Shown here piece by piece: positions 1 to 64,000 of a stretch of DNA of 64,000 nt. This stretch comes from Candidatus Pacearchaeota archaeon (GTDB taxonomy: Archaea; Nanobdellota; Nanobdellia; Pacearchaeales; GW2011-AR1). Within the stretch, counting starts at the first letter, position 1, and every line of letters begins with the position of its first letter. Below the pieces are notes generated by a model. It saw only the letters and a list, made by a program, of their open reading frames with translations. It was not told where the DNA came from and did not search any database. Made by a program: the position numbers and the translations under genes. The stretch spans positions 127,269 through 191,268 of the forward strand of contig JBNLBP010000001.1 of NCBI GenBank assembly GCA_050302495.1, written 5' to 3'.

Positions 1-1365
1 AGGACATTCTATTCTTAATCATGTCATCTGTAACGCTTTCGTTCCTTAAATCTGCAAAAGGCACCCTAACTAAGAAAGGCGTATTGTGTCTTTCTGAAAG
101 CTTTACTATTGCAGTTCCTACTGGTAATTTAGAGAAAAATTCTTTCTTATCGTTTAACTGCATCAAATTGCTTATATCCATTATATCTTGAGGTAGTTGC
201 TGTTGGAATGCTATCTGACATGCAGAATTACCCTTAACTGTATCTGAAAGCTTTGAAATATGCTGATCAAGACAGATTAAACTTATACCGTATTCTCTCA
301 TTTCCCTATAAACCATGTCTGTAACTGATTCTGAAAGGAAATTAGTCTTATTCTTAAGGAAGATATTATGAGCTTCATCTACAAGTATAGCGTAATTGAA
401 ACCTTCATCTATTTTGTTTTGCTGTGATTTCTTTAGTTTGTATATATAAGTTAAGATATATTCTGCAAAGAATTTCTTTTCAATATTACCTAAGGAATTC
501 AACTCGAATATTACTTTCTTATCAAATAGATCTTCTACTGAAAGAGATTTCTTTCCATCGTAGTTAATTGCTTTTCCAAATTCTCCAAAAGTAAGTACTG
601 AGGCTATTCTTAATGCACTTTCATACCAAGTAGATTCTCTTCCAGAGGCCTCTCTAGCTTTCATTTCTAACATTCTTTTTACATGTTGCCAGTTAGGATA
701 GTGTTTAGAACCTTTGTAAACACCCCATCCTTCAAAAATTTCATCTAAAGTTTCCAATAATATCTTATGAACACCAAAAGAAACTGCGAAACTCTCTGTT
801 AAAAGATCACACAATACATTAATCCATTCTTTTGGGGCAACTCCTTTTGGAGGCTTATTTATATTCATTTTGAATAGATTGCTTACTGCATCGTTTCCTA
901 CTGTGAAAGCCATAACAGAGGGATCAGCTCCAACTAAAGGTCTGAAAGATTTCTTCCAATCAAATACCAAGAAAGGTTTTTCCTTCTTTATGAAATTGTT
1001 AAGAACATTAAAAGCTAAAGTAGTCTTACCAGAACCGGACATACCAGATATACAAACGTGTCTTGGCCAGTCTTTTTCTTGTAATGAGAAGTCGTAAAGT
1101 TCTTTTTCTCCATAAATTACCTTGGATAGAGGGTATTCTCCTGAAACTAAAGCTTCTTTTGGAGGTTCAAGTAAAACTTTTTGATCCAAGAATTTTCCTA
1201 AGTGTTTTTGGTATAAAGCTGCAAGAACATGAAGTATTTCGTTTTTTTCTTCTAGAGATTCTGAAAGAGTGTATCTAAAGTATAATTCGTCTATCTTACT
1301 TCCAAGTATAGGTTTAAGCTTGTTGCTTATGTCTTCAATTGTTAGTTTTTGTGTTTGTGTCATTT
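1..1365 (-). CDS. P-loop ATPase, DUF87/HerA-VirB4-like (C-terminally truncated by window edge)
   Basis: Minus-strand ORF starting at ATG 1365..1363 and running off the window. Translation shows Walker A GMSGSGKTT and Walker B hhhhDEAH (ILVDEAHNI). It was not in the ORF track because it has no in-window stop. Confidence 0.6.
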
Positions 1366-1408
1366 TCTTGTTTGTGTTTGAAGTTTAAGTTAAAAAAATA
1401 AAAAATGT

Positions 1409-1969
1409 TTAACTAAAGATATCCTCCTCAAACCTGATTTTTGCATCTTCGACAGCAGACTCCAATGCTTTTGCTTTGTTATTATATTTCTCTGCAAAAT
1501 TTGTATGATAAGAATCGACTTTGTTATGAGTGAATTCTTTTGTAACGTCTTGTGCAACATTTAAACTAAAATCTGCATCCAAATAATCATCTTGCATTAA
1601 TGCAATTTCTGTTTTCTTCAGATGCCTTTCAACTATTTTTTCCTTTAAATTTCTAACCTGTAACTTATAGAGATCTTTGTTATCTACTTCGTTAAAAATT
1701 AAGAAACTTTCTGCATCCCAAATTGAATCATTCCAATAAGAGGAGAAATCGTCTCCGTGTTTTACTTTGTCCAAAAAACCTTCAATAATTTGTTTTTTGT
1801 AAAAGTTTGGAGTTTCTTTCTGAGACTCCATTTCCCAATCTTGGAATGACTGTTCTGCACGAGAGTAATCGCCTTTTTCTAAATAAGAAATTCCTTGATA
1901 AAATGCATCTCTTGCTTCAGATGATTCTTTCTCAACAAAACCATATTTTGCTAATTTTGTGTTTTCCAT
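1409..1969 (-). CDS. hypothetical protein (acidic, 186 aa), same operon as the ATPase
   Basis: Track ORF. It sits 44 nt upstream of the ATPase gene on the same strand. No recognizable motif. Confidence 0.45.
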   Translation of the reverse strand: MENTKLAKYGFVEKESSEARDAFYQGISYLEKGDYSRAEQSFQDWEMESQKETPNFYKKQIIEGFLDKVKHGDDFSSYWNDSIWDAESFLIFNEVDNKDLYKLQVRNLKEKIVERHLKKTEIALMQDDYLDADFSLNVAQDVTKEFTHNKVDSYHTNFAEKYNNKAKALESAVEDAKIRFEEDIFS

Positions 1970-1986
1970 ATTAATTTAACTTCCTT

Positions 1987-2433
1987 TCAATTCTCCATTA
2001 GGATATTGTTTAATTCTATGAATCTAGCTTCTTTTTCAGCGAGTTCTTTCTCGTTTTCTCTAAGTTCTTTCTTAAGTAATGCTATATCTTTCCAACAATT
2101 GATCTTTTCATTAAGCTGGTGTTCTGAGATTTCTACCTTTTTGTTCCTTAGAGAATTCTTTTCTATAATTGGGTCTTTGTCTCCTAAAACTGCAGGAGAG
2201 TTCTCAATATCCAAAAGGAAGTTACTTATCTCTAGCTTTATTTCATCTCCTTCTCTTAGGAAGTTCTGACTAAGAATATTTCTTTCTTGAATCAACTTCT
2301 GGATTTCAGAAATTGTTCTTTTTAGGGAATTAACCTTATCTTGACCTATTGATCCAATAGAGTTGCCACTTGTGAGACTTGATATTTCGGGTCTTACCGC
2401 CTCTTCCGCATGGTATTTCATATTTTCCATCAT
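1987..2433 (-). CDS. hypothetical coiled-coil protein (148 aa)
   Basis: Track ORF. Heptad-like K/E-rich sequence. First gene of a three-gene minus-strand operon. Confidence 0.45.
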   Translation of the reverse strand: MMENMKYHAEEAVRPEISSLTSGNSIGSIGQDKVNSLKRTISEIQKLIQERNILSQNFLREGDEIKLEISNFLLDIENSPAVLGDKDPIIEKNSLRNKKVEISEHQLNEKINCWKDIALLKKELRENEKELAEKEARFIELNNILMEN

Positions 2434-2527
2434 TTCATAGTGATAACATACTTTATAAATGTTTCTATTTAGTAGTTACTCTATAGTTAGTACATTATCT
2501 TAAATAAAACAGGTCTCCTAGTTTAGA

Positions 2528-3289
2528 ATGGGTGAGATTCAAGACAAAGAGATAATTTCAGAGTTATGTGGGGCAATAATTGGCGATGGGTGGATCCAAT
2601 CAAATGAGAGGTGTTTCTTTCTTGCAGGAGATCCTACAGAAGATAGAGATTACTATGATTCCCACATTCCAGAAATATTTAGAAAGGTTTTGATAACTGT
2701 GACTCCAAAAGAATTCCCCTACTGGAGTGTCTATGGCATTTCAATATATAAGAAAGACATAATTCAGAAATTACTTTCTTGGAATATCCCCAAGGGCAAA
2801 AAAGTTGACACTGCAAGAATTCCAAACTGGATAAAGAAATCAGAGGATAAAGTTAAGAAAGCGTTCCTTAGAGGATTCTTTGATGCTGATGGAAGCATCT
2901 TCTGTCAAAAAGATTATACCAAATACGCGAAGGAATTTAATTCAAAACATCATGTTAAGGCTAGATTGAGAATAACAAGTATCTCAAGTAATCTTGTAGA
3001 TGAAATGAAGGGAATGTGTGAGGAAGTAGGGTTTAAAGTAATAAGAAGGACAATTAAAAGAGGGAGAATAAGTGAACGTAATTGTAAAGATATTCACATA
3101 ATTGAGATAAATCATTTGGAGAGTATAAGGAAATGGTTTGAAGAATTGAAGCCCTCTAACCCCAAACACACTACAAAATATCGGATATGGAAGAAATTTG
3201 GCTTTTGTCCTCCAAAAACGACGCTAATTCAGAGGAAAGAAATACTTAAAAATGAATTAAGCCCTTATTCATTCTATATGCAGGAGTAG
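2528..3289 (+). CDS. LAGLIDADG-family homing endonuclease (double-motif, free-standing)
   Basis: Two LAGLIDADG motifs read directly in the translation: ELCGAIIGDGWI and AFLRGFFDADGSI. At 253 aa it fits a monomeric two-motif enzyme. The stop codon overlaps the first 10 nt of tRNA-Leu. Confidence 0.8.
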   Translation: MGEIQDKEIISELCGAIIGDGWIQSNERCFFLAGDPTEDRDYYDSHIPEIFRKVLITVTPKEFPYWSVYGISIYKKDIIQKLLSWNIPKGKKVDTARIPNWIKKSEDKVKKAFLRGFFDADGSIFCQKDYTKYAKEFNSKHHVKARLRITSISSNLVDEMKGMCEEVGFKVIRRTIKRGRISERNCKDIHIIEINHLESIRKWFEELKPSNPKHTTKYRIWKKFGFCPPKTTLIQRKEILKNELSPYSFYMQE

Positions 3290-3363
3290 CGAAGTGGTCA
3301 AACGCGCAAGACTCAAGATCTTGTCTCTTAGTGAGTTCGAAGGTTCGAATCCTTTCTCCTGCA
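3280..3363 (+). tRNA. tRNA-Leu (anticodon CAA), long variable arm
   Basis: Hand-folded cloverleaf. Acceptor GCAGGAG/CTCCTGC. Anticodon stem CAAGA/TCTTG with loop CTCAAGA. Long variable arm. T-arm AAGG-TTCGAAT-CCTT. Discriminator A. Confidence 0.85.
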
Positions 3364-3459
3364 TAAACTTTATAAAGCCAAGATAATTCGGCATTATACG
3401 ACCTGCGAGTTAATCGCGTTAGCGGGGAAACATTTTTCTCGTTAATTGGATAATATAAA

Positions 3460-3831
3460 ATGATAAAATCAAAAACAAAGATATCGAAGCAATTAGAAAG
3501 AAAAACTAATCCAGAATTAGTCGAAACAATACTATTAGCTAAGAAGAGTGCTTCTTGGTTAGAAATTGCATCAATCTTGTCAGGATCTAGAAGAAAGAGA
3601 ATTAATATTAATCTAAGTGATTTAAGTAAAAGTATTGAAAGTGAGAAAATAGTTCTTATTCCCGGAAAAGTATTGTCTGAAGGAGAAATGGATAAAAAAG
3701 CAAAGATTGTTGCCTTAAACTTCTCTGAAAAAGCAAAAGAAAAGTTGATAAAAGCTGGATGCGAAGTTTCAAGTATACTAGAGGAAATTAAATCAAACCC
3801 TGAAGCTAAGGGTATTAAGGTGTTAAAATGA
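3460..3831 (+). CDS. rpl18e: 50S ribosomal protein L18e
   Basis: 123-aa basic protein. It begins the conserved archaeal L18e-L13-S9 cluster. Its end overlaps the L13 start by 4 nt. Confidence 0.75.
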   Translation: MIKSKTKISKQLERKTNPELVETILLAKKSASWLEIASILSGSRRKRININLSDLSKSIESEKIVLIPGKVLSEGEMDKKAKIVALNFSEKAKEKLIKAGCEVSSILEEIKSNPEAKGIKVLK

Positions 3832-4217
3832 AGGTAGTTGATGCAACAAATTATCCAATGGGAAGACTTGCAAGCTTTGTAGCAAAAGAAGCTTTGAAGG
3901 GGGAAGAAGTAAAGGTAATCAATTGTAACAAAGTCTTGATAACTGGAAGTAGAGAATATGTTGAAAAAGAGTTCCAAGTTAGAAGGGGAAGATATGGAAG
4001 TTCTCAAAAAGGACCAAGAATTTCAAAATCAAACGAACAAATAGTTAAAAGAACAATAAGAGGTATGCTTCCAAACTTTAGAGAAGGAAAAGGAAGAGAA
4101 GCTTACAAAAGAATAATGTGTTATAATGAAGGTTTAGGTGAAGAAGTTAAAGAGATTGTAACTCTTGGAAAAAGAAAACCAAAGAAATCAATTAAATTAG
4201 AATCAATGAGAAAATGA
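3828..4217 (+). CDS. rpl13: 50S ribosomal protein L13
   Basis: Translation MKVVDATNYPMGRLAS...VINCNKVLITG is typical uL13. Position is conserved, between L18e and S9. Confidence 0.85.
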   Translation: MKVVDATNYPMGRLASFVAKEALKGEEVKVINCNKVLITGSREYVEKEFQVRRGRYGSSQKGPRISKSNEQIVKRTIRGMLPNFREGKGREAYKRIMCYNEGLGEEVKEIVTLGKRKPKKSIKLESMRK

Positions 4218-4612
4218 AAGTAATCACATCAGGAAAAAGAAAGACAGCTATTGCAAGAGCTATACTTGAAGAAGGAACAGGAAAAGTTACAATAAATGGT
4301 CAAGATTACAAGAAATTACAAGAATTTGATAAGTTGAAATTGGAAGAGCCATTAAGAATAACTGAGAACATATTAGGAAAATTGAATTTCAATGTTGCAA
4401 TAAAAGTTAGAGGCGGTGGAGAAAAATCACAAGTTGAAGCATCAAGACTGGCTTTAGCAAGAGCAATTGTTGAATTTACAAAATCAGAAAAAGTAGAAGA
4501 TGCTTTCTGGGATTATGATAGAAATCTTCTTGTTGCTGATGTAAGAAGAAAAGAAGCTTACAAGCCTGGTGATTCCAAAGCTAGAAGTAAGAGACAGACA
4601 TCATATAGATAG
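4214..4612 (+). CDS. rps9: 30S ribosomal protein S9
   Basis: C-terminal ...KPGDSKARSKRQTSYR is the uS9 signature. 4-nt overlap with rpl13. Confidence 0.85.
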   Translation: MKVITSGKRKTAIARAILEEGTGKVTINGQDYKKLQEFDKLKLEEPLRITENILGKLNFNVAIKVRGGGEKSQVEASRLALARAIVEFTKSEKVEDAFWDYDRNLLVADVRRKEAYKPGDSKARSKRQTSYR

Positions 4613-4660
4613 TTTTGCTTTTAGAGGTAATTTTATAAAGATCTTTTTCATATTTATGAT

Positions 4661-4867
4661 ATGAAAGGGGTGAGAAAAGTTAATTGGATAGGTGCTTTGA
4701 TTGTTTCTATCTTGGTTGGTAGTCTGGGGGTTGACCGATTTATGATGGGCAAAGTTGGCCTTGGAATTCTTAAACTTATCACTCTCGGTGGATTTGGAGT
4801 TTGGTGGCTAATAGATGTTATCCTTATAGCTACTAAATATAACTTCAAAGGAATCGAGTGGGCATAA
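4661..4867 (+). CDS. TM2-domain membrane protein
   Basis: 68 aa with GVDRFMMGKVGLGILKLITLGGFGVWWLID, matching the TM2 domain (two TM helices, DRF motif). Confidence 0.65.
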   Translation: MKGVRKVNWIGALIVSILVGSLGVDRFMMGKVGLGILKLITLGGFGVWWLIDVILIATKYNFKGIEWA

Positions 4868-4914
4868 TTAGGATTTCTGCATAAATTTATAAATTGTTTT
4901 TAACATTTTTTTAA

Positions 4915-5214
4915 ATGGTAGTTAAGAAAAAACCAAAAAAAGAAGGTCACGAGAGATCTGAAGCTTTAATGAGAATTGTTGTTGGAATAATTTCAGGAAT
5001 AATCTTTTACTTCTGGAGTTATGTAATAATTGCTTTTACAATTTTCAATTTCTTATTTACTTTAATTAAAGGTGAAAGATCTAAAGAAGTTGCAGGGTTA
5101 TGTGAAGTTTACAATACTCAAATTTATACATTTTATAGGTATATGACTTTTGTATCAAATAGAAGACCTTTCCCTTTTGATAAATTGGAAAAAGACATTA
5201 GTAAGTTTGAATAA
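4915..5214 (+). CDS. hypothetical membrane protein
   Basis: Track ORF with a predicted hydrophobic segment. No motif. Confidence 0.3.
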   Translation: MVVKKKPKKEGHERSEALMRIVVGIISGIIFYFWSYVIIAFTIFNFLFTLIKGERSKEVAGLCEVYNTQIYTFYRYMTFVSNRRPFPFDKLEKDISKFE

Positions 5215-5270
5215 GATAACATATATTTACATACAATAATCCTTATATAGGATCTTCTTTATGAGTCATC

Positions 5271-5855
5271 ATGGGGTTGAGTTTAGATGATCTCTCTGAA
5301 ATAAGTCGGAAATTATTTAAGGAAGCGCAAGAAACAGAAATCAAGGAAGACTATGACCTTGCTTTGAGAATTTTAGACAAAGAAATTAAAACAACAAAAG
5401 ATCTTACAAGCCGTCATTACAACCAAAGAGGCATTTGTCTTTGTGCTCTTGGAGAATATAACAATGCAATTGAGAATTATAGTAATGCTATAGATCTTCA
5501 TAAAGGAGGGTTAGAAGACTCCGCAATACTTTATGCTAATAGGGGAGATGCTCAAGTCAAAAGAAATATGTTAATGAATGCTCTATCTGATTATAAAGAA
5601 GCAGTAATTAGGGATCCTAAAGCTAGCTATTATTTGTTTAAAATTTCAAAGATAAATAAAAAATTAAATCAAAAAGAAAAAATGAGACAAAATTTTGAAG
5701 AAGGATTAAGAGTATTTTGTACACAAATAAAGGATAAAGGTCTTAACAAAATATCTGAGGTAAAAAATGAATATCCAAACACATTGGAGATAATAAAAGA
5801 AATTTCGCAAGAAACAACGGATATAAATGTAGCATTGATGGGGTTATTTGAATAA
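5271..5855 (+). CDS. TPR-repeat protein
   Basis: Repeated TPR-like A/Y/N patterns, e.g. YNNAIENYSNAIDL and ALSDYKEAV. Confidence 0.5.
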   Translation: MGLSLDDLSEISRKLFKEAQETEIKEDYDLALRILDKEIKTTKDLTSRHYNQRGICLCALGEYNNAIENYSNAIDLHKGGLEDSAILYANRGDAQVKRNMLMNALSDYKEAVIRDPKASYYLFKISKINKKLNQKEKMRQNFEEGLRVFCTQIKDKGLNKISEVKNEYPNTLEIIKEISQETTDINVALMGLFE

Positions 5856-6410
5856 TTATTCAGAAATTTTTCTTCTTTTAGTTAAGGTATCTAGTTTATC
5901 TTGTACTTTATTAAATAATATTGAAGATACAATTGGTTTATGATCTGCTTCATGAATTTGACCATCAAATTTTATCTTTCCTATATAAGCAAAATTTCTA
6001 AGTATTTTCTTTAAACCATTTACGGAAAGTTGGTGTTTTTTTGATAGTGTGTTTAAGTTCATTCTTGGTTGTAAGAACTCTTCGAATATTTCTTCTACCT
6101 CTTCATAGTTTTGAGCTGGAACTAAAACTCCTGAATCATGATTTCTTTTATACCCAAATGGTGCTCTAGACATGTGTAATCCTTTAGAAGATTTCTTTAT
6201 CATCCCAATTTTTTGATTTTCCCCACGGAACTTAGAATATTTTCTTAAAGGTTCAAGATTCTTTTCAAGGATTTTTTCTTCAATATATACATCTAATTCT
6301 TCGGGAGTATTGGGGGAGAAAGTATGGCAAATACTACATAATGTTAGTCCAAACTTACTCTTGTTCTTATCCGAAACATACCCGCATTTTACGCATTTAC
6401 TTTCATTCAT
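5856..6410 (-). CDS. zinc-ribbon protein carrying a serine-recombinase-type recombinase (DNA-binding) domain, without a resolvase catalytic domain
   Basis: N-terminal CxxC...CxxC (CVKCG...CSICH). The remainder matches the recombinase-domain pattern of large serine recombinases (APFGYK...VLVPAQNYEEVEEIFEEF...LKKILRNFAYIGKIKFDGQIHEADHKPIVS..LFNKVQ). Its start overlaps the 3' end of the tyrosine recombinase gene by 8 nt. Confidence 0.55.
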   Translation of the reverse strand: MNESKCVKCGYVSDKNKSKFGLTLCSICHTFSPNTPEELDVYIEEKILEKNLEPLRKYSKFRGENQKIGMIKKSSKGLHMSRAPFGYKRNHDSGVLVPAQNYEEVEEIFEEFLQPRMNLNTLSKKHQLSVNGLKKILRNFAYIGKIKFDGQIHEADHKPIVSSILFNKVQDKLDTLTKRRKISE

Positions 6411-7242
6411 TTTGCATCAATCCATCTATAGGGGATTTTATTTTTTTTAATTGTTCCGTTGAAACGTGAGCGTAAATTTCTGTGGTCGCAAGGTTACTAT
6501 GGCCAAGAAGAGTTTGTATAAATCTTATGTCTGTTCCATTTTCTAATAAATGTGTTGCAAAAGAGTGTCTTAAGGTATGGCAGTGAACATCTTTGTTTAT
6601 TCCTGCTTTTTTTGCTGTATTTGAAACTATTTTTTGCATATTTCTAGGAGTAAGTTTTCCCTTTGGACCTGAGAAAATGTAAACTTGGTTGAATTCTTTT
6701 TGATTTTTAGCACGATTTTTTAGATCTTCATATAAGAATTCGGGAATATTAAACATACGATCTTTCTTTCCTTTAGCTTGTTTTACATAACCTATCTTAT
6801 TATCAAAATCTAGATCATCTATTTTAAGACTAACCAGTTCTGAAACCCGAAACCCACAAGCATACATAAGAGACATCATTAACCTTGATTTCTTATTTGA
6901 AGCGACATCAAACATCCTTTTGACTTCTTCTTTTGTTAAAACTGCAGGGATTCTTTTTTCTCGTTTTGGTCTTTTAATACCTTGAGTTATATCTTTTTTT
7001 AGAATATTTGAATAAGCATATTTAATTGCGGATAAGAAAACAATCGTTGAACTTGAACTTGAATCAGATAATCTCTCAACTAAGAAAAGTTTTAGATCGT
7101 CTTCACTCATATCATCTGGTATTTTATTTGTAAATATGAATAATTCATTGTTTGCTCTTAGATAGTTTCTTAAAGTATAATTGGAATTTTTAGAGATCTT
7201 CAGTTCTATTTCAAGTTTTTTTAGAAATTCTTCTGGAGTCAT
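6403..7242 (-). CDS. xerA: tyrosine recombinase, XerA/XerCD-like integrase family
   Basis: C-terminal catalytic signature HTLRHSFATHLLENGTDIRFIQTLLGHSNLATTEIYAHV. R (RVSEL) and K (GKKDR) are also present. Confidence 0.85.
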   Translation of the reverse strand: MTPEEFLKKLEIELKISKNSNYTLRNYLRANNELFIFTNKIPDDMSEDDLKLFLVERLSDSSSSSTIVFLSAIKYAYSNILKKDITQGIKRPKREKRIPAVLTKEEVKRMFDVASNKKSRLMMSLMYACGFRVSELVSLKIDDLDFDNKIGYVKQAKGKKDRMFNIPEFLYEDLKNRAKNQKEFNQVYIFSGPKGKLTPRNMQKIVSNTAKKAGINKDVHCHTLRHSFATHLLENGTDIRFIQTLLGHSNLATTEIYAHVSTEQLKKIKSPIDGLMQNE

Positions 7243-7243
7243 A

Positions 7244-7909
7244 TTATTTCTTAGGGGCTTTTAGGAAAAGATTTTTCCAAACAGGCTGTTTAAACAGCTG
7301 TTTATTATCTTTGAAAACTATTGTATTTATTCCTAATTTAGAAGCGGGTTTTGTATTCCAAACTTGATTATCAATAAATAATATATTTTTTGGTTTTACC
7401 CCTATTTTTTTTATTAAAAGTTTGAAGATCTCAGGATTTGGTTTTCTCATTCCAGCGTCGCAAGATACAATTATATCATCAAAATTCTTGTAAAGTTTTG
7501 GAGGCATTAGTGCTTTCTTAGATAAAACCCATTGATCTGATAAAACACTTACATTATATCCTAATTTTTTTAGTTTAGATGCCTGATTAAACAGCCATTC
7601 ATTTTGTTTGAAATGTTTTTTGTAAGAATTTATGTATAAACTTCTTACTTTCTTTTCTGAAATTTTGAAGTTTTTTGAAAGTGTAGAAACAACTCTTTCT
7701 GGAGAGATTTTACCTTCTATTGCAAGTGCATAAGTCGTATCTATAGCATCAAGATATTGATCCAATGAAATCTTAAGTTTTTTTGCAATATCTGTGTGTA
7801 CTCCAGATGGAATTAATTTTCCAGATTCTAATTTAGAACTTTCGCCTAGAGCAAGAACTCCGCTTACATCAAAAACAATGGATTTTATGTTGAGATCACC
7901 TTTTTTCAT
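7244..7909 (-). CDS. HAD-superfamily hydrolase
   Basis: N-terminal IVFDVSGVL (motif I-like). C-terminal ILFIDNQ (motif III/IV-like). 1-nt spacing to xerA. Confidence 0.5.
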   Translation of the reverse strand: MKKGDLNIKSIVFDVSGVLALGESSKLESGKLIPSGVHTDIAKKLKISLDQYLDAIDTTYALAIEGKISPERVVSTLSKNFKISEKKVRSLYINSYKKHFKQNEWLFNQASKLKKLGYNVSVLSDQWVLSKKALMPPKLYKNFDDIIVSCDAGMRKPNPEIFKLLIKKIGVKPKNILFIDNQVWNTKPASKLGINTIVFKDNKQLFKQPVWKNLFLKAPKK

Positions 7910-7996
7910 GATATGGTTATACGAACTATGTTTAAAAATTCTTCTAAGATATCTTTTTATAGTTAATTCGTGTGATTGTTTGAGGAGAGGTTAAGT

Positions 7997-9625
7997 ATGA
8001 ATTCAGCAATAATAGTTATAGTTGCAATAATCTGGATGATTCTAGGATATAAGTTTTATGGAAGATTTATCGAGAGAAGGGTAAAGATAAATGACAAAGA
8101 CAAAACACCTGCAAAAACTAGCAAGAACAAGGTGGATTTCTCTCCCGCTAAAAAGAAATTTCTTTTAGGACATCATTTTGCGTCGATTGCTGGAGCTGGA
8201 CCAATAATAGGTCCAATACTTGCGGTTAGTTATTTTGGTTGGTTACCTGTTGCTATTTGGGTTTTAGTTGGATCTGTTTTGATCGGAGCTATGCATGATT
8301 ATATTTCTTTAATTGCCTCTGTAAGAAATAAGGCTAAGGGCGTTGCTTCAATAACAAAACAATATTTGAATAAAAGATCTGGATGGGTTTTTGGATTGAT
8401 GATTTGGGTAACATTAATCTTAGTTATAACTGTTTTTACAGTTTCTTCTGCGGAAAGTATAATAGAAAAACCAGATTTGATAATTCCGATAATAACAATA
8501 ACCGTTCTTTCAGTTTTCTTAGGTGTAGGCGTTGAGAAATACAAATTAAACCCCAATATTTGGAGTGTAATTGTTGTCGTTTTAAGTTTTGCTTCAGTGT
8601 GGTTAGGACAAAAAGGTTTAATCTCTGCTAATATAATAAATCCAGAAATAACTAGAATATTTTGGATAAGTATAATTATGTTGTATGCTTTCATTGCTTC
8701 AGTAGTTCCAGTTTGGGTTTTGTTGAGGCCAAGAGGGTATCTTAGTTCAATACAATTAGTTGTGATTTTGCTTTTAGGGTTTGTTGGAATATTAATAGTG
8801 GGCCCTCAAATAAATGCTCCAGCATATATTCCTAATGCACCATTTCCATTATGGCCAATATTATTTATTACGGTAGCATGTGGCGCTGTATCCGGATTCC
8901 ATGGAATTGTTTCTTCTGGAACAACAAGCAAACAGCTATCCAAAGAAAGTGATGGAAGACCTATTGCGTATGGTGGAATGTTGATGGAAGGTTTGTTAGC
9001 AATACTTGTTACAACGATAGTTGTTGCAGGGTTAAAATGGGGTGCGGGAGTTCAAGGAGGTTTCCAATTAACCTTAGAAAAAGGGTGGATAGTTTTGTTT
9101 TCGGAAGGGTTTGGAAATATAGTTGGAAGCCTAGGAATACCTTTGATAACTATGACAATTGCAGGATTGCTTGGAGCGTTTATGGTTAATCAATTTATTT
9201 TAACTTCAGTAGATACTTCATCAAGGTTGGGAAGGTTTGTATTTACAGAAACACTATTTCCCAAGGTAAAGAATAGATATTTGACAACATTTATAGTGTT
9301 AATTCCTGCTTGGCTTCTTGCAATAACAAATTCTTATCAGAGTTTATGGAGATTATTTGGAACCTCAAATCAATTAATTGCATCTATAACTCTTATTGGT
9401 CTTTCTTCTTACTTTATATCTAAGAAAATAAAGACTAAATTCATAACAATACCAGCAGTATTTGTTTTAGTTACAACAATGTCTGCTTTGTTATACTTAA
9501 CATTTAGATCTGGAGGGTATTTCACTGAAGGGAAGATTGCTTTAGGAATAATTTCACTAATAATGTTTGGTTTAGGCGCGGTAGTAGCTTATGAAGGATT
9601 TAGAACTTTGATTAAGAAGAAGTGA
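7997..9625 (+). CDS. cstA: carbon starvation protein CstA-family peptide transporter
   Basis: Polytopic membrane protein with the CstA signature GHHFASIAGAGPIIGPILA. The ATG at 7997 with an upstream GAGGAGAGG RBS is preferred over the track's alternative start at 7976. Confidence 0.8.
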   Translation: MNSAIIVIVAIIWMILGYKFYGRFIERRVKINDKDKTPAKTSKNKVDFSPAKKKFLLGHHFASIAGAGPIIGPILAVSYFGWLPVAIWVLVGSVLIGAMHDYISLIASVRNKAKGVASITKQYLNKRSGWVFGLMIWVTLILVITVFTVSSAESIIEKPDLIIPIITITVLSVFLGVGVEKYKLNPNIWSVIVVVLSFASVWLGQKGLISANIINPEITRIFWISIIMLYAFIASVVPVWVLLRPRGYLSSIQLVVILLLGFVGILIVGPQINAPAYIPNAPFPLWPILFITVACGAVSGFHGIVSSGTTSKQLSKESDGRPIAYGGMLMEGLLAILVTTIVVAGLKWGAGVQGGFQLTLEKGWIVLFSEGFGNIVGSLGIPLITMTIAGLLGAFMVNQFILTSVDTSSRLGRFVFTETLFPKVKNRYLTTFIVLIPAWLLAITNSYQSLWRLFGTSNQLIASITLIGLSSYFISKKIKTKFITIPAVFVLVTTMSALLYLTFRSGGYFTEGKIALGIISLIMFGLGAVVAYEGFRTLIKKK

Positions 9626-10396
9626 TTATCCTTTGTTGTAAATAGTTCTGACTTTTTCTTCAAACTCTTTCTGAACTGCTTTTGGAACATAATCATTTGA
9701 TAATTTCAGAATCTCTAAAATATTCTGATCAACCAATATCCCCTCTTCTAAATTTTTCTTTGCGGCTCCGCCGCTAGATCCGACGAACCGATCGCTCCAG
9801 TCGCCAAGATCGCCCCTAGCGAGGGCAATAGACCTGCTCCCAAGCCTGCTGAGGTACAAGGCACGTCCCTTTTCAAAGTTACTTTTAGAATCAAAATAAA
9901 TCTCCATAGCTTTTTCTATCCCAAATCTTTTCTTCATTTCAGGGAAGAATTCATCTGCATAGTCAGAAAGTAATTTATTGCCTCTTGCTAGAAAATTCCA
10001 TATTTCAGAATCTTTCACACTTTCAACTGTGTAAGTTTTATTGTGAAGATTTTTCACTTCACCTTTGGACAAATATAATACTTTACTCTTGTCATTTAAG
10101 CTTTCAAAAGTTCCATTGTCTAAAACAACTGCTCCTTCATTTAATTTTGTTGAAGGGTTAATATTTCTGATGTAATCTGCATCCAAGACAATTTTAACAT
10201 CTCCTCTTGTATTGTAAACTGTTCCGTCAGAAGTGTCAAAAAAATTATCTTTCCAATCTGAGAATTCTCTTCCATAACTCAATCTATTTTGCATAACATC
10301 GGCTACAGATTGTATTTTGTATCCTTCTTCTTTCATAGTAGGTATGCTGTTTCTTGCATCTCCTGAAAATAATTTATAGTTTTTTCCTAAGTTCAT
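9626..10396 (-). CDS. hypothetical protein (256 aa) containing a local GC-rich segment
   Basis: Track ORF. No motif recognized. Carries a roughly 64% GC stretch at 9761-9870. Confidence 0.45.
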   Translation of the reverse strand: MNLGKNYKLFSGDARNSIPTMKEEGYKIQSVADVMQNRLSYGREFSDWKDNFFDTSDGTVYNTRGDVKIVLDADYIRNINPSTKLNEGAVVLDNGTFESLNDKSKVLYLSKGEVKNLHNKTYTVESVKDSEIWNFLARGNKLLSDYADEFFPEMKKRFGIEKAMEIYFDSKSNFEKGRALYLSRLGSRSIALARGDLGDWSDRFVGSSGGAAKKNLEEGILVDQNILEILKLSNDYVPKAVQKEFEEKVRTIYNKG

Positions 10397-10442
10397 TGTA
10401 AAGTTACATATAGAAGGGATTTATAAGTTTTCTGGAAACCAA

Positions 10443-10583
10443 TTATTTCTTCTTAAGTAATTCTTTTTGATTGATTAACATTAAAATTACTGAAACGATT
10501 ATTAAACTCCAATGAATTAGTAATCCTCCTACTAAAAAAAGCAATGCTATTAAGGATAAGATAAAAACTTTAGTATTTTTCAT
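10443..10583 (-). CDS. small hydrophobic protein (46 aa), unlisted short ORF
   Basis: ATG at 10583..10581. Translation MKNTKVFILSLIALLFLVGGLLIHWSLIIVSVILMLINQKELLKKK has two hydrophobic stretches. Confidence 0.25.
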   Translation of the reverse strand: MKNTKVFILSLIALLFLVGGLLIHWSLIIVSVILMLINQKELLKKK

Positions 10584-10633
10584 GGATATCCAAGTGCAAT
10601 AATTCTTAAAAATGTTTACAGTGTCTATAGTTT

Positions 10634-11227
10634 ATGGATAAAAAAGAGGGAATTCTTGAATTATTTTTAGGATTGATATTTGTTGCATTATTAGTTATTA
10701 TTTCTATTTTGGTTATTGGTATGGCTGATGGGAAACAAACAGCTGTTCAAACATCAAACAGCATCCAAAATTCTTACAATGTTAATTCCTACAACCAGGT
10801 TGTCCAAAAAATTCCTGTAGAGACAAGTGCGGCTAGGAATGTTCCGGTTACCAAAAGGTTTGTTGAAAGGCCTGATTATGGCACTCATATAGTAAGTTAT
10901 GTTCGAAAAGGTTATACGAACTCTGACAACTATCAGAAAAGCCAATACCTTAGATACACTAGTTACGGAGAGCATACACAAGAAAAAACCTTTTTTAATA
11001 ACTACAGGGACGAATTTAATGTTTATGTAGTTAATAAGGATTATGCCGGAGGGTATTTTAAGGTAAAATTCGCTTTTTGTGATTATTATGATAATTGTTT
11101 CTCTGAAACCATAGAAAAATATATTCCAGCAAAAGAGGAAGCGAAGTTCACATTCATGGATGTGCAGAACGAGCGATATAAGTACCACAATTGGGAATAT
11201 AAGGTGTTTCCAGATGTTTTGGACTAG
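10634..11227 (+). CDS. membrane-anchored hypothetical protein
   Basis: N-terminal TM helix (ILELFLGLIFVALLVIISILVIG), then a Y/N-rich ectodomain. Contains an AAACAGCTGTT palindrome. Confidence 0.45.
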   Translation: MDKKEGILELFLGLIFVALLVIISILVIGMADGKQTAVQTSNSIQNSYNVNSYNQVVQKIPVETSAARNVPVTKRFVERPDYGTHIVSYVRKGYTNSDNYQKSQYLRYTSYGEHTQEKTFFNNYRDEFNVYVVNKDYAGGYFKVKFAFCDYYDNCFSETIEKYIPAKEEAKFTFMDVQNERYKYHNWEYKVFPDVLD

Positions 11228-11311
11228 TTTTTAGGGCAATTTCCAAAAAGTACTGATAATGTACGTTGTGCGAAGCTTTTTGAGGGTTTTTAGGCATTTT
11301 TTGCGAAAAAA

Positions 11312-11971
11312 TCAATAATTTTCATATTTTGGGTCAAAAAATCCACTTCCTTTATGTTTTGAGAAGAGATCTTCCTTAGGTTCATCAAAAGAATTTGCAC
11401 TTAGGTTATGTTTGTTTTGTTTATTCAGTTTTGCAGTCTCATTTATATTGAATGCGAGATTTGCAAGCTCTGTTGGACTTGGAAAATAATAATTTGTATT
11501 TAAGGTATGTAAGAAATCACTCTCTCCAGAATCAACTTTTGAAGGGGATAGTTTTGTGCTCATATCAGTCGTATGGCCTGCGTCTTTTTTATCAACTTCA
11601 TAATCAATGCCCTTTATTGCACTTAGGTTATGTTTGTTTTTATCTCTTACAAATTTGGAGTCTTTGTGTGCGATAAGTAGATTTTGAAGATTTGTTTTAT
11701 TATTTTTATATTCATTAAATTGTTCTTCAGAAATTAAAGCATAATGATCAAACTCCTCAAGAGATATATCCCCATGCCTTTTTAGTAAAGGGAACCATGC
11801 TGATAGCTTTCCTCCCTCTATATAGTGTATGCCTAATGAATTTTCCTTAGGAATTTGGGCAATTAAGTGAGGCTGACGAATGTTTTGAAAATATTGGCCT
11901 TCTAGATTTTCAATTAATTTAGAATAAAGTGTGTGTTCATAAGGAACGACCTTGAACTCTTTATTTGGCAT
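11312..11971 (-). CDS. hypothetical protein with an internal 24-bp duplication
   Basis: Track ORF. Identical 24-mer TTGCACTTAGGTTATGTTTGTTTT at 11394 and 11617, encoding an NKHNLSA repeat. Confidence 0.4.
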   Translation of the reverse strand: MPNKEFKVVPYEHTLYSKLIENLEGQYFQNIRQPHLIAQIPKENSLGIHYIEGGKLSAWFPLLKRHGDISLEEFDHYALISEEQFNEYKNNKTNLQNLLIAHKDSKFVRDKNKHNLSAIKGIDYEVDKKDAGHTTDMSTKLSPSKVDSGESDFLHTLNTNYYFPSPTELANLAFNINETAKLNKQNKHNLSANSFDEPKEDLFSKHKGSGFFDPKYENY

Positions 11972-12052
11972 TGAAAACTAAATCAGAGGTAATATTTAAG
12001 GATTTGTTTGATAGAAGTATTATAATTACGAAAATTATACACTTAGGTTAGA

Positions 12053-12346
12053 TTAGTCTTTTGGAAGATTAAAGATTACAGCAAATCTTTCTAAGCTATC
12101 TTTTGAATTGGCTTGGGCCTCTAGAAGGCTTTGTTCTTCAGAGTCTATAAATTGGACATGAACCCCTTCAACAAGGTATTTATCAGGCGATACTGAATTT
12201 TCTAGTTGATTGTTGTAAAAGTCTTCTTTTATTGAATCGTATTTATCTTTGGGAATATTCAAAGAAGTGAATCCAAAAAAATCTATACGATCTTTCCAAA
12301 ATTCCTTGCCTTTTTCCCCCACCGTGTATCCTGTGCCAAAGATCAT
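12053..12346 (-). CDS. hypothetical protein (97 aa)
   Basis: Track ORF. No motif. Confidence 0.35.
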   Translation of the reverse strand: MIFGTGYTVGEKGKEFWKDRIDFFGFTSLNIPKDKYDSIKEDFYNNQLENSVSPDKYLVEGVHVQFIDSEEQSLLEAQANSKDSLERFAVIFNLPKD

Positions 12347-12539
12347 AGTGATTGTTAATTCTATCTCTATTTAAAGATTTAGGCTCTAGAATTTCTGAAT
12401 AATTAATAGAACTGCCAGGATGTTGCACTTAGGTTAAGTTAGTATTCTTACTAAAAAATATTGTGAAAATTTTGATTTTAAAAGAATAGTTTTTAATTAT
12501 TTAGTAAATTATTTTATAAAATGACCAAAGAAAATTAGA

Positions 12540-12790
12540 TAAACACCTGTTTAAACAGCGTTTTATCGACGGTGTAAGAACTTGGGTATTTAAGGGTGTT
12601 TGACAGGTTGTTGGAGGTGTTTGAACAGGTGTTGGATAATATTTTGTGTTTTGGGTGATTCTTAAACAGCTGTTTATAGGTGTTTGTAGCTGTTTAGAGA
12701 TGTTTAAACAGGGTGTTTGTTTGTTTTTTTCAAAATAAACGGGTGTTTAAGGGTGTTTATTATGTAAAATTTTATGTTAAAAATAGTGTA
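12540..12790. repeat. intergenic array of GGTGTTT / CAGGTGTT iterations interleaved with CTGTTTAAACAG and AAACAGCTGTTT palindromes
   Basis: At least six exact GGTGTTT copies. Palindromes at 12547-12558, 12662-12677 and 12701-12711. Confidence 0.7.
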
Positions 12791-12865
12791 AAAATTAGCA
12801 TAGAAAAAGGCTTTTTATCGATATAAGAAAGAAAAGTTTATAAACATGCTTTCTTTGTAATTACT

Positions 12866-13507
12866 ATGTTTGGATTATTTTCGAGAAAAAAAGAGATTGA
12901 TGAAGTTAAGGAAGATACAAAAAAAGGATTTGAATCTGTAAAAAAAGATATTACGGCTGTAAGCGGATGGATTAAACACCTAGATTCTGAGCGAGAAATG
13001 CAAAAAAAAGACATTTCTGAGGTTAAAGAAATTTTATCGTCGGTTCAAGAAGAGCTTGAAAGTCTCAAGAACGTGTTTTCTATGATGAATCAAACAGGTG
13101 TTTTGCCAAAAAACAAACAGGTGTTTAAAACACCTGGTAGGGTGTTTGAAGAACAAACAGGTGTTTATGCTGTTCAAACAGGTGTGCAAACGGCTGTCCA
13201 AACACCAAATTTAGAGCAATTTTCAATAACAGAGAGAGCAATTATATGGGTTATGCTAAATAGTGATATGAAGCTTAGTTATGATGATATAGCTGCTATG
13301 TTGGGAAAGGAGAGATCTACTATAAGAGGGCAGATAAATACAATAAAATCAAAGAGTGAGGGCTTAATTGAAGAGGTAATAGAGAAAAATGGTAAAAAAA
13401 GAGTGTTTATACCTGAGAAAATGAAGGAAATAATGCTCAAAAAGGCGAAAGTGAGAGTTAATAAACAAAAAAACGCGAAAAAAACTAAAAAAGTGAGTGA
13501 ATATTGA
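12866..13507 (+). CDS. coiled-coil / QTGV-repeat / C-terminal winged-HTH protein (paralog of 13702..14589)
   Basis: N-terminal K/E coiled coil. Middle region is made of AACAGGTGTTT nucleotide repeats (QTGV peptide repeats). C-terminal HTH-like LSYDDIAAMLGKERSTIRGQINTIK. Confidence 0.5.
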   Translation: MFGLFSRKKEIDEVKEDTKKGFESVKKDITAVSGWIKHLDSEREMQKKDISEVKEILSSVQEELESLKNVFSMMNQTGVLPKNKQVFKTPGRVFEEQTGVYAVQTGVQTAVQTPNLEQFSITERAIIWVMLNSDMKLSYDDIAAMLGKERSTIRGQINTIKSKSEGLIEEVIEKNGKKRVFIPEKMKEIMLKKAKVRVNKQKNAKKTKKVSEY

Positions 13508-13660
13508 AAGAAAATGAGGGTAAAAATGCTAAAAAATAAAGAAAAAGTGAGTGTTTTACAAGAGAATAGGGGCTCGAGTAAAAGCTTAGAAAAAGTGAGG
13601 ACTAATTTATCGACGGAAACAACGTAAAAGTGATAGATTTACAAGATAAAAGAAGTGATA
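13445..13660. repeat. AAAGTGAG iteron-like direct repeats (about six copies at 25-55 bp spacing)
   Basis: Copies near 13447, 13488, 13543, 13592, 13627 and 13653. They span the 3' end of the 12866 gene and the convergent intergenic spacer. Confidence 0.6.
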
Positions 13661-13701
13661 TGAATAGTCAAAGTAATTAATCGGTGTAACGAGAATCGTA
13701 A

Positions 13702-14589
13702 TTAAATATCTCTTAATTGAATTATTGTTTGTAGACTAGCAACTTTCTTTAAATCAGAAGAGACACTTAACTGGATAGACTTGTTATTTATCTTAGTTTT
13801 ATCGACGGGGATACCTTTCTTTATTAGTCTTCCAATATAATCCCTGATGGAGCTCTCTGTAAGCCCTAAAATGCTTGAAATAGCCTTATAATCAGCATAT
13901 CCTTCTTCTTCACATAATTGATATAATGTAGTGAATACTGTCATCTCTTGATCAGTGAGTCTTTTGAACTTTAGACGTATTTCTTTCTTCAAGTTATCAA
14001 GAGAGTTGAGAATTGTCATGGCATCCTTTATTGGGCTTGAAGGAGTCATTTTAGGTATGTTTTCTTGATTGTACGAACTATTATGTGTCTGTTGGTGTGT
14101 TTGTCTGTTTGTCTGTTTGTCTGTTGGAACCCCCCCATTTCCTGTGGAAATACCTAAATTTTGGGGTTCTAAGGGCTTAATATGTGTCGAATCTGTCGAA
14201 TTATGTGTCGAAATAGAGTCATTTATGTGTTGGATTGTCGAATTATGTGTCGAAGCCCTTTTAACAGGGATTTCAGGAGTGTTGGAATATGTGTTTGTCT
14301 GTTTGTCTGTTTGTCTGTTTGTCTGTTGGATAAGTATTTCAGGGTTATTTGGAGAAGAAAGAATACTTGAAAGGGAGTTTTTTTTGGATTGAAGTGTATT
14401 CTCTTTCAGTGATTTAACAATTTCTTTAATCTCATTTAAATCAGAAGAAGTATTATTTAAAGAATCTTTCAATGAGCATATCTCACCATACAAAAAGTCA
14501 ATATCTTCTTTAACTCTCAAAAAGGCCTCTTTTATTTCTTCCATTATTTCAAAAGAGGTATTAGATATAAAAAGATTAAGATAATCCAA
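13702..14589 (-). CDS. coiled-coil / tandem-repeat / C-terminal winged-HTH protein (paralog of 12866..13507)
   Basis: Same architecture as the 12866..13507 gene. C-terminal HTH-like YADYKAISSILGLTESSIRDYIGRLIKKG. Middle region encoded by (TTGTCTGT)n arrays and GAATTATGTGTCGAA repeats. Confidence 0.5.
   Translation of the reverse strand: MDYLNLFISNTSFEIMEEIKEAFLRVKEDIDFLYGEICSLKDSLNNTSSDLNEIKEIVKSLKENTLQSKKNSLSSILSSPNNPEILIQQTNRQTDKQTNTYSNTPEIPVKRASTHNSTIQHINDSISTHNSTDSTHIKPLEPQNLGISTGNGGVPTDKQTNRQTHQQTHNSSYNQENIPKMTPSSPIKDAMTILNSLDNLKKEIRLKFKRLTDQEMTVFTTLYQLCEEEGYADYKAISSILGLTESSIRDYIGRLIKKGIPVDKTKINNKSIQLSVSSDLKKVASLQTIIQLRDI
14085..14340. repeat. intragenic tandem arrays: (TTGTCTGT)4-5 at 14090-14135 and 14293-14335, and GAATTATGTGTCGAA x3 at 14181-14255
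   Basis: Read directly. On the coding (minus) strand these give KQTNRQT and STHNS peptide repeats. Confidence 0.75.
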
Positions 14590-14597
14590 GATAATGT

Positions 14598-14867
14598 TTA
14601 ATTTGCTAGCTTCCTATAAGAAGAATATGCTTTATCAGATAGTTTCCATCTTGATCGTTTCAAATAAGGTATACCTGAAGGATTTTTCTTTATTTCATTA
14701 ACAAGACCTTTCTTTTTTAGCCTAAGTAATAAAGTTTTGGTGAATTCTTCATCCCTCACAACTTCATGTGCAACATTAATTGTGAAAACTGCTTTAGGAG
14801 ATATAGAAAATAGATATGAAATGATTTGTTCACATATTCTCTCTTTTTTTTGTTCTGAAATACGCAT
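14598..14867 (-). CDS. small basic protein, possible winged-helix DNA-binding
   Basis: 89 aa, directly upstream of 13702..14589 on the same strand. K/R-rich C-terminus. Confidence 0.35.
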   Translation of the reverse strand: MRISEQKKERICEQIISYLFSISPKAVFTINVAHEVVRDEEFTKTLLLRLKKKGLVNEIKKNPSGIPYLKRSRWKLSDKAYSSYRKLAN

Positions 14868-14946
14868 AAGGAGGATAAGAAAATACTTTTTTTAAATATG
14901 ATGTATTATATAATAAATTAGAGTAGGAATAATTAGCAAATTTAAA

Positions 14947-15387
14947 TTATTTCTTTGGAGAAGAACCTTGTGCAGAATTCTTAGCTGGTTTCACCGAGGG
15001 TAAAGGCACATGAGAAGGTAAATTTATTTCTTCTTCCAATTGAAGAGCTTTAAGATTACATTTCTTTAAAATAACATTGAATAAAGGTAATCTGAATTCT
15101 TCAGGAACAGATTTTTTAGCCCATTCTTTTATAAATAATTCCGCTTCTTTAGCTGGCATTGATACTAAAACCATTCCTGAAAAGAATATCTTAGCAAACT
15201 TAGGTTCATATGAGATCTCATAACTAAAATCAACACCTAGAAGAGATTCTTTTGATTGAATAACATCAGACTTAACGTCTTTTACGTCTGCAATATCTAT
15301 ATTTGTATTAACCTTTAAGTTTTCAACAAGTGTTTTAGAATATTTCTCTGCACCAATTTTAGAAAAGTTAAAACCAACTAATTTCAT
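14947..15387 (-). CDS. hypothetical protein (146 aa)
   Basis: Track ORF. No motif. Confidence 0.4.
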   Translation of the reverse strand: MKLVGFNFSKIGAEKYSKTLVENLKVNTNIDIADVKDVKSDVIQSKESLLGVDFSYEISYEPKFAKIFFSGMVLVSMPAKEAELFIKEWAKKSVPEEFRLPLFNVILKKCNLKALQLEEEINLPSHVPLPSVKPAKNSAQGSSPKK

Positions 15388-15467
15388 AATACCAAGAGAA
15401 AGTTTTTGTTTTTAAATATTTTGGTAGTTGAAAAGGATTGTTAGTCTTTTTTATTAGAATAATCTAA

Positions 15468-15728
15468 TTATATTAAGTCTTCTTCAGAAACAATAACGAA
15501 GTCTCCTATAGCTACAATAGAGCTATAAGGTATTAACAGCTCGTTTGAAGATGTTTTCTCTAGGTTAAGATTTCTGGTATAGGGAGTTGTATCTTTTACA
15601 ACGATATTAATTAATTCCCCAGATCTTGTCTCAAAGAGAATATCCTTAACAAATCCTAATCTTTTTCCCTCTTTTGTTACAATCATTTTACCCACAAGAG
15701 CATTGAAAGGAGTCTTTTCTGTTTGCAT
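15468..15728 (-). CDS. PRC-barrel domain protein
   Basis: 86 aa. The GKMIVTKEGKRLGFVKDILFETRSGELINIVV pattern is typical of small archaeal PRC-barrel proteins. Confidence 0.6.
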   Translation of the reverse strand: MQTEKTPFNALVGKMIVTKEGKRLGFVKDILFETRSGELINIVVKDTTPYTRNLNLEKTSSNELLIPYSSIVAIGDFVIVSEEDLI

Positions 15729-15813
15729 GAGAAGGTGAGACCTAACAAATTTATAAAGTTTTCTGTGAGAATATATAGAGATTAGAGGAGATACTTAATA
15801 ATACTCTATATAA

Positions 15814-15985
15814 ATAATAATAATAATAATAATAAATTATTATATATAACACCCCCACCCCATTACTTCTTATGGAAATATTTAAAAAGAAATTGATTGA
15901 CTTTTTCTTTTTTATTTTATTTAAAAAAATTTATATTATATATTATATATATAATATAAATAATAATAATAATAATAATAATAAT
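15814..15985. repeat. (AAT)n microsatellites (about 7 and 8 units) within the origin AT-rich region
   Basis: aataataataataataat runs at 15814-15836 and 15957-15985. Confidence 0.8.
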
Positions 15986-16146
15986 TGTTCTATTTGGTGA
16001 TTATTTAGAAATTGTTCTCCATAGGAAATAAAGGTGTTTTTATTTCTTAGTGATTATAATCCTTTATATAATAAACTCCGTTTTCTCCGTTGGTTATGTT
16101 CCTTTGGAGGTATTTTCCACAGGAAATAAACGTGTGGGTGTGATAA
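15845..16146. promoter_or_regulatory. predicted chromosomal replication origin (oriC): AT-rich unwinding element flanked by ORB-like dyads, immediately upstream of orc1/cdc6
   Basis: ORB-like elements TCTCCATAGGAAATAAAGGTG (16015-16036) and TTTCCACAGGAAATAAACGTGTGGGTG (16124-16150). A third copy lies on the opposite strand at 15849-15880 (TTTCCATAAGAAG..GGGGTGGGGGTG) with a G-string. A >90% A+T stretch containing an (AAT)8 run sits between the inverted elements (15881-16010). An inverted core TTCCTTTGGA is at 16100. Confidence 0.6.
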
Positions 16147-16148
16147 AG

Positions 16149-17360
16149 ATGGCATTAGATATTGATGGTTTGTTTAACTCTTTTCATAAAGAGGGTATAT
16201 TCAAAGATAAAAGCTTACTACAAATAAACCATAAACCTGAAGAGATTCCTCATAGGGATGAACAGATAAAGCAAATTGTTTCTATTCTGGCTCCTGTACT
16301 TAGGGGTGAGAAACCTAGTAATCTTTTTGTTTATGGTAAAACTGGTACTGGTAAGACTCTTTCTGTTCAATTTGTTCAAGATGAATTAATAAGGAGATTC
16401 TCTAGAGAATCTGATTTTAAGCTTAGAATTGAATATTTAAATTGTAAACTTAAGAAGATTGCTGATACAGAATATAGAATCCTTGCGGAATTAATTAAGA
16501 AACTAGGTGGTGAGGTTCCTGAGACTGGCTTGCCTACTCAGTCTGTTTATGGTAAATTTGTAGATTTAGTAGATACTGAGAAACAATTGATTGTTTTAGT
16601 TTTAGATGAGATCGATCAAACTGTTAAGAAAATTTCTAGTGACTTTCTTTATAACCTTACTAGATTAAACTCCGAATTATCTAAAACTCAAATTTGTGTG
16701 GTGGGTATTAGTAACAATCTTACTTTTTTGGATGAATTAGACCCAAGAGTTAGAAGTTCACTGAGTGAAGAGGAGATAGTTTTTCCCCCATATAATGCTG
16801 TTCAGTTGCAAGAAATTTTGAATAAGCGTTCAAATGTTGCATTTAGGGAAGGTATTGTTGAAGAAGGTGTTATTGCTAAGTGTGCTGCTTTTGCTGCTAG
16901 AGAGCATGGTGATGCTAGAAGAGCATTAGATCTCTTAAGAGTTGCAGGGGAATTGGCTGAAAGAGCGGGTTCTGAAAAAGTTTTACTCGAACATATAGAT
17001 CAGGCCAATGATAAAATAGAAAAGGACAAGATTTTGGATATTGTTGAATCTGAACCTAGGCAATTTCAACTTGTATTATACTCCATTATAAATCTAATTG
17101 AGAAAGATAAAGATCATTCTATATTTACAGGAGATGTTTACAACTATTATCAGGATTTATGTTCTAAGAATCGATCAGAAGTTCTTACTCAAAGAAGAGT
17201 CTCAGATATAATACAAGAATTTGACATGTTAGGTATCATTAATGTAAGAGTTATTTCTAAGGGTAGAGGTGGGAGAATGAGGGAAATAAAGTTAGCTATT
17301 TCAAATAATATATTAAATAAGGTTAAAGAGATCATTGAACACTCTCTTAATTATAGATAA
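16149..17360 (+). CDS. orc1: Orc1/Cdc6 replication initiator
   Basis: AAA+ Walker A GKTGTGKT. Walker B VLVLDEID. C-terminal winged helix. N-terminal MALDIDGLFNSF...INHKPEEIPHRDEQ is typical of Cdc6. The ATG at 16149 is preferred over the track's alternative start at 16050, which would run through the ORB elements. Confidence 0.9.
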   Translation: MALDIDGLFNSFHKEGIFKDKSLLQINHKPEEIPHRDEQIKQIVSILAPVLRGEKPSNLFVYGKTGTGKTLSVQFVQDELIRRFSRESDFKLRIEYLNCKLKKIADTEYRILAELIKKLGGEVPETGLPTQSVYGKFVDLVDTEKQLIVLVLDEIDQTVKKISSDFLYNLTRLNSELSKTQICVVGISNNLTFLDELDPRVRSSLSEEEIVFPPYNAVQLQEILNKRSNVAFREGIVEEGVIAKCAAFAAREHGDARRALDLLRVAGELAERAGSEKVLLEHIDQANDKIEKDKILDIVESEPRQFQLVLYSIINLIEKDKDHSIFTGDVYNYYQDLCSKNRSEVLTQRRVSDIIQEFDMLGIINVRVISKGRGGRMREIKLAISNNILNKVKEIIEHSLNYR

Positions 17361-18940
17361 TGGGTGATGAAATTGTTAAATTTTGTTTTGAAAGGGGCTT
17401 ATTATTAGATAATGAAATACTTGATTTGTTTAGACAGGAGAATGATTTTGAATCGGTCAAATTAGTTATAGAGAAAATAAAGAGTAAAACTCAAGAGAAA
17501 ATAATTACTAGAGATGTTCTATCTGTTAATCAGGAGAAAATAAGACAGGTTTTTTTGGAACTTCCTTATGAAAAACAGAAAATACTTGAGAATTTGAAAA
17601 TAAAGTTGGGTTTGAGCATAGAAATATCTAGAGAGATTAAACAAGAGGTAAGCACTTCTTTTAATTTAGAAGAACCAAGTGTTAAAATTTTTGATTCTCC
17701 TAAGCTTGTTGAGAAGAAGTTAGAAGTTCAGGATTTTACTAAGTATTTTAGGTCTAGATTTGATCAAATGAAGGGGGTTCTTATGACCCATTCCGCTTTG
17801 AATAATCTTGTTTCAATAAATAAGATTTCAGGTAATAGGTCTAATTTTTCCTTGATTGGCATTGTTAGGGATAAAAGTGTTACTAAAAATAAAAATCTTA
17901 TGTTAGAGGTTGAAGATTTTACTGGAAAAATAAAGGTTCTTATTAATCAAAATAAGAAGGAAGTTTATGAAGAAGCACAAGATATTGCTCTTGATTCGGT
18001 GTTAGGGTTTAGTGGTTCAGGGAATAGTGAGATATTTTTTGCTAATGAGGTTATTTTTCCAGATTCTATGCTTCCAGAGAGAAAAAAGGCTTTTGTGGAG
18101 GAATTTGCTCTTTTTATTGGGGATTTACATTTTGGAAGTAAGAGGTTTTTGAGAAAAGGTTTTGAGAATTTTATAAATTATATTAATGGCGATGCTGGTA
18201 ATAGAGATGAAGTAATGAAGATAAAATATCTTTTTTTAGTGGGAGATGTTGTTACGGGTGTTGGAAATTATCCTAATCAAGAGCCTGATTTAGAAATAAA
18301 TGATCTTGAGGAACAGTTTACTCAATTGGCAGGCTTGTTGGGGAGGATAAGAAAAGATATTAAGATTATTATTTCTCCTGGAAATCATGATGGTGTTAGA
18401 ATTATGGAACCTCAACCCTTACTCAATGAAAAATATGCTTGGCCTCTCTTTGATATGGATAATGTGATTATGACTACAAACCCTTGCAATGTTAATATTG
18501 CTTCAAGGGAAGGATTTTCTGGTTGGGATATTTTGACTTATCATGGTTTTTCATTTCCTTATTATGCTGGAAATATACCTTCTTTAATAAAAAAGAAGGC
18601 TATGAATTCCCCTGAAGAAATTATGAAATTTTTACTCAAGAATAGACATCTTGCTCCAACCCATGGTTCTACCCAGTATTATCCTTTAGAAGAAGATTCT
18701 TTGTTTATAAAAAAGGTCCCAGATATATTGGTTTCTGGACATACTCATAAAGCAGGTATTGTTTACTATAATAATATCCTAATTATTTCAGTTGCTTGTT
18801 GGGAAGGGATGACTCCTTATCAGGAGAAGTTTGGTAATAAACCGGATCATTGTAAGGTTCCAATGGTTAATCTTAAGACAAGGTCTGTTAAAATTCTTGA
18901 TTTTGAGGATCTTGAAGAGACTGAAGAGAAAAGCGTTTAA
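17360..18940 (+). CDS. DNA polymerase D small subunit (DP1, 3'-5' exonuclease, calcineurin-like phosphoesterase)
   Basis: MPP motifs GDLHFGS, GNHD and GHTH with an N-terminal OB-like region. 1-nt overlap with the orc1 stop. Confidence 0.88.
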   Translation: MGDEIVKFCFERGLLLDNEILDLFRQENDFESVKLVIEKIKSKTQEKIITRDVLSVNQEKIRQVFLELPYEKQKILENLKIKLGLSIEISREIKQEVSTSFNLEEPSVKIFDSPKLVEKKLEVQDFTKYFRSRFDQMKGVLMTHSALNNLVSINKISGNRSNFSLIGIVRDKSVTKNKNLMLEVEDFTGKIKVLINQNKKEVYEEAQDIALDSVLGFSGSGNSEIFFANEVIFPDSMLPERKKAFVEEFALFIGDLHFGSKRFLRKGFENFINYINGDAGNRDEVMKIKYLFLVGDVVTGVGNYPNQEPDLEINDLEEQFTQLAGLLGRIRKDIKIIISPGNHDGVRIMEPQPLLNEKYAWPLFDMDNVIMTTNPCNVNIASREGFSGWDILTYHGFSFPYYAGNIPSLIKKKAMNSPEEIMKFLLKNRHLAPTHGSTQYYPLEEDSLFIKKVPDILVSGHTHKAGIVYYNNILIISVACWEGMTPYQEKFGNKPDHCKVPMVNLKTRSVKILDFEDLEETEEKSV

Positions 18941-18995
18941 TTATATGTTTTAGATAACATATTAGTATTAAAATGGAAAAATATTTTGATTAAAA

Positions 18996-19595
18996 ATGGT
19001 AGAAAAATTGAAAATAGGTATAGATATTGATGATGTTGTTGCAGAATTTTTTAAACCCTATTTGGAATTTCATAATTCTAAGTTCAATACCTCTCATGAT
19101 TTTGAAGATATTACAAATCCTTTTATTTGGGAACAACTGGGTTTTAGTGTAGAAGAGATGCAACCTCATTTTGAAGATTTTGAAAAGAATTCAACCCCTG
19201 TGAAAGATTTTCCTTTGGTTGAACATTCTAAGGAAGCAATAGATGAATTGGCAGAGACTTGTGACATTTTTATTATTAGTTCAAGACCCAATAAACTTTT
19301 TGATGAAACTGTTTTATTTTTTGAAAAGAATTTTCCTGGAAATAATTTTGAAATTATTTTTTCAGGAGAGATCCATGATGAGGATAAACGTAATTTATCG
19401 AAGCATGAGATATGTAATAATTTGGGTATAAATGTTATGGTTGAGGATAATCCTACTTATGCTTTTGAGTGTGCAAGAAATGGGATAAAGACTTTTTTGA
19501 TAGACCGGCCTTGGAATAGGGTTTTTGAGGAACATGATAACATAATAAAAGTTAATGGTTGGAAAGAGGTGTTGGATCACTTAAATGATAAATGA
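18996..19595 (+). CDS. 5'(3')-deoxyribonucleotidase-like HAD phosphatase
   Basis: N-terminal KIGIDIDDVVAEF (DxDxV motif), typical of the NT5C family. Confidence 0.6.
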   Translation: MVEKLKIGIDIDDVVAEFFKPYLEFHNSKFNTSHDFEDITNPFIWEQLGFSVEEMQPHFEDFEKNSTPVKDFPLVEHSKEAIDELAETCDIFIISSRPNKLFDETVLFFEKNFPGNNFEIIFSGEIHDEDKRNLSKHEICNNLGINVMVEDNPTYAFECARNGIKTFLIDRPWNRVFEEHDNIIKVNGWKEVLDHLNDK

Positions 19596-19917
19596 TAAAG
19601 GTGAATTAGTTATGGAATTGATGCATGAAGAGGAAAAGAAGGAAATTTTGAAGATAGGTCTTGTTTATAATGTTCAGGTTGGAGAAAGTAGTGTAAGGTC
19701 AGGTATTTTGACTAGTAAAAATAGAAATGATCTTTATAAAATTCTTGTAAATAGTTTACCTGCAGATAGGATGAATGATCCCCGGATTTATCCTTTTAGA
19801 GAATATTCTTTTGAAAATGATTTGTTGAAAATTCGTTGTTCTTCTGGACCTGAAATTATTTCAAAATATTCTAAGAAATATAGGGAGCTTAAACCGTTTT
19901 TAGAGAAATTAGAATGA
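19585..19917 (+). CDS. hypothetical protein (110 aa)
   Basis: Track ORF overlapping both neighbours by a few nt. No motif. Confidence 0.35.
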   Translation: MINDKGELVMELMHEEEKKEILKIGLVYNVQVGESSVRSGILTSKNRNDLYKILVNSLPADRMNDPRIYPFREYSFENDLLKIRCSSGPEIISKYSKKYRELKPFLEKLE

Positions 19918-22900
19918 AAACTGAAACATATTTTGAAAATTTGAAGAAAGAAGTTGATAAGGTTTATGTAGTAGCAAATGAAGCTAGAAGAAAGGGTTTT
20001 GACCCTGTTGATGAAGTCGAGATACCTTTGGCTATGAATATGGCTGAGAAGGTTGTAGGTATTATTTCTACAGTTTACCCTCAAATGTTGAATTCGGGAA
20101 TATCTAAAAGAATTGTTGAGCTTGAGAAACAATTTGGAAAACTTGATGCTACTGTCTCATTTAAAATTGCGGAAGAAGTTGCAAAACAGAAATTTTGTAA
20201 GTTTGAAAATACTCTTGAAGCAATGGATGCGGGTATACGTGTTGGTTTTGGTTATCAGACAATAGGTGTTGTATCTTCCCCAATTGAAGGATTTACTGGG
20301 TTGAAGGTTCGACATACTAAAGATGGGAAAGAGTATATTGAAGCAAGTTTTTCTGGACCTATTCGTTCGGCTGGAACGACGGCTTCTTGTATTGTTTTGA
20401 TGATTATTGATTTTTTGAGGGAGACTTTTGGTTATGCGAAGTATGATCCTACTGATGATGAAATTAAGAGGGTTTGGACCGAATTAGAGCATTTCCATGA
20501 CCGTATAACTAATTTGCAGGGAATGCCTACAGAAGCGGAAGCATTGTTTTTAGCTGAGAGAATGCCTATACAGGTTGCAGGTGATGCTTCTGAAAGAATT
20601 GAAGTTCCAAATTATAAAAATCTTGAAAGGGTTGATACCGATTTTTTGAGGAGTGGTTTTTGTTTGATTATGGCTGAAGGGTTATCTCAGAAAGCAAAGA
20701 AGGGTTTTAGATTGTATACTAATGCTAAGAAAAATGGAGTAAACATGACTGGTTTTGATTGGCTGGATGAATATCTCGTCTTACAGGAGAAGATTAGTAA
20801 AGGTAAGACCAAATCTGTTAATTCTGTTCCGCCTTATATTAGAGATTTGGTTGCAGGTAGACCTGTATTTGGCCATCCATCGCGAAGTGGAAGTTTTAGA
20901 TTTAGATATGGTAGAGGAAGAAATTCTGGGTTCTCTGCTGCTTCAGTACATCCTGCTACTATGGCAATATCTGATAATTTTATTGCTGTAGGGACTCAAT
21001 TGAAAATAGAGAAACCAACAAAGGGTTGCGCAATAAGTTCTTGTGACTCAATTGATGGCCCTATTATAAAATTATTTAATGGAAGTGTAAAGAAACTCCA
21101 TAATCAACAGGAAGCTAAGCAATATTATCCTGATACAGAAGAAATAATTTATTTTGGAGATATTCTCTTCCCTTTTAGTGATGTTTTGAATAGAAATTAT
21201 AATTTGCTTAAACCTGGTTATGTTGAAGAATGGTGGGAATTGGAGTTGAAAGAGAAAAATCCTTTAGAAGAATATCATGGTTTTAATCTAAAAATTGATG
21301 AAGCAATTAATTTGAGTAAAAAATATGGTGTTGCATTGAATCCTAAATTTATTTTTTATTGGACTCAGATTTCTAAAGAGCATTTTAGGGGGTTGATTGA
21401 TTGGCTGAAATATTCTAAGGTTGATGGAAAAATTATTTTGCCTTACGAAAAGAATAGCAATGAAAAATTTATTTTTGGAAAGAGGGCTTTGGAACTTTTA
21501 GGTATTGAGCATGATGTCACATTAGAACATGTTGTTTTATCTGAATTGAATTCAAAGGCTTTACTGGTGAACCTTGGTTTGAATCTTGATGTTCATTTAT
21601 CTAGAACTTTGAAAGAAGAAATAGATGGTTTGGAGAAAAAGATTAACTTTGATAGCGAAAATATTTTGGAAGAAATTAATAAAGTTTCAGAATTTTTAAT
21701 AAAAGATAAAGCTGGAGATTTTGTGGGTGCACGGATGGGTCGTCCAGAAAAAGCAAAATTGAGAAAACTGACCGGTAGTCCAAATATTCTTTTTCCGGTG
21801 GGTAATGAAGGAGGGAGATTAAGGAGTTTACAAGCCGCTTGTGAAATTGGTAAAGTTTTTAGTTCGTTTCCATTAAATTATTGTGAGAAATGTGCTAAAG
21901 AGACTATTTACCCTAAGTGTGAAACTTGTGGTGAAAAAATCAGGGAGCAATTTTATTTTCCACGTCTTAAGGAGAAGAGTTTTTCAAAAGAGATAGAAGG
22001 TTCGGATAGACCTGGTATGAGGTATTCAGGTAGATCTATTGATATTAATCACTATTATTCTAATGCTTTGGAGCTTTTAAAAATGGATAAGAATGAAGCA
22101 CCCGTTTTGATAAAAGGTATAAGGGGTATGAGTTCAGAAGGTAAGGAAACAGAACATTTGGTTAAGGGTATTTTAAGGGCCAAATATGGTTTGCAAGTAA
22201 ATAAGGATGGTACCATAAGGGTTGATGGGACTGAGTTGCCCGTTACGCATTTTAAACCAAAAGAAGTTTCAGTTAGTGTTGAGAAATTGAAAGAAATTGG
22301 ATATGATTTTGATATATATGGTAAACCTCTTGAGAATGAAAATCAAATCTTGGAAATAATGCCTCATGATGTTATTTTGCCTTGTAGTCCTGATTCTCTT
22401 GATGAGAAATGTGATGATGTTTTTTCTAAAGTTTCTAATTTTGTTGATGAGCTTTTGACTAAATTTTATGGTGTTGGTAATTTTTATAATGTGAAGAAAA
22501 GAGAAGATCTTGTGGGAAAATTGGGTGTTTTTATGGCACCTCACAATTGTGCAGGAGTTGTTTGTAGGTTTATTGGTTTTTCAAAAACCCAAGGGCTTTT
22601 GGCTAGCCCTTATATGCATGCTGCAGTTAGAAGAGATTGTGATGGAGATGAGGCTGCAGTTATGTTGTTGGGTGATGTTTTATTGAATTTCTCAAGAAAA
22701 TTCTTGCCAAGTCATAGGGGAGGTACTCAAGATGCTCCTTTGGTTTTGAATGCTAGGATTGATGCTGGAGAGGTTGATGATCAAATCTTGGATTTTGAAG
22801 CAACACCTGAAGGTCATTACCCTTTATCTTTGTATAAACTTGCAGAACAAGGAAATCATTCAAGTGAAGCTAAAGATGTTGTAATTGTTAAAACTGTTTT

Positions 22901-23396
22901 GAAAGAAGGAAGAGATCCTTTCCGTAATTTGGGTTTTACCCATGATACTTCTGATTTCAATGAAGCAGTTTTATGTTCTTCATATAAATTATTAGCAACT
23001 ATGCAGGATAAAGTTCAACACCAGATGGAATTGGTTGAGAAGCTAAGGAGTGTTGATACTTCTGATACTGCAAGATTGATTATTGAAAGACATTTCATTA
23101 GAGATTTAAGAGGTAATTTAAGAAAATTCTCTCAACAAGAGTTTAGATGCGTTGCTTGTAATGAAATAATAAGAAGGCCTCCTTTGAAAGGGGTTTGTAG
23201 TTCTTGTGGTGGAAAATTGATTTTTACAATTCACGAAGGGGGTATTAAGAAATATCTCGAACCTGCACTAGATTTAGCAAAAAAATATAATTTGTCAACT
23301 TATTTACAACAGAATTTGGAATTGGTTAAGGGCTATATTGATAGTATCTTTGGGAAAGAATTGGAAAAACAAGAGAATATTAGTAAATGGTTTTAG
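19914..23396 (+). CDS. DNA polymerase D large subunit (DP2)
   Basis: 1160 aa. Conserved DP2 blocks and C-terminal Zn-binding CxxC pairs (CVACN...CSSCGG). No intein-sized insertion. Confidence 0.9.
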   Translation: MKTETYFENLKKEVDKVYVVANEARRKGFDPVDEVEIPLAMNMAEKVVGIISTVYPQMLNSGISKRIVELEKQFGKLDATVSFKIAEEVAKQKFCKFENTLEAMDAGIRVGFGYQTIGVVSSPIEGFTGLKVRHTKDGKEYIEASFSGPIRSAGTTASCIVLMIIDFLRETFGYAKYDPTDDEIKRVWTELEHFHDRITNLQGMPTEAEALFLAERMPIQVAGDASERIEVPNYKNLERVDTDFLRSGFCLIMAEGLSQKAKKGFRLYTNAKKNGVNMTGFDWLDEYLVLQEKISKGKTKSVNSVPPYIRDLVAGRPVFGHPSRSGSFRFRYGRGRNSGFSAASVHPATMAISDNFIAVGTQLKIEKPTKGCAISSCDSIDGPIIKLFNGSVKKLHNQQEAKQYYPDTEEIIYFGDILFPFSDVLNRNYNLLKPGYVEEWWELELKEKNPLEEYHGFNLKIDEAINLSKKYGVALNPKFIFYWTQISKEHFRGLIDWLKYSKVDGKIILPYEKNSNEKFIFGKRALELLGIEHDVTLEHVVLSELNSKALLVNLGLNLDVHLSRTLKEEIDGLEKKINFDSENILEEINKVSEFLIKDKAGDFVGARMGRPEKAKLRKLTGSPNILFPVGNEGGRLRSLQAACEIGKVFSSFPLNYCEKCAKETIYPKCETCGEKIREQFYFPRLKEKSFSKEIEGSDRPGMRYSGRSIDINHYYSNALELLKMDKNEAPVLIKGIRGMSSEGKETEHLVKGILRAKYGLQVNKDGTIRVDGTELPVTHFKPKEVSVSVEKLKEIGYDFDIYGKPLENENQILEIMPHDVILPCSPDSLDEKCDDVFSKVSNFVDELLTKFYGVGNFYNVKKREDLVGKLGVFMAPHNCAGVVCRFIGFSKTQGLLASPYMHAAVRRDCDGDEAAVMLLGDVLLNFSRKFLPSHRGGTQDAPLVLNARIDAGEVDDQILDFEATPEGHYPLSLYKLAEQGNHSSEAKDVVIVKTVLKEGRDPFRNLGFTHDTSDFNEAVLCSSYKLLATMQDKVQHQMELVEKLRSVDTSDTARLIIERHFIRDLRGNLRKFSQQEFRCVACNEIIRRPPLKGVCSSCGGKLIFTIHEGGIKKYLEPALDLAKKYNLSTYLQQNLELVKGYIDSIFGKELEKQENISKWF

Positions 23397-24601
23397 AATA
23401 GATAGAATAAAATTACAGGAATTAATAAACATCCCATCATGTTGGTCCTTCTTACTTTTGTTTCTATGCAGTAAATTCCAGTTAAAGTTGATATTATTAG
23501 TATGAATAATCCTGGAAGTTTTGATACACTAATTGTTATTAGGGTAATTATTCCTAAAATTATGTAAGAAATTCTAGCGTAGTTTATTTTTGGAATTAAT
23601 TTTGAAGCTTTTTTTGCAAGTAGTTTTGTAATGTAGTATGAAATAATTCCTGATATAAGAATGACTACAATTATTAGAATAATATATTTTGTTTGGAGTG
23701 TTTGTCCAACTATTTCTTTTATTGCAGATGCAGCACCCGTACGGGTTTTTGATATGAAATATAACGACAAAAATGAAAATCCCATAACAATTGTATTTGT
23801 TGCCCCTAAAAGAAATAAGAATTCTTTTTTATCTCGATTTCTTTTTGGATTGGAGATTGTTTGTCCTATGATTGCTGCTTGTCCGGATCCCAGTCCTGGA
23901 AGTAAGCTACATAAAGGGGATGCAATTGCAGATCCTATTAAGGGTCTAAGGATTTTAACTTTGGGGTTTTCTATTTTTTGAGGAGGGATTTTTGTTTTGT
24001 TTTTTATACTTAGTATTATTGATGAGCTTCCAAATAATCCAGTGAGCAATGGCAAAAGTGGTTGGTTTATTGCATTTTCAGGAAAATTTAACACAATATA
24101 TCCTAAAATTCCTGTTAGTATGAATACTAGAGAGGCTTTTCCTTTTTTGCTTTCAGAAGAGATTAGAGATAGAGAGGTTATAATTAAAATTAGGGGGATA
24201 AGTTGAGATATAGGATCATAATATTTATCTAAAAATAGTCCAAAAGGTATGGCCAATATTATTACTACAAATATTGCTGCAATACTTCCTTTGTTTGCAA
24301 GCATTATTGCTTGGTATCCATGGCCTTCTTTTAGTAGCTCATGACCTGGAAGAATAGATAATTCTGTGTCTGTGTCTGGACATCCTAAGAAGATTGAGGG
24401 TATAAAATCAATGAAGGTATGAGTTATTGCCATTGAAGTTACTAAAACAATAAGATAAACTTGGGGAACATTTAACAAAAATCCGGTTGATAGAGATATG
24501 ATTATTGCTCCAATTAAGTTTGTATGTATTCCTGGTGTTAATCCAGTTAAGGTACCAATTATTATTCCAATAATTAATACAATAATTATTTCAATTAGCA
24601 T
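23393..24601 (-). CDS. TctA-family (DUF112) tripartite tricarboxylate transporter-like membrane protein
   Basis: Polytopic. The LTGLTPGIHTNLIGAIIISL pattern resembles the DUF112 repeat. Assignment is from pattern memory only. Confidence 0.55.
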   Translation of the reverse strand: MLIEIIIVLIIGIIIGTLTGLTPGIHTNLIGAIIISLSTGFLLNVPQVYLIVLVTSMAITHTFIDFIPSIFLGCPDTDTELSILPGHELLKEGHGYQAIMLANKGSIAAIFVVIILAIPFGLFLDKYYDPISQLIPLILIITSLSLISSESKKGKASLVFILTGILGYIVLNFPENAINQPLLPLLTGLFGSSSIILSIKNKTKIPPQKIENPKVKILRPLIGSAIASPLCSLLPGLGSGQAAIIGQTISNPKRNRDKKEFLFLLGATNTIVMGFSFLSLYFISKTRTGAASAIKEIVGQTLQTKYIILIIVVILISGIISYYITKLLAKKASKLIPKINYARISYIILGIITLITISVSKLPGLFILIISTLTGIYCIETKVRRTNMMGCLLIPVILFYLF

Positions 24602-24642
24602 TTATTGATACTTTTATAAATTATATAACTTTTATTGTGATT

Positions 24643-25722
24643 ATGGATATTAAAGAAAAAATAGCTCTTGTTAAAGAAGTTGGAGAAGAAATTGTTAATG
24701 AAGAGGATCTTAGATCTCTTTTATCAAAGAAAAAGAATCCTATTGCTTATGATGGTTTTGAACCCTCAGGAAAAATTCATATTGCTCAAGGTTTACTTCG
24801 GGCAATAAATGTTAATAAGTTGACTTCAGCAGGTATAAAATTTAGGTTTTGGGTTGCTGATTGGTTTGGGATGTTGAATAATAAGATGGGTGGCGATCTT
24901 AAGAAAATCAAGGTTGTTGGAGATTATTTTATTGAAGTTTGGAAGGCTTGTGGAATGAATTTAGATAATGTGGAATTTGTTTGGGCTTCCGATTTCATAA
25001 AACAACATCCTGAATATTGGGAAACCGTTTTGAAATTATCTATGAATGCTACTGTTCAAAGAGTCTTAAGATGTGGTCAGATTATGGGTAGGGAAGACTC
25101 CATTTCTAATCCGGCCTCTCAAATATTATACCCTTTAATGCAAGCAGCGGATATTCATCATCTTGGAGCAGACATTGCCCAATTGGGTATGGATCAGAGA
25201 AAGGTTAATATGCTTGCAAGGGATATTTTTCCTAAATTGGGATTACAACCTCCAGTTGTTGTTAGTCACCATATGCTTATGGGTTTGACTGAACCTCCTA
25301 AAACAGATCTTAGCGGGGTTGATGCGGCAATATCTAAAAAGATGAGCAAGTCAAATCCTAATTCTGCGATATTTATGACCGATAGTGAAGAAGAGGTGAA
25401 GAAGAAGTTTAAGAAAGCTTATTGTCCAGAAGGTAAGGTTGAAGATAATCCTATTTTGGAATATTTCAAGTACATTATCTTTGAAAAATTTGATAATATT
25501 GAAATTGAAAGATCTGAAAAATTTGGAGGTAATTTAGAAATTAATTCTTATGCGGATCTTGAAAAATTATTTTCTGGTAAGAAAATACACCCTCTTGATT
25601 TGAAAAATAGTTGTGCAAAATATATTAATTTGCTTTTGGGCCCGGTTAGAGATCATTTTTCTAAGAATAAACGAGCTAAATCTCTTTTAGAGAAAGTTAA
25701 TGGTTTTAATGTTACTCGATAG
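24643..25722 (+). CDS. tyrS: tyrosyl-tRNA synthetase (archaeal type)
   Basis: Class I motifs GFEPSGKIHIAQG (HIGH-type) and KMSKS. C-terminal KKAYCPEGKVEDNPI...FGGNLEINSYADLEKLF...HPLDLKN closely follows archaeal TyrRS. Confidence 0.88.
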   Translation: MDIKEKIALVKEVGEEIVNEEDLRSLLSKKKNPIAYDGFEPSGKIHIAQGLLRAINVNKLTSAGIKFRFWVADWFGMLNNKMGGDLKKIKVVGDYFIEVWKACGMNLDNVEFVWASDFIKQHPEYWETVLKLSMNATVQRVLRCGQIMGREDSISNPASQILYPLMQAADIHHLGADIAQLGMDQRKVNMLARDIFPKLGLQPPVVVSHHMLMGLTEPPKTDLSGVDAAISKKMSKSNPNSAIFMTDSEEEVKKKFKKAYCPEGKVEDNPILEYFKYIIFEKFDNIEIERSEKFGGNLEINSYADLEKLFSGKKIHPLDLKNSCAKYINLLLGPVRDHFSKNKRAKSLLEKVNGFNVTR

Positions 25723-26649
25723 CTATTTTGTTTTGAATTCTACAATGTCCATATCTTTGATTTTGTGCTTTAATCCCACTACTTGTCCGCCAAATTTGGA
25801 TGAAGGCCCCCAAATTTTTGTTTGAACTATTTTTGATGAGAATCCTTTGAGTATTTTTTCTGCAACATCGCTAATTGTGGAGTTCGGGGGTAGTATCATT
25901 GGACGATTCTTATTTACTTCTTTTCCTGGTTCTTTTGTGTAAACTCTGCAAACCTCAAAACTCTGAAATATTTTTTCTTTTAGAATTTCTATGCTGTCAT
26001 AATCTTTTGTTTTGGTGGAAATTATTATTGAAGGGTATTTTTTGTATTTTGAATTCAAGGTCGCTTGTAATTTTCTTTTTTCATTATTGGATAATTTGTC
26101 CGATTTGTTTAGGACAATTAAGATTTTTCCTTGGGTTTTTAGTTCCTTTAGTATGCTATTTAGATCTTCTAAATTCTCTGAAACTATTATTACTAAATCT
26201 CCTGTGTAAACCACTCCTTTATCATAATATTCTGAATCTATTGGTGGAACTTCTACCATTTGAATACTTGTTGTTTGGTATGACATCATACCTATTTTAG
26301 GAGATATTGTTGTGAATTTATTCTCAGAAATTTTTGGTTCGGCATTTGTAAGTATTTTTAGAAGAGAGGATTTTCCTGAATTTGTTTTTCCCACAATTAC
26401 GCATTGCATTTCTTCTTTTTTTATACCTGTTTTTGAAGAAGACTTTCCAGAACGTTTTTGTTTTTCTAATTGATTTTCTAGTTTTTTTCTCCGGGTTGTA
26501 AGTTGTTGTCTTAGATTTTCGGCCCCCTTGTGTTTTGGAGCGTGAGAAATCATTTTGTTTAGTGCAAGAAGTTGTTCATCCACTGTTTTTGCTTCATGAA
26601 ACCATTTTTCGGCTTTGCTGTATTCCGGATCGTTTACATTTATTGGCAT
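25723..26649 (-). CDS. DRG/Obg-family GTPase with C-terminal TGS domain
   Basis: G1 motif VIVGKTNSGKSS. C-terminal TGS-like segment ending VVGLKHKIKDMDIVEF. Confidence 0.7.
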   Translation of the reverse strand: MPINVNDPEYSKAEKWFHEAKTVDEQLLALNKMISHAPKHKGAENLRQQLTTRRKKLENQLEKQKRSGKSSSKTGIKKEEMQCVIVGKTNSGKSSLLKILTNAEPKISENKFTTISPKIGMMSYQTTSIQMVEVPPIDSEYYDKGVVYTGDLVIIVSENLEDLNSILKELKTQGKILIVLNKSDKLSNNEKRKLQATLNSKYKKYPSIIISTKTKDYDSIEILKEKIFQSFEVCRVYTKEPGKEVNKNRPMILPPNSTISDVAEKILKGFSSKIVQTKIWGPSSKFGGQVVGLKHKIKDMDIVEFKTK

Positions 26650-26685
26650 TGTAATCTTTTTAAGGGCATTTGTTTTAAATTCTTT

Positions 26686-27471
26686 ATGGGAGAATCTAGT
26701 CGAGAAGAAATATTTGAGAAAGTGGTTCAGAAGAAAGAATTTTCTGATCTACCTAGAAAGGATGTGGAATTTGCTTTGAATAAATTTTACAGGGATGATA
26801 GGCCTGATTTTCAAATAATTAAATTGACAAGAAATTTTTTGAGAAAAATCTATTCTTCTTTTTCTAGCCATAAGTTGCTTAATTCTAACTATAAGAGTGC
26901 GGAATGGGTGTTAATGAAACACAAATCAACTAAAGAAAGATATAATTTTTACGAAGACATTTATGACAAACTCTTGAGGGGTTATAATAACTCAAAAACT
27001 TTATCGATTATAGATCTTGGGAGTGGCGTTAATGGTTTTAGTTTTGAATTTTTGAGAAAAATAAATAAAAATGTAGAATATGTTGGGGTTGAAGCTATTG
27101 GTCAACTTGGAGGTCTTACAAATTCTTTTTTCAAAAAAAATAATTTTCAAGGAAGAGTGGAGCATATCAGCCTTTTTGATTGGGAATCTCTTGAAAAAAT
27201 TATTTCAAATCAGAAAAAACCTTGTGTTGTGTTTTTATTCAAAGTTATTGATTCTTTAGAATCTATGGAAAGAAACTATTCCAAGGAATTGTTGAAAAAT
27301 CTGGTCCCTTTGGTAGACAGAGTTGTTGTTAGTTTTGCTACTAGGAGCCTAGGAGATAGAAAAAAATTTAGTGTTCAAAGGGGTTGGCTTTTGAAGTTCA
27401 TAAGGGATAATTTTAATTTAGCTGATGACTTTGAGCTTGGTGGAGAACGATACCTTGTTTTAGAATCTTGA
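26686..27471 (+). CDS. SAM-dependent methyltransferase (class I fold)
   Basis: Motif I IIDLGSGVNGFS and downstream VEYVGVEA. The later ATG removes the track's 77-nt overlap with the convergent GTPase gene. Confidence 0.5.
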   Translation: MGESSREEIFEKVVQKKEFSDLPRKDVEFALNKFYRDDRPDFQIIKLTRNFLRKIYSSFSSHKLLNSNYKSAEWVLMKHKSTKERYNFYEDIYDKLLRGYNNSKTLSIIDLGSGVNGFSFEFLRKINKNVEYVGVEAIGQLGGLTNSFFKKNNFQGRVEHISLFDWESLEKIISNQKKPCVVFLFKVIDSLESMERNYSKELLKNLVPLVDRVVVSFATRSLGDRKKFSVQRGWLLKFIRDNFNLADDFELGGERYLVLES

Positions 27472-27508
27472 ACACAAGTTTTATAAAAATGACTTATCAT
27501 TATAATTT

Positions 27509-27790
27509 ATGGTGAAGTTTAATATTAATTCTCAAGGAGAGTCTGTTCCGCAACAAACTTCTAAAATCTCTTCTGCGAAAGTTTCTAAACCGACTAAGCA
27601 AGTTGTTAGTAAACCTGTTCAGAAAACAGCTCAGTCTTCTCAGCTAGTTAAACCTGTTAAACCAGTAGATCAACCTCAAACTGTCCAAGGAGTGACAATA
27701 CCTAAGAAGAAGTCTTGGGCTTGGCTTTGGTTCTTGTTAGTTTTCCTTTTAGTGGGTGCGGGTCTTGTGGTTTATTTCTTTCTCTTTTGA
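27509..27790 (+). CDS. small secreted/membrane-anchored protein with low-complexity K/P/Q-rich region and C-terminal TM
   Basis: Track ORF. C-terminal WAWLWFLLVFLLVGAGLVVYFFLF. Confidence 0.35.
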   Translation: MVKFNINSQGESVPQQTSKISSAKVSKPTKQVVSKPVQKTAQSSQLVKPVKPVDQPQTVQGVTIPKKKSWAWLWFLLVFLLVGAGLVVYFFLF

Positions 27791-27798
27791 TAGTTAAA

Positions 27799-29001
27799 AT
27801 GGACTTTAAGAAGAAAGTTTTAAGTAACGGTATGACTGTTTTGTTTGAGAAAAGGGATTTGCCTATTGTGTGTGTGGCTTTTGCAGTTAGGGCTGGAGGC
27901 ATAAATGAATCTTTAGATGAGAAAGGCATCTCTCATTTTATTGAACATATGCTTTACAAAGGAACACGTAAGAGGAATTCAAAAAAGATTTTCTCTGATA
28001 TCGAAAAGAATGGAGGCGAATTAAATGGGTTTACTTCCGAAGAGGTAACTGCTTTTTGGTGCAAAATGCCTTCAGATAAATTGCGTATTGCTCTGGATGT
28101 TTTATCCGATATGGTTAAGAATCCAAAACTTGATAAGAAAGAGTTAGGTAAGGAACGGAGGGTTATTTTTGAGGAAATTAAAATGAGAAGAGATAATCCT
28201 CAAAAATTTGTTTTGGATGGTATTCAGAAATCTTTGTATGGAGGGTCATTGGGTGTTGATCTTATTGGGACCGAAAAGAGTCTCGGCTCGATAAATAGAA
28301 AAAAAATCTTAACAAAATTTAAGAGGCTTTATACTTCAAACAATCTTATTCTTTGTGTTGTGGGGGATGCTAAATTTTCTGAGGTTGTTAATTTTGCGGA
28401 GAAGAACTTTTCAAGAAAAGAATCAAAGGTTCCAGAGGAAAATATCTCTCTTAAGAATGAGGTTAAGTTTGAGAAACGTCTTGGTCTTGATCAGGCTAAT
28501 TTTGTTTTTGCTTACCATGTTCCTTTTTTTGATGATAGAGGGGTTTATGCTGCTAGAATCTTGAATACTTTAAGTGCGGATGGGATGTCTTCAAGATTAT
28601 TCACAGAAATAAGGGAAAAAAGAAATCTCGCTTATTCAATAAATGGGATGTGTGATCAGAATAAGAGATATGGCCACAATCTTATTTATGTGGGGTCCAA
28701 AAAAGAGAATGTGCCTGTTATACGGAAGCTTATTTTGCTTGAATTTAAGAAAATTGCAAAAAATTTGAAAGAAAAAGAATTGAACGAAGTAAAGAAACAG
28801 TTGATTGGACAATATAGGCTTTCTATGGAAGATTCTCAAAATCAAATGGTTAATTTGATTGCTTCAGAAATAAGGGAAGGTGCAGAAAAATTTTATGATT
28901 TTGAAAGGAAGATAAAATCTGTTAGGCTTGATGAGGTTAAAAAATTGGCTTCAAGTGTTAAGGAAGGGAATTATAGTTTACTTGCTCTCATTCCAAAATG
29001 A
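27799..29001 (+). CDS. M16-family zinc peptidase (pitrilysin-like)
   Basis: Inverted zinc motif HFIEHMLYKGT (HxxEH). The ATG at 27799 is chosen over the track's alternative start at 27715. Confidence 0.78.
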   Translation: MDFKKKVLSNGMTVLFEKRDLPIVCVAFAVRAGGINESLDEKGISHFIEHMLYKGTRKRNSKKIFSDIEKNGGELNGFTSEEVTAFWCKMPSDKLRIALDVLSDMVKNPKLDKKELGKERRVIFEEIKMRRDNPQKFVLDGIQKSLYGGSLGVDLIGTEKSLGSINRKKILTKFKRLYTSNNLILCVVGDAKFSEVVNFAEKNFSRKESKVPEENISLKNEVKFEKRLGLDQANFVFAYHVPFFDDRGVYAARILNTLSADGMSSRLFTEIREKRNLAYSINGMCDQNKRYGHNLIYVGSKKENVPVIRKLILLEFKKIAKNLKEKELNEVKKQLIGQYRLSMEDSQNQMVNLIASEIREGAEKFYDFERKIKSVRLDEVKKLASSVKEGNYSLLALIPK

Positions 29002-29051
29002 GTTTCTAAAACAATAATTTTTTTAAAGCAGGTTAACTCTTGAAATCTAGG

Positions 29052-29606
29052 ATGAGATGTTTTGTTTCAATTGAGTTTCCTGAACACGTACGTTCAGAAA
29101 TCTTTCATTGTTTTGAGAAAGTAAAAGAATCTGGATTTTGCTCAGGCAATTTTGTGGGGAAGGATAATTTGCATCTTACTTTGACTTTTTTGGGGGAATT
29201 AGATGAAGACCGGCTTGAGATAGCTAAAAAAGTGTTGGCTAAAATAGATTTTCGAAAATTTCCAATTGAGACAGGGGGAGTTGGTTTCTTTCCTAGCGAG
29301 GATTACATAAAGACTATGTGGGTTGAAGTTGTTTCTCCAGAAATTATTTCGTTGAGAGAAGAAATTGAAAGATCTCTTAGAAAAGAAGGGTTTGAATTTA
29401 AGGATATGGAGTTTGTTCCCCATCTTACTGTTGCTAGGATAAAGAGTATTAGGGACAAGGATCGTTTTAAGGATGTACTTGGTGAAATTAGACTTCCAAA
29501 ATTATTCTTTATTGCAGAGGATTTTGCGCTCATGAAATCTCATTTGATGAAGTCAGGACCAGAATACAAAGTTTTAGATCGTTTTGGAATGAGAATTAGG
29601 CAGTAA
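29052..29606 (+). CDS. thpR: RNA 2',3'-cyclic phosphodiesterase (LigT/ThpR, 2H family)
   Basis: Two H-x-T-x motifs: HLTLTFLG and HLTVARI. Confidence 0.78.
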   Translation: MRCFVSIEFPEHVRSEIFHCFEKVKESGFCSGNFVGKDNLHLTLTFLGELDEDRLEIAKKVLAKIDFRKFPIETGGVGFFPSEDYIKTMWVEVVSPEIISLREEIERSLRKEGFEFKDMEFVPHLTVARIKSIRDKDRFKDVLGEIRLPKLFFIAEDFALMKSHLMKSGPEYKVLDRFGMRIRQ

Positions 29607-30320
29607 TTAATATTTCCTTTCAATGATTTGTCTTATATAGTTTGCATTTTTCCCAAGTATTTTTTCAAGTTCTTCTGTTGGGGCTAAGATTATATTTTGT
29701 ATTGATCCAAATCTTTCTAAGAGTTTTTTAGAAGTTTTAGGTCCTATATTTGGAAATGATTCTATTATAAATTGTAGTTGCTCTTTTTTGTTGAGAGTTT
29801 TCTTCTTTCCATTTAGAGGAATTTCTCTATCACGCTTCTTTGATAGGACCGAGATAAATTTTGCTGTATCTGAAGGACTTTTTGTATAGGCAATGGGGAT
29901 TTTGTGTTTTAGAAGTATTGAAAGGATAAAACCTCTTATAGCGTTTGGGTTTATCCCGTTATCTAGTTCTTCCGAATAGAGATTTCTTTCTTCAAAACCT
30001 TCTATTATTAGTAGTTTGTTTTCAAATTGTTTTAGTTCTTCAATTTGATTTATTAAATGGTTGTTTGTCATTGAATTTAAAAAATCTTGAATTGTTTTTC
30101 TTTCAATTACTATGTCTTTAACAATGTAATCTCCAACTTTTAGTTCTCTTACTTCTGTTTCTAAATTAAGTTTTATCAATTCTAAAGGTACTGTTGAATT
30201 TTTTTCACGATAATCGATAATTATTTTTTCAAGGGGTTTTTCTGAATTTTTTATTTGGGTTTTTCTTACTTCTCTTTTTGTGAATATATCATGGATTGGT
30301 TTAGAATTTAATATCTTCAT
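29607..30320 (-). CDS. XPF/ERCC4 nuclease domain plus HhH2 (Hef nuclease half)
   Basis: ERCC4 motif VIERKTIQDF. C-terminal HhH2 FPNIGPKTSKKLLERFGS. Overlaps the Hef helicase ORF by 4 nt. Confidence 0.78.
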   Translation of the reverse strand: MKILNSKPIHDIFTKREVRKTQIKNSEKPLEKIIIDYREKNSTVPLELIKLNLETEVRELKVGDYIVKDIVIERKTIQDFLNSMTNNHLINQIEELKQFENKLLIIEGFEERNLYSEELDNGINPNAIRGFILSILLKHKIPIAYTKSPSDTAKFISVLSKKRDREIPLNGKKKTLNKKEQLQFIIESFPNIGPKTSKKLLERFGSIQNIILAPTEELEKILGKNANYIRQIIERKY

Positions 30321-31897
30321 AGTGTTCTTTGGGATTCTTGTTTTTCTTTACTAAAATCTATTCCTGCTTCAAGGTCTTTTTGTATTTTTTCTATTGCGGT
30401 CTTCATTTTCTTTTCTCTTGCTCGTGAAGCATAGAAGAAGAATTCATCTCTTGTTCCTTTAGTTATCAGAGTTATTAGTTTTCCTTTACTTAATCTTGCT
30501 GTACGCCCTGCACGTTGTATTGACCTTATTGCACTTGGCACGGGTTCATAAAATATAACCGCATCTACTTCTGGAATATCAAGCCCTTCTTCTGCTATTG
30601 AGGTTGCTATTAAAATATTTATTTTCCCTTCCCTGAATTCCTCTATTATTTGTTTTTGTTCTTTTTGTTTAAGCCCAATTTTTTCCCCGTTAACTGTTTT
30701 CATTGTTTGGCCAATGAAGATTTTTGGCTTAGAATTTGGAATTCCTTTTAGTTGATCGTTTAGTTTTTTTGCAGTATCTCTAAATTGTGTGAAGATTATT
30801 ATCTTTGGAATTTTGTTTTGCGTATCTGAAAATTCGTTTTTTATTATTTCTCCTAATTTTTCTACTTTTGGATGTTCTTTTTCCCCTGAAAGAAGCTCTG
30901 ATGATTTTGTTTTTATGAATTGGAATTCGGGTCTTGATACTAATTTTACAACACCTTTAGATTGTTTTTTTGATGCTTGTTTTATTAGTTCTCCTAAATA
31001 ATTATTGAAACTTGTGAGTGTTTGTGTTTCTAACAATTCCATCGCATGGTGTAACTTTATTGCTTGTGCACATGCTGAAGCTCCAAGCATGTAATTGAAA
31101 TTATTTCCTGAGTGTCTTGAGATAGTTGCAGATATTTTTTTTTGTAGTTCTATAAGCGTTATTTTTGTGGCGTTGCCAAAAAGGATTTTTCTTACTTTTA
31201 ACTCATCAATATATTGATCTATTAATTTGCTTAGTACATGTTTTAATTCTTGGAATTCGGGAGGGAAATCTACAAATATCTTTTCAAATTCTAATTCTTG
31301 TAAGTAGGGTTTTACATCTGGACTTTCTCTTGTACGCAATTCTACTTTATTTATTGAAAGATTCCTACAGATTTCTTTTATTTTTGAGGCTTCGGATCCA
31401 GGGGAGGCAGTTAAACCAATTATTCTTGGATGTGCTGATTGTTCTTTGTATTTTTGAGCTATGAAGTTGTAATCATAATTTTTCATACATCTATGGGCTT
31501 CATCTTCAATTAGAAGGCAGACTTCGTTTAAATCGTAGAGGTTCTTTTTAAGGTCATTAGCCACACATTGAGGTGTGGAAAAGATTATATCTGCTGTCTT
31601 CCAAATCTTTTTTCTTTCTGGTGCCTTTACACTTCCAGTAAATAGTTGTATATCTCCGAACAGTTCGGGTAGATTTTTTTTGAATGAACTTAGATGTTGT
31701 TCTGCAAGAGGTTTTGTGGGCGCTAGAATTACAACCTTTTCTCCAGGAAATTCTTGCATTCTTTGGATAGCCATCATTAATGCGATTAGTGTTTTTCCTA
31801 AACCTGTAGGCAGAACTACTAAACAATTCTCTTTTTTACATGATTCGAAAATCTCTTTTTGGTATTCTCTGGGTTGTATGTTTTGTAAGAATTTCAT
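30317..31897 (-). CDS. hef: Hef/FANCM-like SF2 helicase (Hef helicase half)
   Basis: Motif I PTGLGKT, motif II IEDEAH and motif VI QRAGRTAR. Hef-type insertion domain between the RecA folds. Confidence 0.82.
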   Translation of the reverse strand: MKFLQNIQPREYQKEIFESCKKENCLVVLPTGLGKTLIALMMAIQRMQEFPGEKVVILAPTKPLAEQHLSSFKKNLPELFGDIQLFTGSVKAPERKKIWKTADIIFSTPQCVANDLKKNLYDLNEVCLLIEDEAHRCMKNYDYNFIAQKYKEQSAHPRIIGLTASPGSEASKIKEICRNLSINKVELRTRESPDVKPYLQELEFEKIFVDFPPEFQELKHVLSKLIDQYIDELKVRKILFGNATKITLIELQKKISATISRHSGNNFNYMLGASACAQAIKLHHAMELLETQTLTSFNNYLGELIKQASKKQSKGVVKLVSRPEFQFIKTKSSELLSGEKEHPKVEKLGEIIKNEFSDTQNKIPKIIIFTQFRDTAKKLNDQLKGIPNSKPKIFIGQTMKTVNGEKIGLKQKEQKQIIEEFREGKINILIATSIAEEGLDIPEVDAVIFYEPVPSAIRSIQRAGRTARLSKGKLITLITKGTRDEFFFYASRAREKKMKTAIEKIQKDLEAGIDFSKEKQESQRTL

Positions 31898-31944
31898 TTT
31901 AGGGTTATAGAAAATAAATCTGGTTTATATTAATTTTGGGGCTG

Positions 31945-32625
31945 TTATATTAGGAAAAATACATATCCTATTCCAAGAAGTGTTATTAGTGCTAATACAT
32001 TCCAAAGTGCAAGATTTCCAAAGAATATTTTGTTTCCATCTAGATCTGAAAGAGGAATCATATTGAAGAATGCAAGGTAAATATTTATTTTAGATAATAG
32101 GGGGAACCCAATCAGATAACCAATTACCGCAACAATCAGGTTTAGGATTATTCCTGCTGCTGCAATATATCCTATATGGTCCTCTGTCATTTCTGAAAAT
32201 GAATAATATCCGTGACGCTTTGCAACACGCCATGATTTTGGTTTGACATCAAAGACAAGCGAAGCCATCCACACCAACCCTTGGAAAGGGAATAAAATTA
32301 TTTTTGAGATTAAAGGGATTAGTAATCCTGCAGGAAAAGGGGTTTTTGTTTTTTGCCTTGCTTTGTATCCATATCTTTTGAATTCCCAAAGTCTTATTTC
32401 TATTTCAGATTCAAAGAAGTATGCCGCTACTTTTTTTGCTAATGAATTTATTAAAATTGCAATAAATACAAACAATAATGTATACAAGAATAAATTCCAG
32501 GTTTCTATTAAGGTACTTGCAAACGCAATAAATATTGTTACAATCACCATCCAAAGTAGTTCTTTTCCTTTAAGCATTGTTAATTGAGGAAGATATTTTT
32601 TATAAAGCTTATTATATCTTCTCAA
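31945..32625 (-). CDS. polytopic membrane protein with S2P/M50-like NxxPxxxLDG motif, no HExxH seen
   Basis: FNMIPLSDLDGNK resembles the third conserved motif of site-2 proteases. No HExxH was found by eye. Confidence 0.35.
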   Translation of the reverse strand: MRRYNKLYKKYLPQLTMLKGKELLWMVIVTIFIAFASTLIETWNLFLYTLLFVFIAILINSLAKKVAAYFFESEIEIRLWEFKRYGYKARQKTKTPFPAGLLIPLISKIILFPFQGLVWMASLVFDVKPKSWRVAKRHGYYSFSEMTEDHIGYIAAAGIILNLIVAVIGYLIGFPLLSKINIYLAFFNMIPLSDLDGNKIFFGNLALWNVLALITLLGIGYVFFLI

Positions 32626-32678
32626 AATCAGTATTGTTATGACGAAATATTTATAAATAAGTTCAGAGTCATTTTAAC

Positions 32679-32948
32679 ATGAGGATAAAAAAGGTATCAG
32701 AGGTTATAGGAACAAGAGTTTATACAGATTCTGCGGATTACTTTGGAGAGGTTGAAGAAGCTAATCTTTCTGAAAATAAAATTGATGGATGGAGAATAAA
32801 GGTGGGGGGTAGCGTTCTTTCTATAATTGGTGGTGCTCGAGGAGTTATAATCCCTCATAGCTTTGTTAAGTCTATAGGTGATGTTTTTATTATAAGTAAG
32901 GCTGCATTGCCTAGTCAGGAAAGTGTTGATGAATTTCCTGAAATGTAA
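32679..32948 (+). CDS. PRC-barrel domain protein
   Basis: 89 aa. VIGTRVYTDSADYFGEVEEANLSENKIDGWRI and GDVFII are typical. Confidence 0.55.
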   Translation: MRIKKVSEVIGTRVYTDSADYFGEVEEANLSENKIDGWRIKVGGSVLSIIGGARGVIIPHSFVKSIGDVFIISKAALPSQESVDEFPEM

Positions 32949-32982
32949 TAACATTTAAAAAAGAGAGTTGATTAAATTAGAT

Positions 32983-33495
32983 ATGGCGACAATACTACAA
33001 TCAGATGTGGCGGTTAGATTTATTTACCCGTTTTTGTTGATATTCTTTGTATTATTTGCGATACTTGAAAAGACTAAACTTCTTGGAGAAGGTCAGAAAT
33101 CTATTAATGCTTGGGTTGCGGGAATTATTGCTTTGATATTTGTTGCTGCTGTTACTCCTAAACTTATTGTAGGAAATTTGATCTTATATCTTAGTGTTGC
33201 GTTGATATTAGTATTTGTTGTTTTACTTCTGTGGGGATTTGTATCTGGAAGTGAGATGAAGAGTGGTATTTTCGGAGAAGGTAAATGGTTGAAATGGGTT
33301 GTTGGAGTTATTCTTGTTTTAGGAGCTTTTGTTGTTGTTTCAACTTCTGCGGGTATAGATGTAGGAGGGTTCTTTGGTAAATTGTTTAGTAGTAGTTGGA
33401 GTGAAGCATTTTGGACTAATCTTTTATTCGTGGTTTTGATTGTTGTGGCTTTGGCTGTTGCAATAAAAGGCGGTGCTGGAGGTAATTCAGAATAA
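32983..33495 (+). CDS. hypothetical polytopic membrane protein (paralog of next gene)
   Basis: 5-6 predicted TM segments. Shares GGFFGKLFSS..W pattern with 33497..34099. Confidence 0.4.
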   Translation: MATILQSDVAVRFIYPFLLIFFVLFAILEKTKLLGEGQKSINAWVAGIIALIFVAAVTPKLIVGNLILYLSVALILVFVVLLLWGFVSGSEMKSGIFGEGKWLKWVVGVILVLGAFVVVSTSAGIDVGGFFGKLFSSSWSEAFWTNLLFVVLIVVALAVAIKGGAGGNSE

Positions 33496-33496
33496 A

Positions 33497-34099
33497 ATGG
33501 TTTTGGAGGTGATGTTTTTGGCTTCTTATGGAGGTTTTGGAGGAGGTGCTCTAGGTAACGTTTTTGCTCAGTGGGAAGCTGCTGGAGTTTTTAGTTACGC
33601 TTTGCCTTTTCTTTTGATTTTCGCTTTAGTTTTTGCTATACTCGGTTTTGTTCCTTTGTTCAAAGAGAATAAGTCAATAAATGCGATTATTTCTTTGGCA
33701 ACTGCTTTGATGGCCTTACAATTCAATATCGTTTCAATATTCTTTGCAGAGATTTTCCCTCGATTGGGAGTAGGCCTTGCAATTGTTTTGGTATTGATCA
33801 TACTTTTAGGTTTGCTTATCCAAGATAAGGAGAAAGGAAATCAAATTATAAAATGGATTTTGGTTATTGCAGTCTTAATAATTGCAATTGTTGTTATCTC
33901 TAATTCTCTTGGGAGTGCTGGGTTTTTAGGTTTTGGAGGTGGAGCTTTCTGGAGTTGGATAAGGTTTAATCTTGCGAATGTTATTGTTGTTGTCTTAATA
34001 GTTGCAGGTATAATTGCGGCTATTGCTTCTCAGAGTCCTAAGTCTAAAATGAAAGAAGTTAAAGTTGGGATATCTCCTTTGATGGGTACAGGGCAATAA
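33497..34099 (+). CDS. hypothetical polytopic membrane protein (paralog of previous gene)
   Basis: AGFLGFGGGAFWSWIRFNLANVIVVVLIVAGIIAA parallels the upstream gene. Confidence 0.4.
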   Translation: MVLEVMFLASYGGFGGGALGNVFAQWEAAGVFSYALPFLLIFALVFAILGFVPLFKENKSINAIISLATALMALQFNIVSIFFAEIFPRLGVGLAIVLVLIILLGLLIQDKEKGNQIIKWILVIAVLIIAIVVISNSLGSAGFLGFGGGAFWSWIRFNLANVIVVVLIVAGIIAAIASQSPKSKMKEVKVGISPLMGTGQ

Positions 34100-34110
34100 T
34101 AATTTTAGAA

Positions 34111-34770
34111 TTATTTTTTCTTTGTTTTTGCTTCATATGATTCCGCAAATTTTGGAAGAGTTTTGCTAAATGAATCTTGCATCATTTCCATTTCTTTTTT
34201 GATATTGTTTAAGTTATTTCCATAATTTCCTACTTGTTCTAGTATCTTTATTTGAAGATTGTCAATTATTCTTTCTATTCTTTCAAGTCTTTTATCTGTA
34301 TCAGAAATTCTTGATTCTGCTAGGTTCATAAATTCAGTAATTTTATTTATTTGCTTTTCTGTTTCTTGAGTTTTTTCCGCAAAAACTTGCTCGGAAATTT
34401 CCATTATTGTGCTTGTATCCACACCATATCCTTGTTGAGAGTAGTCTCCCTGGTAAGCTTGAGGAGAATAATATTCTTCTTGTGCTTGGGCAAAATTTTG
34501 TTCGGGATATTGTGTATTTTCTGTATAACTTTGATCGGGATAACCACTATTTTGAGAATCTTCTTCAGGTGTTGAAGGCATATAATTTTCTTCCATTGTG
34601 TTGTTGTTTTCAAGAGAATTTTCTGAGGAAACGGCATTTTTTATACTAAGTTGATCGAACGAATCCTTTATTTCCATGGGAGAAACTCCCTCTTCTCGGA
34701 GTTTGTCGAATATTTTGTTTTCGTTTAATCCCTCTTTTTTCAGTTCATTTATTCTCTCTAAAGTACTCAT
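34111..34770 (-). CDS. hypothetical coiled-coil protein with Q/Y/E-rich low-complexity N-terminal half
   Basis: Track ORF. Divergent from the pilus ATPase operon. Confidence 0.4.
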   Translation of the reverse strand: MSTLERINELKKEGLNENKIFDKLREEGVSPMEIKDSFDQLSIKNAVSSENSLENNNTMEENYMPSTPEEDSQNSGYPDQSYTENTQYPEQNFAQAQEEYYSPQAYQGDYSQQGYGVDTSTIMEISEQVFAEKTQETEKQINKITEFMNLAESRISDTDKRLERIERIIDNLQIKILEQVGNYGNNLNNIKKEMEMMQDSFSKTLPKFAESYEAKTKKK

Positions 34771-34790
34771 GTTTTGTTTGTTTTTAATCC

Positions 34791-35159
34791 TTACTGATTT
34801 TCTTTATTAATCATTTCTAAGGGTTGGAACATTTTTGCTTGTTTTATTAATATGTTTAAATCGTCTTTACGAGCAAATTTTGAGAATTCCTCTGAGATTG
34901 TTTCAATGAACGACTTTATTCTAGTGGAGTCTTTTTTGATCATTTCAATTTCCTTCCTTATTTCGGTTATTGTGTCCCTGAATTGTTCTTTCATTTCTAG
35001 AAGGTTATTACCAATTATTAATGTTCTTTCCTTTATCATTCTCTGTTTTTCTTCTAAATCTTTTAGTCTTATGCTGAATTCAGAGAAATATTGCCCGCTG
35101 TAGTCTTGGTCTGCCATTTTTATAACAAGATATTGTACTTTAAAATTGTTTTTATACAA
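34791..35159 (-). CDS. hypothetical coiled-coil protein (122 aa)
   Basis: Track ORF. Heptad-rich. Confidence 0.4.
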   Translation of the reverse strand: MYKNNFKVQYLVIKMADQDYSGQYFSEFSIRLKDLEEKQRMIKERTLIIGNNLLEMKEQFRDTITEIRKEIEMIKKDSTRIKSFIETISEEFSKFARKDDLNILIKQAKMFQPLEMINKENQ

Positions 35160-35191
35160 AACATTTTAAAGATGGTTGGATTATATGATTT

Positions 35192-37480
35192 ATGCAGTTT
35201 GGACCTGATACAAAATTATATTCTAGTGAAGTCCGTAGAGAAGGAGGGGAGGATGTTCTTTATGTTAATTACCTTGGGGCTAGTTTTGTACCAAATCTTG
35301 CAGATTATCCTGAAATAATGGAAAGAACTATCGATTTATTGATTGAAAACCCCAATGTTTCTAGAATTGTTTTTGTACAACAGAAGAACTATAACTATGA
35401 TTTGAAGGAAACAAATTATCTTTTAGAAATTGCTAGGCTTTATGTTTATTTCATTAGACAGGAGAAAATATTATCTCATGAGAGATTGACTGCTGGAAGT
35501 GAAGAGTTTTTTTCTAAACGATATAATGAGATTTTTTCATTTTTATTTAATCTTAAAAAAGATCCTATTGGAGCTTATTATGATCTTAAGAAATTTTTGA
35601 TTGAGGCTAAGGTTCTTCTTGATGACCTTGCTGGGCCTTCTAAATCAGATCAACAAAATTATGTTTCTTTGATTGAAAAAATAATTAGTTTGCTTTCTGA
35701 TACTGCAATTGTAAGAGATTCTCGATCTTATTTAGATGATTATCATAAAGGGGAGAGGGAGATTTATTATAAATTGTTCAAACCTGATTTAATTCCTAAT
35801 TTTACTTTTACAAGGCTTGTTTCCGATTTGCCCGAAGAAGGAGAGATTGTAGATCAATATAAAATTTCAAATAACAAATATGATGAGTCTCTTGTAACTA
35901 TTTTTAGAAAAAAAGAAGAATCTAAATTCTTTTACCATATCGTCCCTCCTGAGAATGCTTTGAGTGAAGACTATTCAAATTTGTTAAATCTTGCAAGAGG
36001 TGTTCTGATAGAGCACCAACCTAAAGCTGAAGAGTTTACAGATACAGAGAGAACAAGACAAGTTTTCTTTAATATTTCAAGAGATCTGTTGAGTGATTTG
36101 GCACAGAGTAAAAGGATTAAATTGGATTATTCTGACTTGAATTTGTTGGCTACCATTCTTGTAAGACATACTATTGGTTTTGGTTTGGTTGAAGTTTTGT
36201 TACAGGATAAGAATTTACAAGATATTTCTTTGAATGCACCTATACCCCAGGTTCCTATTTATGTGAGGCACAATAAATATCATGAATGCACTTCAAATAT
36301 TTTGCCAAGTCAGGAAGATGCAGATTCTTGGGCAGCTAAATTTAGACTTATTTCTGGGAGACCTTTAGATGAAGCAAACCCTATATTGGATACTCAATTG
36401 GAAATAGGTAATTTAAGGTCAAGAATTGCTATTATCCAGGCCCCTCTTAGTCCGGATGGTTTGGCTTATTCGATTAGAAGACACAGGGAAAGTCCTTGGA
36501 CGTTGCCTTTATTTGTTAAAAATAAAATGCTTAATCCTTTGGCTGCTGGTTTGTTAAGTTTTATGATAGATGGAGCTAGAACTATGTTGGTTGCAGGAAC
36601 TAGAAGTTCGGGTAAAACTTCTTTGTTAGGAAGCCTTATGTTGGAAATAATCCCTAAGTACAGGGTTATTGTTATTGAAGATTCATTGGAGTTGCCTGTT
36701 GAAAGTTTGAGGAAATTGGGGTATGATATTTTGAGGATGAAGGTTAGAAGCGCTTTATTAAAAACAACTAATGAGGTCTCAGCGGATGATGGTATAAGAA
36801 CTTCTTTGAGATTAGGAGATAGCAGTTTAATAGTTGGGGAAGTTAGAAGTGTTGAAGCTAAGGCTCTTTACGAGGCTATGAGGGTGGGTGCTTTGGCAAA
36901 TGTTGTTGCTGGAACAATTCATGGTGCTTCACCTTATGGTGTTTTTGATAGGGTTGTAAATGATTTGGGGGTTCCTGCTACTTCCTTTAAAGCTACAGAT
37001 ATAATTACGGTTTGTAATCCAATAAAATCTGCAGATGGATTAAACTCTTGGAGGAGAGTTTTACAGATTTCTGAAATTAGAAAACATTGGAAGGAAGATC
37101 CTTTGAGGGAAAAAGGCTTTGTGGATCTTATGAAATATAATGTGGAGAAAGATGAATTGGAACCTACAGAAGATTTAATCAATGGAGATAGTGAAACGAT
37201 TAAAGATATTGCTTCGGGAGTTAAAGGATGGGCTGGAAATTGGGACGCTGTTTATGATAATATCTTGCTGAGGGCTAAGATTAAGAAGGAGATTGTGGAT
37301 GTTTCAGAGAAAATTAATAATTCTGAAATACTTGAATCGGATTTTAATACACTGTCTAATCATATGTTTCATAGAATATCTGAAGAAGTTATTAGGGAGA
37401 CGGGTTTACCTTCGAGTGATAGAGTTTTTCCTGAATGGCAGAAGTGGTTGAACGGAGAAATTAAGAAACGGAAATTCTAG
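35192..37480 (+). CDS. type IV pilus/archaellum-type secretion ATPase (FlaI/VirB11/PilB family) with long N- and C-terminal extensions
   Basis: Walker A LVAGTRSSGKTSLLGS, Walker B-like VIVIEDSLE and a His-box region. At 762 aa it is about 200 aa longer than typical FlaI. Confidence 0.78.
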   Translation: MQFGPDTKLYSSEVRREGGEDVLYVNYLGASFVPNLADYPEIMERTIDLLIENPNVSRIVFVQQKNYNYDLKETNYLLEIARLYVYFIRQEKILSHERLTAGSEEFFSKRYNEIFSFLFNLKKDPIGAYYDLKKFLIEAKVLLDDLAGPSKSDQQNYVSLIEKIISLLSDTAIVRDSRSYLDDYHKGEREIYYKLFKPDLIPNFTFTRLVSDLPEEGEIVDQYKISNNKYDESLVTIFRKKEESKFFYHIVPPENALSEDYSNLLNLARGVLIEHQPKAEEFTDTERTRQVFFNISRDLLSDLAQSKRIKLDYSDLNLLATILVRHTIGFGLVEVLLQDKNLQDISLNAPIPQVPIYVRHNKYHECTSNILPSQEDADSWAAKFRLISGRPLDEANPILDTQLEIGNLRSRIAIIQAPLSPDGLAYSIRRHRESPWTLPLFVKNKMLNPLAAGLLSFMIDGARTMLVAGTRSSGKTSLLGSLMLEIIPKYRVIVIEDSLELPVESLRKLGYDILRMKVRSALLKTTNEVSADDGIRTSLRLGDSSLIVGEVRSVEAKALYEAMRVGALANVVAGTIHGASPYGVFDRVVNDLGVPATSFKATDIITVCNPIKSADGLNSWRRVLQISEIRKHWKEDPLREKGFVDLMKYNVEKDELEPTEDLINGDSETIKDIASGVKGWAGNWDAVYDNILLRAKIKKEIVDVSEKINNSEILESDFNTLSNHMFHRISEEVIRETGLPSSDRVFPEWQKWLNGEIKKRKF

Positions 37481-37514
37481 AAATATTTTTAAAGTTGTTT
37501 TTTCTTGTGGATTC

Positions 37515-37898
37515 ATGGTTGGAAGTTTTGGAGTGTTTATTCTTAGTCTTTTAGGGAGTTTTGTTTTAGGAACTTTGCTTCTTATGTTGGTTGCTAAGAT
37601 TTTCAAACAGTCTAATGTATTTGTTCCTTCTGTGAAAGTTTCAATTATTGTTGCATTTTTGGGAGCGATAATAAATATTTTGCCCTTGGGTAATTTTCTT
37701 TCTTTTATTTTGGGATTGGGCTTAATTGTCTTTAATGTTTATTTGATAAAGAGATTCTTTAATGTTAATACTGGGAAAGCTGTAGGTATGTGGTTTGTTC
37801 TTTTAGGCTTTACAACAGTTTTGGTTCTTATTGCCATTGTTGCTTTGTGGAGTATAATTGCTAATTCTATTCAACAGAGTATTCCTGCTAATTTTTAA
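37515..37898 (+). CDS. small 4-TM membrane protein
   Basis: Track ORF. Four hydrophobic helices. Confidence 0.4.
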   Translation: MVGSFGVFILSLLGSFVLGTLLLMLVAKIFKQSNVFVPSVKVSIIVAFLGAIINILPLGNFLSFILGLGLIVFNVYLIKRFFNVNTGKAVGMWFVLLGFTTVLVLIAIVALWSIIANSIQQSIPANF

Positions 37899-37952
37899 TC
37901 TTTCTAATTTTTAGAAATATTTTTAAATACACCTTTCATTAGGTAGTTTAGG

Positions 37953-39839
37953 ATGGATGGAAAAAAGGGGTTGAGAGTTCTTGTTTTGGGAATTTTCCTA
38001 TTTGCATTGTTATCTGGATTTGCTTCTGCAGGGTTGTTTGATAAAACTATTGATAAATACAATGTTGGAAATGGGATAACAGGCAATGCGGTTGGAGATT
38101 CTTATTGTTATGGAATTAACAATTATGAGGGATGTGATCAATATTTTGGATCTGGTATTTCTCTTTGCGAGACAAAAGGATATTGTAAGGTAGAAGGAGA
38201 TTTATGTGTTCCCAAAAGTTGTGAGGAGGTTGGTCTGGATCGTTGTGGAGGTTATGGATGTTCTATTAAAACTGTGGATGAATCTGAGCAGAGATTCGAT
38301 AACCCTAAAGATAATTCGGGAAATGGTATTTTGATTTCAAAGTATTATTACGGAGATAATTATACTAATTATGCCTTGGGTTATTGCGAGAGTAAGGGTT
38401 TTGATGATTTTAGAGACGTTGTGGTTGTAGACGATTCTGCAAAAGCTTGTAGGTGTGATGATTATTGGGGCTGTGAAGGCCAGAGTTGTATAAGTGATGT
38501 TTCTTTGGACTTTAGGTGGGAAAGAATTGGTTCAGTTACTTGTATTGGTGATGAAAGTGAGAATGTTTCTCTATGTGGCAATGGTGTTTTGGAATTAGAA
38601 GAAGAGTGTGATGATGGGAATTTGGTTAAGGGGGATGGATGTTCTAGTTCTTGTTTGAAAGAGGAGAATTTATCTTGCACTGATAGTGATGGGGGCTTAT
38701 CCCGTTATACAAAAGGGGAAACCTGTTTTGGAGATCAGTGCCAAGAAGATTATTGTGAGATTCCTACGGCAGTTAAGGAGTTTTATTGTGATGAGGTTAC
38801 GGGGGGATTAAAAAATGTTCTTCTTACTTGTGTGTCACCAAATAAAACTACTGGTTGTTTGAACGGAGCTTGTATTTCTAATAATGATTCTTCTTATTGT
38901 GATGATAAGAAATGTGTTTTGTATGAGGCTGATGAAGTGCATTTTGGAAATTATGCTGTTTTTATTAATTCTTTTGAATCTGTTTTACCTACTAATTCTG
39001 TTAATTTGACTGTACAGGGTCTTAAAGGTTATCAATTGAAAACTGTTTTGGTAGAAGGAGAGACTAAAACTTTTAATGGAGGGGATTTGGTTTTGACTCT
39101 TGGCGAAGTTAATTTGGACCAATCTAAAATTGTTTTTGATTATAGTTTCTCTGAATGTTCTTCGGATTTTGATTGTTCCATTAACGAAGAATGTGTTTCG
39201 GGGAGTTGCGAGAGTATAGGTATTTCAGAATGTGATTACTTAACTGATGATGTTAGGGAAGAGGTAGCTTTTTTGAGAACACAGAATGCTAATATTGCTT
39301 TTGAAGGTGGGGAAATGAGGTTAAATGATTACCTTGTTGTTCCTTATGGAAACTCTTCAAAGCTTTTGAGGTTTTTTTGGATTTACAACACTGCTAGTAG
39401 TTATTCAAATAATAAAGTTGGTTTTGAAGATGTTTTGTCTAATGAAGTTTATTACTCTACCTTTACTTCAACCGATAAGGCTTATATCTATTTTGGAGAT
39501 GATCGGTATAATCTTAATGTTTCAGGTCTTGGTCTTGGAAGTTATATTGTTATAGATTCCCCTCCTGTTAATTTTGAAGAATGTCTTTTGGTTTCTGATT
39601 CTGAAGGAGGATCTTGTGATTCTGGAGAATGTTTTTTAGATGGAAAATGTTATCCTTTAGGATATAGGAAATCTGGAGAATTTTGTTCTGATAGCGACTT
39701 ATTTATTGAACAGTTAGGAAACGATGAAATTTGCGAAAATAATTTTGAGTGTGACAGTAATCTTTGTATTGATGGGCAATGTGTTGAATCTGGTTTGTTC
39801 ACAAGATTTATTAGCTGGTTCAGAAATTTATTTGGTTAA
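37953..39839 (+). CDS. secreted cysteine-rich surface protein with Myxococcus-type cysteine-rich repeat
   Basis: N-terminal signal-like LRVLVLGIFLFALLSGFASAG. CGNGVLELEEECDDGNLVKGDGCSSSC matches the CGDG..GEECDDGN...DGCS..C repeat. More than 50 Cys. Confidence 0.6.
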   Translation: MDGKKGLRVLVLGIFLFALLSGFASAGLFDKTIDKYNVGNGITGNAVGDSYCYGINNYEGCDQYFGSGISLCETKGYCKVEGDLCVPKSCEEVGLDRCGGYGCSIKTVDESEQRFDNPKDNSGNGILISKYYYGDNYTNYALGYCESKGFDDFRDVVVVDDSAKACRCDDYWGCEGQSCISDVSLDFRWERIGSVTCIGDESENVSLCGNGVLELEEECDDGNLVKGDGCSSSCLKEENLSCTDSDGGLSRYTKGETCFGDQCQEDYCEIPTAVKEFYCDEVTGGLKNVLLTCVSPNKTTGCLNGACISNNDSSYCDDKKCVLYEADEVHFGNYAVFINSFESVLPTNSVNLTVQGLKGYQLKTVLVEGETKTFNGGDLVLTLGEVNLDQSKIVFDYSFSECSSDFDCSINEECVSGSCESIGISECDYLTDDVREEVAFLRTQNANIAFEGGEMRLNDYLVVPYGNSSKLLRFFWIYNTASSYSNNKVGFEDVLSNEVYYSTFTSTDKAYIYFGDDRYNLNVSGLGLGSYIVIDSPPVNFEECLLVSDSEGGSCDSGECFLDGKCYPLGYRKSGEFCSDSDLFIEQLGNDEICENNFECDSNLCIDGQCVESGLFTRFISWFRNLFG

Positions 39840-39901
39840 TCTCTTCTGAAAACATTTATTAATTGCTTTTTGTTTTTTATTCTATATAAAAAGGTGTGAT
39901 T

Positions 39902-42076
39902 ATGGTTAATAATTCAAGAAGGGAATCTGATGTTAATGATATACTTAGGAAGTATGAAGCAAAGCTTCAGAATAAGGTAAGAGGTTTTGACTTTGACAAT
40001 AAAAAATATAGTAAGGAATATACAAAATTTCTTTCAGAGAAAACTCCTGAATTATCTAAATATGAGAGATGGTGTAAGACTCTTGGAAGTTTCATAAAAT
40101 TAAAAGTATCTCAGAAAGATTCTCTTAAGGTTAAGAAACATCTTAATTCTGCACATCTTGACATTGAACCTTGGCAAGCAGTAGGGCTTTCTGTTTTTTC
40201 TTTTTTGGCTGTATTTTTTATTGGTTTGTTTATTTCGTTGGGTTTGGTTTTGATTAAAGGGGACTTTGGAGCTTTTCCTACGGGATTTTTTATTTTGACT
40301 GTTTTTGCAGGAGTTTTTGTATTCTATTTTGTTAATGGCTATCCAGAAAGACTTGCAAATCGTTGGAGGTTGAAGGCTAGTTCCCAGATGGTTCCCGCTG
40401 TACTTTATGTAGTTGTTTATATGAGGCATACTTCTAATTTAGAAAAGGCAATAGCTTTTGCAGCAGATAATTTGCAGTATCCTTTGTCTTTAGATTTTAA
40501 GAAAATATTTTATGATGTTGAATTAGGTAATTTTTCTACAATTAAAGATAGTCTTGATCATTATCTTGAAAGTTGGAGAGGTTATTCGACAGAGTTCATA
40601 GAAGCCTTCCATTTGATTGAATCAAGTTTGTTTGAGCCTGATGGTGGAAGAAGAATTTCTGTTCTTGAGAAGTCTTTACAAGTTGTTTTAGATGGCGTTT
40701 ATGAAAAGATGTTGGTATTTACCCATGATGTAAAAGCACCTTTAACAAATTCCTATATGCTTACAGTTATGCTGCCTATTTTAGGGATTGCTTTGATCCC
40801 TTTGGCTTCTGCAATGCTTGGAGGTTTAATTAAATCCTCTCATGTTATCATTTTGTATAATGTTATGATTCCCTTTATTGCGTTCTTCCTTATGGATAAA
40901 ATTATGATCATGCGTCCAGGAGGTTATGGTGAGACTTCTTATTTGGAGAAGAATCCTTATTATCACGAATATACAAATAAAGGTGTTTATTGGAATGCTT
41001 TCTTTTTGTGTTTGCCCTTTTTTGTAATTGGTTTATTGCCTTTAATTTTCCAGTATACTGGACTTCCAGGGGTTTTAGGTTTACAGAATGACTATACCTT
41101 TTCTGAAATAGGGTGGGGGTTATTTGGTCAACAAAAAATATTTGATTTTAAGGTTACGGATACGGGTGTTACTGGACCTTTTGGCCCTTTAGCCGTTATT
41201 CTTGGATTATTTATTCCATTAGGTATTGCTTTGTTTTTCTCAATTGCTTATAAAGATAGAACTAGGAATTTAATCAAGGAAAGAAAGAGAACTAGACAGC
41301 TTGAGAAAGAATTTAATGGGTCTTTGTTCCAGTTGGGTAACCGTATAGGAAATGGGGTTCCTCCTGAATTGGTTTTTGGAAGGGTTGCAGAAAGTTCTAA
41401 AGGTTTGGTTTCTGGAGAGTTTTTCTCAAGAGTTAATTATAATATAAGACAACTTGGTATGAATGTTGAGAAAGCTATTTTTGATTCAAGAAGAGGTGCA
41501 TTGTTATTTTACCCTTCTGATTTGATTGCTACAAGTATGAAGATTTTAGTTGAATCAAGTAAAAAGGGTTTGAAGATAGCTGCGGTTAGTCTTATGAGCA
41601 TATCCGAATATGTTAAGAACATACAAAAAATTACTGAAAGATTGAGAGATTTACTTGCAGAGATTGTTTCTGATATGAAGAGCAATATGACTTTTTTAGC
41701 TCCTTTGTTATCGGGTATTGTTGTAGGTTTGGCGTTGATGATAACTAGTATCTTGAACAAGTTGGATTTGGCAAGTATTGGAGGAGATTCTGCGGGAATA
41801 AGTGGATTTGAGAATTTACTTAATATTTTTGAACTTACAAAGATGATTCCTCCGTATTATCTTGCAATTGCAATTGGTATTTATTTAATCCAGATAATTT
41901 TTATCCTTACTAGGACGCTTGTAACAATCGATGCAGGAGAAGATCGTTTAGAAACAACTTTTAAGCTATCTCAAAACTTAAAGAAAGGAATTGGATTATT
42001 CTTTGTAGTTTCTCTATTTACAATAATTGCATTGTTTATCTTGAGTTCGGTAGTTCTAGGAAATAGTCTTGGGTGA
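39902..42076 (+). CDS. FlaJ/TadC-like polytopic platform protein (type II secretion F-domain family)
   Basis: 726 aa with clusters of TM helices separated by cytoplasmic domains. It follows the ATPase as in archaeal pilus/archaellum loci. The ATG at 39902 is preferred over the track's GTG at 39896. Confidence 0.65.
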   Translation: MVNNSRRESDVNDILRKYEAKLQNKVRGFDFDNKKYSKEYTKFLSEKTPELSKYERWCKTLGSFIKLKVSQKDSLKVKKHLNSAHLDIEPWQAVGLSVFSFLAVFFIGLFISLGLVLIKGDFGAFPTGFFILTVFAGVFVFYFVNGYPERLANRWRLKASSQMVPAVLYVVVYMRHTSNLEKAIAFAADNLQYPLSLDFKKIFYDVELGNFSTIKDSLDHYLESWRGYSTEFIEAFHLIESSLFEPDGGRRISVLEKSLQVVLDGVYEKMLVFTHDVKAPLTNSYMLTVMLPILGIALIPLASAMLGGLIKSSHVIILYNVMIPFIAFFLMDKIMIMRPGGYGETSYLEKNPYYHEYTNKGVYWNAFFLCLPFFVIGLLPLIFQYTGLPGVLGLQNDYTFSEIGWGLFGQQKIFDFKVTDTGVTGPFGPLAVILGLFIPLGIALFFSIAYKDRTRNLIKERKRTRQLEKEFNGSLFQLGNRIGNGVPPELVFGRVAESSKGLVSGEFFSRVNYNIRQLGMNVEKAIFDSRRGALLFYPSDLIATSMKILVESSKKGLKIAAVSLMSISEYVKNIQKITERLRDLLAEIVSDMKSNMTFLAPLLSGIVVGLALMITSILNKLDLASIGGDSAGISGFENLLNIFELTKMIPPYYLAIAIGIYLIQIIFILTRTLVTIDAGEDRLETTFKLSQNLKKGIGLFFVVSLFTIIALFILSSVVLGNSLG

Positions 42077-42114
42077 TTAATAAGATTTATTAAGAATGTT
42101 TTTTTGTAAATTAT

Positions 42115-42285
42115 ATGAAAAAGGGGTTTTTTTTAAGAGGGAAGAGAGGTATTGTCACAGATTATTTGCCTTGGTTAATTATTGGTTTAGCTATTTTGGT
42201 AATTGTTTTTATTTCAATTATGCTTTTGAAAGATAAAGGTACTAGTTTTATAGATCAAATAAAAAATCTTTTTAGGGGGAGATGA
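42115..42285 (+). CDS. small pilin-like protein with class III (KRG) signal peptide, unlisted short ORF
   Basis: MKKGFFLRGKRGIVTDYLPWLIIGLAILVIVFISIMLL. A basic-Gly motif is followed by a hydrophobic helix. 56 aa. Confidence 0.4.
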   Translation: MKKGFFLRGKRGIVTDYLPWLIIGLAILVIVFISIMLLKDKGTSFIDQIKNLFRGR

Positions 42286-42286
42286 T

Positions 42287-42445
42287 ATGGAATTAACTAT
42301 TGGAAATCTTATTAAAATTATTATCGGGTTGATTGTTATTGTTGCAGTAATTTATGGGGTTTATAGGGTTTTTCAGGGATCTATATTTGATTTTTTTGGA
42401 GGTGTGGGAAATACAAGCAAGGTTTTCCTAAGTTTGTTAACATGA
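42287..42445 (+). CDS. small single-TM protein (52 aa), unlisted short ORF
   Basis: MELTIGNLIKIIIGLIVIVAVIYGVYRVF... Its stop and start overlap the neighbouring ORFs (ATGA-type coupling). Confidence 0.3.
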   Translation: MELTIGNLIKIIIGLIVIVAVIYGVYRVFQGSIFDFFGGVGNTSKVFLSLLT

Positions 42446-42918
42446 TTAAGAATAAGAGGGGTTTTTTGCTTGCAGAAGAGACTCTTAAAATTGTTATTGC
42501 TGTAATTGCTATAGCTTTTCTGATTTATTTTTTAACTAGTCTTTATTTTGCAAAAGTCAATGGGGATAAAAAACTTCAGGCAGATAATTTGATTGAAACA
42601 CTTAAACCTAAATTAAACAATCTTTCAGAAGGAAGTGTGGATAATATTGATGTCTTTAACCCAAAAGGGTGGTATATTTTTAGTTATATAAGTTCAAATG
42701 TGGGGCCTAATGCTTGCGCAGGCAATAATTGCATCTGTATTTGTGATAATGCTTGGGATCTTGATGGAAGGTTTAATAGACAACAAAAAGAATGTGATAA
42801 GGACGGGGTTTGTTATATTCGTTATGATTTTGGAGCTTTTGACCCTATAAGTATTACAGGAGATTTAAAGATAATCAATATTGTTAAATCAGGGGGAAAG
42901 ATTTATTTTCAAGGATAA
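42442..42918 (+). CDS. pilin-like protein with class III signal peptide (KNKRG-FLLAEE) and Cys-rich C-terminal domain
   Basis: N-terminal MIKNKRGFLLAEETLKIVIAVIAIAF has G followed by FxxxE, like type IV prepilins. C-terminal CxGNNCICICDNAW. Confidence 0.6.
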   Translation: MIKNKRGFLLAEETLKIVIAVIAIAFLIYFLTSLYFAKVNGDKKLQADNLIETLKPKLNNLSEGSVDNIDVFNPKGWYIFSYISSNVGPNACAGNNCICICDNAWDLDGRFNRQQKECDKDGVCYIRYDFGAFDPISITGDLKIINIVKSGGKIYFQG

Positions 42919-42924
42919 TCTTTT

Positions 42925-43032
42925 ATGAATATGGATTTAGATGAAATGATAAAGTATATAATTTGGGTTGTTGTCTTTGCTATAGCCCTTTTTGGAATTT
43001 ACACTTTATTAAAGAAAATGGGTATTGCTTAA
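42925..43032 (+). CDS. small single-TM protein (35 aa), unlisted short ORF
   Basis: MNMDLDEMIKYIIWVVVFAIALFGIYTLLKKMGIA. Similar in pattern to the 42287 ORF. Confidence 0.3.
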   Translation: MNMDLDEMIKYIIWVVVFAIALFGIYTLLKKMGIA

Positions 43033-43033
43033 T

Positions 43034-44002
43034 ATGGTAAATTTATTTAAGAATAGAAGAGGTGAATTGACAACACAACAGATTGTTCTATTAATAATTT
43101 TGATTGCTAGTTTTTTGGTTATCTTGTTTTTTTTATTTAGGTTAAATCTTGGGGGAGATTCCGAAAGAGAAATTTGTAGAAATTCTGTTATAACTAGAGG
43201 GAGTTCTGCTTTGCCCGAAGATTCTACGCCTTTGAAATGTTCAAGGACTTATGTCTGTTTGAGTGAGGATAAAAGTTGTGAAAGTTTGTTGAATCCCGTT
43301 GTTAAGAGGGTTAAAACTGAGAAGGAAGTTTATGATGCTCTTGCTGAAGAAATGGCTTTGTGTTGGTGGACTTTTGGCGAAGGTAAGGTTGATTATGTTG
43401 GAGAACAGATTACTCACGAAAATTATTGTTCTATTTGTTCTCAGATAGCCTTTGATGATAGTGTTTTATCTATAGAAGATGATTCTGGAGATCTTGTTTT
43501 TTCTGATGGGAAGATTAGTAAAGATAAACTTTATGATTATTTATCTCAGAGAGAATATTCTGATGGATTAACTTATGCACAATATCTTTTTGGTACTAAC
43601 GACGTTAATGGATTGAAAAACGAAATTATCCAGAGCCAGGATTTGAACAACGAGGTTAGTACTTTTGGGGAGATAGAAATTAACAAGCAGTATTATGTTG
43701 TTATGGGCATTGTAAGTGAATTGAGTACTTGGAAGTTGGCTTTGATAGGTGCAAGTGTGGGTGTTGTGGCCATTCCTGTTTTGGGTGCAAGTTATGTTGG
43801 TGGAGCTATTTTGATTGCAGGAGGGGGAACTTTAGGAGGAACAGTTGGAGGAGATCTTTCGGATTTATTTAATCCTGAGATTGGAGCCATAATTATTAAA
43901 GGAAATGGAATAGATAATTCATTTATGGCACCTACAATACAGGAAATAGATTCCGATAAATTTAATGCTCTTGGGTGTGATAAGATATTAACTTTAAATT
44001 GA
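43034..44002 (+). CDS. pilin-like protein with class III signal peptide (KNRRG-ELTTQQ)
   Basis: MVNLFKNRRGELTTQQIVLLIILIASFLVILFF. C-terminal G-rich segment. The ATG at 43034 is preferred over the track's TTG. Confidence 0.55.
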   Translation: MVNLFKNRRGELTTQQIVLLIILIASFLVILFFLFRLNLGGDSEREICRNSVITRGSSALPEDSTPLKCSRTYVCLSEDKSCESLLNPVVKRVKTEKEVYDALAEEMALCWWTFGEGKVDYVGEQITHENYCSICSQIAFDDSVLSIEDDSGDLVFSDGKISKDKLYDYLSQREYSDGLTYAQYLFGTNDVNGLKNEIIQSQDLNNEVSTFGEIEINKQYYVVMGIVSELSTWKLALIGASVGVVAIPVLGASYVGGAILIAGGGTLGGTVGGDLSDLFNPEIGAIIIKGNGIDNSFMAPTIQEIDSDKFNALGCDKILTLN

Positions 44003-44059
44003 CTATATTATTTGGAAAGCGATAGAAACTTTTATTAATAAAAATATTCTTGAGGTTGT

Positions 44060-46441
44060 ATGAAGAGGATTGTATTATTTGGTCTTTTGGGGTTATTTTT
44101 TATTGGCTTTGTTTTGTCAAGTCCATTAATTGATGTTGTTAGTCCTTCAAATGGAAGTACTGTAACTACTAATTATGCTTATGTTAATTTTACAGTTAAT
44201 GATAGTTCTGGTTTAAATGTATCTTCTTGGTTTAATTGGAATAACTCTTTAGCTGGTTATTGGTCAATGGATTATTATAATGGTACTGGAATTTATGATA
44301 ATTCAAGTAATGGATTGTTTGGAACTTTTGAAGGGGATTTGTCTTCTAATAATATTTCTTTAGGATCTCGAGGCAACTCCACTATTTTTGAGAACAGTGA
44401 GGGTTATATTAATATTTCTGATGGTTCGCCTTTAAATATTTCAAGTAATTTTACTTTTTCGGTTTGGGTTAATTTGAATAATTCTGATCAGCTTGAAACT
44501 ATTTTGGAAAAGGATGGTTACCGTGTTGGAATATCTGGTGGAAATGTTCCTTATTTTGAAGTAATTTCTAATAACACACTCACTAATTGGGTTAACACCG
44601 GAGATGTTTCTGGTTCAAATGTGGGTTACACTCTTAATGTTTACAATGGGACTTTGTATGTTGGAACTGGCCAAACAGGGGGTATTGGGGGTCAAGTCTT
44701 CTCTTATAATGATTCGGGTGATTCTTGGTCTCAGATTGGAGATTTGTCGAGTGTTGGGTTTAATGGGGCGGTTACAGCTTTGACCGTTTTTGAAGATAGA
44801 TTATATGTTGCCAATTATTCTGCGGATGTTGTTTTTGCTTATAATTTTTCTACTGGAAATTGGACTAATGCGGGTAACTTTTCTAGCACTAGTGGTCAGA
44901 GGATGTTACTTGTTTATAACAATGATTTATATTCTACGGATAGGACTGATGATCCTATTTTGTCTGTTTATAACTCTTCAAACAATTCTTGGACCGATTT
45001 GGTTACTTTTGGAGGGTATAATGGAGTAAATGCTTTAACTTCATATAATGGCTCTATGTATATTGGTCTTGGGAAAACTGGAGGTGGTGCGGCTGTATTT
45101 TCCTATAATGGGAGTGGGTCTGTAGCTAATATTGTTGGAGGTAACATCTCAAGTGTTATTCAGCCTAGGAGTCTTGGAAGATATGGGGATAAATTATATA
45201 TGGTTACTAATGGTGTTACTCAAGGAGATCTTTATTTTTATAATTCTTCTAATGATTCGTGGTATGTTTCTGGTCCTTCAGATGCTAGTCAAACTATGTA
45301 CTCTTCAATTACTTATTTTGGGGATCTTTATACAGTGAGAAGATTTAATCTTTACAAGTACAATGTCTCTGGAGGTTCTTGGATTACCTATTCTAGTGTT
45401 ATATCTGACCCAACAACTTTGTCTATGGCTCGTTATAAAGGGAAGGTTTATGCCTCTACTGGTCAAGCTAATGGGAATGTTTATGTTATGGGTAATGGTT
45501 CTGGAGTCTTTTCAAATACTTCTCTTTCAAGAAATCAATGGTATCATTTGGCAGGGACTTTTAACGGGAGTGTTTTGCAATTTTATTTAGATGGCGTTTT
45601 GGTCGGGTCTCAATCTTTTCAGGGCGAGGTTCTTGGAGATAGTAACAGTTTTATTATTGGTAGAGGCAAGGGAACCTCTCTTATCTCTTACAGCGTTTCA
45701 AGTGATGAATATTTCTCTGGTTTAATTGATGAAGTATTAATATTTAACCGATCTTTATCTTCATCAGAGATACAATCTTTGTATAATAACACCGATTCAA
45801 CTTTAGGAAATAATTTTACTAGTTTGGATGATGGATCTTATAGCTATAGTGTTTATTCTATAAATTCTAATGGAGATACCAATATTAGTAATTATAATTT
45901 TGTCATTGATACAAGTGTTAGTTCTTCTAGCTCAGGACCTAGTGCAAGTACTCCTCCTACTTCTGGAGGTATACCTTCTAATTATGTTTATAAGATCAGT
46001 CAGGACCAATTATTGGAAGGGTATTCTAGGTTATTGAAAAAAGGAAATAAAGTTAGTGTTAGTGGACAGAACTTAAATTATGTTGTTGAAGTTATTAATG
46101 TGGGAGATAACGTTATAATTTCTGTTTCGGATAAGGAGTATTCTTTGGATTTGGAGGGAAGTGAAAAGATTGATGCTAATGAAGATGGATATTATGATTT
46201 GGAGGTTAGGGTTAGTGAAATTAGAAGTAATGGTTATGCTAATCTTGTTTTTACAGAGATATACGAAGAAATTCATTCTGAGCAGAGGGATTCATCTAGT
46301 GATGAATTGAAAACTAGTGATGAAGATTTTGATGCAAATAATAATACTTGGATCTATGTTTTAGTAATTGTTGTTTTAGTTTTGGTTATTGTTTATTTCT
46401 CTGAGAGTAATCGTTTGAAGCTTTGGTTTAGTAGACGTTAG
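44060..46441 (+). CDS. large surface protein with N-terminal signal, LamG/concanavalin-A-like domains, S/N/G-rich beta-repeat region and C-terminal TM anchor
   Basis: LamG-like signatures FTFSVWVNLNN and WYHLAGTFNGSVLQFYLDGVLVGSQ. C-terminal anchor WIYVLVIVVLVLVIVYF. Confidence 0.6.
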   Translation: MKRIVLFGLLGLFFIGFVLSSPLIDVVSPSNGSTVTTNYAYVNFTVNDSSGLNVSSWFNWNNSLAGYWSMDYYNGTGIYDNSSNGLFGTFEGDLSSNNISLGSRGNSTIFENSEGYINISDGSPLNISSNFTFSVWVNLNNSDQLETILEKDGYRVGISGGNVPYFEVISNNTLTNWVNTGDVSGSNVGYTLNVYNGTLYVGTGQTGGIGGQVFSYNDSGDSWSQIGDLSSVGFNGAVTALTVFEDRLYVANYSADVVFAYNFSTGNWTNAGNFSSTSGQRMLLVYNNDLYSTDRTDDPILSVYNSSNNSWTDLVTFGGYNGVNALTSYNGSMYIGLGKTGGGAAVFSYNGSGSVANIVGGNISSVIQPRSLGRYGDKLYMVTNGVTQGDLYFYNSSNDSWYVSGPSDASQTMYSSITYFGDLYTVRRFNLYKYNVSGGSWITYSSVISDPTTLSMARYKGKVYASTGQANGNVYVMGNGSGVFSNTSLSRNQWYHLAGTFNGSVLQFYLDGVLVGSQSFQGEVLGDSNSFIIGRGKGTSLISYSVSSDEYFSGLIDEVLIFNRSLSSSEIQSLYNNTDSTLGNNFTSLDDGSYSYSVYSINSNGDTNISNYNFVIDTSVSSSSSGPSASTPPTSGGIPSNYVYKISQDQLLEGYSRLLKKGNKVSVSGQNLNYVVEVINVGDNVIISVSDKEYSLDLEGSEKIDANEDGYYDLEVRVSEIRSNGYANLVFTEIYEEIHSEQRDSSSDELKTSDEDFDANNNTWIYVLVIVVLVLVIVYFSESNRLKLWFSRR

Positions 46442-46475
46442 ATAGTTTTTTATATTGCTTATTGTTTTTTTAATT

Positions 46476-46889
46476 ATGGATAAGAGAGGTGCAATTCTTA
46501 TAGAAAATGTTGTTTTTATTATTCTAAATGTCCTGTTTCTTTCTATGATTATTCTTTTTTTGGCTAAGCAATCTTCTTCTGGGGCAGTTTTGGAGGAAAT
46601 TTATGCGAAAAGAATAGCTTTAATTGCAGATTATGCTAAACCAGAAATGGTAATAAAAGTTGATATGGAAAAAGGGTTGGATTTGGTTAAAAAAGATAAT
46701 GGTGACTTTTCTGATGTTGTTCGTGTTGAAGGAAATGTTGTTTTTGTTAAATTGACGGATAAAGGAGGGTATTCTTATAGTTTTTTTAATAATGTTGATT
46801 TAAGTTCTTATCCCGATAGAGACCCCTTAACAAACCAGTATAATGGTTTGTATGTTTTGACTATTTCGAATAAAGGAGGGAATAATTAG
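46476..46889 (+). CDS. pilin-like protein with class III signal peptide (MDKRG-AILIE)
   Basis: MDKRGAILIENVVFIILNVLFLSMIILFL. Confidence 0.55.
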   Translation: MDKRGAILIENVVFIILNVLFLSMIILFLAKQSSSGAVLEEIYAKRIALIADYAKPEMVIKVDMEKGLDLVKKDNGDFSDVVRVEGNVVFVKLTDKGGYSYSFFNNVDLSSYPDRDPLTNQYNGLYVLTISNKGGNN

Positions 46890-46890
46890 A

Positions 46891-47436
46891 ATGAGATTGT
46901 TTGTTAAGGATAAAAAAGGGGCAGATAAAGTTCTTTCTGTTTATTGGTTTGTAATTTTAATTTTAATTTCTGGAGGTGTTTTTGCAATGGCCTATAGTTT
47001 TTATGGAAATCCTTATGATGTAAGGGAAATTGAATCAGGAATTTTGACTGAGAAGGTTTCAGATTGCTTATCTTCAAGAGGTATTTTGAATTCTAATTTA
47101 GTGAGTGGAAGTAGTTTTAGTGAAGACTTTAGAACTAATTTTTTGAATGAATGTGGCTTTAACTTTGATTCTCCAGGTGAATGGAATAATATTCAGTATT
47201 TTGTTTATGTTGAATTTTATAATTTGACTGAAATGGTAAATCCGATTTATAATTTTAGTTCAGGCGATATAAACCTTATTGGCGATTGTGAAATAAAGAC
47301 ACAGAAAGGAAAAGATTATGAAAGGATTGTTAAGTGTGATGAGAAAAGGTTTTATTCTTTGGATGACTCAAATAAACAGTATCTAATTAAAGTTCTTTCA
47401 GGAGTGAGGAAATCAGAAAAAAATGTTAAACTATGA
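46891..47436 (+). CDS. pilin-like protein with class III signal peptide (KDKKG-ADKV)
   Basis: MRLFVKDKKGADKVLSVYWFVILILISGGVFAMAY. AGGAGGG RBS upstream. Confidence 0.5.
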   Translation: MRLFVKDKKGADKVLSVYWFVILILISGGVFAMAYSFYGNPYDVREIESGILTEKVSDCLSSRGILNSNLVSGSSFSEDFRTNFLNECGFNFDSPGEWNNIQYFVYVEFYNLTEMVNPIYNFSSGDINLIGDCEIKTQKGKDYERIVKCDEKRFYSLDDSNKQYLIKVLSGVRKSEKNVKL

Positions 47437-47695
47437 TCTTTTGAAAACCAAGAAAGGGCAGGTAGCGGAAACTATTACTTGGGTTGTTGCAACAATAATC
47501 ATTATCTTTTTATTAATTACTACAATATATATTTCTGGTTTATTGGGGAAGGGAAAAGATATTAGTAAAGCTGATATTGGTCTCTCTTCTTCAGATTCTG
47601 AATGGATAGAAGTTAAAACTAATCTTGCTTATCTGACTAATTCTGAAAATAAAGTTGAAATTGATTTATGGATAAATCAAGAGGAGGGGAATTAA
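47423..47695 (+). CDS. pilin-like protein with class III signal peptide (KTKKG-QVAE)
   Basis: MLNYDLLKTKKGQVAETITWVVATIIIIFLLITTIYI. Confidence 0.5.
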   Translation: MLNYDLLKTKKGQVAETITWVVATIIIIFLLITTIYISGLLGKGKDISKADIGLSSSDSEWIEVKTNLAYLTNSENKVEIDLWINQEEGN

Positions 47696-47696
47696 G

Positions 47697-47984
47697 ATGG
47701 GGTTATTTATGAAAAATAAAAGAGGTGACGTTCCGGTTACTATCTTGGTGATTGGGGTCTTTGTTGTTTGTGGTCTTGCAATTGGAAGTTTTGTTTATTC
47801 TTCTGTTTTGATGAATAAATCTTTTGAGGGTGTTGATTTAGTTGGTAAAGCTAATGTAGAAATTGAAAGAGATTCTCTTGATTATTATCATTATCAAGCA
47901 AATAAAACCAAATTCTCTTTTAATCTTGATTTTGATTTTTTTAAGGAAGTTCCAACATTTTCTATAGAATATTTTGGAGGATGA
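47697..47984 (+). CDS. pilin-like protein with class III signal peptide (KNKRG-DVPV)
   Basis: MGLFMKNKRGDVPVTILVIGVFVVCGLAIGSFVY. Confidence 0.5.
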   Translation: MGLFMKNKRGDVPVTILVIGVFVVCGLAIGSFVYSSVLMNKSFEGVDLVGKANVEIERDSLDYYHYQANKTKFSFNLDFDFFKEVPTFSIEYFGG

Positions 47985-48041
47985 TGAGAAAGGTTTTTAA
48001 ATAAGATTGGTTTAGTTTATACATTGGTGTAAAAGAGGAAA

Positions 48042-48392
48042 ATGATAAAAAATAAGCGTGGACAGGGTATGAGTACTAGTACTATTATTTTACTTATACT
48101 TGGTTTGATAATTCTTGTGGTTTTGGTTTTAGGATTTACTTTAGGTTGGAATAGGCTTGTGCCTTTTGTTAAAAATTCGAATAATCTTGATTCGGTTAAG
48201 GCTTCATGTAGTATTGCCTGTTCTACTAATAATCAGTATGATTATTGTGTTGTGACAAGATCTGTTAAGGATGGTGTAAACGATAATTTTGAGGCTACAT
48301 GTAATGCTTTGGCAACTGAGCAGACTTATTCAGATAGATTGTATGGTGTTGCATCTTGTCCAGAAATAGATTGTACAGTTTCATCTCAATAA
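48042..48392 (+). CDS. pilin-like protein with class III signal peptide (KNKRG-QGMS) and Cys-rich C-terminus
   Basis: MIKNKRGQGMSTSTIILLILGLIILVVLVLGF. Six Cys in the C-terminal 70 aa. Confidence 0.55.
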   Translation: MIKNKRGQGMSTSTIILLILGLIILVVLVLGFTLGWNRLVPFVKNSNNLDSVKASCSIACSTNNQYDYCVVTRSVKDGVNDNFEATCNALATEQTYSDRLYGVASCPEIDCTVSSQ

Positions 48393-48433
48393 TTTTTAGA
48401 AAACTTTAAATTTCTTATTTGCATCGATTCTTT

Positions 48434-48550
48434 ATGGATTATGACTCAGGCTCGGGAAAAAGGAACAAAAGAAAAGGAAAGAAGAAAGATAATAAGAAGT
48501 ATCCTTATCGAAAGGGGGGCAAGTACAGAAGCACCGAGGTTAAGGCTTAA
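48434..48550 (+). CDS. tiny highly basic protein (38 aa), unlisted short ORF
   Basis: MDYDSGSGKRNKRKGKKKDNKKYPYRKGGKYRSTEVKA. Could be a real small basic protein or a chance ORF in an A-rich spacer. Confidence 0.2.
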   Translation: MDYDSGSGKRNKRKGKKKDNKKYPYRKGGKYRSTEVKA

Positions 48551-48595
48551 TTTTATTTAAAATAATTTTATAAACTTTGTAATTCCTTGTTATTT

Positions 48596-49432
48596 ATGAT
48601 TGAGGTGGTGCCGTGGATTTTCTTAGCAGTTATTGCACTAGTGGCAATTGTATTTGCAATATTTCAGGATTGGAGAACCCATGAAGTTGCTAATTGGATC
48701 AGTTTCTCTTTGTTAATATTTGCCTTAGGTTTTAGGTTCTTTTATTCACTTTTATCTGTGGATGGAGAATGGAGTTTTTTATATCAAGGTTTAATTGGTT
48801 TTGGGATATTTTTTGCAATTGGGAATATATTTTATTATAGCAAGATCTTTGCAGGAGGGGATGCTAAGCTTATGATTGCATTGGGAATTGTCCTTCCTTT
48901 TTATGAAGATTTTATGTCTAATTTGAATTTGTTTGCAACTTTTATTTTCTTGTTCCTTATTTCTGGGGCAATATTTGGGATAATTATGGGTGTTAAGATT
49001 ACTCTTTCTCATAGGAAAGAATTTAGAAAGGAATTTTATAAGAGATTTAAGAGTAGCAAAGTTTTGTTTTACATAACTACCTGTTTGGCTATCTTGTTTG
49101 TTGTTTTAGGGTTTTTCTTTGAATTGTTTTTTGTATTGGGAATAATTATTTTTGTTTTGCCTTATTTTTATGTATGGGCTAAGTCTGTTGACGAATCTTG
49201 TATGACAAAAGAAATCTCTACTTCTAGGCTTAGAGAAGGAGATTGGTTATATAGAAATCTTAGGATTGGAAATAGATTAATTAAGGCTAGGTGGGAAGGG
49301 TTAACTAAGAAAGAAATATCTTTTTTGAAGAATCATAAATCAAAGATTGTGATAAAAGAAGGTATCCCTTTTACCCCTGTTTTTTTAATTAGTTTTATTC
49401 TTTTATTAATTAAGGTATTCTTTTTGGGATAA
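48596..49432 (+). CDS. A24-family prepilin/preflagellin peptidase (PibD/FlaK-like) with C-terminal extension
   Basis: First catalytic Asp region FQDWRTHEV. Second catalytic motif GGDAKLM (GxGD-like). Multiple TM helices. A roughly 80-aa extra C-terminal segment. Confidence 0.68.
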   Translation: MIEVVPWIFLAVIALVAIVFAIFQDWRTHEVANWISFSLLIFALGFRFFYSLLSVDGEWSFLYQGLIGFGIFFAIGNIFYYSKIFAGGDAKLMIALGIVLPFYEDFMSNLNLFATFIFLFLISGAIFGIIMGVKITLSHRKEFRKEFYKRFKSSKVLFYITTCLAILFVVLGFFFELFFVLGIIIFVLPYFYVWAKSVDESCMTKEISTSRLREGDWLYRNLRIGNRLIKARWEGLTKKEISFLKNHKSKIVIKEGIPFTPVFLISFILLLIKVFFLG

Positions 49433-50045
49433 TTACATCTTCCCCAATTTCTTCTTTTTTTGAAGGTTCTTTTGGGATTTCTTTTTTTATTTCTGGTTTA
49501 GCACTTTGTATTTTGTCTTTTATTTTTTGCAGTTCTTCGTTTGAAGCATTTTTTCTTTCTGTTTCAAGTGTATCTCCGTATACTGGTATTAGGTTGATTA
49601 TTGCATGGCCAAATAGTTCGCTATTTTCTTTTACTACATCTTTGGGGTTTAGTGTTTTTTTTATTTGTTCTTTTACTTTGTCTGCAAATTCCTCCGCATC
49701 TTTTGAAGGCATGTTTGAGTGTTCTCTGGGTATAACAATTGTATGCCCTTCTGATAAAGGGTTTATTTCAAGTACAGCCATGGAGTTGTTATCTTCTGAT
49801 ATTTTTACTGAGGGAGAATTTCCAGATGAGATTGCACAAAAAATACAATTTGTTTCTCCGTCTCCAGGATTTTCTCCTGGGTTTTTTATGGCTCCACTTT
49901 TTTTCAAAAAATCTATTAGTTCATTGTCAGGCATCGAAGAAAATTTATCGATGGATTCTTTCTTCTTATCTTCGGGATATGAAGAATTTATTTGACTTAT
50001 TAGTTGATTTCTTATTTCGTTGATTTGCTCTGATGTAAACTCCAT
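49410..50045 (-). CDS. HIT-like protein with N-terminal extension (histidine triad appears degenerate)
   Basis: CIFCAI...LEINPLSEGHTIVIPREH matches the HIT N-terminal half. A canonical HxHxHxx was not found. Confidence 0.45.
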   Translation of the reverse strand: MEFTSEQINEIRNQLISQINSSYPEDKKKESIDKFSSMPDNELIDFLKKSGAIKNPGENPGDGETNCIFCAISSGNSPSVKISEDNNSMAVLEINPLSEGHTIVIPREHSNMPSKDAEEFADKVKEQIKKTLNPKDVVKENSELFGHAIINLIPVYGDTLETERKNASNEELQKIKDKIQSAKPEIKKEIPKEPSKKEEIGEDVIIPKRIP

Positions 50046-50076
50046 TATTTTCTGAAAGAACAGGGGTTAATAAGAT

Positions 50077-50364
50077 TTATGCAATTTTTCTCAAATCCAC
50101 AACTTGTACTGATTGCACATTTTCAATAGAGCTTAGTTTTGATTCAAGTTCTTCTAATTCTTTATCCTCTTTCCATTGGAAGAATGCGATTATTGCTTTC
50201 AACCCGAATGCTACCGGCTCAATTTCGTATGGGTTGTTTATTCCCCCTGATTCTTGAACTGTTGATTCTATCTTTTTCTGAAGGTCTTCTAGGTTTACTT
50301 CGGGGGAGTTTGGCATTATTTTTATCTTTACTCCTGCAATTCCTATGTGTGAATCTTCTGACAT
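50077..50364 (-). CDS. translation elongation factor aEF-1 beta
   Basis: 95 aa. The IEPVAFGLKAIIAFF core is typical of aEF-1beta. Confidence 0.7.
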   Translation of the reverse strand: MSEDSHIGIAGVKIKIMPNSPEVNLEDLQKKIESTVQESGGINNPYEIEPVAFGLKAIIAFFQWKEDKELEELESKLSSIENVQSVQVVDLRKIA

Positions 50365-50467
50365 GATTTTCTATAATATGCAGGCTTTATAAAATCTTGC
50401 TTGTTTTTTTCTATTTCTGCTATTCTAGTTACAAAATACTTATAAAACCCTTTTCTTTTTTTGAGAT

Positions 50468-51397
50468 ATGGTGGTAGATAATTATGAGCGGATTATTGAT
50501 AAAATCTCTAAGATTTCTGGAGTTGAAAAAGAGGAAGTTCTTAGAAGAATAGAGGCTAAGAGAGCCAAACTTTCAGGTTTGATCAGTCCAGAGGGTGCTG
50601 CCCAGATTGTTGCTGCTGAATTAGGCGTTAGTTTTGATAATGAGAAACTTAAACTGGATGAAATTATCTCTGGTATGAGAAAAGTTAATGTTGTTGGGAA
50701 GGTGATAAGGATTTTCCCTGTAAGAACTTTTAGAACCCAAAAAGGAGATGATGGGAAAGTTCTTAATCTTGTTCTTGCAGATGACACTTCTAATGTTAAA
50801 GTTGTCTTGTGGGATACAAACCATATTTCTCTTTTTGAGAACCAGTCTTTGAAAGAAGATAGTGTTATTGAAATTATTAATGCTAGTGTTCGTGAGGGGG
50901 AAATACATTTAGGTAGTTTTTCTGATGTGAAACTCAGTACAGAAAATTTTGATAATCTTGTTACTGAAAAAATTGTTTCGGATAAAAAAATTTCTGATTT
51001 GAAGATTTCTGATTCTGCGAAAGTCCGAGCTTTTATTGTTCAAAGTTTTGAGCCTCGATTTTTTGAAGTTAACAAACAAACCGGAAAGAAAGCAACAGAT
51101 GAAGATAGATCTAGTGGTGCTGAGATTGAGAAAAGGGCTTTGATAAATGTTGTTTTAGATGATGGGAGTGGGACTATAAGGGCTGTTTTGTTCCATGAGA
51201 ATCTTAAACATATTGGCCTTTCTAGTTTAGACAACCCTGAAGAGCTTTTGATTCAGAGACATGGGATTTTGGGAAGAGAATTTGTTTTTTCAGGAAATGT
51301 TAGAAAGAATAATTATTTTAATAATGAAGAGTTTATTATTGATGGAATTGAGGTTGTAAATTTGGACGACCTTATAAAAGGTCTTGAGACCAAGTAA
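50468..51397 (+). CDS. rpa: replication protein A (RPA/SSB-like, two OB folds)
   Basis: N-terminal alpha-helical region followed by OB-fold patterns VNVVGKVIRIFPVRTF...VLNLVLADDTSNVKVVLWD, and a second OB fold. Confidence 0.7.
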   Translation: MVVDNYERIIDKISKISGVEKEEVLRRIEAKRAKLSGLISPEGAAQIVAAELGVSFDNEKLKLDEIISGMRKVNVVGKVIRIFPVRTFRTQKGDDGKVLNLVLADDTSNVKVVLWDTNHISLFENQSLKEDSVIEIINASVREGEIHLGSFSDVKLSTENFDNLVTEKIVSDKKISDLKISDSAKVRAFIVQSFEPRFFEVNKQTGKKATDEDRSSGAEIEKRALINVVLDDGSGTIRAVLFHENLKHIGLSSLDNPEELLIQRHGILGREFVFSGNVRKNNYFNNEEFIIDGIEVVNLDDLIKGLETK

Positions 51398-51483
51398 ACC
51401 CCATTGTCTTTTCTGCTGGTTTGTCAATATATATTTGTCATGCAAATAATCTTTATAAACTGCGAGCTTTTTGGTTCATTGTT

Positions 51484-51831
51484 ATGGAAGAAAAATTAGA
51501 AACTAAATTCTTGAGGGTTGATGTATCGTCCTTTGACGATATGTATAATGCTCCTGTTGGAGCTCGTTTGTTCTTTCCTGATAATAGGGTAGAGACTAAG
51601 TTAGGGGTTTTGCAGGATTTTCTTGAGAATGGAAATAATAGCTACTCTGTTTATACTAAGGACCGAGTTGGAAATCAGGGTGTGGTTTATCACAGAGTTT
51701 CTTCTTATTCTTCAAATTCTGAAGAGCCTTTGGTTCCTGTTTTTGATTTTAGTTATTCTGGAAATTTTGATGTAGATCTTATTTTATCTAAGAAATTTAA
51801 GGATTTAATTGGAGGAGTTAGAAATGAGTGA
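51484..51831 (+). CDS. hypothetical protein (115 aa)
   Basis: The in-frame ATG at 51484 is preferred to the track's upstream alternative start. No motif. Confidence 0.3.
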
Positions 51832-52810
51832 AGAAGAGAAGAAAATAAAAAAGAAAGTTGAAAAAGATCCTGAGCTTACGGATTTGCCTGGTATCGGTCC
51901 TGCTGTTGCAGCTAAGTTGGAAAGTGCAGGTATTTTTGATTTGATGGCTTTGGCGGTTTCAAGTCCTGCTACCATTTCTGATGCTGCGGGGGTCAGTCCC
52001 GCTGTTGCTAGAAAAGCTATCGGTGCTGCAAGAGATCTTTTAGACCTTGGTTTTCAAGATGGTTCAGAGTTTGCTAAAAAAAGAGAAAATGTTTCCTATA
52101 TAACTACTGGAAGTAAGAATTTGGATGAGCTTCTGGGAGGGAGAGGTATTGAGTCCAGAGCTATAACAGAAGCCTTTGGGGCTTTTGGCTCTGGAAAAAC
52201 TCAATTGGGATCTACTCTTGCGGTTAGAGTACAACTTCCTGTTGAACAGGGAGGGGCTAATGGAAAATGCGTGTTTATAGATACTGAAGGTACTTTTAGG
52301 CCTGGGAGAATAAAACAAATTGCTGAAGCCATGGGGGCTAATTCCGAAAAAGTTCTTAAGAATATTCTTGTGGCAAGAGCCTTCAATTCGGACCATCAGA
52401 TGCTTCTTTTAGAAAAAGTTACCGAAATGATAAAATCTGGAGAGCCAATAAAGTTAATGATTATTGATTCTTTGACTGCTCATTTTAGAGCAGAATTTTC
52501 TGGAAGAGGTCAGTTAGCAGATAGACAGCAGAAGCTTAATCGTTATATGCATGATCTAATGAAGCTTGCTGAAACTTATAACCTTGCAATCTATGTTACC
52601 AATCAAGTTATGGCAAATCCTGCTCAATTGTTTGGAGATCCCACCACTGCTATCGGGGGAAACATTGTGGGTCATGCTTCTACATATAGAATGTATTTGA
52701 GAAGAGGGAAGCAAGGTTCCAGAGTTGCTAAGTTGATTGATAGTCCTAATCTCCCTGATAATGAAGCTGTTTATTTCGTAACTGAAGCTGGAGTTACAGA
52801 TAAAGGGTAG
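51824..52810 (+). CDS. radA: RadA recombinase
   Basis: N-terminal HhH ([19 protein letters not shown]). Walker [11 protein letters not shown]. Walker [16 protein letters not shown] at 51824 has a GGAGG RBS. Confidence 0.9.
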
Positions 52811-52882
52811 TCAGGTTTTTCTAATGATCTTCTAGGCACATTTTATGAATAAGTTTAAAATGTGTTTTTGTTTTATTGAAAT

Positions 52883-53398
52883 ATGAAAAAGAGGTTTCAT
52901 AGATACCTTCCGGAGTTTGTTTATGGAGGTATTGATGGTAGTGTAACTACTTTTGCAGTTGTTGCTGGTGCAATAGGTGCTTCTTTAAGTAGTGCTGTGG
53001 TTTTGATTCTTGGCTTTGCTAATCTTTTTGCGGATGGTTTTTCTATGGCTGTTTCAAATTACCTCTCAAATAAATCGGATAGAGATTTAAATAAACACAA
53101 GATTTTTGATAAGAAGCCTTCTAAAGCAGCATTAGCTACTTTTGTTTCTTTTGTTGTCATTGGTTTTATTCCTTTATTGTTTTTTGTTTTGGCACTGGTT
53201 TATCCTAGTCTTTTGGATAGAGCGTTTTTATTTTCAAGTGTTTTAACAGGGATTGCATTTTTGTTTGTAGGTTTTGTTAAAGGAAATATAACTCAAAAAA
53301 GTAAATCTTACTCTGCGTTTGAAACCTTTTTGGTGGGTGGAATTGCATCTTTAATTGCTTTTTTGGTGGGTTATTTGCTTCGTAGTATTGCAGGATGA
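52883..53398 (+). CDS. VIT1/CCC1-family (nodulin-21-like) metal transporter, short form
   Basis: The GGIDGSVTTFAVVAGAIGA signature is typical of VIT-family proteins. Confidence 0.65.
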   Translation: MKKRFHRYLPEFVYGGIDGSVTTFAVVAGAIGASLSSAVVLILGFANLFADGFSMAVSNYLSNKSDRDLNKHKIFDKKPSKAALATFVSFVVIGFIPLLFFVLALVYPSLLDRAFLFSSVLTGIAFLFVGFVKGNITQKSKSYSAFETFLVGGIASLIAFLVGYLLRSIAG

Positions 53399-53471
53399 TT
53401 TCAATTAGTTTTATAAATTGTAATTCTTTTAATATATCATGGGGTTTTCCCTGTTTTGAAAGGAGGTTGAA

Positions 53472-53813
53472 ATGAAAAAAAGAAAAAAGAACGTATTTGG
53501 AGCATGGGCGTTCCTTGTTGGAGTTGTTCTTGCTTTAGCCGTTGGAATCTTTAGTGACCTTACTACAAATGTGTGGTTAATGGGACTTTTAGTTATAATT
53601 GGTCTTATAATAGGTTTGCTTAATATTTCAAGTAAAGAGGTTTCTCCTTTCTTGATGTCAGGAGTTGTTCTAATTATTGCAAGTGCTTTTAGTGCTGGTG
53701 CTTTAAGTGTTATTCCTAAGGCAGTAGATATACTTAGTGGAATATTAGCTTTGTTTGTTCCGGCTACAATTGTTGTTGCTATTAAGAACGTCTTTATGAT
53801 GGCTAAGAACTAA
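53472..53813 (+). CDS. small 3-4 TM membrane protein
   Basis: Track ORF. GGAGG RBS. Hydrophobic throughout. Confidence 0.4.
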   Translation: MKKRKKNVFGAWAFLVGVVLALAVGIFSDLTTNVWLMGLLVIIGLIIGLLNISSKEVSPFLMSGVVLIIASAFSAGALSVIPKAVDILSGILALFVPATIVVAIKNVFMMAKN

Positions 53814-53843
53814 ATTTATTTTTATTTTTTTATTTTTTTAACT

Positions 53844-54413
53844 TTATTCTATTTTCCTGTAGTGGATTTTTTCCTCAGGTTTTTCGTATATATGAATTTC
53901 TTCTGGTGAGAACCAGTAATTAATTTCTTTTTGAGCTTCATCTGGATTATCTGTTGCATGGATTATTGTTATGTTTGGTCTATTTGATCTATTTGCTAAT
54001 TCAAAAGTATCATGTGAATAATCTCCTCTTATTGTTCCGGGGGGAGCTTGATCTATATTTGTTGGTCCAGTTAATCTTTTTACCGTATGTACTGCGTTGT
54101 GGCCCTCAAGAACTATTGCAACTATTGGAGATGTTTGCATATCTTTTATTAAACTTTCAACTATTCCTTGCCCAACTTCTATTGGATTAGATTCTTTGGG
54201 TAAAGATAATTTTTTCTTATAGCGCTCTCCTCGTTCTATTAGCCATTTTTCATCTTTGTAATAATGTTTTTGCAGAATTTCTTTTGGAGCCTTTATCATT
54301 TTCATTGCAGAAATCTTCATACCGACTCTTTCAAATCTTTGAATTATTTCACCTGTTATGCCTCTTAATATTGCGTCTGGTTTTATCAAGACAAGTGTTC
54401 TCTGATTTGTCAT
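53844..54413 (-). CDS. ndk: nucleoside diphosphate kinase (with an insertion)
   Basis: N-terminal RTLVLIKPDAILRGITGEIIQRFERVGMKI. Active-site-region GTIRGDY and a catalytic His context. Confidence 0.72.
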   Translation of the reverse strand: MTNQRTLVLIKPDAILRGITGEIIQRFERVGMKISAMKMIKAPKEILQKHYYKDEKWLIERGERYKKKLSLPKESNPIEVGQGIVESLIKDMQTSPIVAIVLEGHNAVHTVKRLTGPTNIDQAPPGTIRGDYSHDTFELANRSNRPNITIIHATDNPDEAQKEINYWFSPEEIHIYEKPEEKIHYRKIE

Positions 54414-54463
54414 AGATCTTCTTTTATAATATATTTTAAATAGTTTTGTTTATTTTTTGAATT

Positions 54464-55069
54464 ATGGAAGATTTGGAAAGTGTAGAGGAGGAATGTAAAA
54501 AAGCAGACTTGCCTTTGAAAGAGGGTGCTACGAATTTAGTTTTTGGAAAAGGAGATTCTCATGCGGATATTTTGTTTGTTGGAGAAGCTCCAGGAAATAA
54601 TGAAGATTTGCAAGGGAAACCTTTTGTAGGTGCTGCGGGAAAGAATCTTGATAAACTTTTGAACAATGTTGGTTTGAGTTTAGAAGATATTTATGTTGCA
54701 AATATTTTGAAATACCGTCCTCCTCAAAATAGAGATCCTATCCCTTCAGAAATCGAAGCCCATACGCCTTGGCTAATAGAGCAAATCAAACATATCAAAC
54801 CAAAGGTTATTTGTTCGCTTGGAAATTATGCTACTAAATTTTTCCTTGCTGATGGAAAAGTTGATTTGATGAAAAATCAACCCGGGATAACCTCTGTTCA
54901 TGGAAAAGTGAGAATGATTGATTTTTGTGGATTGAAAATAAAACTTATTCCACTATTTCATCCCGCTGCTATAATCTATAAGAGGGCTTTGTTGCCTTTA
55001 TGGGAACAAGATATGGAAATTGTTAAGAAAGAGGTTAAGGAAAATCTTGAACAGAAGAAATTGTTTTGA
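54464..55069 (+). CDS. udg: uracil-DNA glycosylase, family 4/5-like
   Basis: The GEAPG motif in FVGEAPGNNEDLQGKPFVGAAGKNL. C-terminal HPAA-like motif FHPAAII. Confidence 0.72.
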   Translation: MEDLESVEEECKKADLPLKEGATNLVFGKGDSHADILFVGEAPGNNEDLQGKPFVGAAGKNLDKLLNNVGLSLEDIYVANILKYRPPQNRDPIPSEIEAHTPWLIEQIKHIKPKVICSLGNYATKFFLADGKVDLMKNQPGITSVHGKVRMIDFCGLKIKLIPLFHPAAIIYKRALLPLWEQDMEIVKKEVKENLEQKKLF

Positions 55070-55405
55070 TCATTGAACTACTGGTTTGTCCAAAGGTTTG
55101 AATCCATTTTCTATTAATATTTTTTCTATTTCTGATCTTTCTTTCAAGTTTTTCCCTTGTTTTTCTACATTTGCTATTGCCACAAAAGGATCTTCATTAT
55201 CTATTCTTTCATAATTTATTTCTACTTTTGAGATAAAACTTTTTTCTTTCATTAAATAGGTTAGAGGATTTTTGCTAAGAACTATTGAAATACTTTCCAA
55301 ATACCCTGCCAGGTGATCATATTTTTTGTCTATTCTTTCTGAATCTTTTTGGAATTTGTATGTTTTTGTGTAGGTTACTTCTTCTTTCATGGGTTTTTTG
55401 AGCAC
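55070..55405 (-). CDS. hypothetical protein (111 aa)
   Basis: Track ORF. No motif. Confidence 0.3.
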   Translation of the reverse strand: MLKKPMKEEVTYTKTYKFQKDSERIDKKYDHLAGYLESISIVLSKNPLTYLMKEKSFISKVEINYERIDNEDPFVAIANVEKQGKNLKERSEIEKILIENGFKPLDKPVVQ

Positions 55406-55449
55406 GATTTGATTTATATTATTAATTGCAATTAGAAATATACTTTTGA

Positions 55450-55593
55450 TTATTTTCTTTTGAAGAATTTGGCATTGCTTTTTGGAGCATCACGAACTTT
55501 TAGAAATTTATAATGAGCCTCTTTAACCTTTCGATCTTTTTTTAGAGTATATTCTTTTTTTCCTTCAGAATCCACAAAATATTTTAATTTCAT
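55450..55593 (-). CDS. candidate Cys-less Nop10-like H/ACA RNP protein (47 aa), unlisted short ORF
   Basis: MKLKYFVDSEGKKEYTLKK...EAHYKF resembles the eukaryote-type Nop10 N-terminus (M.L.Y..D..GK..YTLKK....AHPARF). It lies downstream of aIF2alpha, where nop10 is often found in archaea. Confidence 0.35.
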   Translation of the reverse strand: MKLKYFVDSEGKKEYTLKKDRKVKEAHYKFLKVRDAPKSNAKFFKRK

Positions 55594-55596
55594 CTT

Positions 55597-55992
55597 TTAC
55601 TCTAGATTAATTATATATTCTTTTAATCTGGTTGGGAATTTTTGGTTTAATTTTTCTTCTACTTCAGATGGTTTTATCCAAATTAACTCTTCAATGTTTG
55701 CTCCTGGTTTTTCTGAACCTTCTGTTGCTTCACATAAGAAATATAGCTCTAAGATTTCTTCTTTATTTTTTATCTTGTTTCTTGCATATACTGCTCCAAG
55801 ATTGTGTATTTTATACCCTGTTTTTTCTTTTGCAATCTTCTTTAATTCTATGTCTAATTCGGAATTGTATTTCAAATTTCCCTCAAGGAAGCTAAATTCT
55901 TCCTCTTTGTCGCCTTTTCCTACTAAGATTCTTCTTTTTTCTGGATCGAATAGAATTCCTATAATTTTTACGATAAATTTTTCTTGTTCCAT
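55597..55992 (-). CDS. hypothetical protein, possibly degenerate Nudix fold
   Basis: The GNLKYNSELDIELKKIAKEKTG region weakly resembles a Nudix box. Confidence 0.3.
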   Translation of the reverse strand: MEQEKFIVKIIGILFDPEKRRILVGKGDKEEEFSFLEGNLKYNSELDIELKKIAKEKTGYKIHNLGAVYARNKIKNKEEILELYFLCEATEGSEKPGANIEELIWIKPSEVEEKLNQKFPTRLKEYIINLE

Positions 55993-55999
55993 TTTTCCT

Positions 56000-56722
56000 T
56001 TATTTTTCTTTGATTGTTATGTTTAAATTTCTTTCTCTAGCTGAAGATTCTATTTTTTCAAGATATTTCTTCATTTCTTGATTTGCTTTTTTAAAATCAT
56101 CTGAGACCATTTTTAGGGAATATTTTCCTGCTGAAATGTATCTTACTTCTACATTTTTGCTTGCCTGAAACATATCTTTTATTAATTCAAGACCTTCTGG
56201 ATCTATTGTATTTACTTCAATTGTTCTTTTTATTTCGATTTGTTTATCCTTTGTTTCTTTTATAATCTCTAATATCTTTTTTGCATCTTCTTTTCCTGCT
56301 ATTTTCTCTAGATTTTTTGGGCTTTCTTTTGCTTCATTGATGAAATTATATAGCGAATCTTCTTCTTTTATTTTCTGGATTATTTTATCTGAATTTTCTC
56401 TAAGGATACTTTTTATTATACTTTGGTAGCTTTTCTCTAACTTAAATTGTTCCATTATTTCTTTGGTCTCTTTTGGGGTTACTCTTCTTAGAGAAAGTTC
56501 TATTCTGTTTCCAGATATTTTTATTACTTTACAAACTATTTTCTTCTTTGGGACGACATATTCTCTTAAGTTTCTTATCCTTCCGGGAGCAATTTCACTT
56601 GTTATTATTGTTCCTTCAGTATTTCCTTTTAAAGAATCAATTTTTACAAATACTGTTGTTCCAATAATCCTATCGACTGTACATAAAAGTATGTCTCCTT
56701 GTTCTATTTGTCCTATTTCCAT
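56000..56722 (-). CDS. translation initiation factor 2 alpha subunit (aIF2alpha)
   Basis: N-terminal S1-like domain (GDILLCTVDRIIGTTVFVKID...GTIITSEIAP...KIVCKVIKISGNRIELSLRRV), then helical and alpha-beta domains. Confidence 0.78.
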   Translation of the reverse strand: MEIGQIEQGDILLCTVDRIIGTTVFVKIDSLKGNTEGTIITSEIAPGRIRNLREYVVPKKKIVCKVIKISGNRIELSLRRVTPKETKEIMEQFKLEKSYQSIIKSILRENSDKIIQKIKEEDSLYNFINEAKESPKNLEKIAGKEDAKKILEIIKETKDKQIEIKRTIEVNTIDPEGLELIKDMFQASKNVEVRYISAGKYSLKMVSDDFKKANQEMKKYLEKIESSARERNLNITIKEK

Positions 56723-56773
56723 TAAATATCCATAAAAATAAGGGTTTTAAAGGTTATTATCCTTCTTTTTTTC

Positions 56774-57010
56774 ATGGGTCGGAAATTTTGTAAGACTCTT
56801 GTTAAGATTGTTGAGAAAAAGGGCAAAGTTCCCTGTCTTCATAGTGGTTGTAAGGGTTATATTCGTAAGGGAGAAGAAGATTTTGTTCCTTATTCGGGTG
56901 AGGGAGGAGAGTCCCACATTTATTACCAATGTACAAAGGTGAATAAACATAAATGGCTGGAGGTTAAGGATAGCTTTTATGAGAACAATCCTGTTTTCTT
57001 TGAACTTTAG
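56774..57010 (+). CDS. small Cys-containing hypothetical protein (possible zinc finger)
   Basis: 78 aa with C6, C21, C26 and C53. Weak evidence. Confidence 0.25.
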   Translation: MGRKFCKTLVKIVEKKGKVPCLHSGCKGYIRKGEEDFVPYSGEGGESHIYYQCTKVNKHKWLEVKDSFYENNPVFFEL

Positions 57011-58344
57011 ATTTTTACATATTCCATTTCAAAACTCTTTTGCAATAATTCTATAAATTTTTCTTCTTTGTTTTTATCTATAAGGCAACCTGCTGCAAAT
57101 TCGTGGCCTCCTACCTCGCCCCCAATTTCTGATACTATTTTACTTAATATTTCTCGAATATTTCTTCCTTCTTTTCCTACATTCCTTGAGGATACTTTTA
57201 TTTGATCTTCCGAATGGGCCATAGTTGTTATTATTGTTCCTTTTTCATAGACTTGGGAATTTGATAATATGCTTGCAATTGTTCCCGCCATGGAATCTTT
57301 TATGTTGTCCCTTGCATTTATTATCACAAAACCCTTCCCCTGGATTCTTTCTGTTTCTTGAGCAAATTTTAATCCAGATATTAGTAATTGTTTGTATTTG
57401 ATATGTATTGCTTCTGCTTGTTTTTTTGCTAATGGGAGTTCCATGATCATTTTTATTGCTACTTCTGGAGATCCAGATCTAGAACAAGCATTAACGACCG
57501 CACTTAGATCCCTTGCATCTTCTAGCTTGTTAAACATTTTAATTAGAAATAAATCTCCAATTAATTCATTACTTTTTATCTTGGGGTTTCTTAAAAGAAT
57601 TGCGGTTGTTAATTTTTCCATTTCTTCTTCACTGAGATCTATGATGCACTTATATTTCCCATTTTCAGGGGATAATCCAGATTCTCTTAATAGTTCTAAA
57701 ACCCCCTTAATATTTCCAGTTACTTCTGGAATATATGGTGAAGAAGAATATTCTAAAACTCTATTTAATGGTCTTGTTGAGGGATAAATTAATATTCCTC
57801 TTTTTCTTACTATATCTCCTTCTTCTAATATTCCTTTGTTTAATGTATCTATTTCTTTTTCTAGATTATCTCCGATCATGCCTAGTATTGCCAATTTTGC
57901 GTACTCTTTGTTTTTGGGGTCCATTTCCTTGCAAAACAAATAGGTTAGTCCTGATGAACTTATTTTTTGTTTTGACTTGTTTTGTGGATTAATCATTGTT
58001 ACGTTTGAAGGTATTTCTGAGGGTATTTCGTGATGGTCCACAATAAAGACTGTTTCAAAATCAGCTTCTCTTATTGTATCAAGACTTCCTGATGCTAGGT
58101 CTAGAAAGATTGTTGGTTTTTTGTTGTTTAATTCTTTTATGAATTCTTTTGTTAGATTTTTGACAATTTTTAAAGAAAATCTTGAATCTCTTCTTTTTAG
58201 TGCTTGAATCATTATTGCGGCGGAAGTTATCCCATCTGTATCAAAATGACTTATCACTTGGATTTCTTTTTCTTTTGGGATTTCTAAGAATTTTTTTACA
58301 CTTGGTTTTATTTCATTTAGTATGAATTCATCTACCTCTTTCAT
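57007..58344 (-). CDS. DHH-family RecJ/GAN-like phosphoesterase (archaeal Cdc45/RecJ homolog)
   Basis: DHH motifs VISHFDTDGITSAAIM and IVDHHEIP. DHHA1-like C-terminus GGHEFAAG. Next to rps15, as in many archaea. Confidence 0.78.
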   Translation of the reverse strand: MKEVDEFILNEIKPSVKKFLEIPKEKEIQVISHFDTDGITSAAIMIQALKRRDSRFSLKIVKNLTKEFIKELNNKKPTIFLDLASGSLDTIREADFETVFIVDHHEIPSEIPSNVTMINPQNKSKQKISSSGLTYLFCKEMDPKNKEYAKLAILGMIGDNLEKEIDTLNKGILEEGDIVRKRGILIYPSTRPLNRVLEYSSSPYIPEVTGNIKGVLELLRESGLSPENGKYKCIIDLSEEEMEKLTTAILLRNPKIKSNELIGDLFLIKMFNKLEDARDLSAVVNACSRSGSPEVAIKMIMELPLAKKQAEAIHIKYKQLLISGLKFAQETERIQGKGFVIINARDNIKDSMAGTIASILSNSQVYEKGTIITTMAHSEDQIKVSSRNVGKEGRNIREILSKIVSEIGGEVGGHEFAAGCLIDKNKEEKFIELLQKSFEMEYVKI

Positions 58345-58361
58345 TTTGTTTTAAAAAAAGT

Positions 58362-58781
58362 TTACTTAAGCGGGAGCTTTAGGTATTTCTTTGTTTTTCT
58401 AAGCTGAGAGAATACTCTGTCTTTTTCTCTCTTTGCTCTTTTATCTTGTTTGTTCTTCTTATAATGATTTCCTATTCTTTCTAGCTTGGATTCTATGTTT
58501 TTTATATCCGGATTTGTATACATTCCTTCTTCCTTTAATATCTGAGAGATCTTTTTTGAGTATTCTTTTGAATGAATGTTCTCTTTTCTTAATATTTCTC
58601 CAATTTTCTCAGAAGTTATTCCTTTTTTTGCTAATTCTAGAACTTTCTTTTCAAAATCTGCTTCCGATAACTTTTTGGTTTCTTTTGGCTTCTTTTTTGA
58701 AACCTTTTTTTCTTCGGGAGTTTCCTCTGAAGACGATTTTGTTTCTTCAGTTTCTGCTTCTGTTTTCTTTGTTTTTGGCAT
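58362..58781 (-). CDS. rps15: 30S ribosomal protein S15 (uS15/S13e) with K/E-rich N-terminal extension
   Basis: C-terminal LERIGNHYKKNKQDKRAKREKDRVFSQLRKTKKYL follows the uS15 pattern. Confidence 0.7.
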   Translation of the reverse strand: MPKTKKTEAETEETKSSSEETPEEKKVSKKKPKETKKLSEADFEKKVLELAKKGITSEKIGEILRKENIHSKEYSKKISQILKEEGMYTNPDIKNIESKLERIGNHYKKNKQDKRAKREKDRVFSQLRKTKKYLKLPLK

Positions 58782-58878
58782 CCAGATAGTTCGTAATGTG
58801 GTTTTTTAAAGGTTGCTGTCTGCCTTTTCTAAGTTTTCTTTTGAAAAGATATTTAAACTATCTTTATTTTGTTTTACC

Positions 58879-59592
58879 ATGAAAAAGAGGAAGAATAATT
58901 TTTCAAATAAACTACACTATACTCTAGCTATAATTTTGGCAATCCTTATCTTTGGTGTAGGGGTTTATGCAATACAAACCTCTCCTCCTGGTTCCGATCC
59001 AAGCCCAGGACATACTCTTGCAACAATTGCTCCTCCTTCTGGTTGCTCTGATGGTCAATTTTTACAATATGATTTTGGCTCAGGAGGACATACTTGGGTT
59101 TGTGCCAATCCTCCTAGTGGAGGTACCAATTATTGGACTGATTCTGGTGCTTTTGTAGAGCCTACATCTGGAGACAAGGTTGGTGCTACACAGTATTGTG
59201 ATGAAAGTGGGGTTAATTGTTTTGAGGCAAGTGCAGTTAGTGGTTATTTGCAATGCCCTCCAGAGTTAGTTCCAGTTAGAGAATCTTCTCCAGGAAATGA
59301 TGAGTTTGCTAGAAATAGGGGTTGTATTTATGGCGTAGGTGGTGATGGCACCCCTTATGTTCGTTTATCTACACCTGAAATTTGTGATGGTACTGACTGT
59401 GAAAGCATAAAGAGCGGATATGCGGATGATTTTTGTGAAGCTTATGGTTTGAATGATTATAATACTGGGACTTTAAATCCAGGATCTGTGGCTAATACTG
59501 GCTATTATTATTCTACCTCAGGTGCTATCCATCAGTGGGCTACAGTAGCTAATCTTCAGAGTACTTATTCCTATATTTACTGTTCCAAATAA
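58879..59592 (+). CDS. secreted/cell-surface protein with N-terminal TM/signal and Cys-containing ectodomain
   Basis: MKKRKNNFSNKLHYTLAIILAILIFGVGVYA, then a G/S/P-rich sequence with 10 Cys. Confidence 0.45.
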   Translation: MKKRKNNFSNKLHYTLAIILAILIFGVGVYAIQTSPPGSDPSPGHTLATIAPPSGCSDGQFLQYDFGSGGHTWVCANPPSGGTNYWTDSGAFVEPTSGDKVGATQYCDESGVNCFEASAVSGYLQCPPELVPVRESSPGNDEFARNRGCIYGVGGDGTPYVRLSTPEICDGTDCESIKSGYADDFCEAYGLNDYNTGTLNPGSVANTGYYYSTSGAIHQWATVANLQSTYSYIYCSK

Positions 59593-59633
59593 TTGAACAA
59601 CAAACTTATAAATAATTATTTCTTTTATCGTTG

Positions 59634-60428
59634 ATGTGTAAAGTAATCGGGGTGGTTTCATTAAAAGGAGGCGTTGGTAAAACCTCTTCTGTTGTTAATA
59701 TGGGTTATGCTCTTTCAAAATTAGGAAAGAAGGTTCTTCTTGTTGATGGCAATTTGAGTGCTCCCAATCTCGGTTTGCATCTTAATTTGGTTGATCCTGA
59801 GAATGGTTTGCATGAAGTTTTACAGAGAAAGTCTAACCCTTCTGATGCTATTATTAAACTGGATGATTTTGATGTTATTGTTTCAAAGCTTATGGGTGAT
59901 GAAGAATTGGAATATCTTTCATTAAAGAAAAGGCTGGGTCATATAAAGAATAATTATGATGTGGTTCTTATTGACTCCTCTCCTAAATTGGATGAAGAGA
60001 CCCTTGCTGTTATGCTCGCTTCAGATGAAATTTTGGTTGTTACAACTCCTGATTTGCCTACTCTTGGAACTACAATTAAAGCAATTCAACTTGCAAAAAA
60101 AAGAGGCACTCCAATAGGAGGATTGGTTTTAAATCGAGTTTATAACAAAGACTTTGAGATTTCGTTGAAAGATGTTGAAGAAACTTTGGGGATTCCAGTA
60201 TTGGCCGTGATTCCTCATGATATTGGTTTTTTGAAATCTCTTTCAAACTTTGAATCTTTTGTGAAGGACAAACCTAAATCTGAAGCAAGTGAAGAATATA
60301 TGAAACTTGCAGGATCTCTTGTTGGAGAGAAATATAAACCTCTTAAGATGAAATCTTTTTTTAGGTGGGTTAATCCACGTAAACAAGATGTAAATCGAGC
60401 TATTTATTATAGGAGTTTGTTTGATTGA
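59634..60428 (+). CDS. MinD/ParA-family P-loop ATPase
   Basis: Deviant Walker A KGGVGKTS. Walker B VVLIDSSP. ATG at 59634 (track start is TTG at 59631). Confidence 0.75.
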   Translation: MCKVIGVVSLKGGVGKTSSVVNMGYALSKLGKKVLLVDGNLSAPNLGLHLNLVDPENGLHEVLQRKSNPSDAIIKLDDFDVIVSKLMGDEELEYLSLKKRLGHIKNNYDVVLIDSSPKLDEETLAVMLASDEILVVTTPDLPTLGTTIKAIQLAKKRGTPIGGLVLNRVYNKDFEISLKDVEETLGIPVLAVIPHDIGFLKSLSNFESFVKDKPKSEASEEYMKLAGSLVGEKYKPLKMKSFFRWVNPRKQDVNRAIYYRSLFD

Positions 60429-60474
60429 TCCTCTCAAAAACCTTTTAAATTGCTGAATATCTGATTATTATATT

Positions 60475-60547
60475 AGCCCCGTAGTACAGTGGTCAAGTAT
60501 GCGGCCCTTTGGAGGCCGTGACCCCGGTTCGAATCCGGGCGGGGCTA
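60475..60547 (+). tRNA. tRNA-Gln (anticodon TTG)
   Basis: Hand-folded. Acceptor AGCCCCG/CGGGGCT. D-arm GTAC/GTAT. Anticodon stem CGGCC/GGCCG with loop CTTTGGA. T-arm CCCGG-TTCGAAT-CCGGG. Discriminator A. Confidence 0.85.
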
Positions 60548-60548
60548 T

Positions 60549-61172
60549 TTAGTTCCTATACCTTCCTCTACGTTCTACTGCTGTTAGTCTTTCTAATATC
60601 TTTTTTGATTCTGTTTGGCCAAGAATTCTTTCATAAGATTTTATTACTTCTCCAAAAAGTATCTTCCAATTATTGAAATGTTTTGCCTCAAGGGCTTGCT
60701 TTAATAAATGAAGATCAACCGCTTTTGCTTCGGTTTTTGTTGAAATGAATCCCAACCCAAAATCAATAAAATGGACTTTGTCATTAAGAAATATCATGTT
60801 TGAAGTTGTTAGATCTCCATGGACTATGTGGTTTTGATGTAAAATGGCTATGTTTTTTCCTATTTTCTTCATAATTTTTTTCTGTTCTTTTATTTCAAAA
60901 TCATCAAGACTTCTTGAAAGTTTTTCCCCCTCCAGATACTGCATTTGTATCTCAGAATCATTTTTGTTTTCAATTGGTTGAGGAGAAGGAATTATTTTAT
61001 TTGCCTTTATAAGTATTTTTCTTTCTGATTTTGTTCTTCTCTTTCTTATGGCGTCATCTATTTCTGGAATTCTATAACCTTTTGGAATTCTTTCTTTTAT
61101 GATTAAATTGTTTGTTTTATCTAGAAATATTTTTGCTTCTGCTCCTTGTTGAATTAATTCTAGATTTTTCAT
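60549..61172 (-). CDS. bud32: Bud32/Kae1-associated serine/threonine kinase (KEOPS subunit)
   Basis: Small RIO-like kinase. Catalytic loop HQNHIVHGDLTTSNMIF. DFG-like IDFGLG. Confidence 0.8.
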   Translation of the reverse strand: MKNLELIQQGAEAKIFLDKTNNLIIKERIPKGYRIPEIDDAIRKRRTKSERKILIKANKIIPSPQPIENKNDSEIQMQYLEGEKLSRSLDDFEIKEQKKIMKKIGKNIAILHQNHIVHGDLTTSNMIFLNDKVHFIDFGLGFISTKTEAKAVDLHLLKQALEAKHFNNWKILFGEVIKSYERILGQTESKKILERLTAVERRGRYRN

Positions 61173-61181
61173 TTTGTAAAA

Positions 61182-61607
61182 TTATTTCTTTGCTTTTTCT
61201 TCAATGAATATTATTGCTAGGGATATTAAAACACCGATGTCTACAACCATACAATATTTACATATGGCATCTAATACAAAAAATTGTAGATAAAGGAAAT
61301 AGATTGCAAAGGCACTTCCAATAATTATTCCTAGTTGTATTAATCTTTTTCTTAAATAACTTGATCTTTTTAATTCAAATATTGTGAGTATTGCTAAGAT
61401 GGGGAATGCAATTAACCCGAGATGAGAATTCTTTATTCCAAAAGTTGATTCATATTGAGAGGTCTGAACTATTGAACAATCACTTAAGACCTCTTCGGGT
61501 TTAACTCCGCAAGCTTGTTCTAGAGATACAAAGGAGAGAATTAATGATGCAATTGTTGCAAGAATCATTAAAACAAGAATTATTGAATATTTTGTTTTAT
61601 TTTTCAT
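61182..61607 (-). CDS. VKOR-family (vitamin K epoxide reductase-like) thiol-disulfide oxidoreductase membrane protein
   Basis: 4-5 TM protein. Loop Cys pair (C..C in LEQACGVKPEEVLSDCS). CxxC in the last TM (CKYC). Confidence 0.6.
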   Translation of the reverse strand: MKNKTKYSIILVLMILATIASLILSFVSLEQACGVKPEEVLSDCSIVQTSQYESTFGIKNSHLGLIAFPILAILTIFELKRSSYLRKRLIQLGIIIGSAFAIYFLYLQFFVLDAICKYCMVVDIGVLISLAIIFIEEKAKK

Positions 61608-61653
61608 AAAGAGTTATGGGTAAAATATTTTAAAAGCGTTTGGGTGAAGCAGG

Positions 61654-63039
61654 TTACCTAAATTTCATCATCTTTTTCTTTCCGAATTTCTTCATTAATT
61701 TTTGCATAGATTTCATGTCCATTCCTTTGCTTGGGTCGAAATTGGCTTGTTCTTTTATCATTGATTGAAGCATATCATATTGTTTTAGAAGTGAACGGAT
61801 ATCCGAATTGTTTACTCCGGCTCCTTTTGCAATACGGTTTATTCTTGAAGTTTGTTTCTTTAATAATTCAGGATTTTCTTTTTCATCTTGTGTCATGGAT
61901 TTTATGATATGTTCCCATTTCTTTATTTTTGATTCTTGGGTGGATAGAGCATTATCAGGGATTTTTGCTTTTCCTAAACCAGGTATCATCGATTTAATTT
62001 TATCAAATCCTCCTAATTCTCCCATTGATTTTACTTGATCAATAACGTCTTCTAGAGTTAGTTTTCCTTCTTCCAAATTTTTTAGAGTTTTTTCTTTCTT
62101 TTTTGAATCTGTAACCGAATTAATTTTTTCGATTAGACTTTGTAGATCTCCCATACCAAGAAGTCTTGAAAGGAAAGATTCTGGATCAAATTCCTCCAGG
62201 TCATTTATTTTTTCACCATTTGTTATGAAATATACTGGAGCTTCAGTTTCGTAACAAGCAGTTAAAGCCCCTCCTGCTTTTGCGGTAGAATCCATTCTTG
62301 TTATAATTACTCCAGAAATATCCAATGCGGATTTGAAATGTTCTGCTTGAGGTTTTGCTGCTTGCCCTATGTCTGCTGGCATAACTAAAATTGTTTCAGT
62401 AGGTTTTATTTTCTTGTTTAGAGATTTTATTTCTTGAACAAGCTCTTCATCTAAATTGTGTCTTCCTGCTGTATCAATTAAAACTAAATCATAATCTCTT
62501 AATTTTCCAGATTTTTCTAGTGAAGTCCAAAGTTTTTCTGCGTTAGTTTCTTTTAAGTCTGTGTAAACGTTAATATTGTGTTGTTTTCCTAATTGCATTA
62601 GTTGTTCTTTTGCAGCAGGTCTATGGACATCTAATCCTACTAGGAGAACTTTTTTTCCACGCTTTGCAAAGTAATTACCTAATTTAGCAATTGTTGTTGT
62701 TTTTCCTGCAGCATATAATCCTACAAGCATAATCCTGTTTTGTGTTTTTTTATCTGTTGAGAGTTCTAGTTTTTTTGAATGTCCAAGTATTGTTTTTAGT
62801 TCATCATGTAGTACTTTTATTAGGTGTTCTTTTTTGTCTATATCTTTTATTCTTTCATCGTATGCTGCTTTACGTATTTTGTCAGATAGTTGCTTTACAA
62901 GAAGTATATTTACATCTGCTTCAATTAGGGCTCTTTGAAGATCTTTTACAATTCCATCAACTAAATTTTTATCGAGAAATATGGCATTAGCTATCTTATC
63001 TGTAGTTTTTCTCAGTATATTTCCTAATTTTTCTAACAT
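61654..63039 (-). CDS. srp54: signal recognition particle protein SRP54
   Basis: N and G domains (GLYAAGKTTT, DTAGR, TRMD-type motifs). M-rich C-terminal M domain. Confidence 0.9.
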   Translation of the reverse strand: MLEKLGNILRKTTDKIANAIFLDKNLVDGIVKDLQRALIEADVNILLVKQLSDKIRKAAYDERIKDIDKKEHLIKVLHDELKTILGHSKKLELSTDKKTQNRIMLVGLYAAGKTTTIAKLGNYFAKRGKKVLLVGLDVHRPAAKEQLMQLGKQHNINVYTDLKETNAEKLWTSLEKSGKLRDYDLVLIDTAGRHNLDEELVQEIKSLNKKIKPTETILVMPADIGQAAKPQAEHFKSALDISGVIITRMDSTAKAGGALTACYETEAPVYFITNGEKINDLEEFDPESFLSRLLGMGDLQSLIEKINSVTDSKKKEKTLKNLEEGKLTLEDVIDQVKSMGELGGFDKIKSMIPGLGKAKIPDNALSTQESKIKKWEHIIKSMTQDEKENPELLKKQTSRINRIAKGAGVNNSDIRSLLKQYDMLQSMIKEQANFDPSKGMDMKSMQKLMKKFGKKKMMKFR

Positions 63040-63170
63040 TTTAAGCTGATTTTAGAAGTCTTTGAGGAGTTATTAAGTTTTTGGGTTTTAAAATTCTTGG
63101 TTGAGATAGTTGTTTATCCCAAAAGGTTCTCTGAGAAGGAGTTCAACTATTTGAAATCGGGGGATTATAA

Positions 63171-63311
63171 TTATTTCTTTTTTGGTTTATCCCAGTAAGG
63201 GCTTTTGCATTTTGGGCAGACTGTTGGCTTATTTTTTATGTTGTGAGGGACCCATTCATGATTGCATCTTTCACACTTAAATCCTTTTTTTGTTACGTCT
63301 ATTATTCCCAT
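63171..63311 (-). CDS. small zinc-ribbon protein (46 aa), unlisted short ORF
   Basis: MGIIDVTKKGFKCERCNHEWVPHNIKNKPTVCPKCKSPYWDKPKKK. CxxC...CxxC plus a basic tail. Confidence 0.35.
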   Translation of the reverse strand: MGIIDVTKKGFKCERCNHEWVPHNIKNKPTVCPKCKSPYWDKPKKK

Positions 63312-63421
63312 AAGTGATATATCTCTTTATAGTATATAAATATTTGGTATATTATTTTATAATCGGAATATTTAAATAGTTTAATTACTTTTATGATATA
63401 TTATTTAATAGGTATATAAAA

Positions 63422-64000
63422 ATGAACAAAGAGGAAATTAGAGTAAATATTGATGAAAAATTGCAAAAGGAAATCTTCAAGGATTTTATTAAAAAATTTA
63501 AGGGAGATTTTGGTAAGGCGAGCGGATACCTTGGGATTACTAGATCTTCTTTGAGTAAATATAAAAGGTGTGTGGTCAGTCATATTCCTAGGGAAGTTTT
63601 GTTTAAAGTTACAAATTATTTGAAAATTGAAACCCCTGAAATAATTTATTCAGGAAATATAAGAGAAATTAGAAGCAATTATATGAAAAAAGCTCATCCT
63701 GTTTTGAAGAAAAAGTATGGTTCTAATTGGGCAAAAGAGCTTACAATTAAGAGGGATTTTAATGGAATTACTTTAAATGATTTTCCCGATGAGACTTTTG
63801 TTTTTCTAGAAGAAGATTATAGGAAGGATTTATTAGAATCTGCTTATTTTTTGTTTGGGTCTTTGAATAAATTAGCAAAGAAGATTGGTGTAAGTTCCAC
63901 AAGATTATCTTATTGGTTTAGGGGCAAACAAAAAGATTACAAAGCAAATAAAATTGGCTTACAATTTATTCCCTTGTCTAAATTAAAATTAATTTCTAAA
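63422..64000 (+). CDS. hypothetical protein, possible HTH (N-terminal part; runs off window end)
   Basis: ATG at 63422, open in frame to position 64000. The GYLGITRSSLSKYK segment is HTH-like. Confidence 0.35.
   Translation, partial: MNKEEIRVNIDEKLQKEIFKDFIKKFKGDFGKASGYLGITRSSLSKYKRCVVSHIPREVLFKVTNYLKIETPEIIYSGNIREIRSNYMKKAHPVLKKKYGSNWAKELTIKRDFNGITLNDFPDETFVFLEEDYRKDLLESAYFLFGSLNKLAKKIGVSSTRLSYWFRGKQKDYKANKIGLQFIPLSKLKLISK

Follow-up and report, generated by a model that had tools for sequence, protein, structure and literature searches.

The window, by which we mean the whole 64,000-nt stretch of Candidatus Pacearchaeota archaeon DNA that was analysed, carries a free-standing LAGLIDADG gene whose reading frame closes inside a tRNA-Leu gene, ahead of a ribosomal protein operon. 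The features of the locus are as follows.

Positions 2499..2509, + strand: TATA-like box cTTAAATAAAA, read from sequence, 19-29 nt ahead of the ORF's ATG; putative promoter.
Positions 2528..3289, + strand: endonuclease ORF, ATG start, 253 aa, free-standing double-motif LAGLIDADG, without its own stop codon before the tRNA.
Positions 2561-2590, + strand: LAGLIDADG motif 1, ELCGAIIGDG (aa 12-21), with catalytic Asp20 at the end of helix 3-20.
Positions 2864-2893, + strand: LAGLIDADG motif 2, FLRGFFDADG (aa 113-122), with catalytic Asp121 at the end of helix 107-121.
Positions 3149..3277, + strand: C-terminal helical extension past the LAGLIDADG core, signature NPKHxTKYxIWKKFGFCPPxTTxxQRKEILKxxLxPYxFY; it forms the edge at which the cassette docks.
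Positions 3245..3253, + strand: TATA-like CTTAAAAAT, codons Leu-Lys-Asn, at -35..-27 from tRNA +1.
Positions 3280..3289, + strand: 10-nt ORF/tRNA overlap; the stop TAG (3287-3289) is tRNA positions 8-10.
Positions 3280..3363, + strand: tRNA-Leu(CAA), intact and intron-free, with a long variable arm and no encoded CCA; 'type A' allele.
Positions 3367..3376, + strand: ACTTTATAAA TATA box just 3' of the tRNA, presumably serving the L18e operon.
Positions 3460..4612, + strand: L18e (3460-3831), L13 (3828-4217) and S9 (4214-4612), a conserved operon on the downstream side, used to define the orthologous site.
Positions 6403-7242: tyrosine recombinase gene, 3 kb downstream.

A sequence-only reading of this DNA had described both LAGLIDADG motifs as intact, and the 253-aa ORF indeed matched Pfam LAGLIDADG_3 (E = 8e-8, 32.9 bits, cut-off 22.5). 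The Pfam scan of the ORF returned LAGLIDADG domains only, with no Hint and no extein sequence, and its NCBIfam matches were confined to intein LAGLIDADG domains. In the AlphaFold2 model of the protein (pLDDT 93), helices 3-20 and 107-121 are each followed by beta strands, and the C-terminal extension forms helices 212-224, 233-240 and 246-250 (pLDDT 96-98). A PDB sequence search with the protein gave no significant match, and the fold search alone was informative: the top Foldseek matches were the TliVMA intein endonuclease domain, I-Tsp061I, PI-SceI and I-DmoI (E 6e-9 to 1e-6; probability 1.00 for the last three), the best being 7qsu, from the intein-embedded LAGLIDADG group (E = 6e-9). The catalytic acidic residues are almost invariant in the family, Asp20 being present in 71 of 71 aligned members and Asp121 in 71 of 73 (with one Glu); D119 occurs in 73/73 and K92 in 72/73. 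The C-terminal signature is conserved in alignment A1 and in the 73-sequence alignment, its invariance being partly a selection effect of collecting family members by a C-terminal peptide pattern. As modelled, the window protein is a monomeric two-domain LAGLIDADG fold that keeps both catalytic Asp residues, its pair of LAGLIDADG helices packing two alpha-beta-beta-alpha-beta-beta-alpha domains within a single chain.

The tRNA boundaries were confirmed, and an intron excluded, by ARAGORN (3279-3364) and by a match to Rfam RF00005 at 3280-3363 (61.7 bits, gathering score 29) that covers model positions 1-71 in full. A minimum-free-energy fold of the tRNA gave no cloverleaf; the covariance-model match is the relevant evidence. 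The ORF ends ATG CAG GAG TAG, and CAGGAG is part of the acceptor-stem strand GCAGGAG (3280-3286), which upholds the earlier description of a 10-nt overlap with the acceptor stem of a long-variable-arm tRNA-Leu. This overlap is not due to chance, because the same edge-to-edge geometry repeats in dozens of homologous loci.

The box at 2499..2509 may act as promoter of a leaderless or near-leaderless endonuclease mRNA; in homologous loci, too, a TATA-like box lies ~30 nt ahead of the ATG, and it aligns with the tRNA promoter of sites that are empty of the gene. Within the ORF, the spacing of CTTAAAAAT agrees with that of a TTTTAAAT box at -32..-25 ahead of tRNA-Gln in the same window, and an AT-rich block recurs at -36..-27 across 34 tight-junction loci, weakly above the AT-rich coding background (at the median, 0.20 of background windows score at least as high). 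We rate 3245..3253 as a possible internal tRNA promoter, because the excess over background is small and the underlying Ile-Leu-Lys/Asn motif is also kept in clades that do not abut tRNAs; the notion of the internal TATA box as a strong signal was dropped on the same grounds. ACTTTATAAA occurs as a 10-nt direct repeat (2450-2459 and 3367-3376), and was rejected as a target-site duplication; it is a promoter and not an insertion scar, because empty sites have the equivalent TATA box after the tRNA too. A search for inverted and direct repeats around the ORF found no BHB-like pairing of its flanks with the tRNA start. Copies of the 5' end of the tRNA ahead of the ATG are not general across loci (mean best match 7.9/14; shuffled queries, 7.7), with L020 and L046 standing out as isolated exceptions. 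Bacterial-type promoter and terminator models, which are not applicable to archaeal promoters, returned nothing useful for the window.

The window protein belongs to a family of stand-alone proteins of ~250 aa in DPANN archaea, comprising at least 416 protein clusters (50% identity, E ≤ 1e-30), nearly all of them stand-alone proteins matched by the profile from end to end. Among 94 close homologues of ~250 aa, the best match to the window protein was 72% identical. The sequence-only reading did not see this membership of a large multi-partner family. Of 80 genomic loci, at least 53 have a structured-RNA gene directly against the ORF's 3' end or overlapping it. A co-oriented tRNA lies within 255 nt of the ORF end in 46 of the 80, with the stop codon inside the tRNA in 36; a conserved W codon is found 85-93 nt before tRNA +1 in 30 of the 46 co-oriented loci (85-104 nt in 33), and the edge-to-edge docking geometry is seen in at least 34 independent loci. 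At other loci, the ORF abuts multi-intron tRNAs, the 3' ends of opposite-strand tRNAs or the 3' end of SRP RNA, and in three loci a thiolase start, ATG/GTG-CGT-AGT, contains the ORF stop. The partners are clade-specific, namely tRNA-Leu(CAA), tRNA-Leu(GAG/AAG), tRNA-Arg(TCG), tRNA-Ile, SRP RNA and the thiolase start codon, and many of the endonuclease-linked tRNAs at other loci have introns. Commonly, the ORF has no stop codon of its own and its 3' end abuts or enters the conserved gene. P0009 has one context at all places, 5S - endonuclease - tRNA-Leu - tRNA-Pro - tRNA-Arg - tRNA-Gly; its contig breaks fall within 5S and after the tRNA cluster and are uninformative. The family is not viral, because a scan of viral contigs yielded only distant generic LAGLIDADG genes, 21-47% identical. 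Our literature search, which was incomplete in coverage, found no account of an endonuclease/tRNA docking arrangement, and this DPANN family of docked stand-alone LAGLIDADG genes is apparently undescribed so far. In general, each gene sits precisely at the edge of a conserved gene, mostly at tRNA +1, borrows the first bases of that gene as its stop and probably takes over the promoter.

Comparison with orthologous tRNA-Leu loci that lack the ORF, a check the sequence-only reading had proposed, defines the insertion as a clean indel of ~760 nt between promoter and tRNA +1. The ancestral gene order is rpoD (or 5S rRNA) - tRNA-Leu - L18e - L13 - S9, and both rpoD-tRNA-Leu-L18e-L13-S9 and 5S-tRNA-Leu sites are found either filled or empty (alignments A3 and A4). 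When 23 orthologous sites were picked by S9 alone, blind to the endonuclease gene, two (~9%) were filled. No endonuclease remnants were detected in the empty sites examined; 'KFGF' upstream of the L084 tRNA was considered as one and was not significant. There is no target-site duplication at filled loci, the insert being the ORF alone. Of the 80 copies, 72 are intact and ~6 have decayed, by frameshifts (L006, L010, L068 and L080) or internal stops (L027 and L055). In a neighbour-joining ribosomal-protein tree, built from ~380 aa and without support values, filled loci are interspersed among empty ones, and the closest relatives of filled loci are mostly empty. The left flanks vary among filled loci (rpoD, 5S rRNA or other genes), which limits homology-driven interspecies transfer. 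An exact-sequence look-up of the window's L18e, S9 and endonuclease proteins gave no identical record. As expected of a homing cycle, the gene is thus sporadic at a fixed site, with filled, empty and degenerate alleles all present. The arrangement does recur in distant relatives, as an ordinary gene would, but its distribution there is patchy and resembles that of a mobile element.

The tRNA allele linked to the endonuclease does not track host relatedness. Five of seven endonuclease-linked type A copies of tRNA-Leu(CAA), those of the window, L001, L002, L070 and L208, have the same first 26 nt in hosts with ribosomal proteins only 61-68% identical. L005 and L006 depart from this start at 1-2 positions, and closer relatives without the endonuclease have a tRNA allele that differs at 20-28 of 84 positions. 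For example, L070 (filled, type A) and L092 (empty, type B) share 77% of their ribosomal-protein residues and differ at 20 of 84 tRNA positions, and L001 and L084 share 73% with 28 tRNA differences, whereas the window and L001, at 61% ribosomal-protein identity, have only 6 tRNA differences and endonucleases 70% identical. The L070 and L006 tRNA alleles look mosaic. The link to type A is not absolute, because the CAA-clade copies L003, L004 and L059 adjoin type-B-like, intron-containing tRNAs. The shared 26-nt start conflicts with host relatedness, and specificity of the enzyme for type A sites could yield the same association as co-conversion.

Taken together, these observations make it likely that the ORF is a free-standing, site-specific LAGLIDADG homing endonuclease gene residing in a slot between the promoter and position +1 of tRNA-Leu(CAA). 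LAGLIDADG homing endonucleases introduce site-specific double-strand cuts into endonuclease-free alleles at targets of 14-22 bp. The filled, cleanly empty and decayed sites, the clade-faithful partners and the intact catalytic residues all fit homing at the tRNA-Leu flank, one of the options raised from the sequence at the outset; cleavage and mobility themselves are deduced from genes and alignments. By this mechanism, the enzyme would cut endonuclease-free alleles within or beside the 5' part of the tRNA gene, and double-strand-break repair off a filled allele would copy the ORF. In the CAA lineage, repair may often copy the adjoining 5' part of the tRNA as well (co-conversion), much as phage T4 Seg endonucleases do in 'intronless homing'. 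The endonuclease mRNA would then be transcribed from the native tRNA promoter, and the tRNA would be freed from the co-transcript by RNase P or be transcribed from the TATA-like Ile-Leu-Lys codons ~30 nt upstream.

Endonucleases are 58-70% identical between hosts with L18e+L13+S9 61-68% identical, within clades endonuclease identity roughly parallels that of the host ribosomal proteins at a similar level of conservation, and no near-identical endonuclease copies were found in divergent hosts. With an endonuclease conserved to roughly the same degree as the ribosomal proteins, vertical inheritance over long periods combined with repeated loss would explain much of the pattern without frequent horizontal homing.

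The same host-like divergence also speaks for a domesticated LAGLIDADG protein, i.e. a vertically inherited host gene, such as a DNA-binding regulator of the tRNA/ribosomal-protein promoter region or a tRNA-linked maturation factor, whose linkage reflects co-expression. The endonuclease-tRNA-Leu-L18e order is held down to ~35% protein identity, nine in ten copies are intact, and the C-terminal helices could be an extra DNA-binding module, with WhiA among the fold matches (ranks 34 and 47). In WhiA, the catalytic acidic residues have been lost, the protein is universally conserved in its lineage and the C-terminal extension binds DNA. In the docked family, however, both catalytic Asp residues are almost invariant, decayed copies occur, and the gene is present at only two of the 23 blindly sampled sites, with the nearest relatives of filled loci mostly empty. 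Neither a loss of catalytic residues nor near-universal presence, the hallmarks of WhiA-like domestication, is seen. A single host function is also hard to fit, because sister clades dock on partners as unrelated as tRNA-Arg, tRNA-Ile, the SRP RNA 3' end, opposite-strand tRNA 3' ends and the thiolase start codon. We therefore regard domestication, another option of the sequence-only reading, as unlikely.

Its remaining option, a relic of an ORF that formerly lay in a BHB or group I intron of a tRNA or rRNA gene, or in an intein, and was then stranded beside the tRNA, is highly improbable. By structure and among curated families, the enzyme comes closest to intein and archaeal rRNA-intron endonucleases, DPANN rRNA genes carry LAGLIDADG-encoding introns (PMC6125680), and introns interrupt many of the endonuclease-linked tRNAs elsewhere. 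At the window locus, in contrast, the tRNA model is uninterrupted, no group I intron in the window reached the gathering threshold, and neither an upstream tRNA exon or 5' fragment nor a BHB-capable inverted repeat joining the ORF flanks and tRNA start was found. A TATA-like box precedes the ORF's own ATG, Pfam shows no Hint or extein sequence, and the family includes hundreds of stand-alone proteins of matching length; the ORF is thus neither intron-encoded nor intein-encoded.

Integrases act on the 3' part of a tRNA gene, which they duplicate, and not on position +1. An ORF that is the cargo of an integrase/transposase-type element integrated at the tRNA, or accidental adjacency, is barely credible: tRNA genes are classic archaeal integration sites (PMC3293823) and a tyrosine recombinase gene lies downstream, but the insert is the ORF only, contains no recombinase and shows no direct repeat of tRNA sequence, viral contigs gave distant LAGLIDADG relatives only, and the docking geometry is repeated too often across independent loci for chance.

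Within the preferred reading of a homing endonuclease gene, a bolder and rather doubtful version would have the ORF move as a unit with the first ~26 nt of a type A tRNA-Leu(CAA) allele that resists cleavage, these nucleotides supplying the ORF stop. The resident tRNA would be cut, its 5' half overwritten and its promoter captured, and throughout DPANN archaea a family of such cassettes would cause alleles of tRNA genes and other conserved genes to be replaced. If true, this would imply obligatory mRNA-tRNA co-transcripts in which RNase P processing strips the stop codon from the mRNA, would be the first case of 'intronless homing' to be described from archaeal chromosomes, and would select directly for the fragmented and intron-bearing tRNA genes that are common in DPANN lineages.

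To our knowledge, nearly all known archaeal homing endonucleases reside in rRNA introns or inteins. The docked family offers a mechanism for horizontal tRNA-allele replacement and is a concrete candidate for the selective pressure behind fragmented, intron-rich DPANN tRNA genes. If active, it would be a natural set of dozens of LAGLIDADG specificities for tRNA-gene sequences, of use in meganuclease engineering. It also matters for annotation, as gene callers run docked ORFs from 3 to >100 codons into tRNA genes.

Among known systems, the intein LAGLIDADG enzymes (PI-SceI, TliVMA and the archaeal RFC, RtcB and GyrA inteins) provide the best structural match and the sole NCBIfam matches, but the window protein stands alone, with no Hint splicing domains and no exteins. 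The comparison with I-DmoI-type enzymes that the sequence-only reading suggested shows that the window protein shares with I-DmoI, I-Tsp061I and I-PorI the archaeal, monomeric two-domain LAGLIDADG fold with acidic residues at both helix ends (Foldseek E 8e-9 and TM 0.62/0.76 against I-Tsp061I, ~1e-6 against I-DmoI), at a sequence identity of only 13-19%. Those enzymes are encoded in rRNA BHB introns and are ~180-200 aa long, whereas the window gene is free-standing and intergenic and its product has an extra ~45-aa C-terminal helical extension. WhiA (DUF199), a Gram-positive transcription factor, resembles the window protein in its two-domain LAGLIDADG scaffold with a C-terminal helical extension (fold matches 8dy9_I and 3hyj_D); unlike WhiA, the docked family keeps the catalytic residues and is distributed sporadically.

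The closest parallel in gene arrangement is SegB, a free-standing endonuclease gene among the phage T4 tRNA genes, whose site lies around a conserved tRNA-gene motif; related genomes that have a homologous tRNA region lack SegB, and its spread is accompanied by co-conversion of tRNA markers on its flanks (PMC2330249). Like SegB and the other free-standing Seg/Mob genes of T-even phages, the window ORF is an intergenic endonuclease gene beside a conserved target and is missing from related genomes, with a tRNA allele that may travel with it. Unlike SegB, a GIY-YIG enzyme of a phage, the window enzyme is a LAGLIDADG protein in a cellular DPANN chromosome, its ORF joins the tRNA edge to edge and lacks a stop codon of its own, and each clade of its family is dedicated to one partner.

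The sequence-only reading had described a free-standing ORF with two LAGLIDADG motifs whose stop codon lies inside tRNA-Leu(CAA), and this was accurate by Pfam, ARAGORN and Rfam, as was the claimed 10-nt overlap of the two genes. The ORF matched Pfam LAGLIDADG_3 (E 8e-8, passing the curated cut-off) and ends in the codons ATG CAG GAG TAG; the tRNA matched the Rfam model in full, without an intron and with a long variable arm.

Features of the window at the junction
2499-2509: TATA-like box, 19-29 nt 5' of the ORF's ATG
2528..3289, + strand: endonuclease ORF, 253 aa, beginning at ATG
aa 12-21 of the ORF: LAGLIDADG motif ELCGAIIGDG
aa 113-122 of the ORF: LAGLIDADG motif FLRGFFDADG
3245-3253: CTTAAAAAT inside the ORF, -35..-27 from the tRNA
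3279-3364: tRNA-Leu(CAA) according to ARAGORN
3280-3363: tRNA-Leu(CAA) according to Rfam, 61.7 bits versus a gathering score of 29
3280-3286: 5' acceptor strand GCAGGAG of the tRNA
3287-3289: ORF stop TAG, tRNA positions 8-10

In an AlphaFold2 model of the protein (24 homologues as input; mean pLDDT 93, pTM 0.90), the LAGLIDADG helices 3-20 and 107-121 terminate at Asp20 and Asp121, which are kept in 71/71 and 71/73 aligned family members respectively. Foldseek searches of the PDB returned LAGLIDADG enzymes exclusively, the best matches being the TliVMA intein endonuclease domain, the archaeal rRNA-intron enzyme I-Tsp061I, PI-SceI and I-DmoI; a search of the PDB by sequence alone gave nothing significant. 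NCBIfam yielded weak matches to intein-containing proteins and none other, and the family thus carries no curated name. Past the usual LAGLIDADG core, residues 208-250 form three confident helices with the signature NPKHxTKYxIWKKFGFCPPxTTxxQRKEILKxxLxPYxFY.

The family proved to be large. A word-indexed search recovered 94 full-length homologues of ∼250 aa (29-72% identity, the query itself left out), and when 1.84 billion cluster representatives were searched with a profile, 416 clusters reached E ≤ 1e-30, almost all of them stand-alone proteins of 240-275 aa matched by the profile from end to end. Many homologues terminate in ...YKQE or run on as ...AGVSERSNE, which is the translated 5' end of a tRNA. 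Sampling by a C-terminal peptide pattern across GTDB species, with one genome for each, yielded 80 family loci (designated L001 etc. and numbered in their own coordinates) from Woese-, Pace-, Iain- and Aenigmarchaeota and their relatives. In 46 of these 80 a co-oriented tRNA begins ≤ 255 nt from the ORF end, and 36 of the 46 have the ORF stop codon within that tRNA; the distance from a conserved W codon to the first tRNA nucleotide (+1) is 85-93 nt in 30/46 and 85-104 nt in 33/46. ARAGORN missed multi-intron tRNAs directly following the ORF in L015, L021, L024 and others. Elsewhere, the ORF abuts the 3' end of an opposite-strand tRNA (L007, L064, L075) or one of two other gene edges.

Non-tRNA docking partners
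L030 5136-5443, - strand, opposite to the ORF: SRP RNA gene
L034 5770-6077, - strand, opposite to the ORF: SRP RNA gene
L036 ∼5708-5735, L048 ∼5699-5720, L053 ∼1171-1195: junction of the ORF with a thiolase-like gene start

In L030 and L034, which belong to a clade from bins labelled Hadesarchaea, SRP RNA serves as the partner, with its 3' end 5-15 nt from the ORF end, so the docking strategy extends beyond tRNA genes. In the Iainarchaeota clade of L036, L048 and L053, the TAG of the ORF falls within the ATG/GTG-CGT-AGT start of the thiolase-like gene (MRSVSII...). When 73 family members were placed in a neighbour-joining tree, each clade had a single partner: tRNA-Leu(CAA), including the window; tRNA-Leu(GAG/AAG); tRNA-Arg(TCG), a large clade; tRNA-Ile/Ala; SRP RNA; the thiolase start; and opposite-strand tRNA 3' ends. 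Site fidelity specific to each lineage is a hallmark of homing endonucleases. This tree, like that of the ribosomal proteins below, was built without support values and from short markers.

To sample the tRNA-Leu site blind to the endonuclease gene, we fetched 80 metagenomic loci of relatives with an S9 probe. The order conserved among them is rpoD - tRNA-Leu - L18e - L13 - S9, and of the 23 in which tRNA-Leu is co-oriented and ≥ 800 nt of sequence lies upstream, 21 were empty and two filled (L099, L103). The genome scan added rpoD - endonuclease - tRNA-Leu in L070, L011, L012, L013, L015, L017, L020 and L024, and a second context, 5S rRNA - tRNA-Leu(CAA), was likewise found filled (L002-L006, L208) and empty (L102, L105). 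Alignment of filled with empty sites revealed a clean indel of ∼760 nt consisting of the ORF alone. Since empty sites have a TATA box that aligns with the one 5' of the endonuclease ATG, the ORF appears to have been placed between the native tRNA promoter and +1. No endonuclease remnants were found in the empty sites. In an L18e+L13+S9 neighbour-joining tree filled loci were dispersed among empty ones, and the closest sampled relative of a filled locus was empty in 7/8 cases.

Flanking regions also varied. In some relatives tRNA-Leu alone is inverted between rpoD and L18e, the surrounding order being otherwise conserved (opposite strand: L083 4933-5018, L082 5028-5113, L089 4928-5011, L135 5082-5166). 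Comparison of window 1-3400 with L070, L097 and others showed that rpoD is absent 5' of the endonuclease-tRNA-Leu-L18e block; two other genes stand in its place, and the left flank is thus rearranged in this genome.

Other window features
1409-1969 and 1987-2433, - strand: two divergently transcribed genes, function not known, replacing rpoD
5856-6410, - strand: 184-aa ORF overlapping the recombinase gene
6403-7242, - strand: tyrosine recombinase, Phage_integrase E 8.5e-45

In the 184-aa ORF the N-terminus resembles a zinc ribbon, and the match to the Pfam 'Recombinase' domain is confined to the C-terminal portion of that domain; the region 5856-7242 may represent either a host gene of XerA type or what is left of an integrated element.

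Among the alternatives to homing, domestication of a LAGLIDADG protein as a host gene would account for the high protein conservation and for a divergence that partly tracks the host. Against it stand a site occupancy of about 9%, the retention of active-site residues, and about six decayed copies (frameshifts in L006, L010, L068 and L080; internal stops in L027 and L055), 72/80 matches being uninterrupted; moreover, one host function fits such unlike partners poorly. Integrase-type insertion is excluded by an indel that comprises only the ORF and lacks repeats. A tRNA duplication upstream of the ORF was sought and not found as a general feature, which disfavours both integrase- and transposase-type insertion. 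The intron- or intein-derived relic, one of the alternatives offered by the sequence-only reading, is excluded at the window locus, where the tRNA lacks an intron and no upstream tRNA exon is present. A viral origin is unsupported, as viral contigs contain distant LAGLIDADG relatives only. Upstream matches to the tRNA 5' end (12/14 or 11/14) occur ∼150 nt from the ATG in L020 and ∼66 nt in L046; these may represent a fragmentary or a second tRNA, and are isolated rather than family-wide.

The tRNA-Leu(CAA) genes fell into two sharply separate alleles. Type A, with the 5' start GCAGGAGTAGCGAAGTGGTCAAACGC, occurs at seven filled loci of the CAA clade (window, L001, L002, L005, L006, L070, L208) and at two empty ones (L094, L102); its first 26 nt show 0-3 differences between copies and are identical in 6/9. 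Between type B, which occurs at five empty loci, and type A, 18-32 of the 84 positions differ. The split disagrees with host relatedness: L070 (filled, A) and L092 (empty, B) share 77% ribosomal protein identity yet differ at 20 tRNA positions, and L001 (filled, A) and L084 (empty, B) share 73% and differ at 28, whereas the window and L001, with 61% identical ribosomal proteins and 70% identical endonucleases, have six tRNA differences. The L070 and L006 tRNAs join a type A 5' part to a B-like variable arm. The link to type A is not absolute, because the filled CAA-clade loci L003, L004 and L059 neighbour B-like, intron-containing tRNAs. Two readings suggest themselves: the endonuclease may cut the resident allele, with repair co-converting the adjoining 5' part of the tRNA, or it may be specific for type A sites, the A/B distribution having another cause.

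Many DPANN tRNAs adjoining family ORFs are interrupted by a single intron or by two or more, and not all of these introns occupy canonical positions (L021 5742-5881; L059 5750-5919; L091 4806-5013, a tRNA-Leu(CAA) with a 124-nt intron); further examples lie just 3' of the ORF in L022, L039, L063 and L073. Several of these tRNAs escape ARAGORN and the Rfam tRNA model or are given the wrong identity (for instance 'SeC', or 'Ile' for a likely Leu). In many DPANN loci the tRNA-Leu 5' of L18e has the anticodon AAG, in a TTAAGGC loop closed by a perfect 5-bp stem (L099 4843-4926; L103 2513-2596; also L093, L105-L112 and others); a Leu tRNA with A34 is, to our knowledge, unusual in archaea.

TATA-like boxes equivalent to that of the window precede the endonuclease ATG in relatives, which suggests that the former tRNA promoter would now drive a leaderless endonuclease mRNA. 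The CTTAAAAAT stretch inside the window ORF resembles in position the TTTTAAAT box at -32..-25 of the window tRNA-Gln. Over 34 tight junctions AT content is maximal at -36..-27, a modest excess over the AT-rich coding background, and the Ile-Leu-Lys/Asn motif encoded there is kept in all clades. With such a TATA-like block near the tRNA, two routes are possible: the tRNA may be transcribed from a promoter internal to the ORF, or RNase P may free it from an mRNA-tRNA co-transcript, in which case processing would remove the stop codon of the mRNA.

Several loci whose content is clearly of DPANN type (L008, L009, L015, L020, L021, L037, L041, L050) come from bins titled 'uncultured Methanosarcinales' or 'Patescibacteria group bacterium UBA2163'; these bins are probably mislabelled or contaminated, and some of the genome-bin names in the data are plainly in error. 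In the full-text literature searched, whose coverage is incomplete, stand-alone LAGLIDADG genes docked at tRNA +1 and other gene edges were not found described as a family of archaeal chromosomes, and the absence of an earlier description is therefore provisional. LAGLIDADG genes are carried by DPANN rRNA introns (PMC6125680), and free-standing homing endonucleases lie beside tRNA genes in T-even phages, where SegB of phage T4 recognizes a tRNA-gene motif and promotes 'intronless homing' (PMC2330249). It is this T4 SegB system that the co-conversion reading of the type A alleles resembles (PMC2330249).

Follow-up and report, generated by a model that had tools for sequence, protein, structure and literature searches.

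A conserved serine-recombinase-domain protein with an HNH remnant, encoded beside XerA in a Pacearchaeota archaeon

Gene layout of the locus

The DNA analysed here, a 64-kb stretch from a Candidatus Pacearchaeota archaeon referred to below as the window, carries a gene for an archaeal XerA recombinase followed by a gene for a 184-aa protein in which the recombinase domain (RD) of serine recombinases is joined to the remnant of an HNH nuclease. The features relevant to this work are the following.

3460 to 4612, forward strand: ribosomal protein operon L18e-L13-S9, convergent with the 184-aa gene and the conserved anchor of the locus
5856 to 6410, reverse strand: gene for the 184-aa protein (nuclease-dead HNH plus serine-recombinase RD), whole open reading frame (ORF) including the stop codon
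5886 to 6182, reverse strand: residues 77-175, the RD
6183 to 6314, reverse strand: residues 33-76, a helical linker
6315 to 6410, reverse strand: residues 1-32, a four-Cys HNH remnant from which the catalytic His-His segment is deleted
6403 to 6410, reverse strand: 8-nt sequence, ATGAATGA, in which the XerA stop overlaps the start of the 184-aa gene
6403 to 7242, reverse strand: XerA-type tyrosine recombinase gene (279 aa)
7244 to 7909, reverse strand: HAD-IA family hydrolase gene (PF00702, TIGR01509), 1 nt upstream of XerA
7292 to 7303, no strand assigned: 12-bp palindrome AAACAGCTGTTT within the 3' end of the HAD gene

Assignment of the tyrosine recombinase to archaeal XerA follows from its equivalog score (222.9 bits against NCBIfam XerA_Arch NF040815, a narrow margin over the cutoff of 220), a SAM-like N-terminal domain (PF13495, E 1e-6) and a catalytic domain (PF00589, E 8e-45) in which the catalytic R, K, HxxR, H and Y, read from the translation, are all present. 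The original prediction described a XerA-like gene overlapping the 184-aa gene by 8 nt, in agreement with the ORF coordinates, and took the two to be translationally coupled. The overlap stands; a special coupling does not, since short overlaps and 1-nt gaps are usual in so compact a genome: the HAD and XerA genes are spaced by 1 nt, and 4-nt overlaps occur at both the L18e/L13 and the L13/S9 junctions. In other genomes, XerA and the RD gene are either 1 nt apart (TAAAATG) or overlap by 4 nt (ATGA). The overlap is a matter of co-directional packing, and HAD, XerA and the RD gene are probably co-transcribed. The 184-aa gene is origin-proximal and belongs to a conserved syntenic block that runs from cdc6-oriC to XerA, the RD gene and the ribosomal operon. 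GC skew within the window follows the coding strand and gives no placement of origin or terminus.

The XerA of P. abyssi is reportedly active on dif in vitro, with no accessory protein said to be needed. Scanning the 64-kb window for inverted repeats with 11-bp arms and a spacer of 6-8 bp gave no convincing dif-like candidate; in Thermococcales dif is not adjacent to xerA (PMC2958812), and this negative result therefore carries little weight. The palindrome at 7286-7305, once put forward as a possible dif or att site, is neither: it proved to be a 6-bp-stem hairpin within the HAD coding region. Its core, which encodes KQLF, is a stray occurrence of a 12-bp palindrome that is enriched locally and goes with another gene. 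Local enrichment of this motif is strong and promoter-proximal enrichment weak; terminator-like matches number 2 versus 0.9 expected. The motif was also considered as a binding site for the RD and rejected, as it follows the coiled-coil/HTH gene c14 and is absent from L089, a locus that has a small serine recombinase (SR) plus an HNH-RD gene and lacks c14.

A recombinase domain behind an HNH remnant

Several lines of evidence agree that the C-terminal ~120 residues of the protein are a serine-recombinase RD, as had been proposed. The Pfam family Recombinase, PF07508, is matched over residues 125-174 (27.3 bits, gathering cutoff 21.1), and PHROG 95, a serine integrase family, over residues 63-181 (E 1e-16). 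An AlphaFold model (pLDDT 92.3), when compared by Foldseek with solved structures, has as its best match the C-terminal domain of the DNA-bound A118/LI serine integrase (4kis, 6dnw; E 4e-6, rmsd 2.0 A over 126 columns), followed by the Bxb1 and phiC31 integrases. Invariant columns of the family fall here, among them the segment S-x-NGLKK-IL-N-F-x-Y-x-GK, which by analogy is probably the DNA-recognition helix.

The homology reaches beyond the RD into the preceding linker: residues ~63-76 correspond in the alignments to the last part of helix E of serine recombinases and to the linker of those enzymes. A profile search with the family detects serine recombinases of 250 and ~500 aa at their residues ~130-260 (E 1e-11 to 1e-20), the matches to the ~500-aa proteins beginning at profile positions 49-62. 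By BLASTP against the small serine recombinase L025, query residue 63 pairs with residue 141 of that protein, a start that falls inside its Resolvase Pfam span (9-156). The catalytic domain itself is absent, as the original prediction had stated: Resolvase PF00239 gives no match in the 184-aa protein at E<=1, and the same tool scores the small serine recombinases of neighbouring lineages at E 1e-38 to 1e-47. Of the Pfam hits anticipated, the Recombinase family was thus obtained and the zinc-ribbon families were not, there being no match to any zinc-ribbon family of large serine recombinases at E<=1. The protein ends ~10 residues past the RD, without a C-terminal zinc-ribbon or coiled-coil domain, and its sole Cys cluster is N-terminal and HNH-derived.

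The origin of that cluster emerges from comparison with relatives in which the nuclease is intact. Three of these, P0132, P0142 and P0147, match PF01844 HNH (E ~1e-10) as well as PF07508. Over its full length, the 184-aa protein is 37% identical (E 5e-39) to P0132 (PF01844 E 3e-10), relative to which it has lost 17 residues that include the 'LEVHH' core and the Asn segment. Intact relatives are ~210 aa long, and the lineage of the 184-aa protein is ~17 residues shorter at this point: the spacer between the two CxxC pairs measures 15 aa, whereas each of the 14 intact relatives has 31-32 aa there and all but one of them show the pattern LE[VI]HH...NL[IV]TL. Among the 120 close relatives listed, the spacer is 13-18 aa in 118, the second CxxC is missing in the other 2, and a single member has the His-His motif. 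The 184-aa protein still has both CxxC pairs, together with the stretch 'L(C)xxC(H)' that closes the motif; its Cys residues (C6, C9, C25 and C28) are invariant or nearly so in 72 family members, and residues 1-32 are modelled as a beta-beta-alpha unit (E17-19, E22-24, H26-31). PF01844 itself finds no match in the protein at E<=1. Among solved structures, the intact relatives have their closest counterpart in the HNH of IscB (9k2z); in one of them, P0281, the HNH resembles that of IscB and also that of a maturase reverse transcriptase (6me0). The alignments identify the N-terminal CxxC...CxxC as the remnant of an HNH nuclease, and no nuclease activity is expected of the protein.

These findings recast the domain architecture. 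The 'zinc ribbon' first ascribed to the N-terminus is real as far as its four conserved Cys are concerned, and is a dead HNH rather than a ribbon borrowed from large serine recombinases. The accompanying idea of an inverted domain order is not upheld: because the N-terminus is an HNH remnant, the layout parallels that of a serine recombinase, with an N-terminal module of catalytic type, a helix-E tail and then the RD. Large serine recombinases (A118/LI, Bxb1, phiC31, CcrB, XisF) share the RD family and fold, the helix-E tail before it and an N-terminal module of catalytic type. They differ in having a Resolvase domain with its Ser nucleophile and a C-terminal zinc-ribbon/coiled-coil region, both of which the 184-aa protein lacks, and they are phage or mobile-element proteins of ~450-600 aa, whereas the present protein is chromosomal and archaeal, with a dead HNH at its N-terminus. 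The small serine recombinases SR-A and SR-B, which these archaea also encode (Resolvase plus RD, 250-290 aa), have an intact Resolvase domain where the 184-aa protein has the HNH remnant, and SR-B carries the same RD module. HNH endonucleases (PF01844), finally, are homologous to the N-terminus and have the two CxxC pairs in common with it, but possess the catalytic His-His and Asn segment that is deleted here.

The family is large and uniform. At least 977 clusters (90% identity) match the 184-aa protein, the 120 listed spanning 163-210 aa, and species-representative genomes contain 292 matching stretches; these numbers bear out the original view that the protein is no simple truncation, and the gene is not a pseudogene. 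A 72-sequence alignment has 29 invariant columns, mean column identity in the dead form is 56%, and orthologues start at the same position. Column identity, the invariant Cys and the invariant putative recognition segment together indicate that the dead form is under strong purifying selection. This is a family of the Woese-, Pace- and Nanoarchaeota, small DPANN archaea, in which it occupies a fixed origin-proximal locus and has apparently been inherited vertically across hundreds of species-level genomes. No frameshifted copies of the gene were seen. A mobile-element or viral origin was considered and rejected: none of the viral contigs searched carries the family, the genes around the locus are housekeeping or of unknown function, and PADLOC defence models match neither the 184-aa protein nor XerA, the intact relatives matching only generic HNH models.

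Pairing with recombinase genes

The local genomic context was compared in 80 genome loci (+/-4 kb), 73 of which are informative on the presence of a recombinase gene within 4 kb upstream of the RD gene. Such a gene is found in 64 of the 73 (XerA in 49, a small serine recombinase in 15, both in none), so the gene pairing seen in the present genome recurs elsewhere; the remaining 9 have no recombinase within 4 kb. XerA directly abuts the RD gene in 28 loci, with a gap of -17 to +58 nt; in another 20 it is encoded on the same strand at a distance of 0.3-3.7 kb upstream. Other genes stand between recombinase and RD gene in 20 loci. XerA, SR-A and SR-B alternate in one slot and never occur together. 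The flanking genes c14 and c11 are common to the XerA and serine recombinase versions of the locus, and the recombinase has therefore been exchanged in place.

The intact-HNH relatives show the same association. A recombinase gene abuts theirs in all eight proteins looked up (four XerA, four small serine recombinases) and in 24 of 27 informative metagenome loci; in one of the eight, L089, the serine recombinase and HNH-RD pair is found in a different genomic context. Even a clade of 139-aa proteins without the whole N-terminal part retains a 4-nt overlap with XerA. Many small serine recombinases, on the other hand, stand alone without an HNH-RD gene.

Other neighbours are persistent too. Gene clusters for S9, L13 and L18e occur in 78, 74 and 67 of the 80 loci, respectively, and the HAD hydrolase, a third recurrent member of the neighbourhood that sometimes directly abuts the RD gene, in 41. 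Its frequency is similar to that of XerA, and the arrangements seen are HAD-XerA-RD, XerA-HAD-RD and SR-HAD-RD. With a syntenic block so conserved, the adjacency of recombinase and RD genes may in part be inherited order. LAGLIDADG genes and an intein were also observed in some related loci.

Further comparisons gave no sign of a closer bond between the partners. A mirror-tree analysis gave no co-evolution signal for XerA and RD (partial r 0.19, controls 0.08-0.36). The RDs of adjacent SR-A/HNH-RD pairs are not the closest to each other, being 33% identical as against 34% for non-adjacent pairs. An apparent XerA-RD fusion in L009 (a 447-aa ORF) is an artefact, the ORF spanning a run of N in the assembly, and there were no matches of fusion length among the best 150 of the profile search.

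Proposed function and its alternatives

From gene context only, and that within one archaeal lineage, we propose, at a probability of roughly 45%, that the 184-aa protein serves site-specific recombination as a DNA-binding partner or as a regulator. A recombinase gene followed by an RD or HNH-RD gene constitutes a recurrent two-gene cassette, in which XerA is the recombinase here. The 184-aa protein would be made from the XerA transcript, probably HAD-XerA-RD; its RD, judging by fold and homology, would bind a conserved DNA sequence, and through this binding the protein would act in recombination, for instance as a marker or organiser of the site where it takes place. A role as an accessory or directionality factor had been suggested originally. 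Small recombinase-adjacent genes with possible control over site or direction bring to mind lambda Xis, the recombination directionality factors (RDFs) of serine integrases, ArgR/PepA at cer and FtsK for XerCD. No relation of sequence or fold to any of these was seen, and the RDFs bind integrase rather than DNA.

Somewhat unlikely in our estimation, the protein could instead bind specific DNA sequences independently of recombination, for instance as a transcription factor or a chromatin protein that was domesticated from a nuclease of the HNH-RD type, and lie next to XerA by inherited order. Its tightest neighbour is, after all, the ribosomal operon (78 of 80 loci) and not XerA; the unrelated HAD gene is linked to it about as often, nine loci manage without a recombinase within 4 kb, the co-evolution signal is absent and short overlaps are generic in the genome. 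Inherited order accounts poorly, however, for the swapping of XerA, SR-A and SR-B in the same slot, never together, for the recurrence of the serine recombinase and HNH-RD pair in the other context of L089, or for recombinases that abut the intact-HNH relatives in 24 of 27 loci and in 8 of 8. The linkage also outlasts rearrangement, as between HAD-XerA-RD and XerA-HAD-RD.

Distinctly improbable is a role as a regulator, consisting of the binding domain only, that represses or tunes SR-B at SR-B-type sites, with XerA a mere neighbour. The RD is nearly intact across SR-B, the intact HNH-RD proteins and the dead form (the RD of SR-B is 68% identical to that of intact HNH-RD and 47.5% to that of the 184-aa protein), and 11 loci have the order SR-B, HAD, RD. 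Truncated, binding-only paralogues that regulate transposases or recombinases are an established principle, IS1 InsA and IS911 OrfA being binding-only regulators of transposases. These, too, are a binding module alone beside a full-length enzyme, but their fold is another one and XerA lacks the binding module of the 184-aa protein. Moreover, the 64-kb window contains no serine recombinase or second RD gene, and in most genomes with the family the partner gene is that of XerA rather than SR-B.

There is little chance that the gene derives from a free-standing homing endonuclease, once a parasite of the recombinase locus, and is now decaying without host function. A nuclease joined to a sequence-specific DNA-binding domain, the layout of the intact relatives, would suit such an element, as would the resemblance of P0281 to IscB and the maturase reverse transcriptase, the loss of the catalytic core, and the LAGLIDADG genes and intein of some related loci. 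Decay is nevertheless hard to reconcile with a fixed position, beside S9-L13-L18e in 78 of the 80 genomes, and apparently vertical inheritance across hundreds of species-level genomes, with the strong purifying selection seen in the dead form, or with the failure to see frameshifted copies or occurrences on viral contigs. The idea of a pseudogene, left over from the truncation of a large serine recombinase, which an RD without its catalytic domain might imply, can be dismissed, given a different conserved domain at the N-terminus (the HNH remnant), conserved length in the 120 listed of the 977 clusters, a fold modelled at pLDDT 92 and a start position shared among orthologues.

Our proposal of a recombination partner can be carried further, to a reading that we consider unlikely: a modular two-component system of DPANN archaea in which the RD protein would recognise a conserved chromosomal site (and, where the HNH is intact, cut there), and the catalytic recombinase, XerA, SR-A or SR-B, would be interchangeable. 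If this were true, archaeal Xer recombinases would have in the 184-aa protein their first accessory factor, and in some lineages the XerA slot would have passed to a small serine recombinase, possibly along with chromosome-dimer resolution.

Whatever the function, one DNA-binding module occurs behind three different N-terminal domains: the catalytic domain of resolvases, an active HNH and a dead HNH. Catalytic domains have clearly been swapped here on a targeting domain that stayed the same. The exchange in place of tyrosine and serine recombinases within one genomic slot is unusual, and our literature search found no paper on the HNH-RD family or on its pairing with recombinases. Archaea are without FtsK. 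According to a recent review, the control of chromosome-dimer resolution by XerA must differ from that in bacteria and remains unknown (PMC8371274). The conserved, putatively DNA-binding protein encoded behind XerA is a testable candidate for this missing control, at least in DPANN archaea.

Domain architecture of the 184-aa protein

Three genes lie head-to-tail on the minus strand, without spacing:

7244-7909, minus strand, HAD-family hydrolase gene
6403-7242, minus strand, tyrosine recombinase (XerA) gene, 279 aa, PF00589 and NCBIfam XerA
5856-6410, minus strand, gene for the recombinase-domain (RD) protein, 184 aa, PF07508 and PHROG 95

The recombinase matches PF00589 (E 8e-45) and scores just above the equivalog cutoff of the NCBIfam archaeal XerA model (222.9 versus 220 bits). 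The 8-nt overlap of its gene with the 184-aa gene, which reads ATGAATGA, had been taken for translational coupling. The overlap is real; special coupling is not indicated, since other junctions in the same genome are equally tight (4-nt overlaps at L18e/L13 and L13/S9, a 1-nt gap at HAD/XerA). Such packing is normal here, so the overlap points only to a probable HAD-XerA-RD transcription unit.

The C-terminal part of the protein is a serine-recombinase RD, as originally predicted: it scores 27.3 bits against Pfam 'Recombinase' (PF07508; gathering score 21.1), and residues 63-181 match the serine-integrase PHROG 95 with an E-value of 1e-16. AlphaFold modelling with 72 family members gives a confident structure (mean pLDDT 92.3). 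The solved structure closest to it is the C-terminal domain of the A118/LI serine integrase bound to DNA (4kis, 6dnw; E 4e-6, 22% identity, rmsd 2.0 A across ~125 columns); newer serine-integrase complexes, Bxb1 and phiC31, come next. An exhaustive profile search reaches serine recombinases of 250 aa and ~500 aa (residues ~130-260, E 1e-11 to 1e-20); as the match begins at profile positions 49-62, the homology includes the helix-E tail and linker preceding the RD. At E<=1, Pfam finds neither a resolvase catalytic domain, whose absence had been foreseen, nor a zinc ribbon of the large-serine-recombinase type, which had been expected. The protein thus belongs to the PF07508 family but, lacking the catalytic and C-terminal zinc-ribbon/coiled-coil domains, is not a serine recombinase. 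Two proteins recovered by profile search, P0166 (574 aa) and P0174 (366 aa), combine one or two RDs with several HTH/winged-helix domains and lack a catalytic domain, which suggests that the use of RD modules simply for DNA binding is more widespread.

The N-terminal CxxC...CxxC region, previously read as a zinc ribbon, is by sequence comparison a dead HNH nuclease. In more remote relatives of ~200-215 aa (P0132, P0142, P0147, P0271-P0283) the same RD is preceded by a canonical HNH domain (PF01844, E ~1e-10 to 1e-11); for one intact relative the nearest solved HNH structure is that of IscB (9k2z, E 1.5e-8). P0132 aligns with the 184-aa protein from end to end (37% identity, E 5e-39); a 17-residue gap removes the 'LEVHH...' catalytic segment, and both CxxC pairs and the '...LCSICH' motif end are kept. 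The CxxC-CxxC spacer measures 13-18 residues in 118 of the 120 close-family proteins listed (the other two lack the second CxxC) versus 31-32 in all 14 intact relatives; LE[VI]HH...NL[IV]TL is present in 13 of these 14, and a His-His motif in only one of the 120. No catalytic activity is expected of the N-domain, and the protein, its core deleted, is not an active HNH nuclease. One clade (139 aa) has dispensed with the N-domain altogether, retaining linker and RD. Given the HNH origin of the N-domain and the helix-E tail, the domain order, once described as inverted, is that of serine recombinases: catalytic-type N-domain, helix-E tail, RD.

Conservation of the family and its pairing with recombinase genes

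A word-indexed search with the 184-aa protein matched at least 977 clusters; the 120 listed span 163-210 aa, and the few among them with a named source are labelled Nanoarchaeia or Pacearchaeota. Scanning one genome per species yielded 292 matching stretches, from which 80 loci were kept, nearly all labelled Woese-, Pace- or Nanoarchaeota. Across 72 sequences 29 columns are invariant, including three Cys out of four (conservation of the other is at least 90%) and most of the RD segment S-x-NGLKK-IL-N-F-x-Y-x-GK, which, judged by the DNA-binding domains of other recombinases, is probably the recognition helix. The family is under strong purifying selection. In 78 of the 80 loci the RD gene and the S9-L13-L18e operon are transcribed towards each other; its surroundings are housekeeping genes or genes of unknown function. 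Members of the family are conserved cellular genes whose genomic position is fixed, and none is encoded on a viral contig.

The proposed pairing with a recombinase gene recurs in other archaeal genomes, with XerA in 49 and a small serine recombinase (SR) in 15 of the 80 loci.

Gene upstream of the RD gene in 80 species-level loci
28 loci: XerA abutting the RD gene (gap -17 to +58 nt, typically TAAAATG or ATGA)
20 loci: XerA 0.3-3.7 kb upstream, same strand
1 locus: XerA, opposite strand
15 loci: SR (Resolvase + RD, 250-290 aa) replacing XerA
9 loci: neither recombinase, with at least 3 kb of upstream sequence present
7 loci: upstream sequence too short for judging

The two recombinases occur together in none of these loci (Fisher p 9e-10, uncorrected for phylogeny). 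Both versions share the flanking genes c14 and c11, and sister genomes such as L055 and L056 differ only in the slot recombinase; XerA and SR are therefore exchanged in place. Gene orders include HAD-XerA-RD, XerA-HAD-RD and SR-HAD-RD. An apparent XerA-RD fusion in a public MAG (L009, 447-aa ORF) was rejected, as a run of N at 3944-4000 joins two genes, a trap for automated domain-fusion inference.

Pairing is tighter for relatives with an intact HNH (HNH-RD). In all eight that were examined, the gene immediately upstream encodes a recombinase (four XerA, four SR; gaps +13 to -29 nt), one of them, L089, in a different genomic context. In metagenomes a recombinase gene abuts HNH-RD in 24 of 27 informative loci (7 XerA, 17 SR), lies one gene away in two and is absent from one. 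The one clear exception is the recombinase-less locus L113, where a 207-aa relative (3489-4112; Pfam PF07508 only) lies beside a sigma-70 gene, so that the contig is probably bacterial. The reverse pairing fails: about 22 SR genes stand alone in the metagenome sample. Genes of homing-endonuclease type (LAGLIDADG, HNH_repeat) and one with a PHP domain adjoin the cassette of recombinase and HNH-RD genes on some contigs from metagenomes (L094 2992-4794, L095 757-2559, L127 1846-2730). In one related genome, L067, the 699-aa XerA (1848-3947) is interrupted within its catalytic domain by an intein that bears a LAGLIDADG homing endonuclease (PF14890 E 2e-16, PF14528 E 4e-16).

The SRs form two archaeal subfamilies of ~255 aa without a zinc-ribbon/coiled-coil domain, whose catalytic domains are 49% identical. 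SR-A (L027, L099, L106 and others) abuts intact HNH-RD genes and has an RD that shares only 34-38% identity with the HNH-RD/RD family. In six loci (L027, L114, L124, L126, L135, L145) SR-A, an intact HNH-RD and a dead or N-terminally shortened RD follow in order, making intact and dead forms paralogues in some genomes. The RD of SR-B (L025, L064, L133 and others) is 68% identical to that of the intact HNH-RD P0281 and 47.5% identical to the 184-aa protein. These identities place one RD module behind a resolvase domain, an active HNH or a dead HNH, and suggest that SR-B arose by a catalytic-domain swap joining a resolvase domain to an HNH-RD-family RD.

Repeats and the probable origin nearby

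The palindrome put forward as a dif/att-like site proved to be one copy of a 12-bp motif, AAACAGCTGTTT, present seven times in the window (up to one mismatch; 0.28 expected), all within 7.2-13.2 kb:

7292-7303, copy of the palindrome
10737-10748, copy of the palindrome
12520-12760, copies of the palindrome
13092-13166, copies of the palindrome

Variants include AAACASSTGTTT, often within ...CTGTTTAAACAGCTGTTTAAACAG... The 80 loci hold 102 copies, with 98 on the flank opposite the ribosomal operon, and two thirds of exact-core copies are intergenic. The motif goes with the c14 coiled-coil/HTH gene and the sequence upstream of it (mostly so in loci L006-L098), clustering upstream of and inside the ~205-aa gene of this kind at 12866-13507, where it encodes QTGV/QTAV repeats. 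Because it tracks c14 and is absent from SR and HNH-RD loci without c14, it provides no evidence for a XerA or RD site. Within the HAD and XerA reading frames it is translated as KQLF(KQ), through CAG and CTG codons, which by eye appear GC-rich for a 32% GC genome; an operator, iteron or centromere-like array are candidate roles. Tandem 8-nt repeats, TGTTTGTC, occur in the minus-strand ORF 13702-14589 (three copies at 14098-14125, four at 14292-14327) and encode a QTNRQTDKQT-type low-complexity linker in a 295-aa coiled-coil and winged-HTH protein, a second protein in the style of the c14-like gene. No dif-like site was found near the XerA-RD locus; in Thermococcales dif does not lie beside xerA (PMC2958812).

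Replication genes lie nearby:

15729-16049, very AT-rich intergenic region directly upstream of orc1/cdc6, carrying (AAT)n/(ATA)n runs as well as ORB-like elements
16050-17360, orc1/cdc6, about 9-10 kb from the XerA-RD locus
17360-18940 and 19914-23396, PolD small, then large subunit, downstream of orc1/cdc6

The ORB-like elements in the intergenic region read ACCCC...TTCTTATGGAAAT; a better ORB-like dyad, ACCCCCCCATTTCCTGTGGAAAT, lies at 14129-14158. The region is a probable replication origin and adjoins orc1/cdc6, which makes the XerA-RD pair origin-proximal, at about 9 kb. The order cdc6 ... XerA-(HNH)RD-S9 also occurs in distant relatives.

Possible function

Alongside the established domain identities, loss of the nuclease core and recurrent recombinase-then-(HNH-)RD cassette, we tentatively propose, with a probability of roughly 45%, that the 184-aa protein serves site-specific recombination as a regulator or as a partner that binds the site. 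It would bind a conserved DNA sequence through its RD and be co-expressed with XerA. The main competing explanation, somewhat doubtful, is an independent DNA-binding protein whose XerA neighbourhood is inherited synteny. Its favour lies in the ribosomal operon being a more constant neighbour than XerA, in the unrelated HAD gene being linked about as often, in the nine loci without any nearby recombinase and in a mirror-tree comparison of XerA and RD that detected no co-evolution beyond controls (partial r 0.19; controls 0.08-0.36). SR-B, HNH-RD and dead RD proteins probably recognize the same or very similar DNA; that the protein is a binding-domain-only regulator of SR-B-type recombinases is unlikely. 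A decaying homing endonuclease, contradicted by the conservation data, is highly improbable, and the same data leave a pseudogene next to no chance, bearing out the claim that the gene is not a simple truncation.

A literature search found no publication on the RD-protein family or its recombinase pairing; known domains are here in an undescribed combination and gene cassette. Archaea are without FtsK, and the control of XerA-mediated resolution is unexplained (review, PMC8371274). The 184-aa protein may resemble accessory factors or binding-only regulators in the way it works.

Follow-up and report, generated by a model that had tools for sequence, protein, structure and literature searches.

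The replication origin of a Candidatus Pacearchaeota archaeon (Nanobdellota) is flanked by a 2.2-kb module saturated with short repeats, many of them inside two genes for putative DNA-binding proteins, and the question is what such a concentration of repeated elements does there. It was addressed in a window of 64,000 nucleotides (the whole stretch analysed, from contig JBNLBP010000001.1) and in related genomes. The reading that we on balance prefer is that the module is a chromosomal protein-binding DNA field, partly written into the coding sequence of the two genes. These genes, and the putative promoter of the first, are as follows.

12837..12845, plus strand: TATA-like box TTTATAAAC of the putative gene A promoter, ~21 nt before the ATG
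12866..13507, plus strand: gene A, 213 aa (coiled-coil helix, disordered linker, winged HTH)
13702..14547, minus strand: gene B, 280 aa (coiled-coil helix, long disordered linker, winged HTH)

The coordinates of gene A and the end and strand of gene B agreed with the preliminary description, which had placed the gene B start at a TTG at 14589; the start is most likely the ATG at 14547. The 280-aa product is identical to the database protein P0001. The sole other contig with the exact gene B ends at ~14127, within the first octamer array described below. Upstream of gene A, the aligned regions of relatives carried a 'aaaacaTTTTTAAA'-type box at the place equivalent to the putative promoter element TTTATAAAC, with a CGACGAAAA box ahead of it.

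The AlphaFold2 model of the gene A protein showed a helix at residues 2-76 and a winged HTH (wHTH) at 119-191, and that of the gene B protein a helix at 2-62 and a wHTH at 171-279. Residues 77-118 of A and 63-170 of B were devoid of secondary structure, with a pLDDT<50 for most of 79-110 and 68-166, respectively. The C-terminal domains were modelled with a pLDDT mostly ≥90 (≥86 per 10-residue block) and had the H-H-H-beta-beta order of the winged HTH fold; Foldseek gave this fold a probability of 1.0, with matches to MepR, MarR, CadC and ST1889. The N-terminal helices of A and B matched each other in BLASTP (E=4e-8) and the HTH parts in hhalign (E=4e-6). On the basis of these comparisons and models, A and B are distant paralogs, each predicted to combine a long N-terminal helix, a disordered linker and a C-terminal MarR-like winged HTH, and the single architecture first proposed for the pair was thereby borne out. 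The ParB-, AspA- or Rep-like folds considered at the same time were not recovered: Foldseek gave only MarR/ArsR-like folds, no ParB, SegB or AspA homology was found, and no match reached the Pfam gathering thresholds (best for B, HTH_36 with 23.5 bits vs a cutoff of 25; HTH_ParB, E=0.021 and 15.4 bits vs 22.6; all matches of A at E≥0.0048, under cutoff). Gene A had more than 2600 database relatives, with 67-81% identity among the matches listed. Throughout the family the peptide motifs QTGV (A) and STGNxGVPTDRQT (B) are retained, and the gene B linker has a variable part that changes in length from species to species (195-387 aa) with the frame kept.

The gene order A (+), B (-), wHTH-89 (wH89), p146, PRC-barrel, oriC and orc1 was conserved in 80 species-level genomes; these loci were the best-scoring relatives of gene A, and as a sample of how deeply the module is conserved in the phylum as a whole they are uneven. 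Gene B, present in 80/80 loci, is the final gene of the minus-strand run PRC-barrel, p146, wH89, B. The remaining synteny genes were found in 59-74 loci, with absences mostly on loci that end early, and orc1 is followed by PolD DP1 and DP2. An XerA-like recombinase gene lies near the module. All genomes recovered here with the module were of the Woese-/Pacearchaeales type (Nanobdellota). At least six motif families occupy the linkers and the flanking non-coding DNA and are locus-restricted in relatives, every repeat family recurs at equivalent relative positions in the 80 related genomes, and the core arrays have a constant length and frame across species. The picture of a repeat-dense, iteron-like module coupled to two paralogous DNA-binding proteins was thus upheld, both by enrichment and by conservation in the 80 genomes.

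The position of the module beside an origin was confirmed as well, and one canonical origin recognition box (ORB) was located within the module.

14124..14150, minus strand: canonical ORB in frame in gene B, TTTCCACAGGAAATGGGGGGGTTCCAA, encoding ISTGNGGVPT
15855..16141: canonical oriC with three ORBs and an AT-rich tract with TA/ATA repeats
15877-15855 (minus strand), 16017 (plus strand) and 16115 (plus strand): the oriC ORBs, the plus-strand pair 98 bp apart
16149: start of orc1

In the gene B linker the ORB takes the form TTTCCAnnGGAAAT-nnA-GGGGTTCC, followed by (CAGA)n, and its consensus over 72 loci, TTTCCAnnGGAAATgaAGGGGTTCC, matches the published archaeal ORB consensus GTTCCAGTGGAAAC-AAA----GGGGG (PMC1868953). 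The core at 14150-14138 (minus strand) reads TTTCCACAGGAAAT, the 72-locus core consensus is TTTCCAnnGGAAAT, and many relatives have TTCCAGTGGAAA on one strand. This 13-nt core dyad matches TTCCAGTGGAAAC, with TTCC and GAA conserved, and the G-string GGGG(TTCC) follows 3 nt after GGAAAT in 72 loci. The element was the only PWM match above 18 bits in the 64 kb. Its encoded peptide was found as a match or near-variant to a loose pattern in 135 of 148 diverse B representatives, and similar peptides were visible in the remaining 13. The gene B ORB is a candidate binding site of Orc1/Cdc6. It is inverted relative to the two orc1-promoter ORBs, 1.9 kb away, and is separated by three genes and ~1.7 kb from the AT-rich tract (15880-16015). 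The orc1-proximal ORBs directly flank this AT-rich tract, unlike the gene B ORB, beside which no conserved AT-rich unwinding element was found in the module; the suggestion of an independent secondary origin was not supported. The clustering of ORBs beside orc1/cdc6 has an equivalent layout in relatives: of the 21 relatives listed, at least 13 have a 97-98 bp ORB pair and ~7 a minus-strand ORB at -283..-593. GC skew over the 64 kb did not independently locate the origin.

The commonest motif of the module, M1, is a lineage-specific dyad of the form TTAAACAG-(0/1)-STGTTTAA. Its two arrays, one ahead of gene A and the other within that gene, are 2.6-3.6 kb away from oriC.

12540..12760, plus strand: upstream array of M1 dyads and half-sites
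12541-12558, 12664-12675 and 12706-12718: M1 dyads of the upstream array
12595, 12616, 12679, 12689, 12712, 12742 and 12752: STGTTT half-sites of the upstream array
13092..13206, plus strand: intragenic M1 dyad array of gene A, encoding the linker NQTGV..KQVFKTP..RVF..QTGVYAVQTGVQTAVQTP

GGTGTTT occurs 26 times in the window vs 9.5 expected, a count reached in 0/100 shuffles, so that the enrichment first described withstood comparison with shuffled sequence; 14 of the 26 copies fall in 12541..13206. For AAACAGSTGTTT (up to one mismatch), 15 strand-hits were obtained vs 1.4 expected. Dyads are almost absent elsewhere in the 64-kb window; a double dyad is located 37 bp upstream of a xerA-like gene. 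Among 78 related loci, plus-strand GGTGTTT had 200 copies at -300..-100 vs ~1 per bin elsewhere, and in relatives GGTGTTT and full dyads were essentially confined to -300..-100 and +200..+300 from the gene A ATG. An unbiased 8-mer search recovered the M1 motif, with the top 8-mers enriched 100-230 fold. In the upstream array the most frequent half-site spacing was 10 bp (111 cases), with a further peak at 13 bp (73 cases); a spacing of 10 bp places the direct repeats about one helical turn apart, as in iterons. The recognition helices and the dyad motif are both nearly invariant among relatives, and the combination of a dimerising helix with a wHTH suits dyad sites.

Further motif families surround these arrays and continue through the A-B spacer into gene B.

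11395, 11617 and 12037, all plus strand: further copies of the M6 element
12423..12443, plus strand: M6 element TTGCACTTAGGTTAAGTTAGT at the left edge of the module
12562..12572, plus strand: M2 box, copy 1 of 4
13033..13043, plus strand: M2 box inside gene A, codons 57-59 (TTA TCG TCG)
13448..13461, plus strand: M7 element AAAGTGAGAGTTAA inside gene A, codons KVRV
13490..13659, plus strand: purine-rich M7 stretch, with AAAGTGAG at 13490 (inside the gene A 3' end), 13544 and 13592 (spacer)
13606-13616: M2 box in the A-B spacer
13798..13808, plus strand: M2 box inside gene B, P-V-D/E-K, minus-strand codons CCC GTC GAx AAA
14086..14125, minus strand: octamer array of gene B, sense-strand ACAGACAA-type repeats encoding TDKQTNRQTHQQT
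14181..14254, minus strand: 21/22-nt array of M5 repeats, TATGTGTCGAA / TGTGTTGGA on the plus strand, STH/PTH-type linker repeats
14292..14327, minus strand: second octamer array, TGTTTGTC x4.5 on the plus strand, in the variable part of the B linker

M6 had four matches in the window vs 0.00 expected; relatives carried 1-4 copies between -1500 and -300 relative to gene A, with the plus strand accounting for 108 of the 109. M2, TTTATCGACGG, was present in three exact copies and one with a single mismatch (13033) in the module region, and a fifth match with one mismatch lies elsewhere in the window at 49944; 0.3 were expected. In relatives, TATCG[AT]CG is limited to the module locus and CCGTCGA occurs at +800..+1000 on the minus strand. 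The M7 11-mer had 89 copies in relatives, in the gene A 3' end and the A-B spacer. What had been described as a six-copy repeat consists of four exact copies of AAAGTGAG in 13448..13599 and two AAGTGAT variants at 13627 and 13652; its whole-window count alone is not significant, and the motif is conserved in relatives. The A-B spacer has a median length of 197 bp and is 57-76% purine in 18 examples, and AAGTGAG was present in 65/81 spacers. Within gene B, both octamer arrays of the preliminary description were retained, and its 15-mer array was replaced by the 21/22-nt array. The counterpart of the first octamer array in relatives is (CAGA)n, encoding TDRQTDRQT, and of 329 copies of ACAGACAGAC in relatives all but 6, which were unassigned, fell in bins spanning gene B. 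The second is an extra ACAG-type copy in this genome, with similar QT-rich repeats at its place in 2/16 aligned homologues at the protein level. M5 copy number varies by lineage, and in relatives TGTG[CT]TGGA and TGTGTCGA cluster within gene B and in the region before gene A.

The codons of the in-gene repeats were compared with background usage. Third positions were conserved at 0.92-0.94 in the linkers vs 0.58-0.71 in the folded domains, and codon fixation in the linkers was significant for A (Mann-Whitney p=4.5e-5) and B (p=3.2e-8); no codon-fixed columns were found in three neighbouring genes. In the gene A linker, Thr is ACA in ~95% vs 53% background, Gly is always GGT, Ala always GCT, and Gln in KQVF is CAG. 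At the M7 element of gene A, Val is GTG in 99% of genes vs 25% background. The rare TCG is used in ~90% of 78 genes at both Ser columns of the gene A M2 box (KL 1.5-1.6); the evidence here is weaker than for the remaining columns, as a codon family may become fixed wherever Ser is conserved. In gene B, the M2 box has Val GTC in 95% vs 22% background and Pro CCC in 78%, the octamer array has Asp GAC (56/56 vs 22% background) and Gln CAG (56/58 vs 27%), and the ORB has TCC (59/59), GGA (56/56), GGG (58/59) and CCA (47/47). Moreover, the M1 dyad is read in two reading frames, and amino-acid changes track motif variants: G/A/P correspond to GGT/GCT/CCT, V/L to GTG/CTG, and KQ vs NR to the 12-mer vs the 13-mer dyad (KQ[VL]F and NR[VL]F, respectively). 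These patterns indicate that the in-gene 'tandem repeats' are DNA elements under nucleotide-level selection, and it seems fairly probable that the linkers owe their peptide sequences (QTGV..., STGNxGVPTDRQT...) largely to the DNA elements that encode them.

With moderate confidence, we consider the module to be a nucleoprotein field that flanks the origin. Orc1/Cdc6 would bind the ORB of gene B, coiled-coil dimers of A and/or B would bind the dyad arrays cooperatively and cover ~0.7 kb, and both would join in a higher-order complex beside oriC. Such a complex might tune initiation, by sequestration or delivery of Orc1 or by insulation of the origin, and might feed back on the transcription of A and B. 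Alternatively, wH89 or a factor from another locus could bind the dyads. More tentatively, and with less conviction, the linkers of these two phylum-wide proteins may have been 'DNA-first': an origin iteron field of one canonical ORB and lineage-specific dyads would have been overprinted by, or would have given rise to, the middles of binding-protein genes, the cis-elements would dictate the peptide, and A and B would be previously unrecognised Nanobdellota origin-binding factors acting with Orc1 in an accessory initiation, regulatory or tethering role.

Several features of the locus would also be expected if A and/or B were autoregulated MarR-like transcription factors, with the dyads as operators (upstream and as an intragenic roadblock), the ORB allowing Orc1 to repress B, and no role in replication. 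Their fold is MarR/ArsR-like, an array lies just upstream of the putative gene A promoter, and the double dyad before the xerA-like gene is what a small regulon would show. We nevertheless regard this explanation as unlikely: an operator needs 1-2 sites, and here 10-15 extend over ~0.7 kb and into coding sequence whose codons are fixed phylum-wide, at least five further motif families co-localise with them, the synteny with oriC and orc1 is fixed, and there are almost no other dyads in the 64 kb.

Decidedly improbable, in our judgement, is a centromere-like segregation site, in which the dyad arrays would be origin-proximal centromeres and A/B ParB/SegB-like binders that hold or move new origins. 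As in partition systems, repeated palindromic sites occur near and within a binding-protein gene and close to oriC. PRC-barrel proteins are linked to archaeal cell division, and a PRC-barrel gene is a neighbour here, with the XerA-like recombinase nearby. Against this stand the MarR-like folds of A and B, their lack of ParB/SegB/AspA homology with HTH_ParB below threshold, and the composition of the conserved block, as no ParA/SegA Walker ATPase was found among A, B, wH89, p146 and PRC-barrel and the sole ATPase is orc1.

Synonymous constraint alone cannot separate DNA-level from RNA-level selection, and the conserved nucleotides might in principle belong to an overlapping small RNA, an mRNA structure or a translational pause or recoding signal. 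This is very improbable, given that the motifs are also found on both strands and in places that are not transcribed or have the opposite orientation, that the 12-nt dyads leave no room for a hairpin loop, that one element conforms to the ORB consensus and is seen again at the orc1 promoter, and that an Rfam search of the region gave no family match. Selection of the QT-rich linkers as peptides, with the DNA repeats as by-product, would account for the family-wide conservation of QTGV and STGNxGVPTDRQT; it is scarcely credible and already largely refuted, since synonymous codons are fixed against background usage, one DNA motif is read in two frames, replacements follow motif degeneracy, and the motif also fills the non-coding upstream region and the segments are predicted to be disordered. 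Hardly any credence is left for a replication/partition module of an integrated plasmid or virus, or for a phase-variable contingency locus, as initially envisaged from the iteron density and in keeping with the length variation of the B linker, and this too is largely refuted by the chromosomal synteny fixed in 80 species, by core repeats invariant in sequence, length and frame among the loci compared, and by searches in which IMG/VR and PLSDB gave no relatives, PHROGs no significant match, and no Rep family was found for A, B, wH89 (Pfam, NCBIfam, PHROGs) or p146 (Pfam, PHROGs). Invariance across relatives had been named beforehand as a refuting outcome; the comparison found the core elements conserved and invariant, which argues against a mobile or phase-variable nature, leaves an iteron function unharmed and, if anything, strengthens it.

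The locus offers a concrete testable map in a group, the DPANN archaea, whose replication origins lack experimental characterisation and for whose ORBs a literature search found no describing paper. The map contains a canonical oriC with three ORBs, one outlying ORB within a gene, iteron families that are new, and two conserved candidate origin-binding proteins, and A and B could be studied in vitro though the host organisms are uncultured. As a naturally occurring example of dual-use sequence the linkers are unusually clean, with third positions better conserved than those of folded domains in these genes. Sequences of this kind can mislead analyses of dN/dS, the annotation of repeats and arguments from the conservation of disorder. 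The ORB-encoding peptide together with the dyad array might serve as in-silico markers of oriC in fragmented Nanobdellota bins.

Among known systems, MarR/ArsR regulators have the C-terminal fold in common with A and B, all of whose Pfam matches were below gathering thresholds; unlike these regulators, A and B are predicted to dimerise through a 60-75-residue N-terminal helix and have a disordered linker of 40-110 residues before the wHTH. In Bacillus subtilis, parS lies inside spo0J (parB) near oriC, and archaeal SegAB and AspA-ParB-ParA systems exist. The module resembles these in its origin-close palindromic sites, some within the gene of the putative binder, and in arrays suited to cooperative spreading, and differs from them in lacking ParB/SegB/AspA homology and a partner ATPase in the conserved block. 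WhiP of Sulfolobus is a Cdt1-like protein with tandem wH domains. In the account relayed in PMC4010727, oriC3-WhiP is a replicator-initiator pair (Samson et al., 2013, PMC3607249). As there, a winged-helix protein is encoded beside non-ORB repeats that are proposed to be its targets; unlike WhiP, A and B each have one MarR-like wHTH and a coiled coil, and an AT-rich DUE is absent from the module. The DnaA-box clusters datA/DARS of E. coli are functionally comparable to an ORB cluster of Haloarcula hispanica. According to the summary in PMC4010727, this downstream cluster was proposed as a negative regulator of oriC2 (Wu et al., 2014). By analogy, the module may likewise hold an initiator site outside the unwinding region, placed to modulate the origin; in contrast to the Haloarcula cluster, it consists mostly of dyads unlike ORBs. 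In Pyrococcus and other Thermococcales, an ORB/mini-ORB cluster lies inside dp1 beside oriC-cdc6 (Matsunaga et al., 2007, PMC1904270). Both there and here, Orc1-type boxes are found inside a protein gene a few kb from oriC, are lineage-conserved and share the neighbourhood oriC, orc1, dp1 and dp2. The module differs in that the gene around its ORB encodes an uncharacterised wHTH protein and is found on the opposite side of oriC, in that it has a single full predicted ORB with (CAGA)n and several non-ORB families, and in that this ORB sits in a disordered linker, the peptide of which is apparently dictated by the DNA element.

At least six conserved DNA motif families make up a field that flanks the origin beside oriC; part of the field is overprinted on two paralogous winged helix-turn-helix (wHTH) genes, and it carries a bona fide origin recognition box (ORB) sequence. 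The gene order A(+), B(-), wH89(-) (an 89-aa wHTH protein), p146(-) (a 146-aa protein), PRC-barrel(-), orc1(+) was kept across 80 species-level genomes, taken as the best-scoring relatives of A. Gene B was present in 80/80 loci and the other block genes in 59-74 (p146 and wH89 in 72-74), most gaps being loci that end early. The protein relatives came from Pacearchaeota, Woesearchaeota and Nanoarchaeota (Nanobdellota) metagenome bins. Three loci (L017, L032 and L050) carry the archaeal A, B, orc1 block yet are titled Patescibacteria group bacterium, 'bacterium' and Bacillota bacterium; these are probably mis-binned or mislabelled contigs.

Downstream of orc1, the small and large subunits of PolD, DP1 and DP2, are encoded at 17360-23396, with a 5'-nucleotidase-like gene between them. 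The order oriC, orc1, dp1, dp2 is the same in Thermococcales (PMC1904270), and the orc1 and PolD neighbourhood places the module next to the chromosomal origin region. The origin comprised the following features.

Features of the origin region
15855-16148: canonical oriC, one minus-strand ORB, AT-rich TA/ATA repeats and two plus-strand ORBs
15877, minus strand: ORB with G-string
16017, plus strand: ORB, 98 bp from the ORB at 16115
16115, plus strand: ORB, its end ~8 bp short of the orc1 ATG (16149)
16149..17360, plus strand: orc1/cdc6 (NCBIfam score 483 bits)

The orc1 start was taken as 16149 because the conserved protein begins MALDID; the GTG start listed at 16050 is probably wrong. The AT-rich tract with its TA/ATA repeats lies between the minus-strand ORB at 15877 and the plus-strand ORBs. 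Of the 21 relatives listed, at least 13 share the 97-98-bp spacing of the plus-strand pair, and in the distal plus-strand ORB GGTGTTT stands in the place of the G-string. A mini-ORB-like site with one mismatch and without a G-string at 18383(-) in dp1 is probably due to chance. The GC skew over the 64 kb followed gene orientation and did not pinpoint the origin. A sigma-70 promoter and intrinsic-terminator scan, the wrong model for an archaeon, did no better than on shuffles. Between oriC and the module runs a conserved series of minus-strand genes spanning 14598-15728, PRC-barrel (15468..15728), p146 (14947..15387; no family match) and wH89 (14598..14867), followed by B; the whole series is transcribed away from oriC.

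AlphaFold2 predicted for A (12866..13507, plus strand) a helix at 2-76, no secondary structure at 77-118 (pLDDT<50 over most of 79-110) and a wHTH at 119-191. The corresponding parts of B (minus strand) were a helix at 2-62, no secondary structure at 63-170 (pLDDT<50 over most of 68-166) and a wHTH at 171-279. A and B are distant paralogs: their N-terminal helices matched by BLASTP (E=4e-8) and the HTH parts by hhalign (E=4e-6). The shared architecture of coiled-coil helix, middle region and HTH proposed in the preliminary description is borne out; for B the start was revised, most likely to 14547 (280 aa). More than 2600 database relatives were found for A (those listed 67-81% identical) and more than 2000 for B (those listed ~45-59% identical), and an exhaustive profile search gave 881 clusters of B at 50% identity. 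Searches of A and B against Pfam, NCBIfam and PHROGs returned sub-threshold HTH and coiled-coil matches only, a PDB sequence search with the family profiles nothing significant, and Foldseek against PDB generic MarR/ArsR folds that point to no specific family.

The repeat families first described were recovered. GGTGTTT occurred 26 times in the window (9.5 expected; 0/100 shuffles reached 26), with 14 copies within 12541..13206. AAACAGSTGTTT gave 15 strand-hits at up to one mismatch (1.4 expected in the window). TTTATCGACGG was present as three exact copies and one single-mismatch copy in the module region, with a fifth, one-mismatch copy at 49944 (0.3 expected), and AAAGTGAG as four copies in 13448..13599 plus two AAGTGAT variants. 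TRF and a repeat finder detected two octamer arrays (14086-14125, 14292-14327) and one array with a 21/22-nt unit (14181-14254). The only other contig with an identical gene A (Logan SRR36185838) stops at about window position 14127, within the first of the octamer arrays of B, probably because the assembly broke at the repeat; array copy numbers in short-read assemblies therefore call for caution.

Related loci were aligned on the ATG of gene A. Plus-strand GGTGTTT amounted to 200 copies at -300..-100, against ~1 per 100-bp bin elsewhere. An unbiased 8-mer search found ACAGGCTG, GGTGTTTA, TAAACAGG and GCTGTTTA enriched 80-230 fold; combined, they define a dyad, TTAAACAG-(0/1)-STGTTTAA. Full dyads were nearly confined to two intervals, -300..-100 (172 copies) and, within gene A, +200..+300 (113 copies). 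Successive half-sites were most commonly 10 bp apart (111 cases) and next 13 bp (73 cases). TATCG[AT]CG, AAGTGAGAGTT, ACAGACAGAC, TGTG[CT]TGGA/TGTGTCGA and CACTTAGGTTA were each limited to fixed places in the module. All of the repeat families are conserved motifs confined to the module locus. A map of 9-mer presence in the loci helped only with GC-containing motifs, as AT-rich sequence made it too noisy for the rest. Two identities for the dyad were rejected: a variant ORB for Orc1 (its core ACAG|CTGT is unlike TCCAnnGGA, and it is absent from the orc1 promoter) and a XerA dif site, a single 28-bp site as opposed to multi-copy arrays.

A further 21-nt element, M6, (G)TGCACTTAGGTTAnnTTAGT, was located upstream of gene A.

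Copies of M6
11395-11415, plus strand: within ORF 11312..11971(-)
11617-11637, plus strand: within the same ORF
12037-12057, plus strand
12423-12443, plus strand

The two copies in the ORF encode NKHNLSA twice. Relatives have 1-4 copies at -1500..-300, mostly a few hundred bp apart, and the spacer from M6 to the first dyad is about 0 to 150 bp. With M6 the iteron field may reach further left. A HAD-hydrolase gene (7244..7909, minus strand) contains near its 3' end, at 7279-7304, a double dyad, AAACAGGCTGTTT AAACAGCTGTTT, which encodes KQLFKQPV; the gene for a XerA-like tyrosine recombinase (6403..7242, minus strand) follows 37 bp downstream of this double dyad. Similar dyads lie in or near the xerA/HAD genes of some relatives, and in 38/80 loci xerA or HAD (mostly both) is encoded no more than 6 kb upstream of gene A. 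Where the A-B spacer ends, beside the B stop, 12 of the 17 displayed relatives have a short inverted repeat of the TTATTCGGTATAACGAATA type, present in degenerate form (TTAATCGGTGTAACGAGAATCG) at window ~13664-13700; it may serve as a terminator or as a further protein site.

The linkers of A and B are constrained at the nucleotide level. Third-codon-position conservation in the linkers reached 0.92 (A) and 0.94 (B), versus 0.58-0.71 in the folded domains, and linker columns differed from the rest of the gene (Mann-Whitney p=4.5e-5 for A, 3.2e-8 for B). Ser columns were left out of these statistics, since such columns can fix a codon family. In the A linker, Thr is ACA in ~95% of genes (background 53%), Gly always GGT (33%), Ala always GCT (39%), and Val GTT, GTC or occasionally GTG and never GTA; in KQVF, Gln is always CAG (26%), followed by Val-GTG or Leu-CTG. 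The G/A/P-variable residue is GGT/GCT/CCT, the exact S-S centre of the dyad, which is translated in two frames (QTGV and KQVF), and in species with TNRVF, not PKQLF, a 13-mer dyad replaces the 12-mer. In the B segment S-T-G-N-x-G-V-P-T-D-R-Q-T the codons were TCC in 59/59 (background 12%), GGA 56/56, GGG 58/59, CCA 47/47, GAC 56/56 (22%) and CAG 56/58 (27%). Smaller embedded elements are constrained likewise (TTA TCG TCG and AAA GTG AGA GTT in A; CCC GTC GAx AAA in B). The constrained segments coincide with the predicted disordered ones, and codon analysis of the three neighbouring genes gave no constrained column. The in-gene tandem repeats are DNA elements, not peptide repeats.

Gene B contains a canonical ORB at 14150-14124 on the minus strand (TTTCCACAGGAAATGGGGGGGTTCCAA; 72-locus consensus on the B sense strand TTTCCAnnGGAAATgaAGGGGTTCCaACAGACAgACAGAC). 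It matches the published euryarchaeal consensus GTTCCAGTGGAAAC-AAA----GGGGG (PMC1868953) and shares the TTCC/GAA core with the Pyrococcus ORBs (PMC1904270). Like other ORBs it varies at the two central bases and in the spacer, and these positions account for the T/I and E/Q/R/K differences within the B protein. Among 148 diverse representatives of the family, a loose pattern picked up a match or near-variant of the encoded peptide in 135, with similar peptides visible in the other 13. A PWM built from the gene B ORB sites gave no other strong match in the 64 kb. The box is inverted relative to the orc1-proximal plus-strand pair, 1.9 kb away, and is therefore outlying and outside the unwinding region. 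The module itself lacks a conserved AT-rich element in the aligned loci, the M6-to-dyad spacer being of variable length.

From these sequence features we infer which protein would occupy which motif. Orc1 would bind the intragenic ORB of B, and coiled-coil dimers of A and/or B the dyad arrays. The recognition helices and the dyad half-site are both essentially invariant among relatives. The resulting Orc1-A/B-DNA complex may modulate initiation and autoregulate A and B. Alternatives were ranked as transcription factors, segregation site, RNA, peptide repeats and mobile or contingency locus. That A and B are plain autoregulated transcription factors is unlikely, though it leads these rivals. 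A centromere-like segregation site is still less probable, as neither an ATPase partner nor ParB/SegB homology was found. A function at the RNA level is very improbable: at Rfam gathering thresholds the whole window held two tRNAs only, so no known RNA accounts for the conserved nucleotides. Peptide-level repeats are largely refuted by synonymous codons fixed against background and by the dyad being read in two frames. The chromosomal synteny in 80 genomes, the lack of relatives of A in IMG/VR and PLSDB and the lack of a significant PHROGs match exclude a mobile module such as the plasmid or viral one suggested at the outset; the reading as a mobile or contingency locus is largely refuted.

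Literature searches turned up no account of these motifs, proteins or ORBs in Nanobdellota, and a 2026 preprint with 208 complete genomes rotated to orc1 leaves ORBs unmentioned. ORBs inside a neighbouring gene are already known from Thermococcales (PMC1904270), so this kind of arrangement is known; new are the genes that host the elements, the iteron families including the dyad, and the extent to which cis-elements set the sequence of conserved disordered linkers. The model for Orc1 on the ORB of B is Pyrococcus dp1, where Cdc6 is bound at an ORB cluster inside the gene (PMC1904270). Comparable, too, is the downstream ORB cluster of Haloarcula, for which a negative action has been proposed (PMC4010727).
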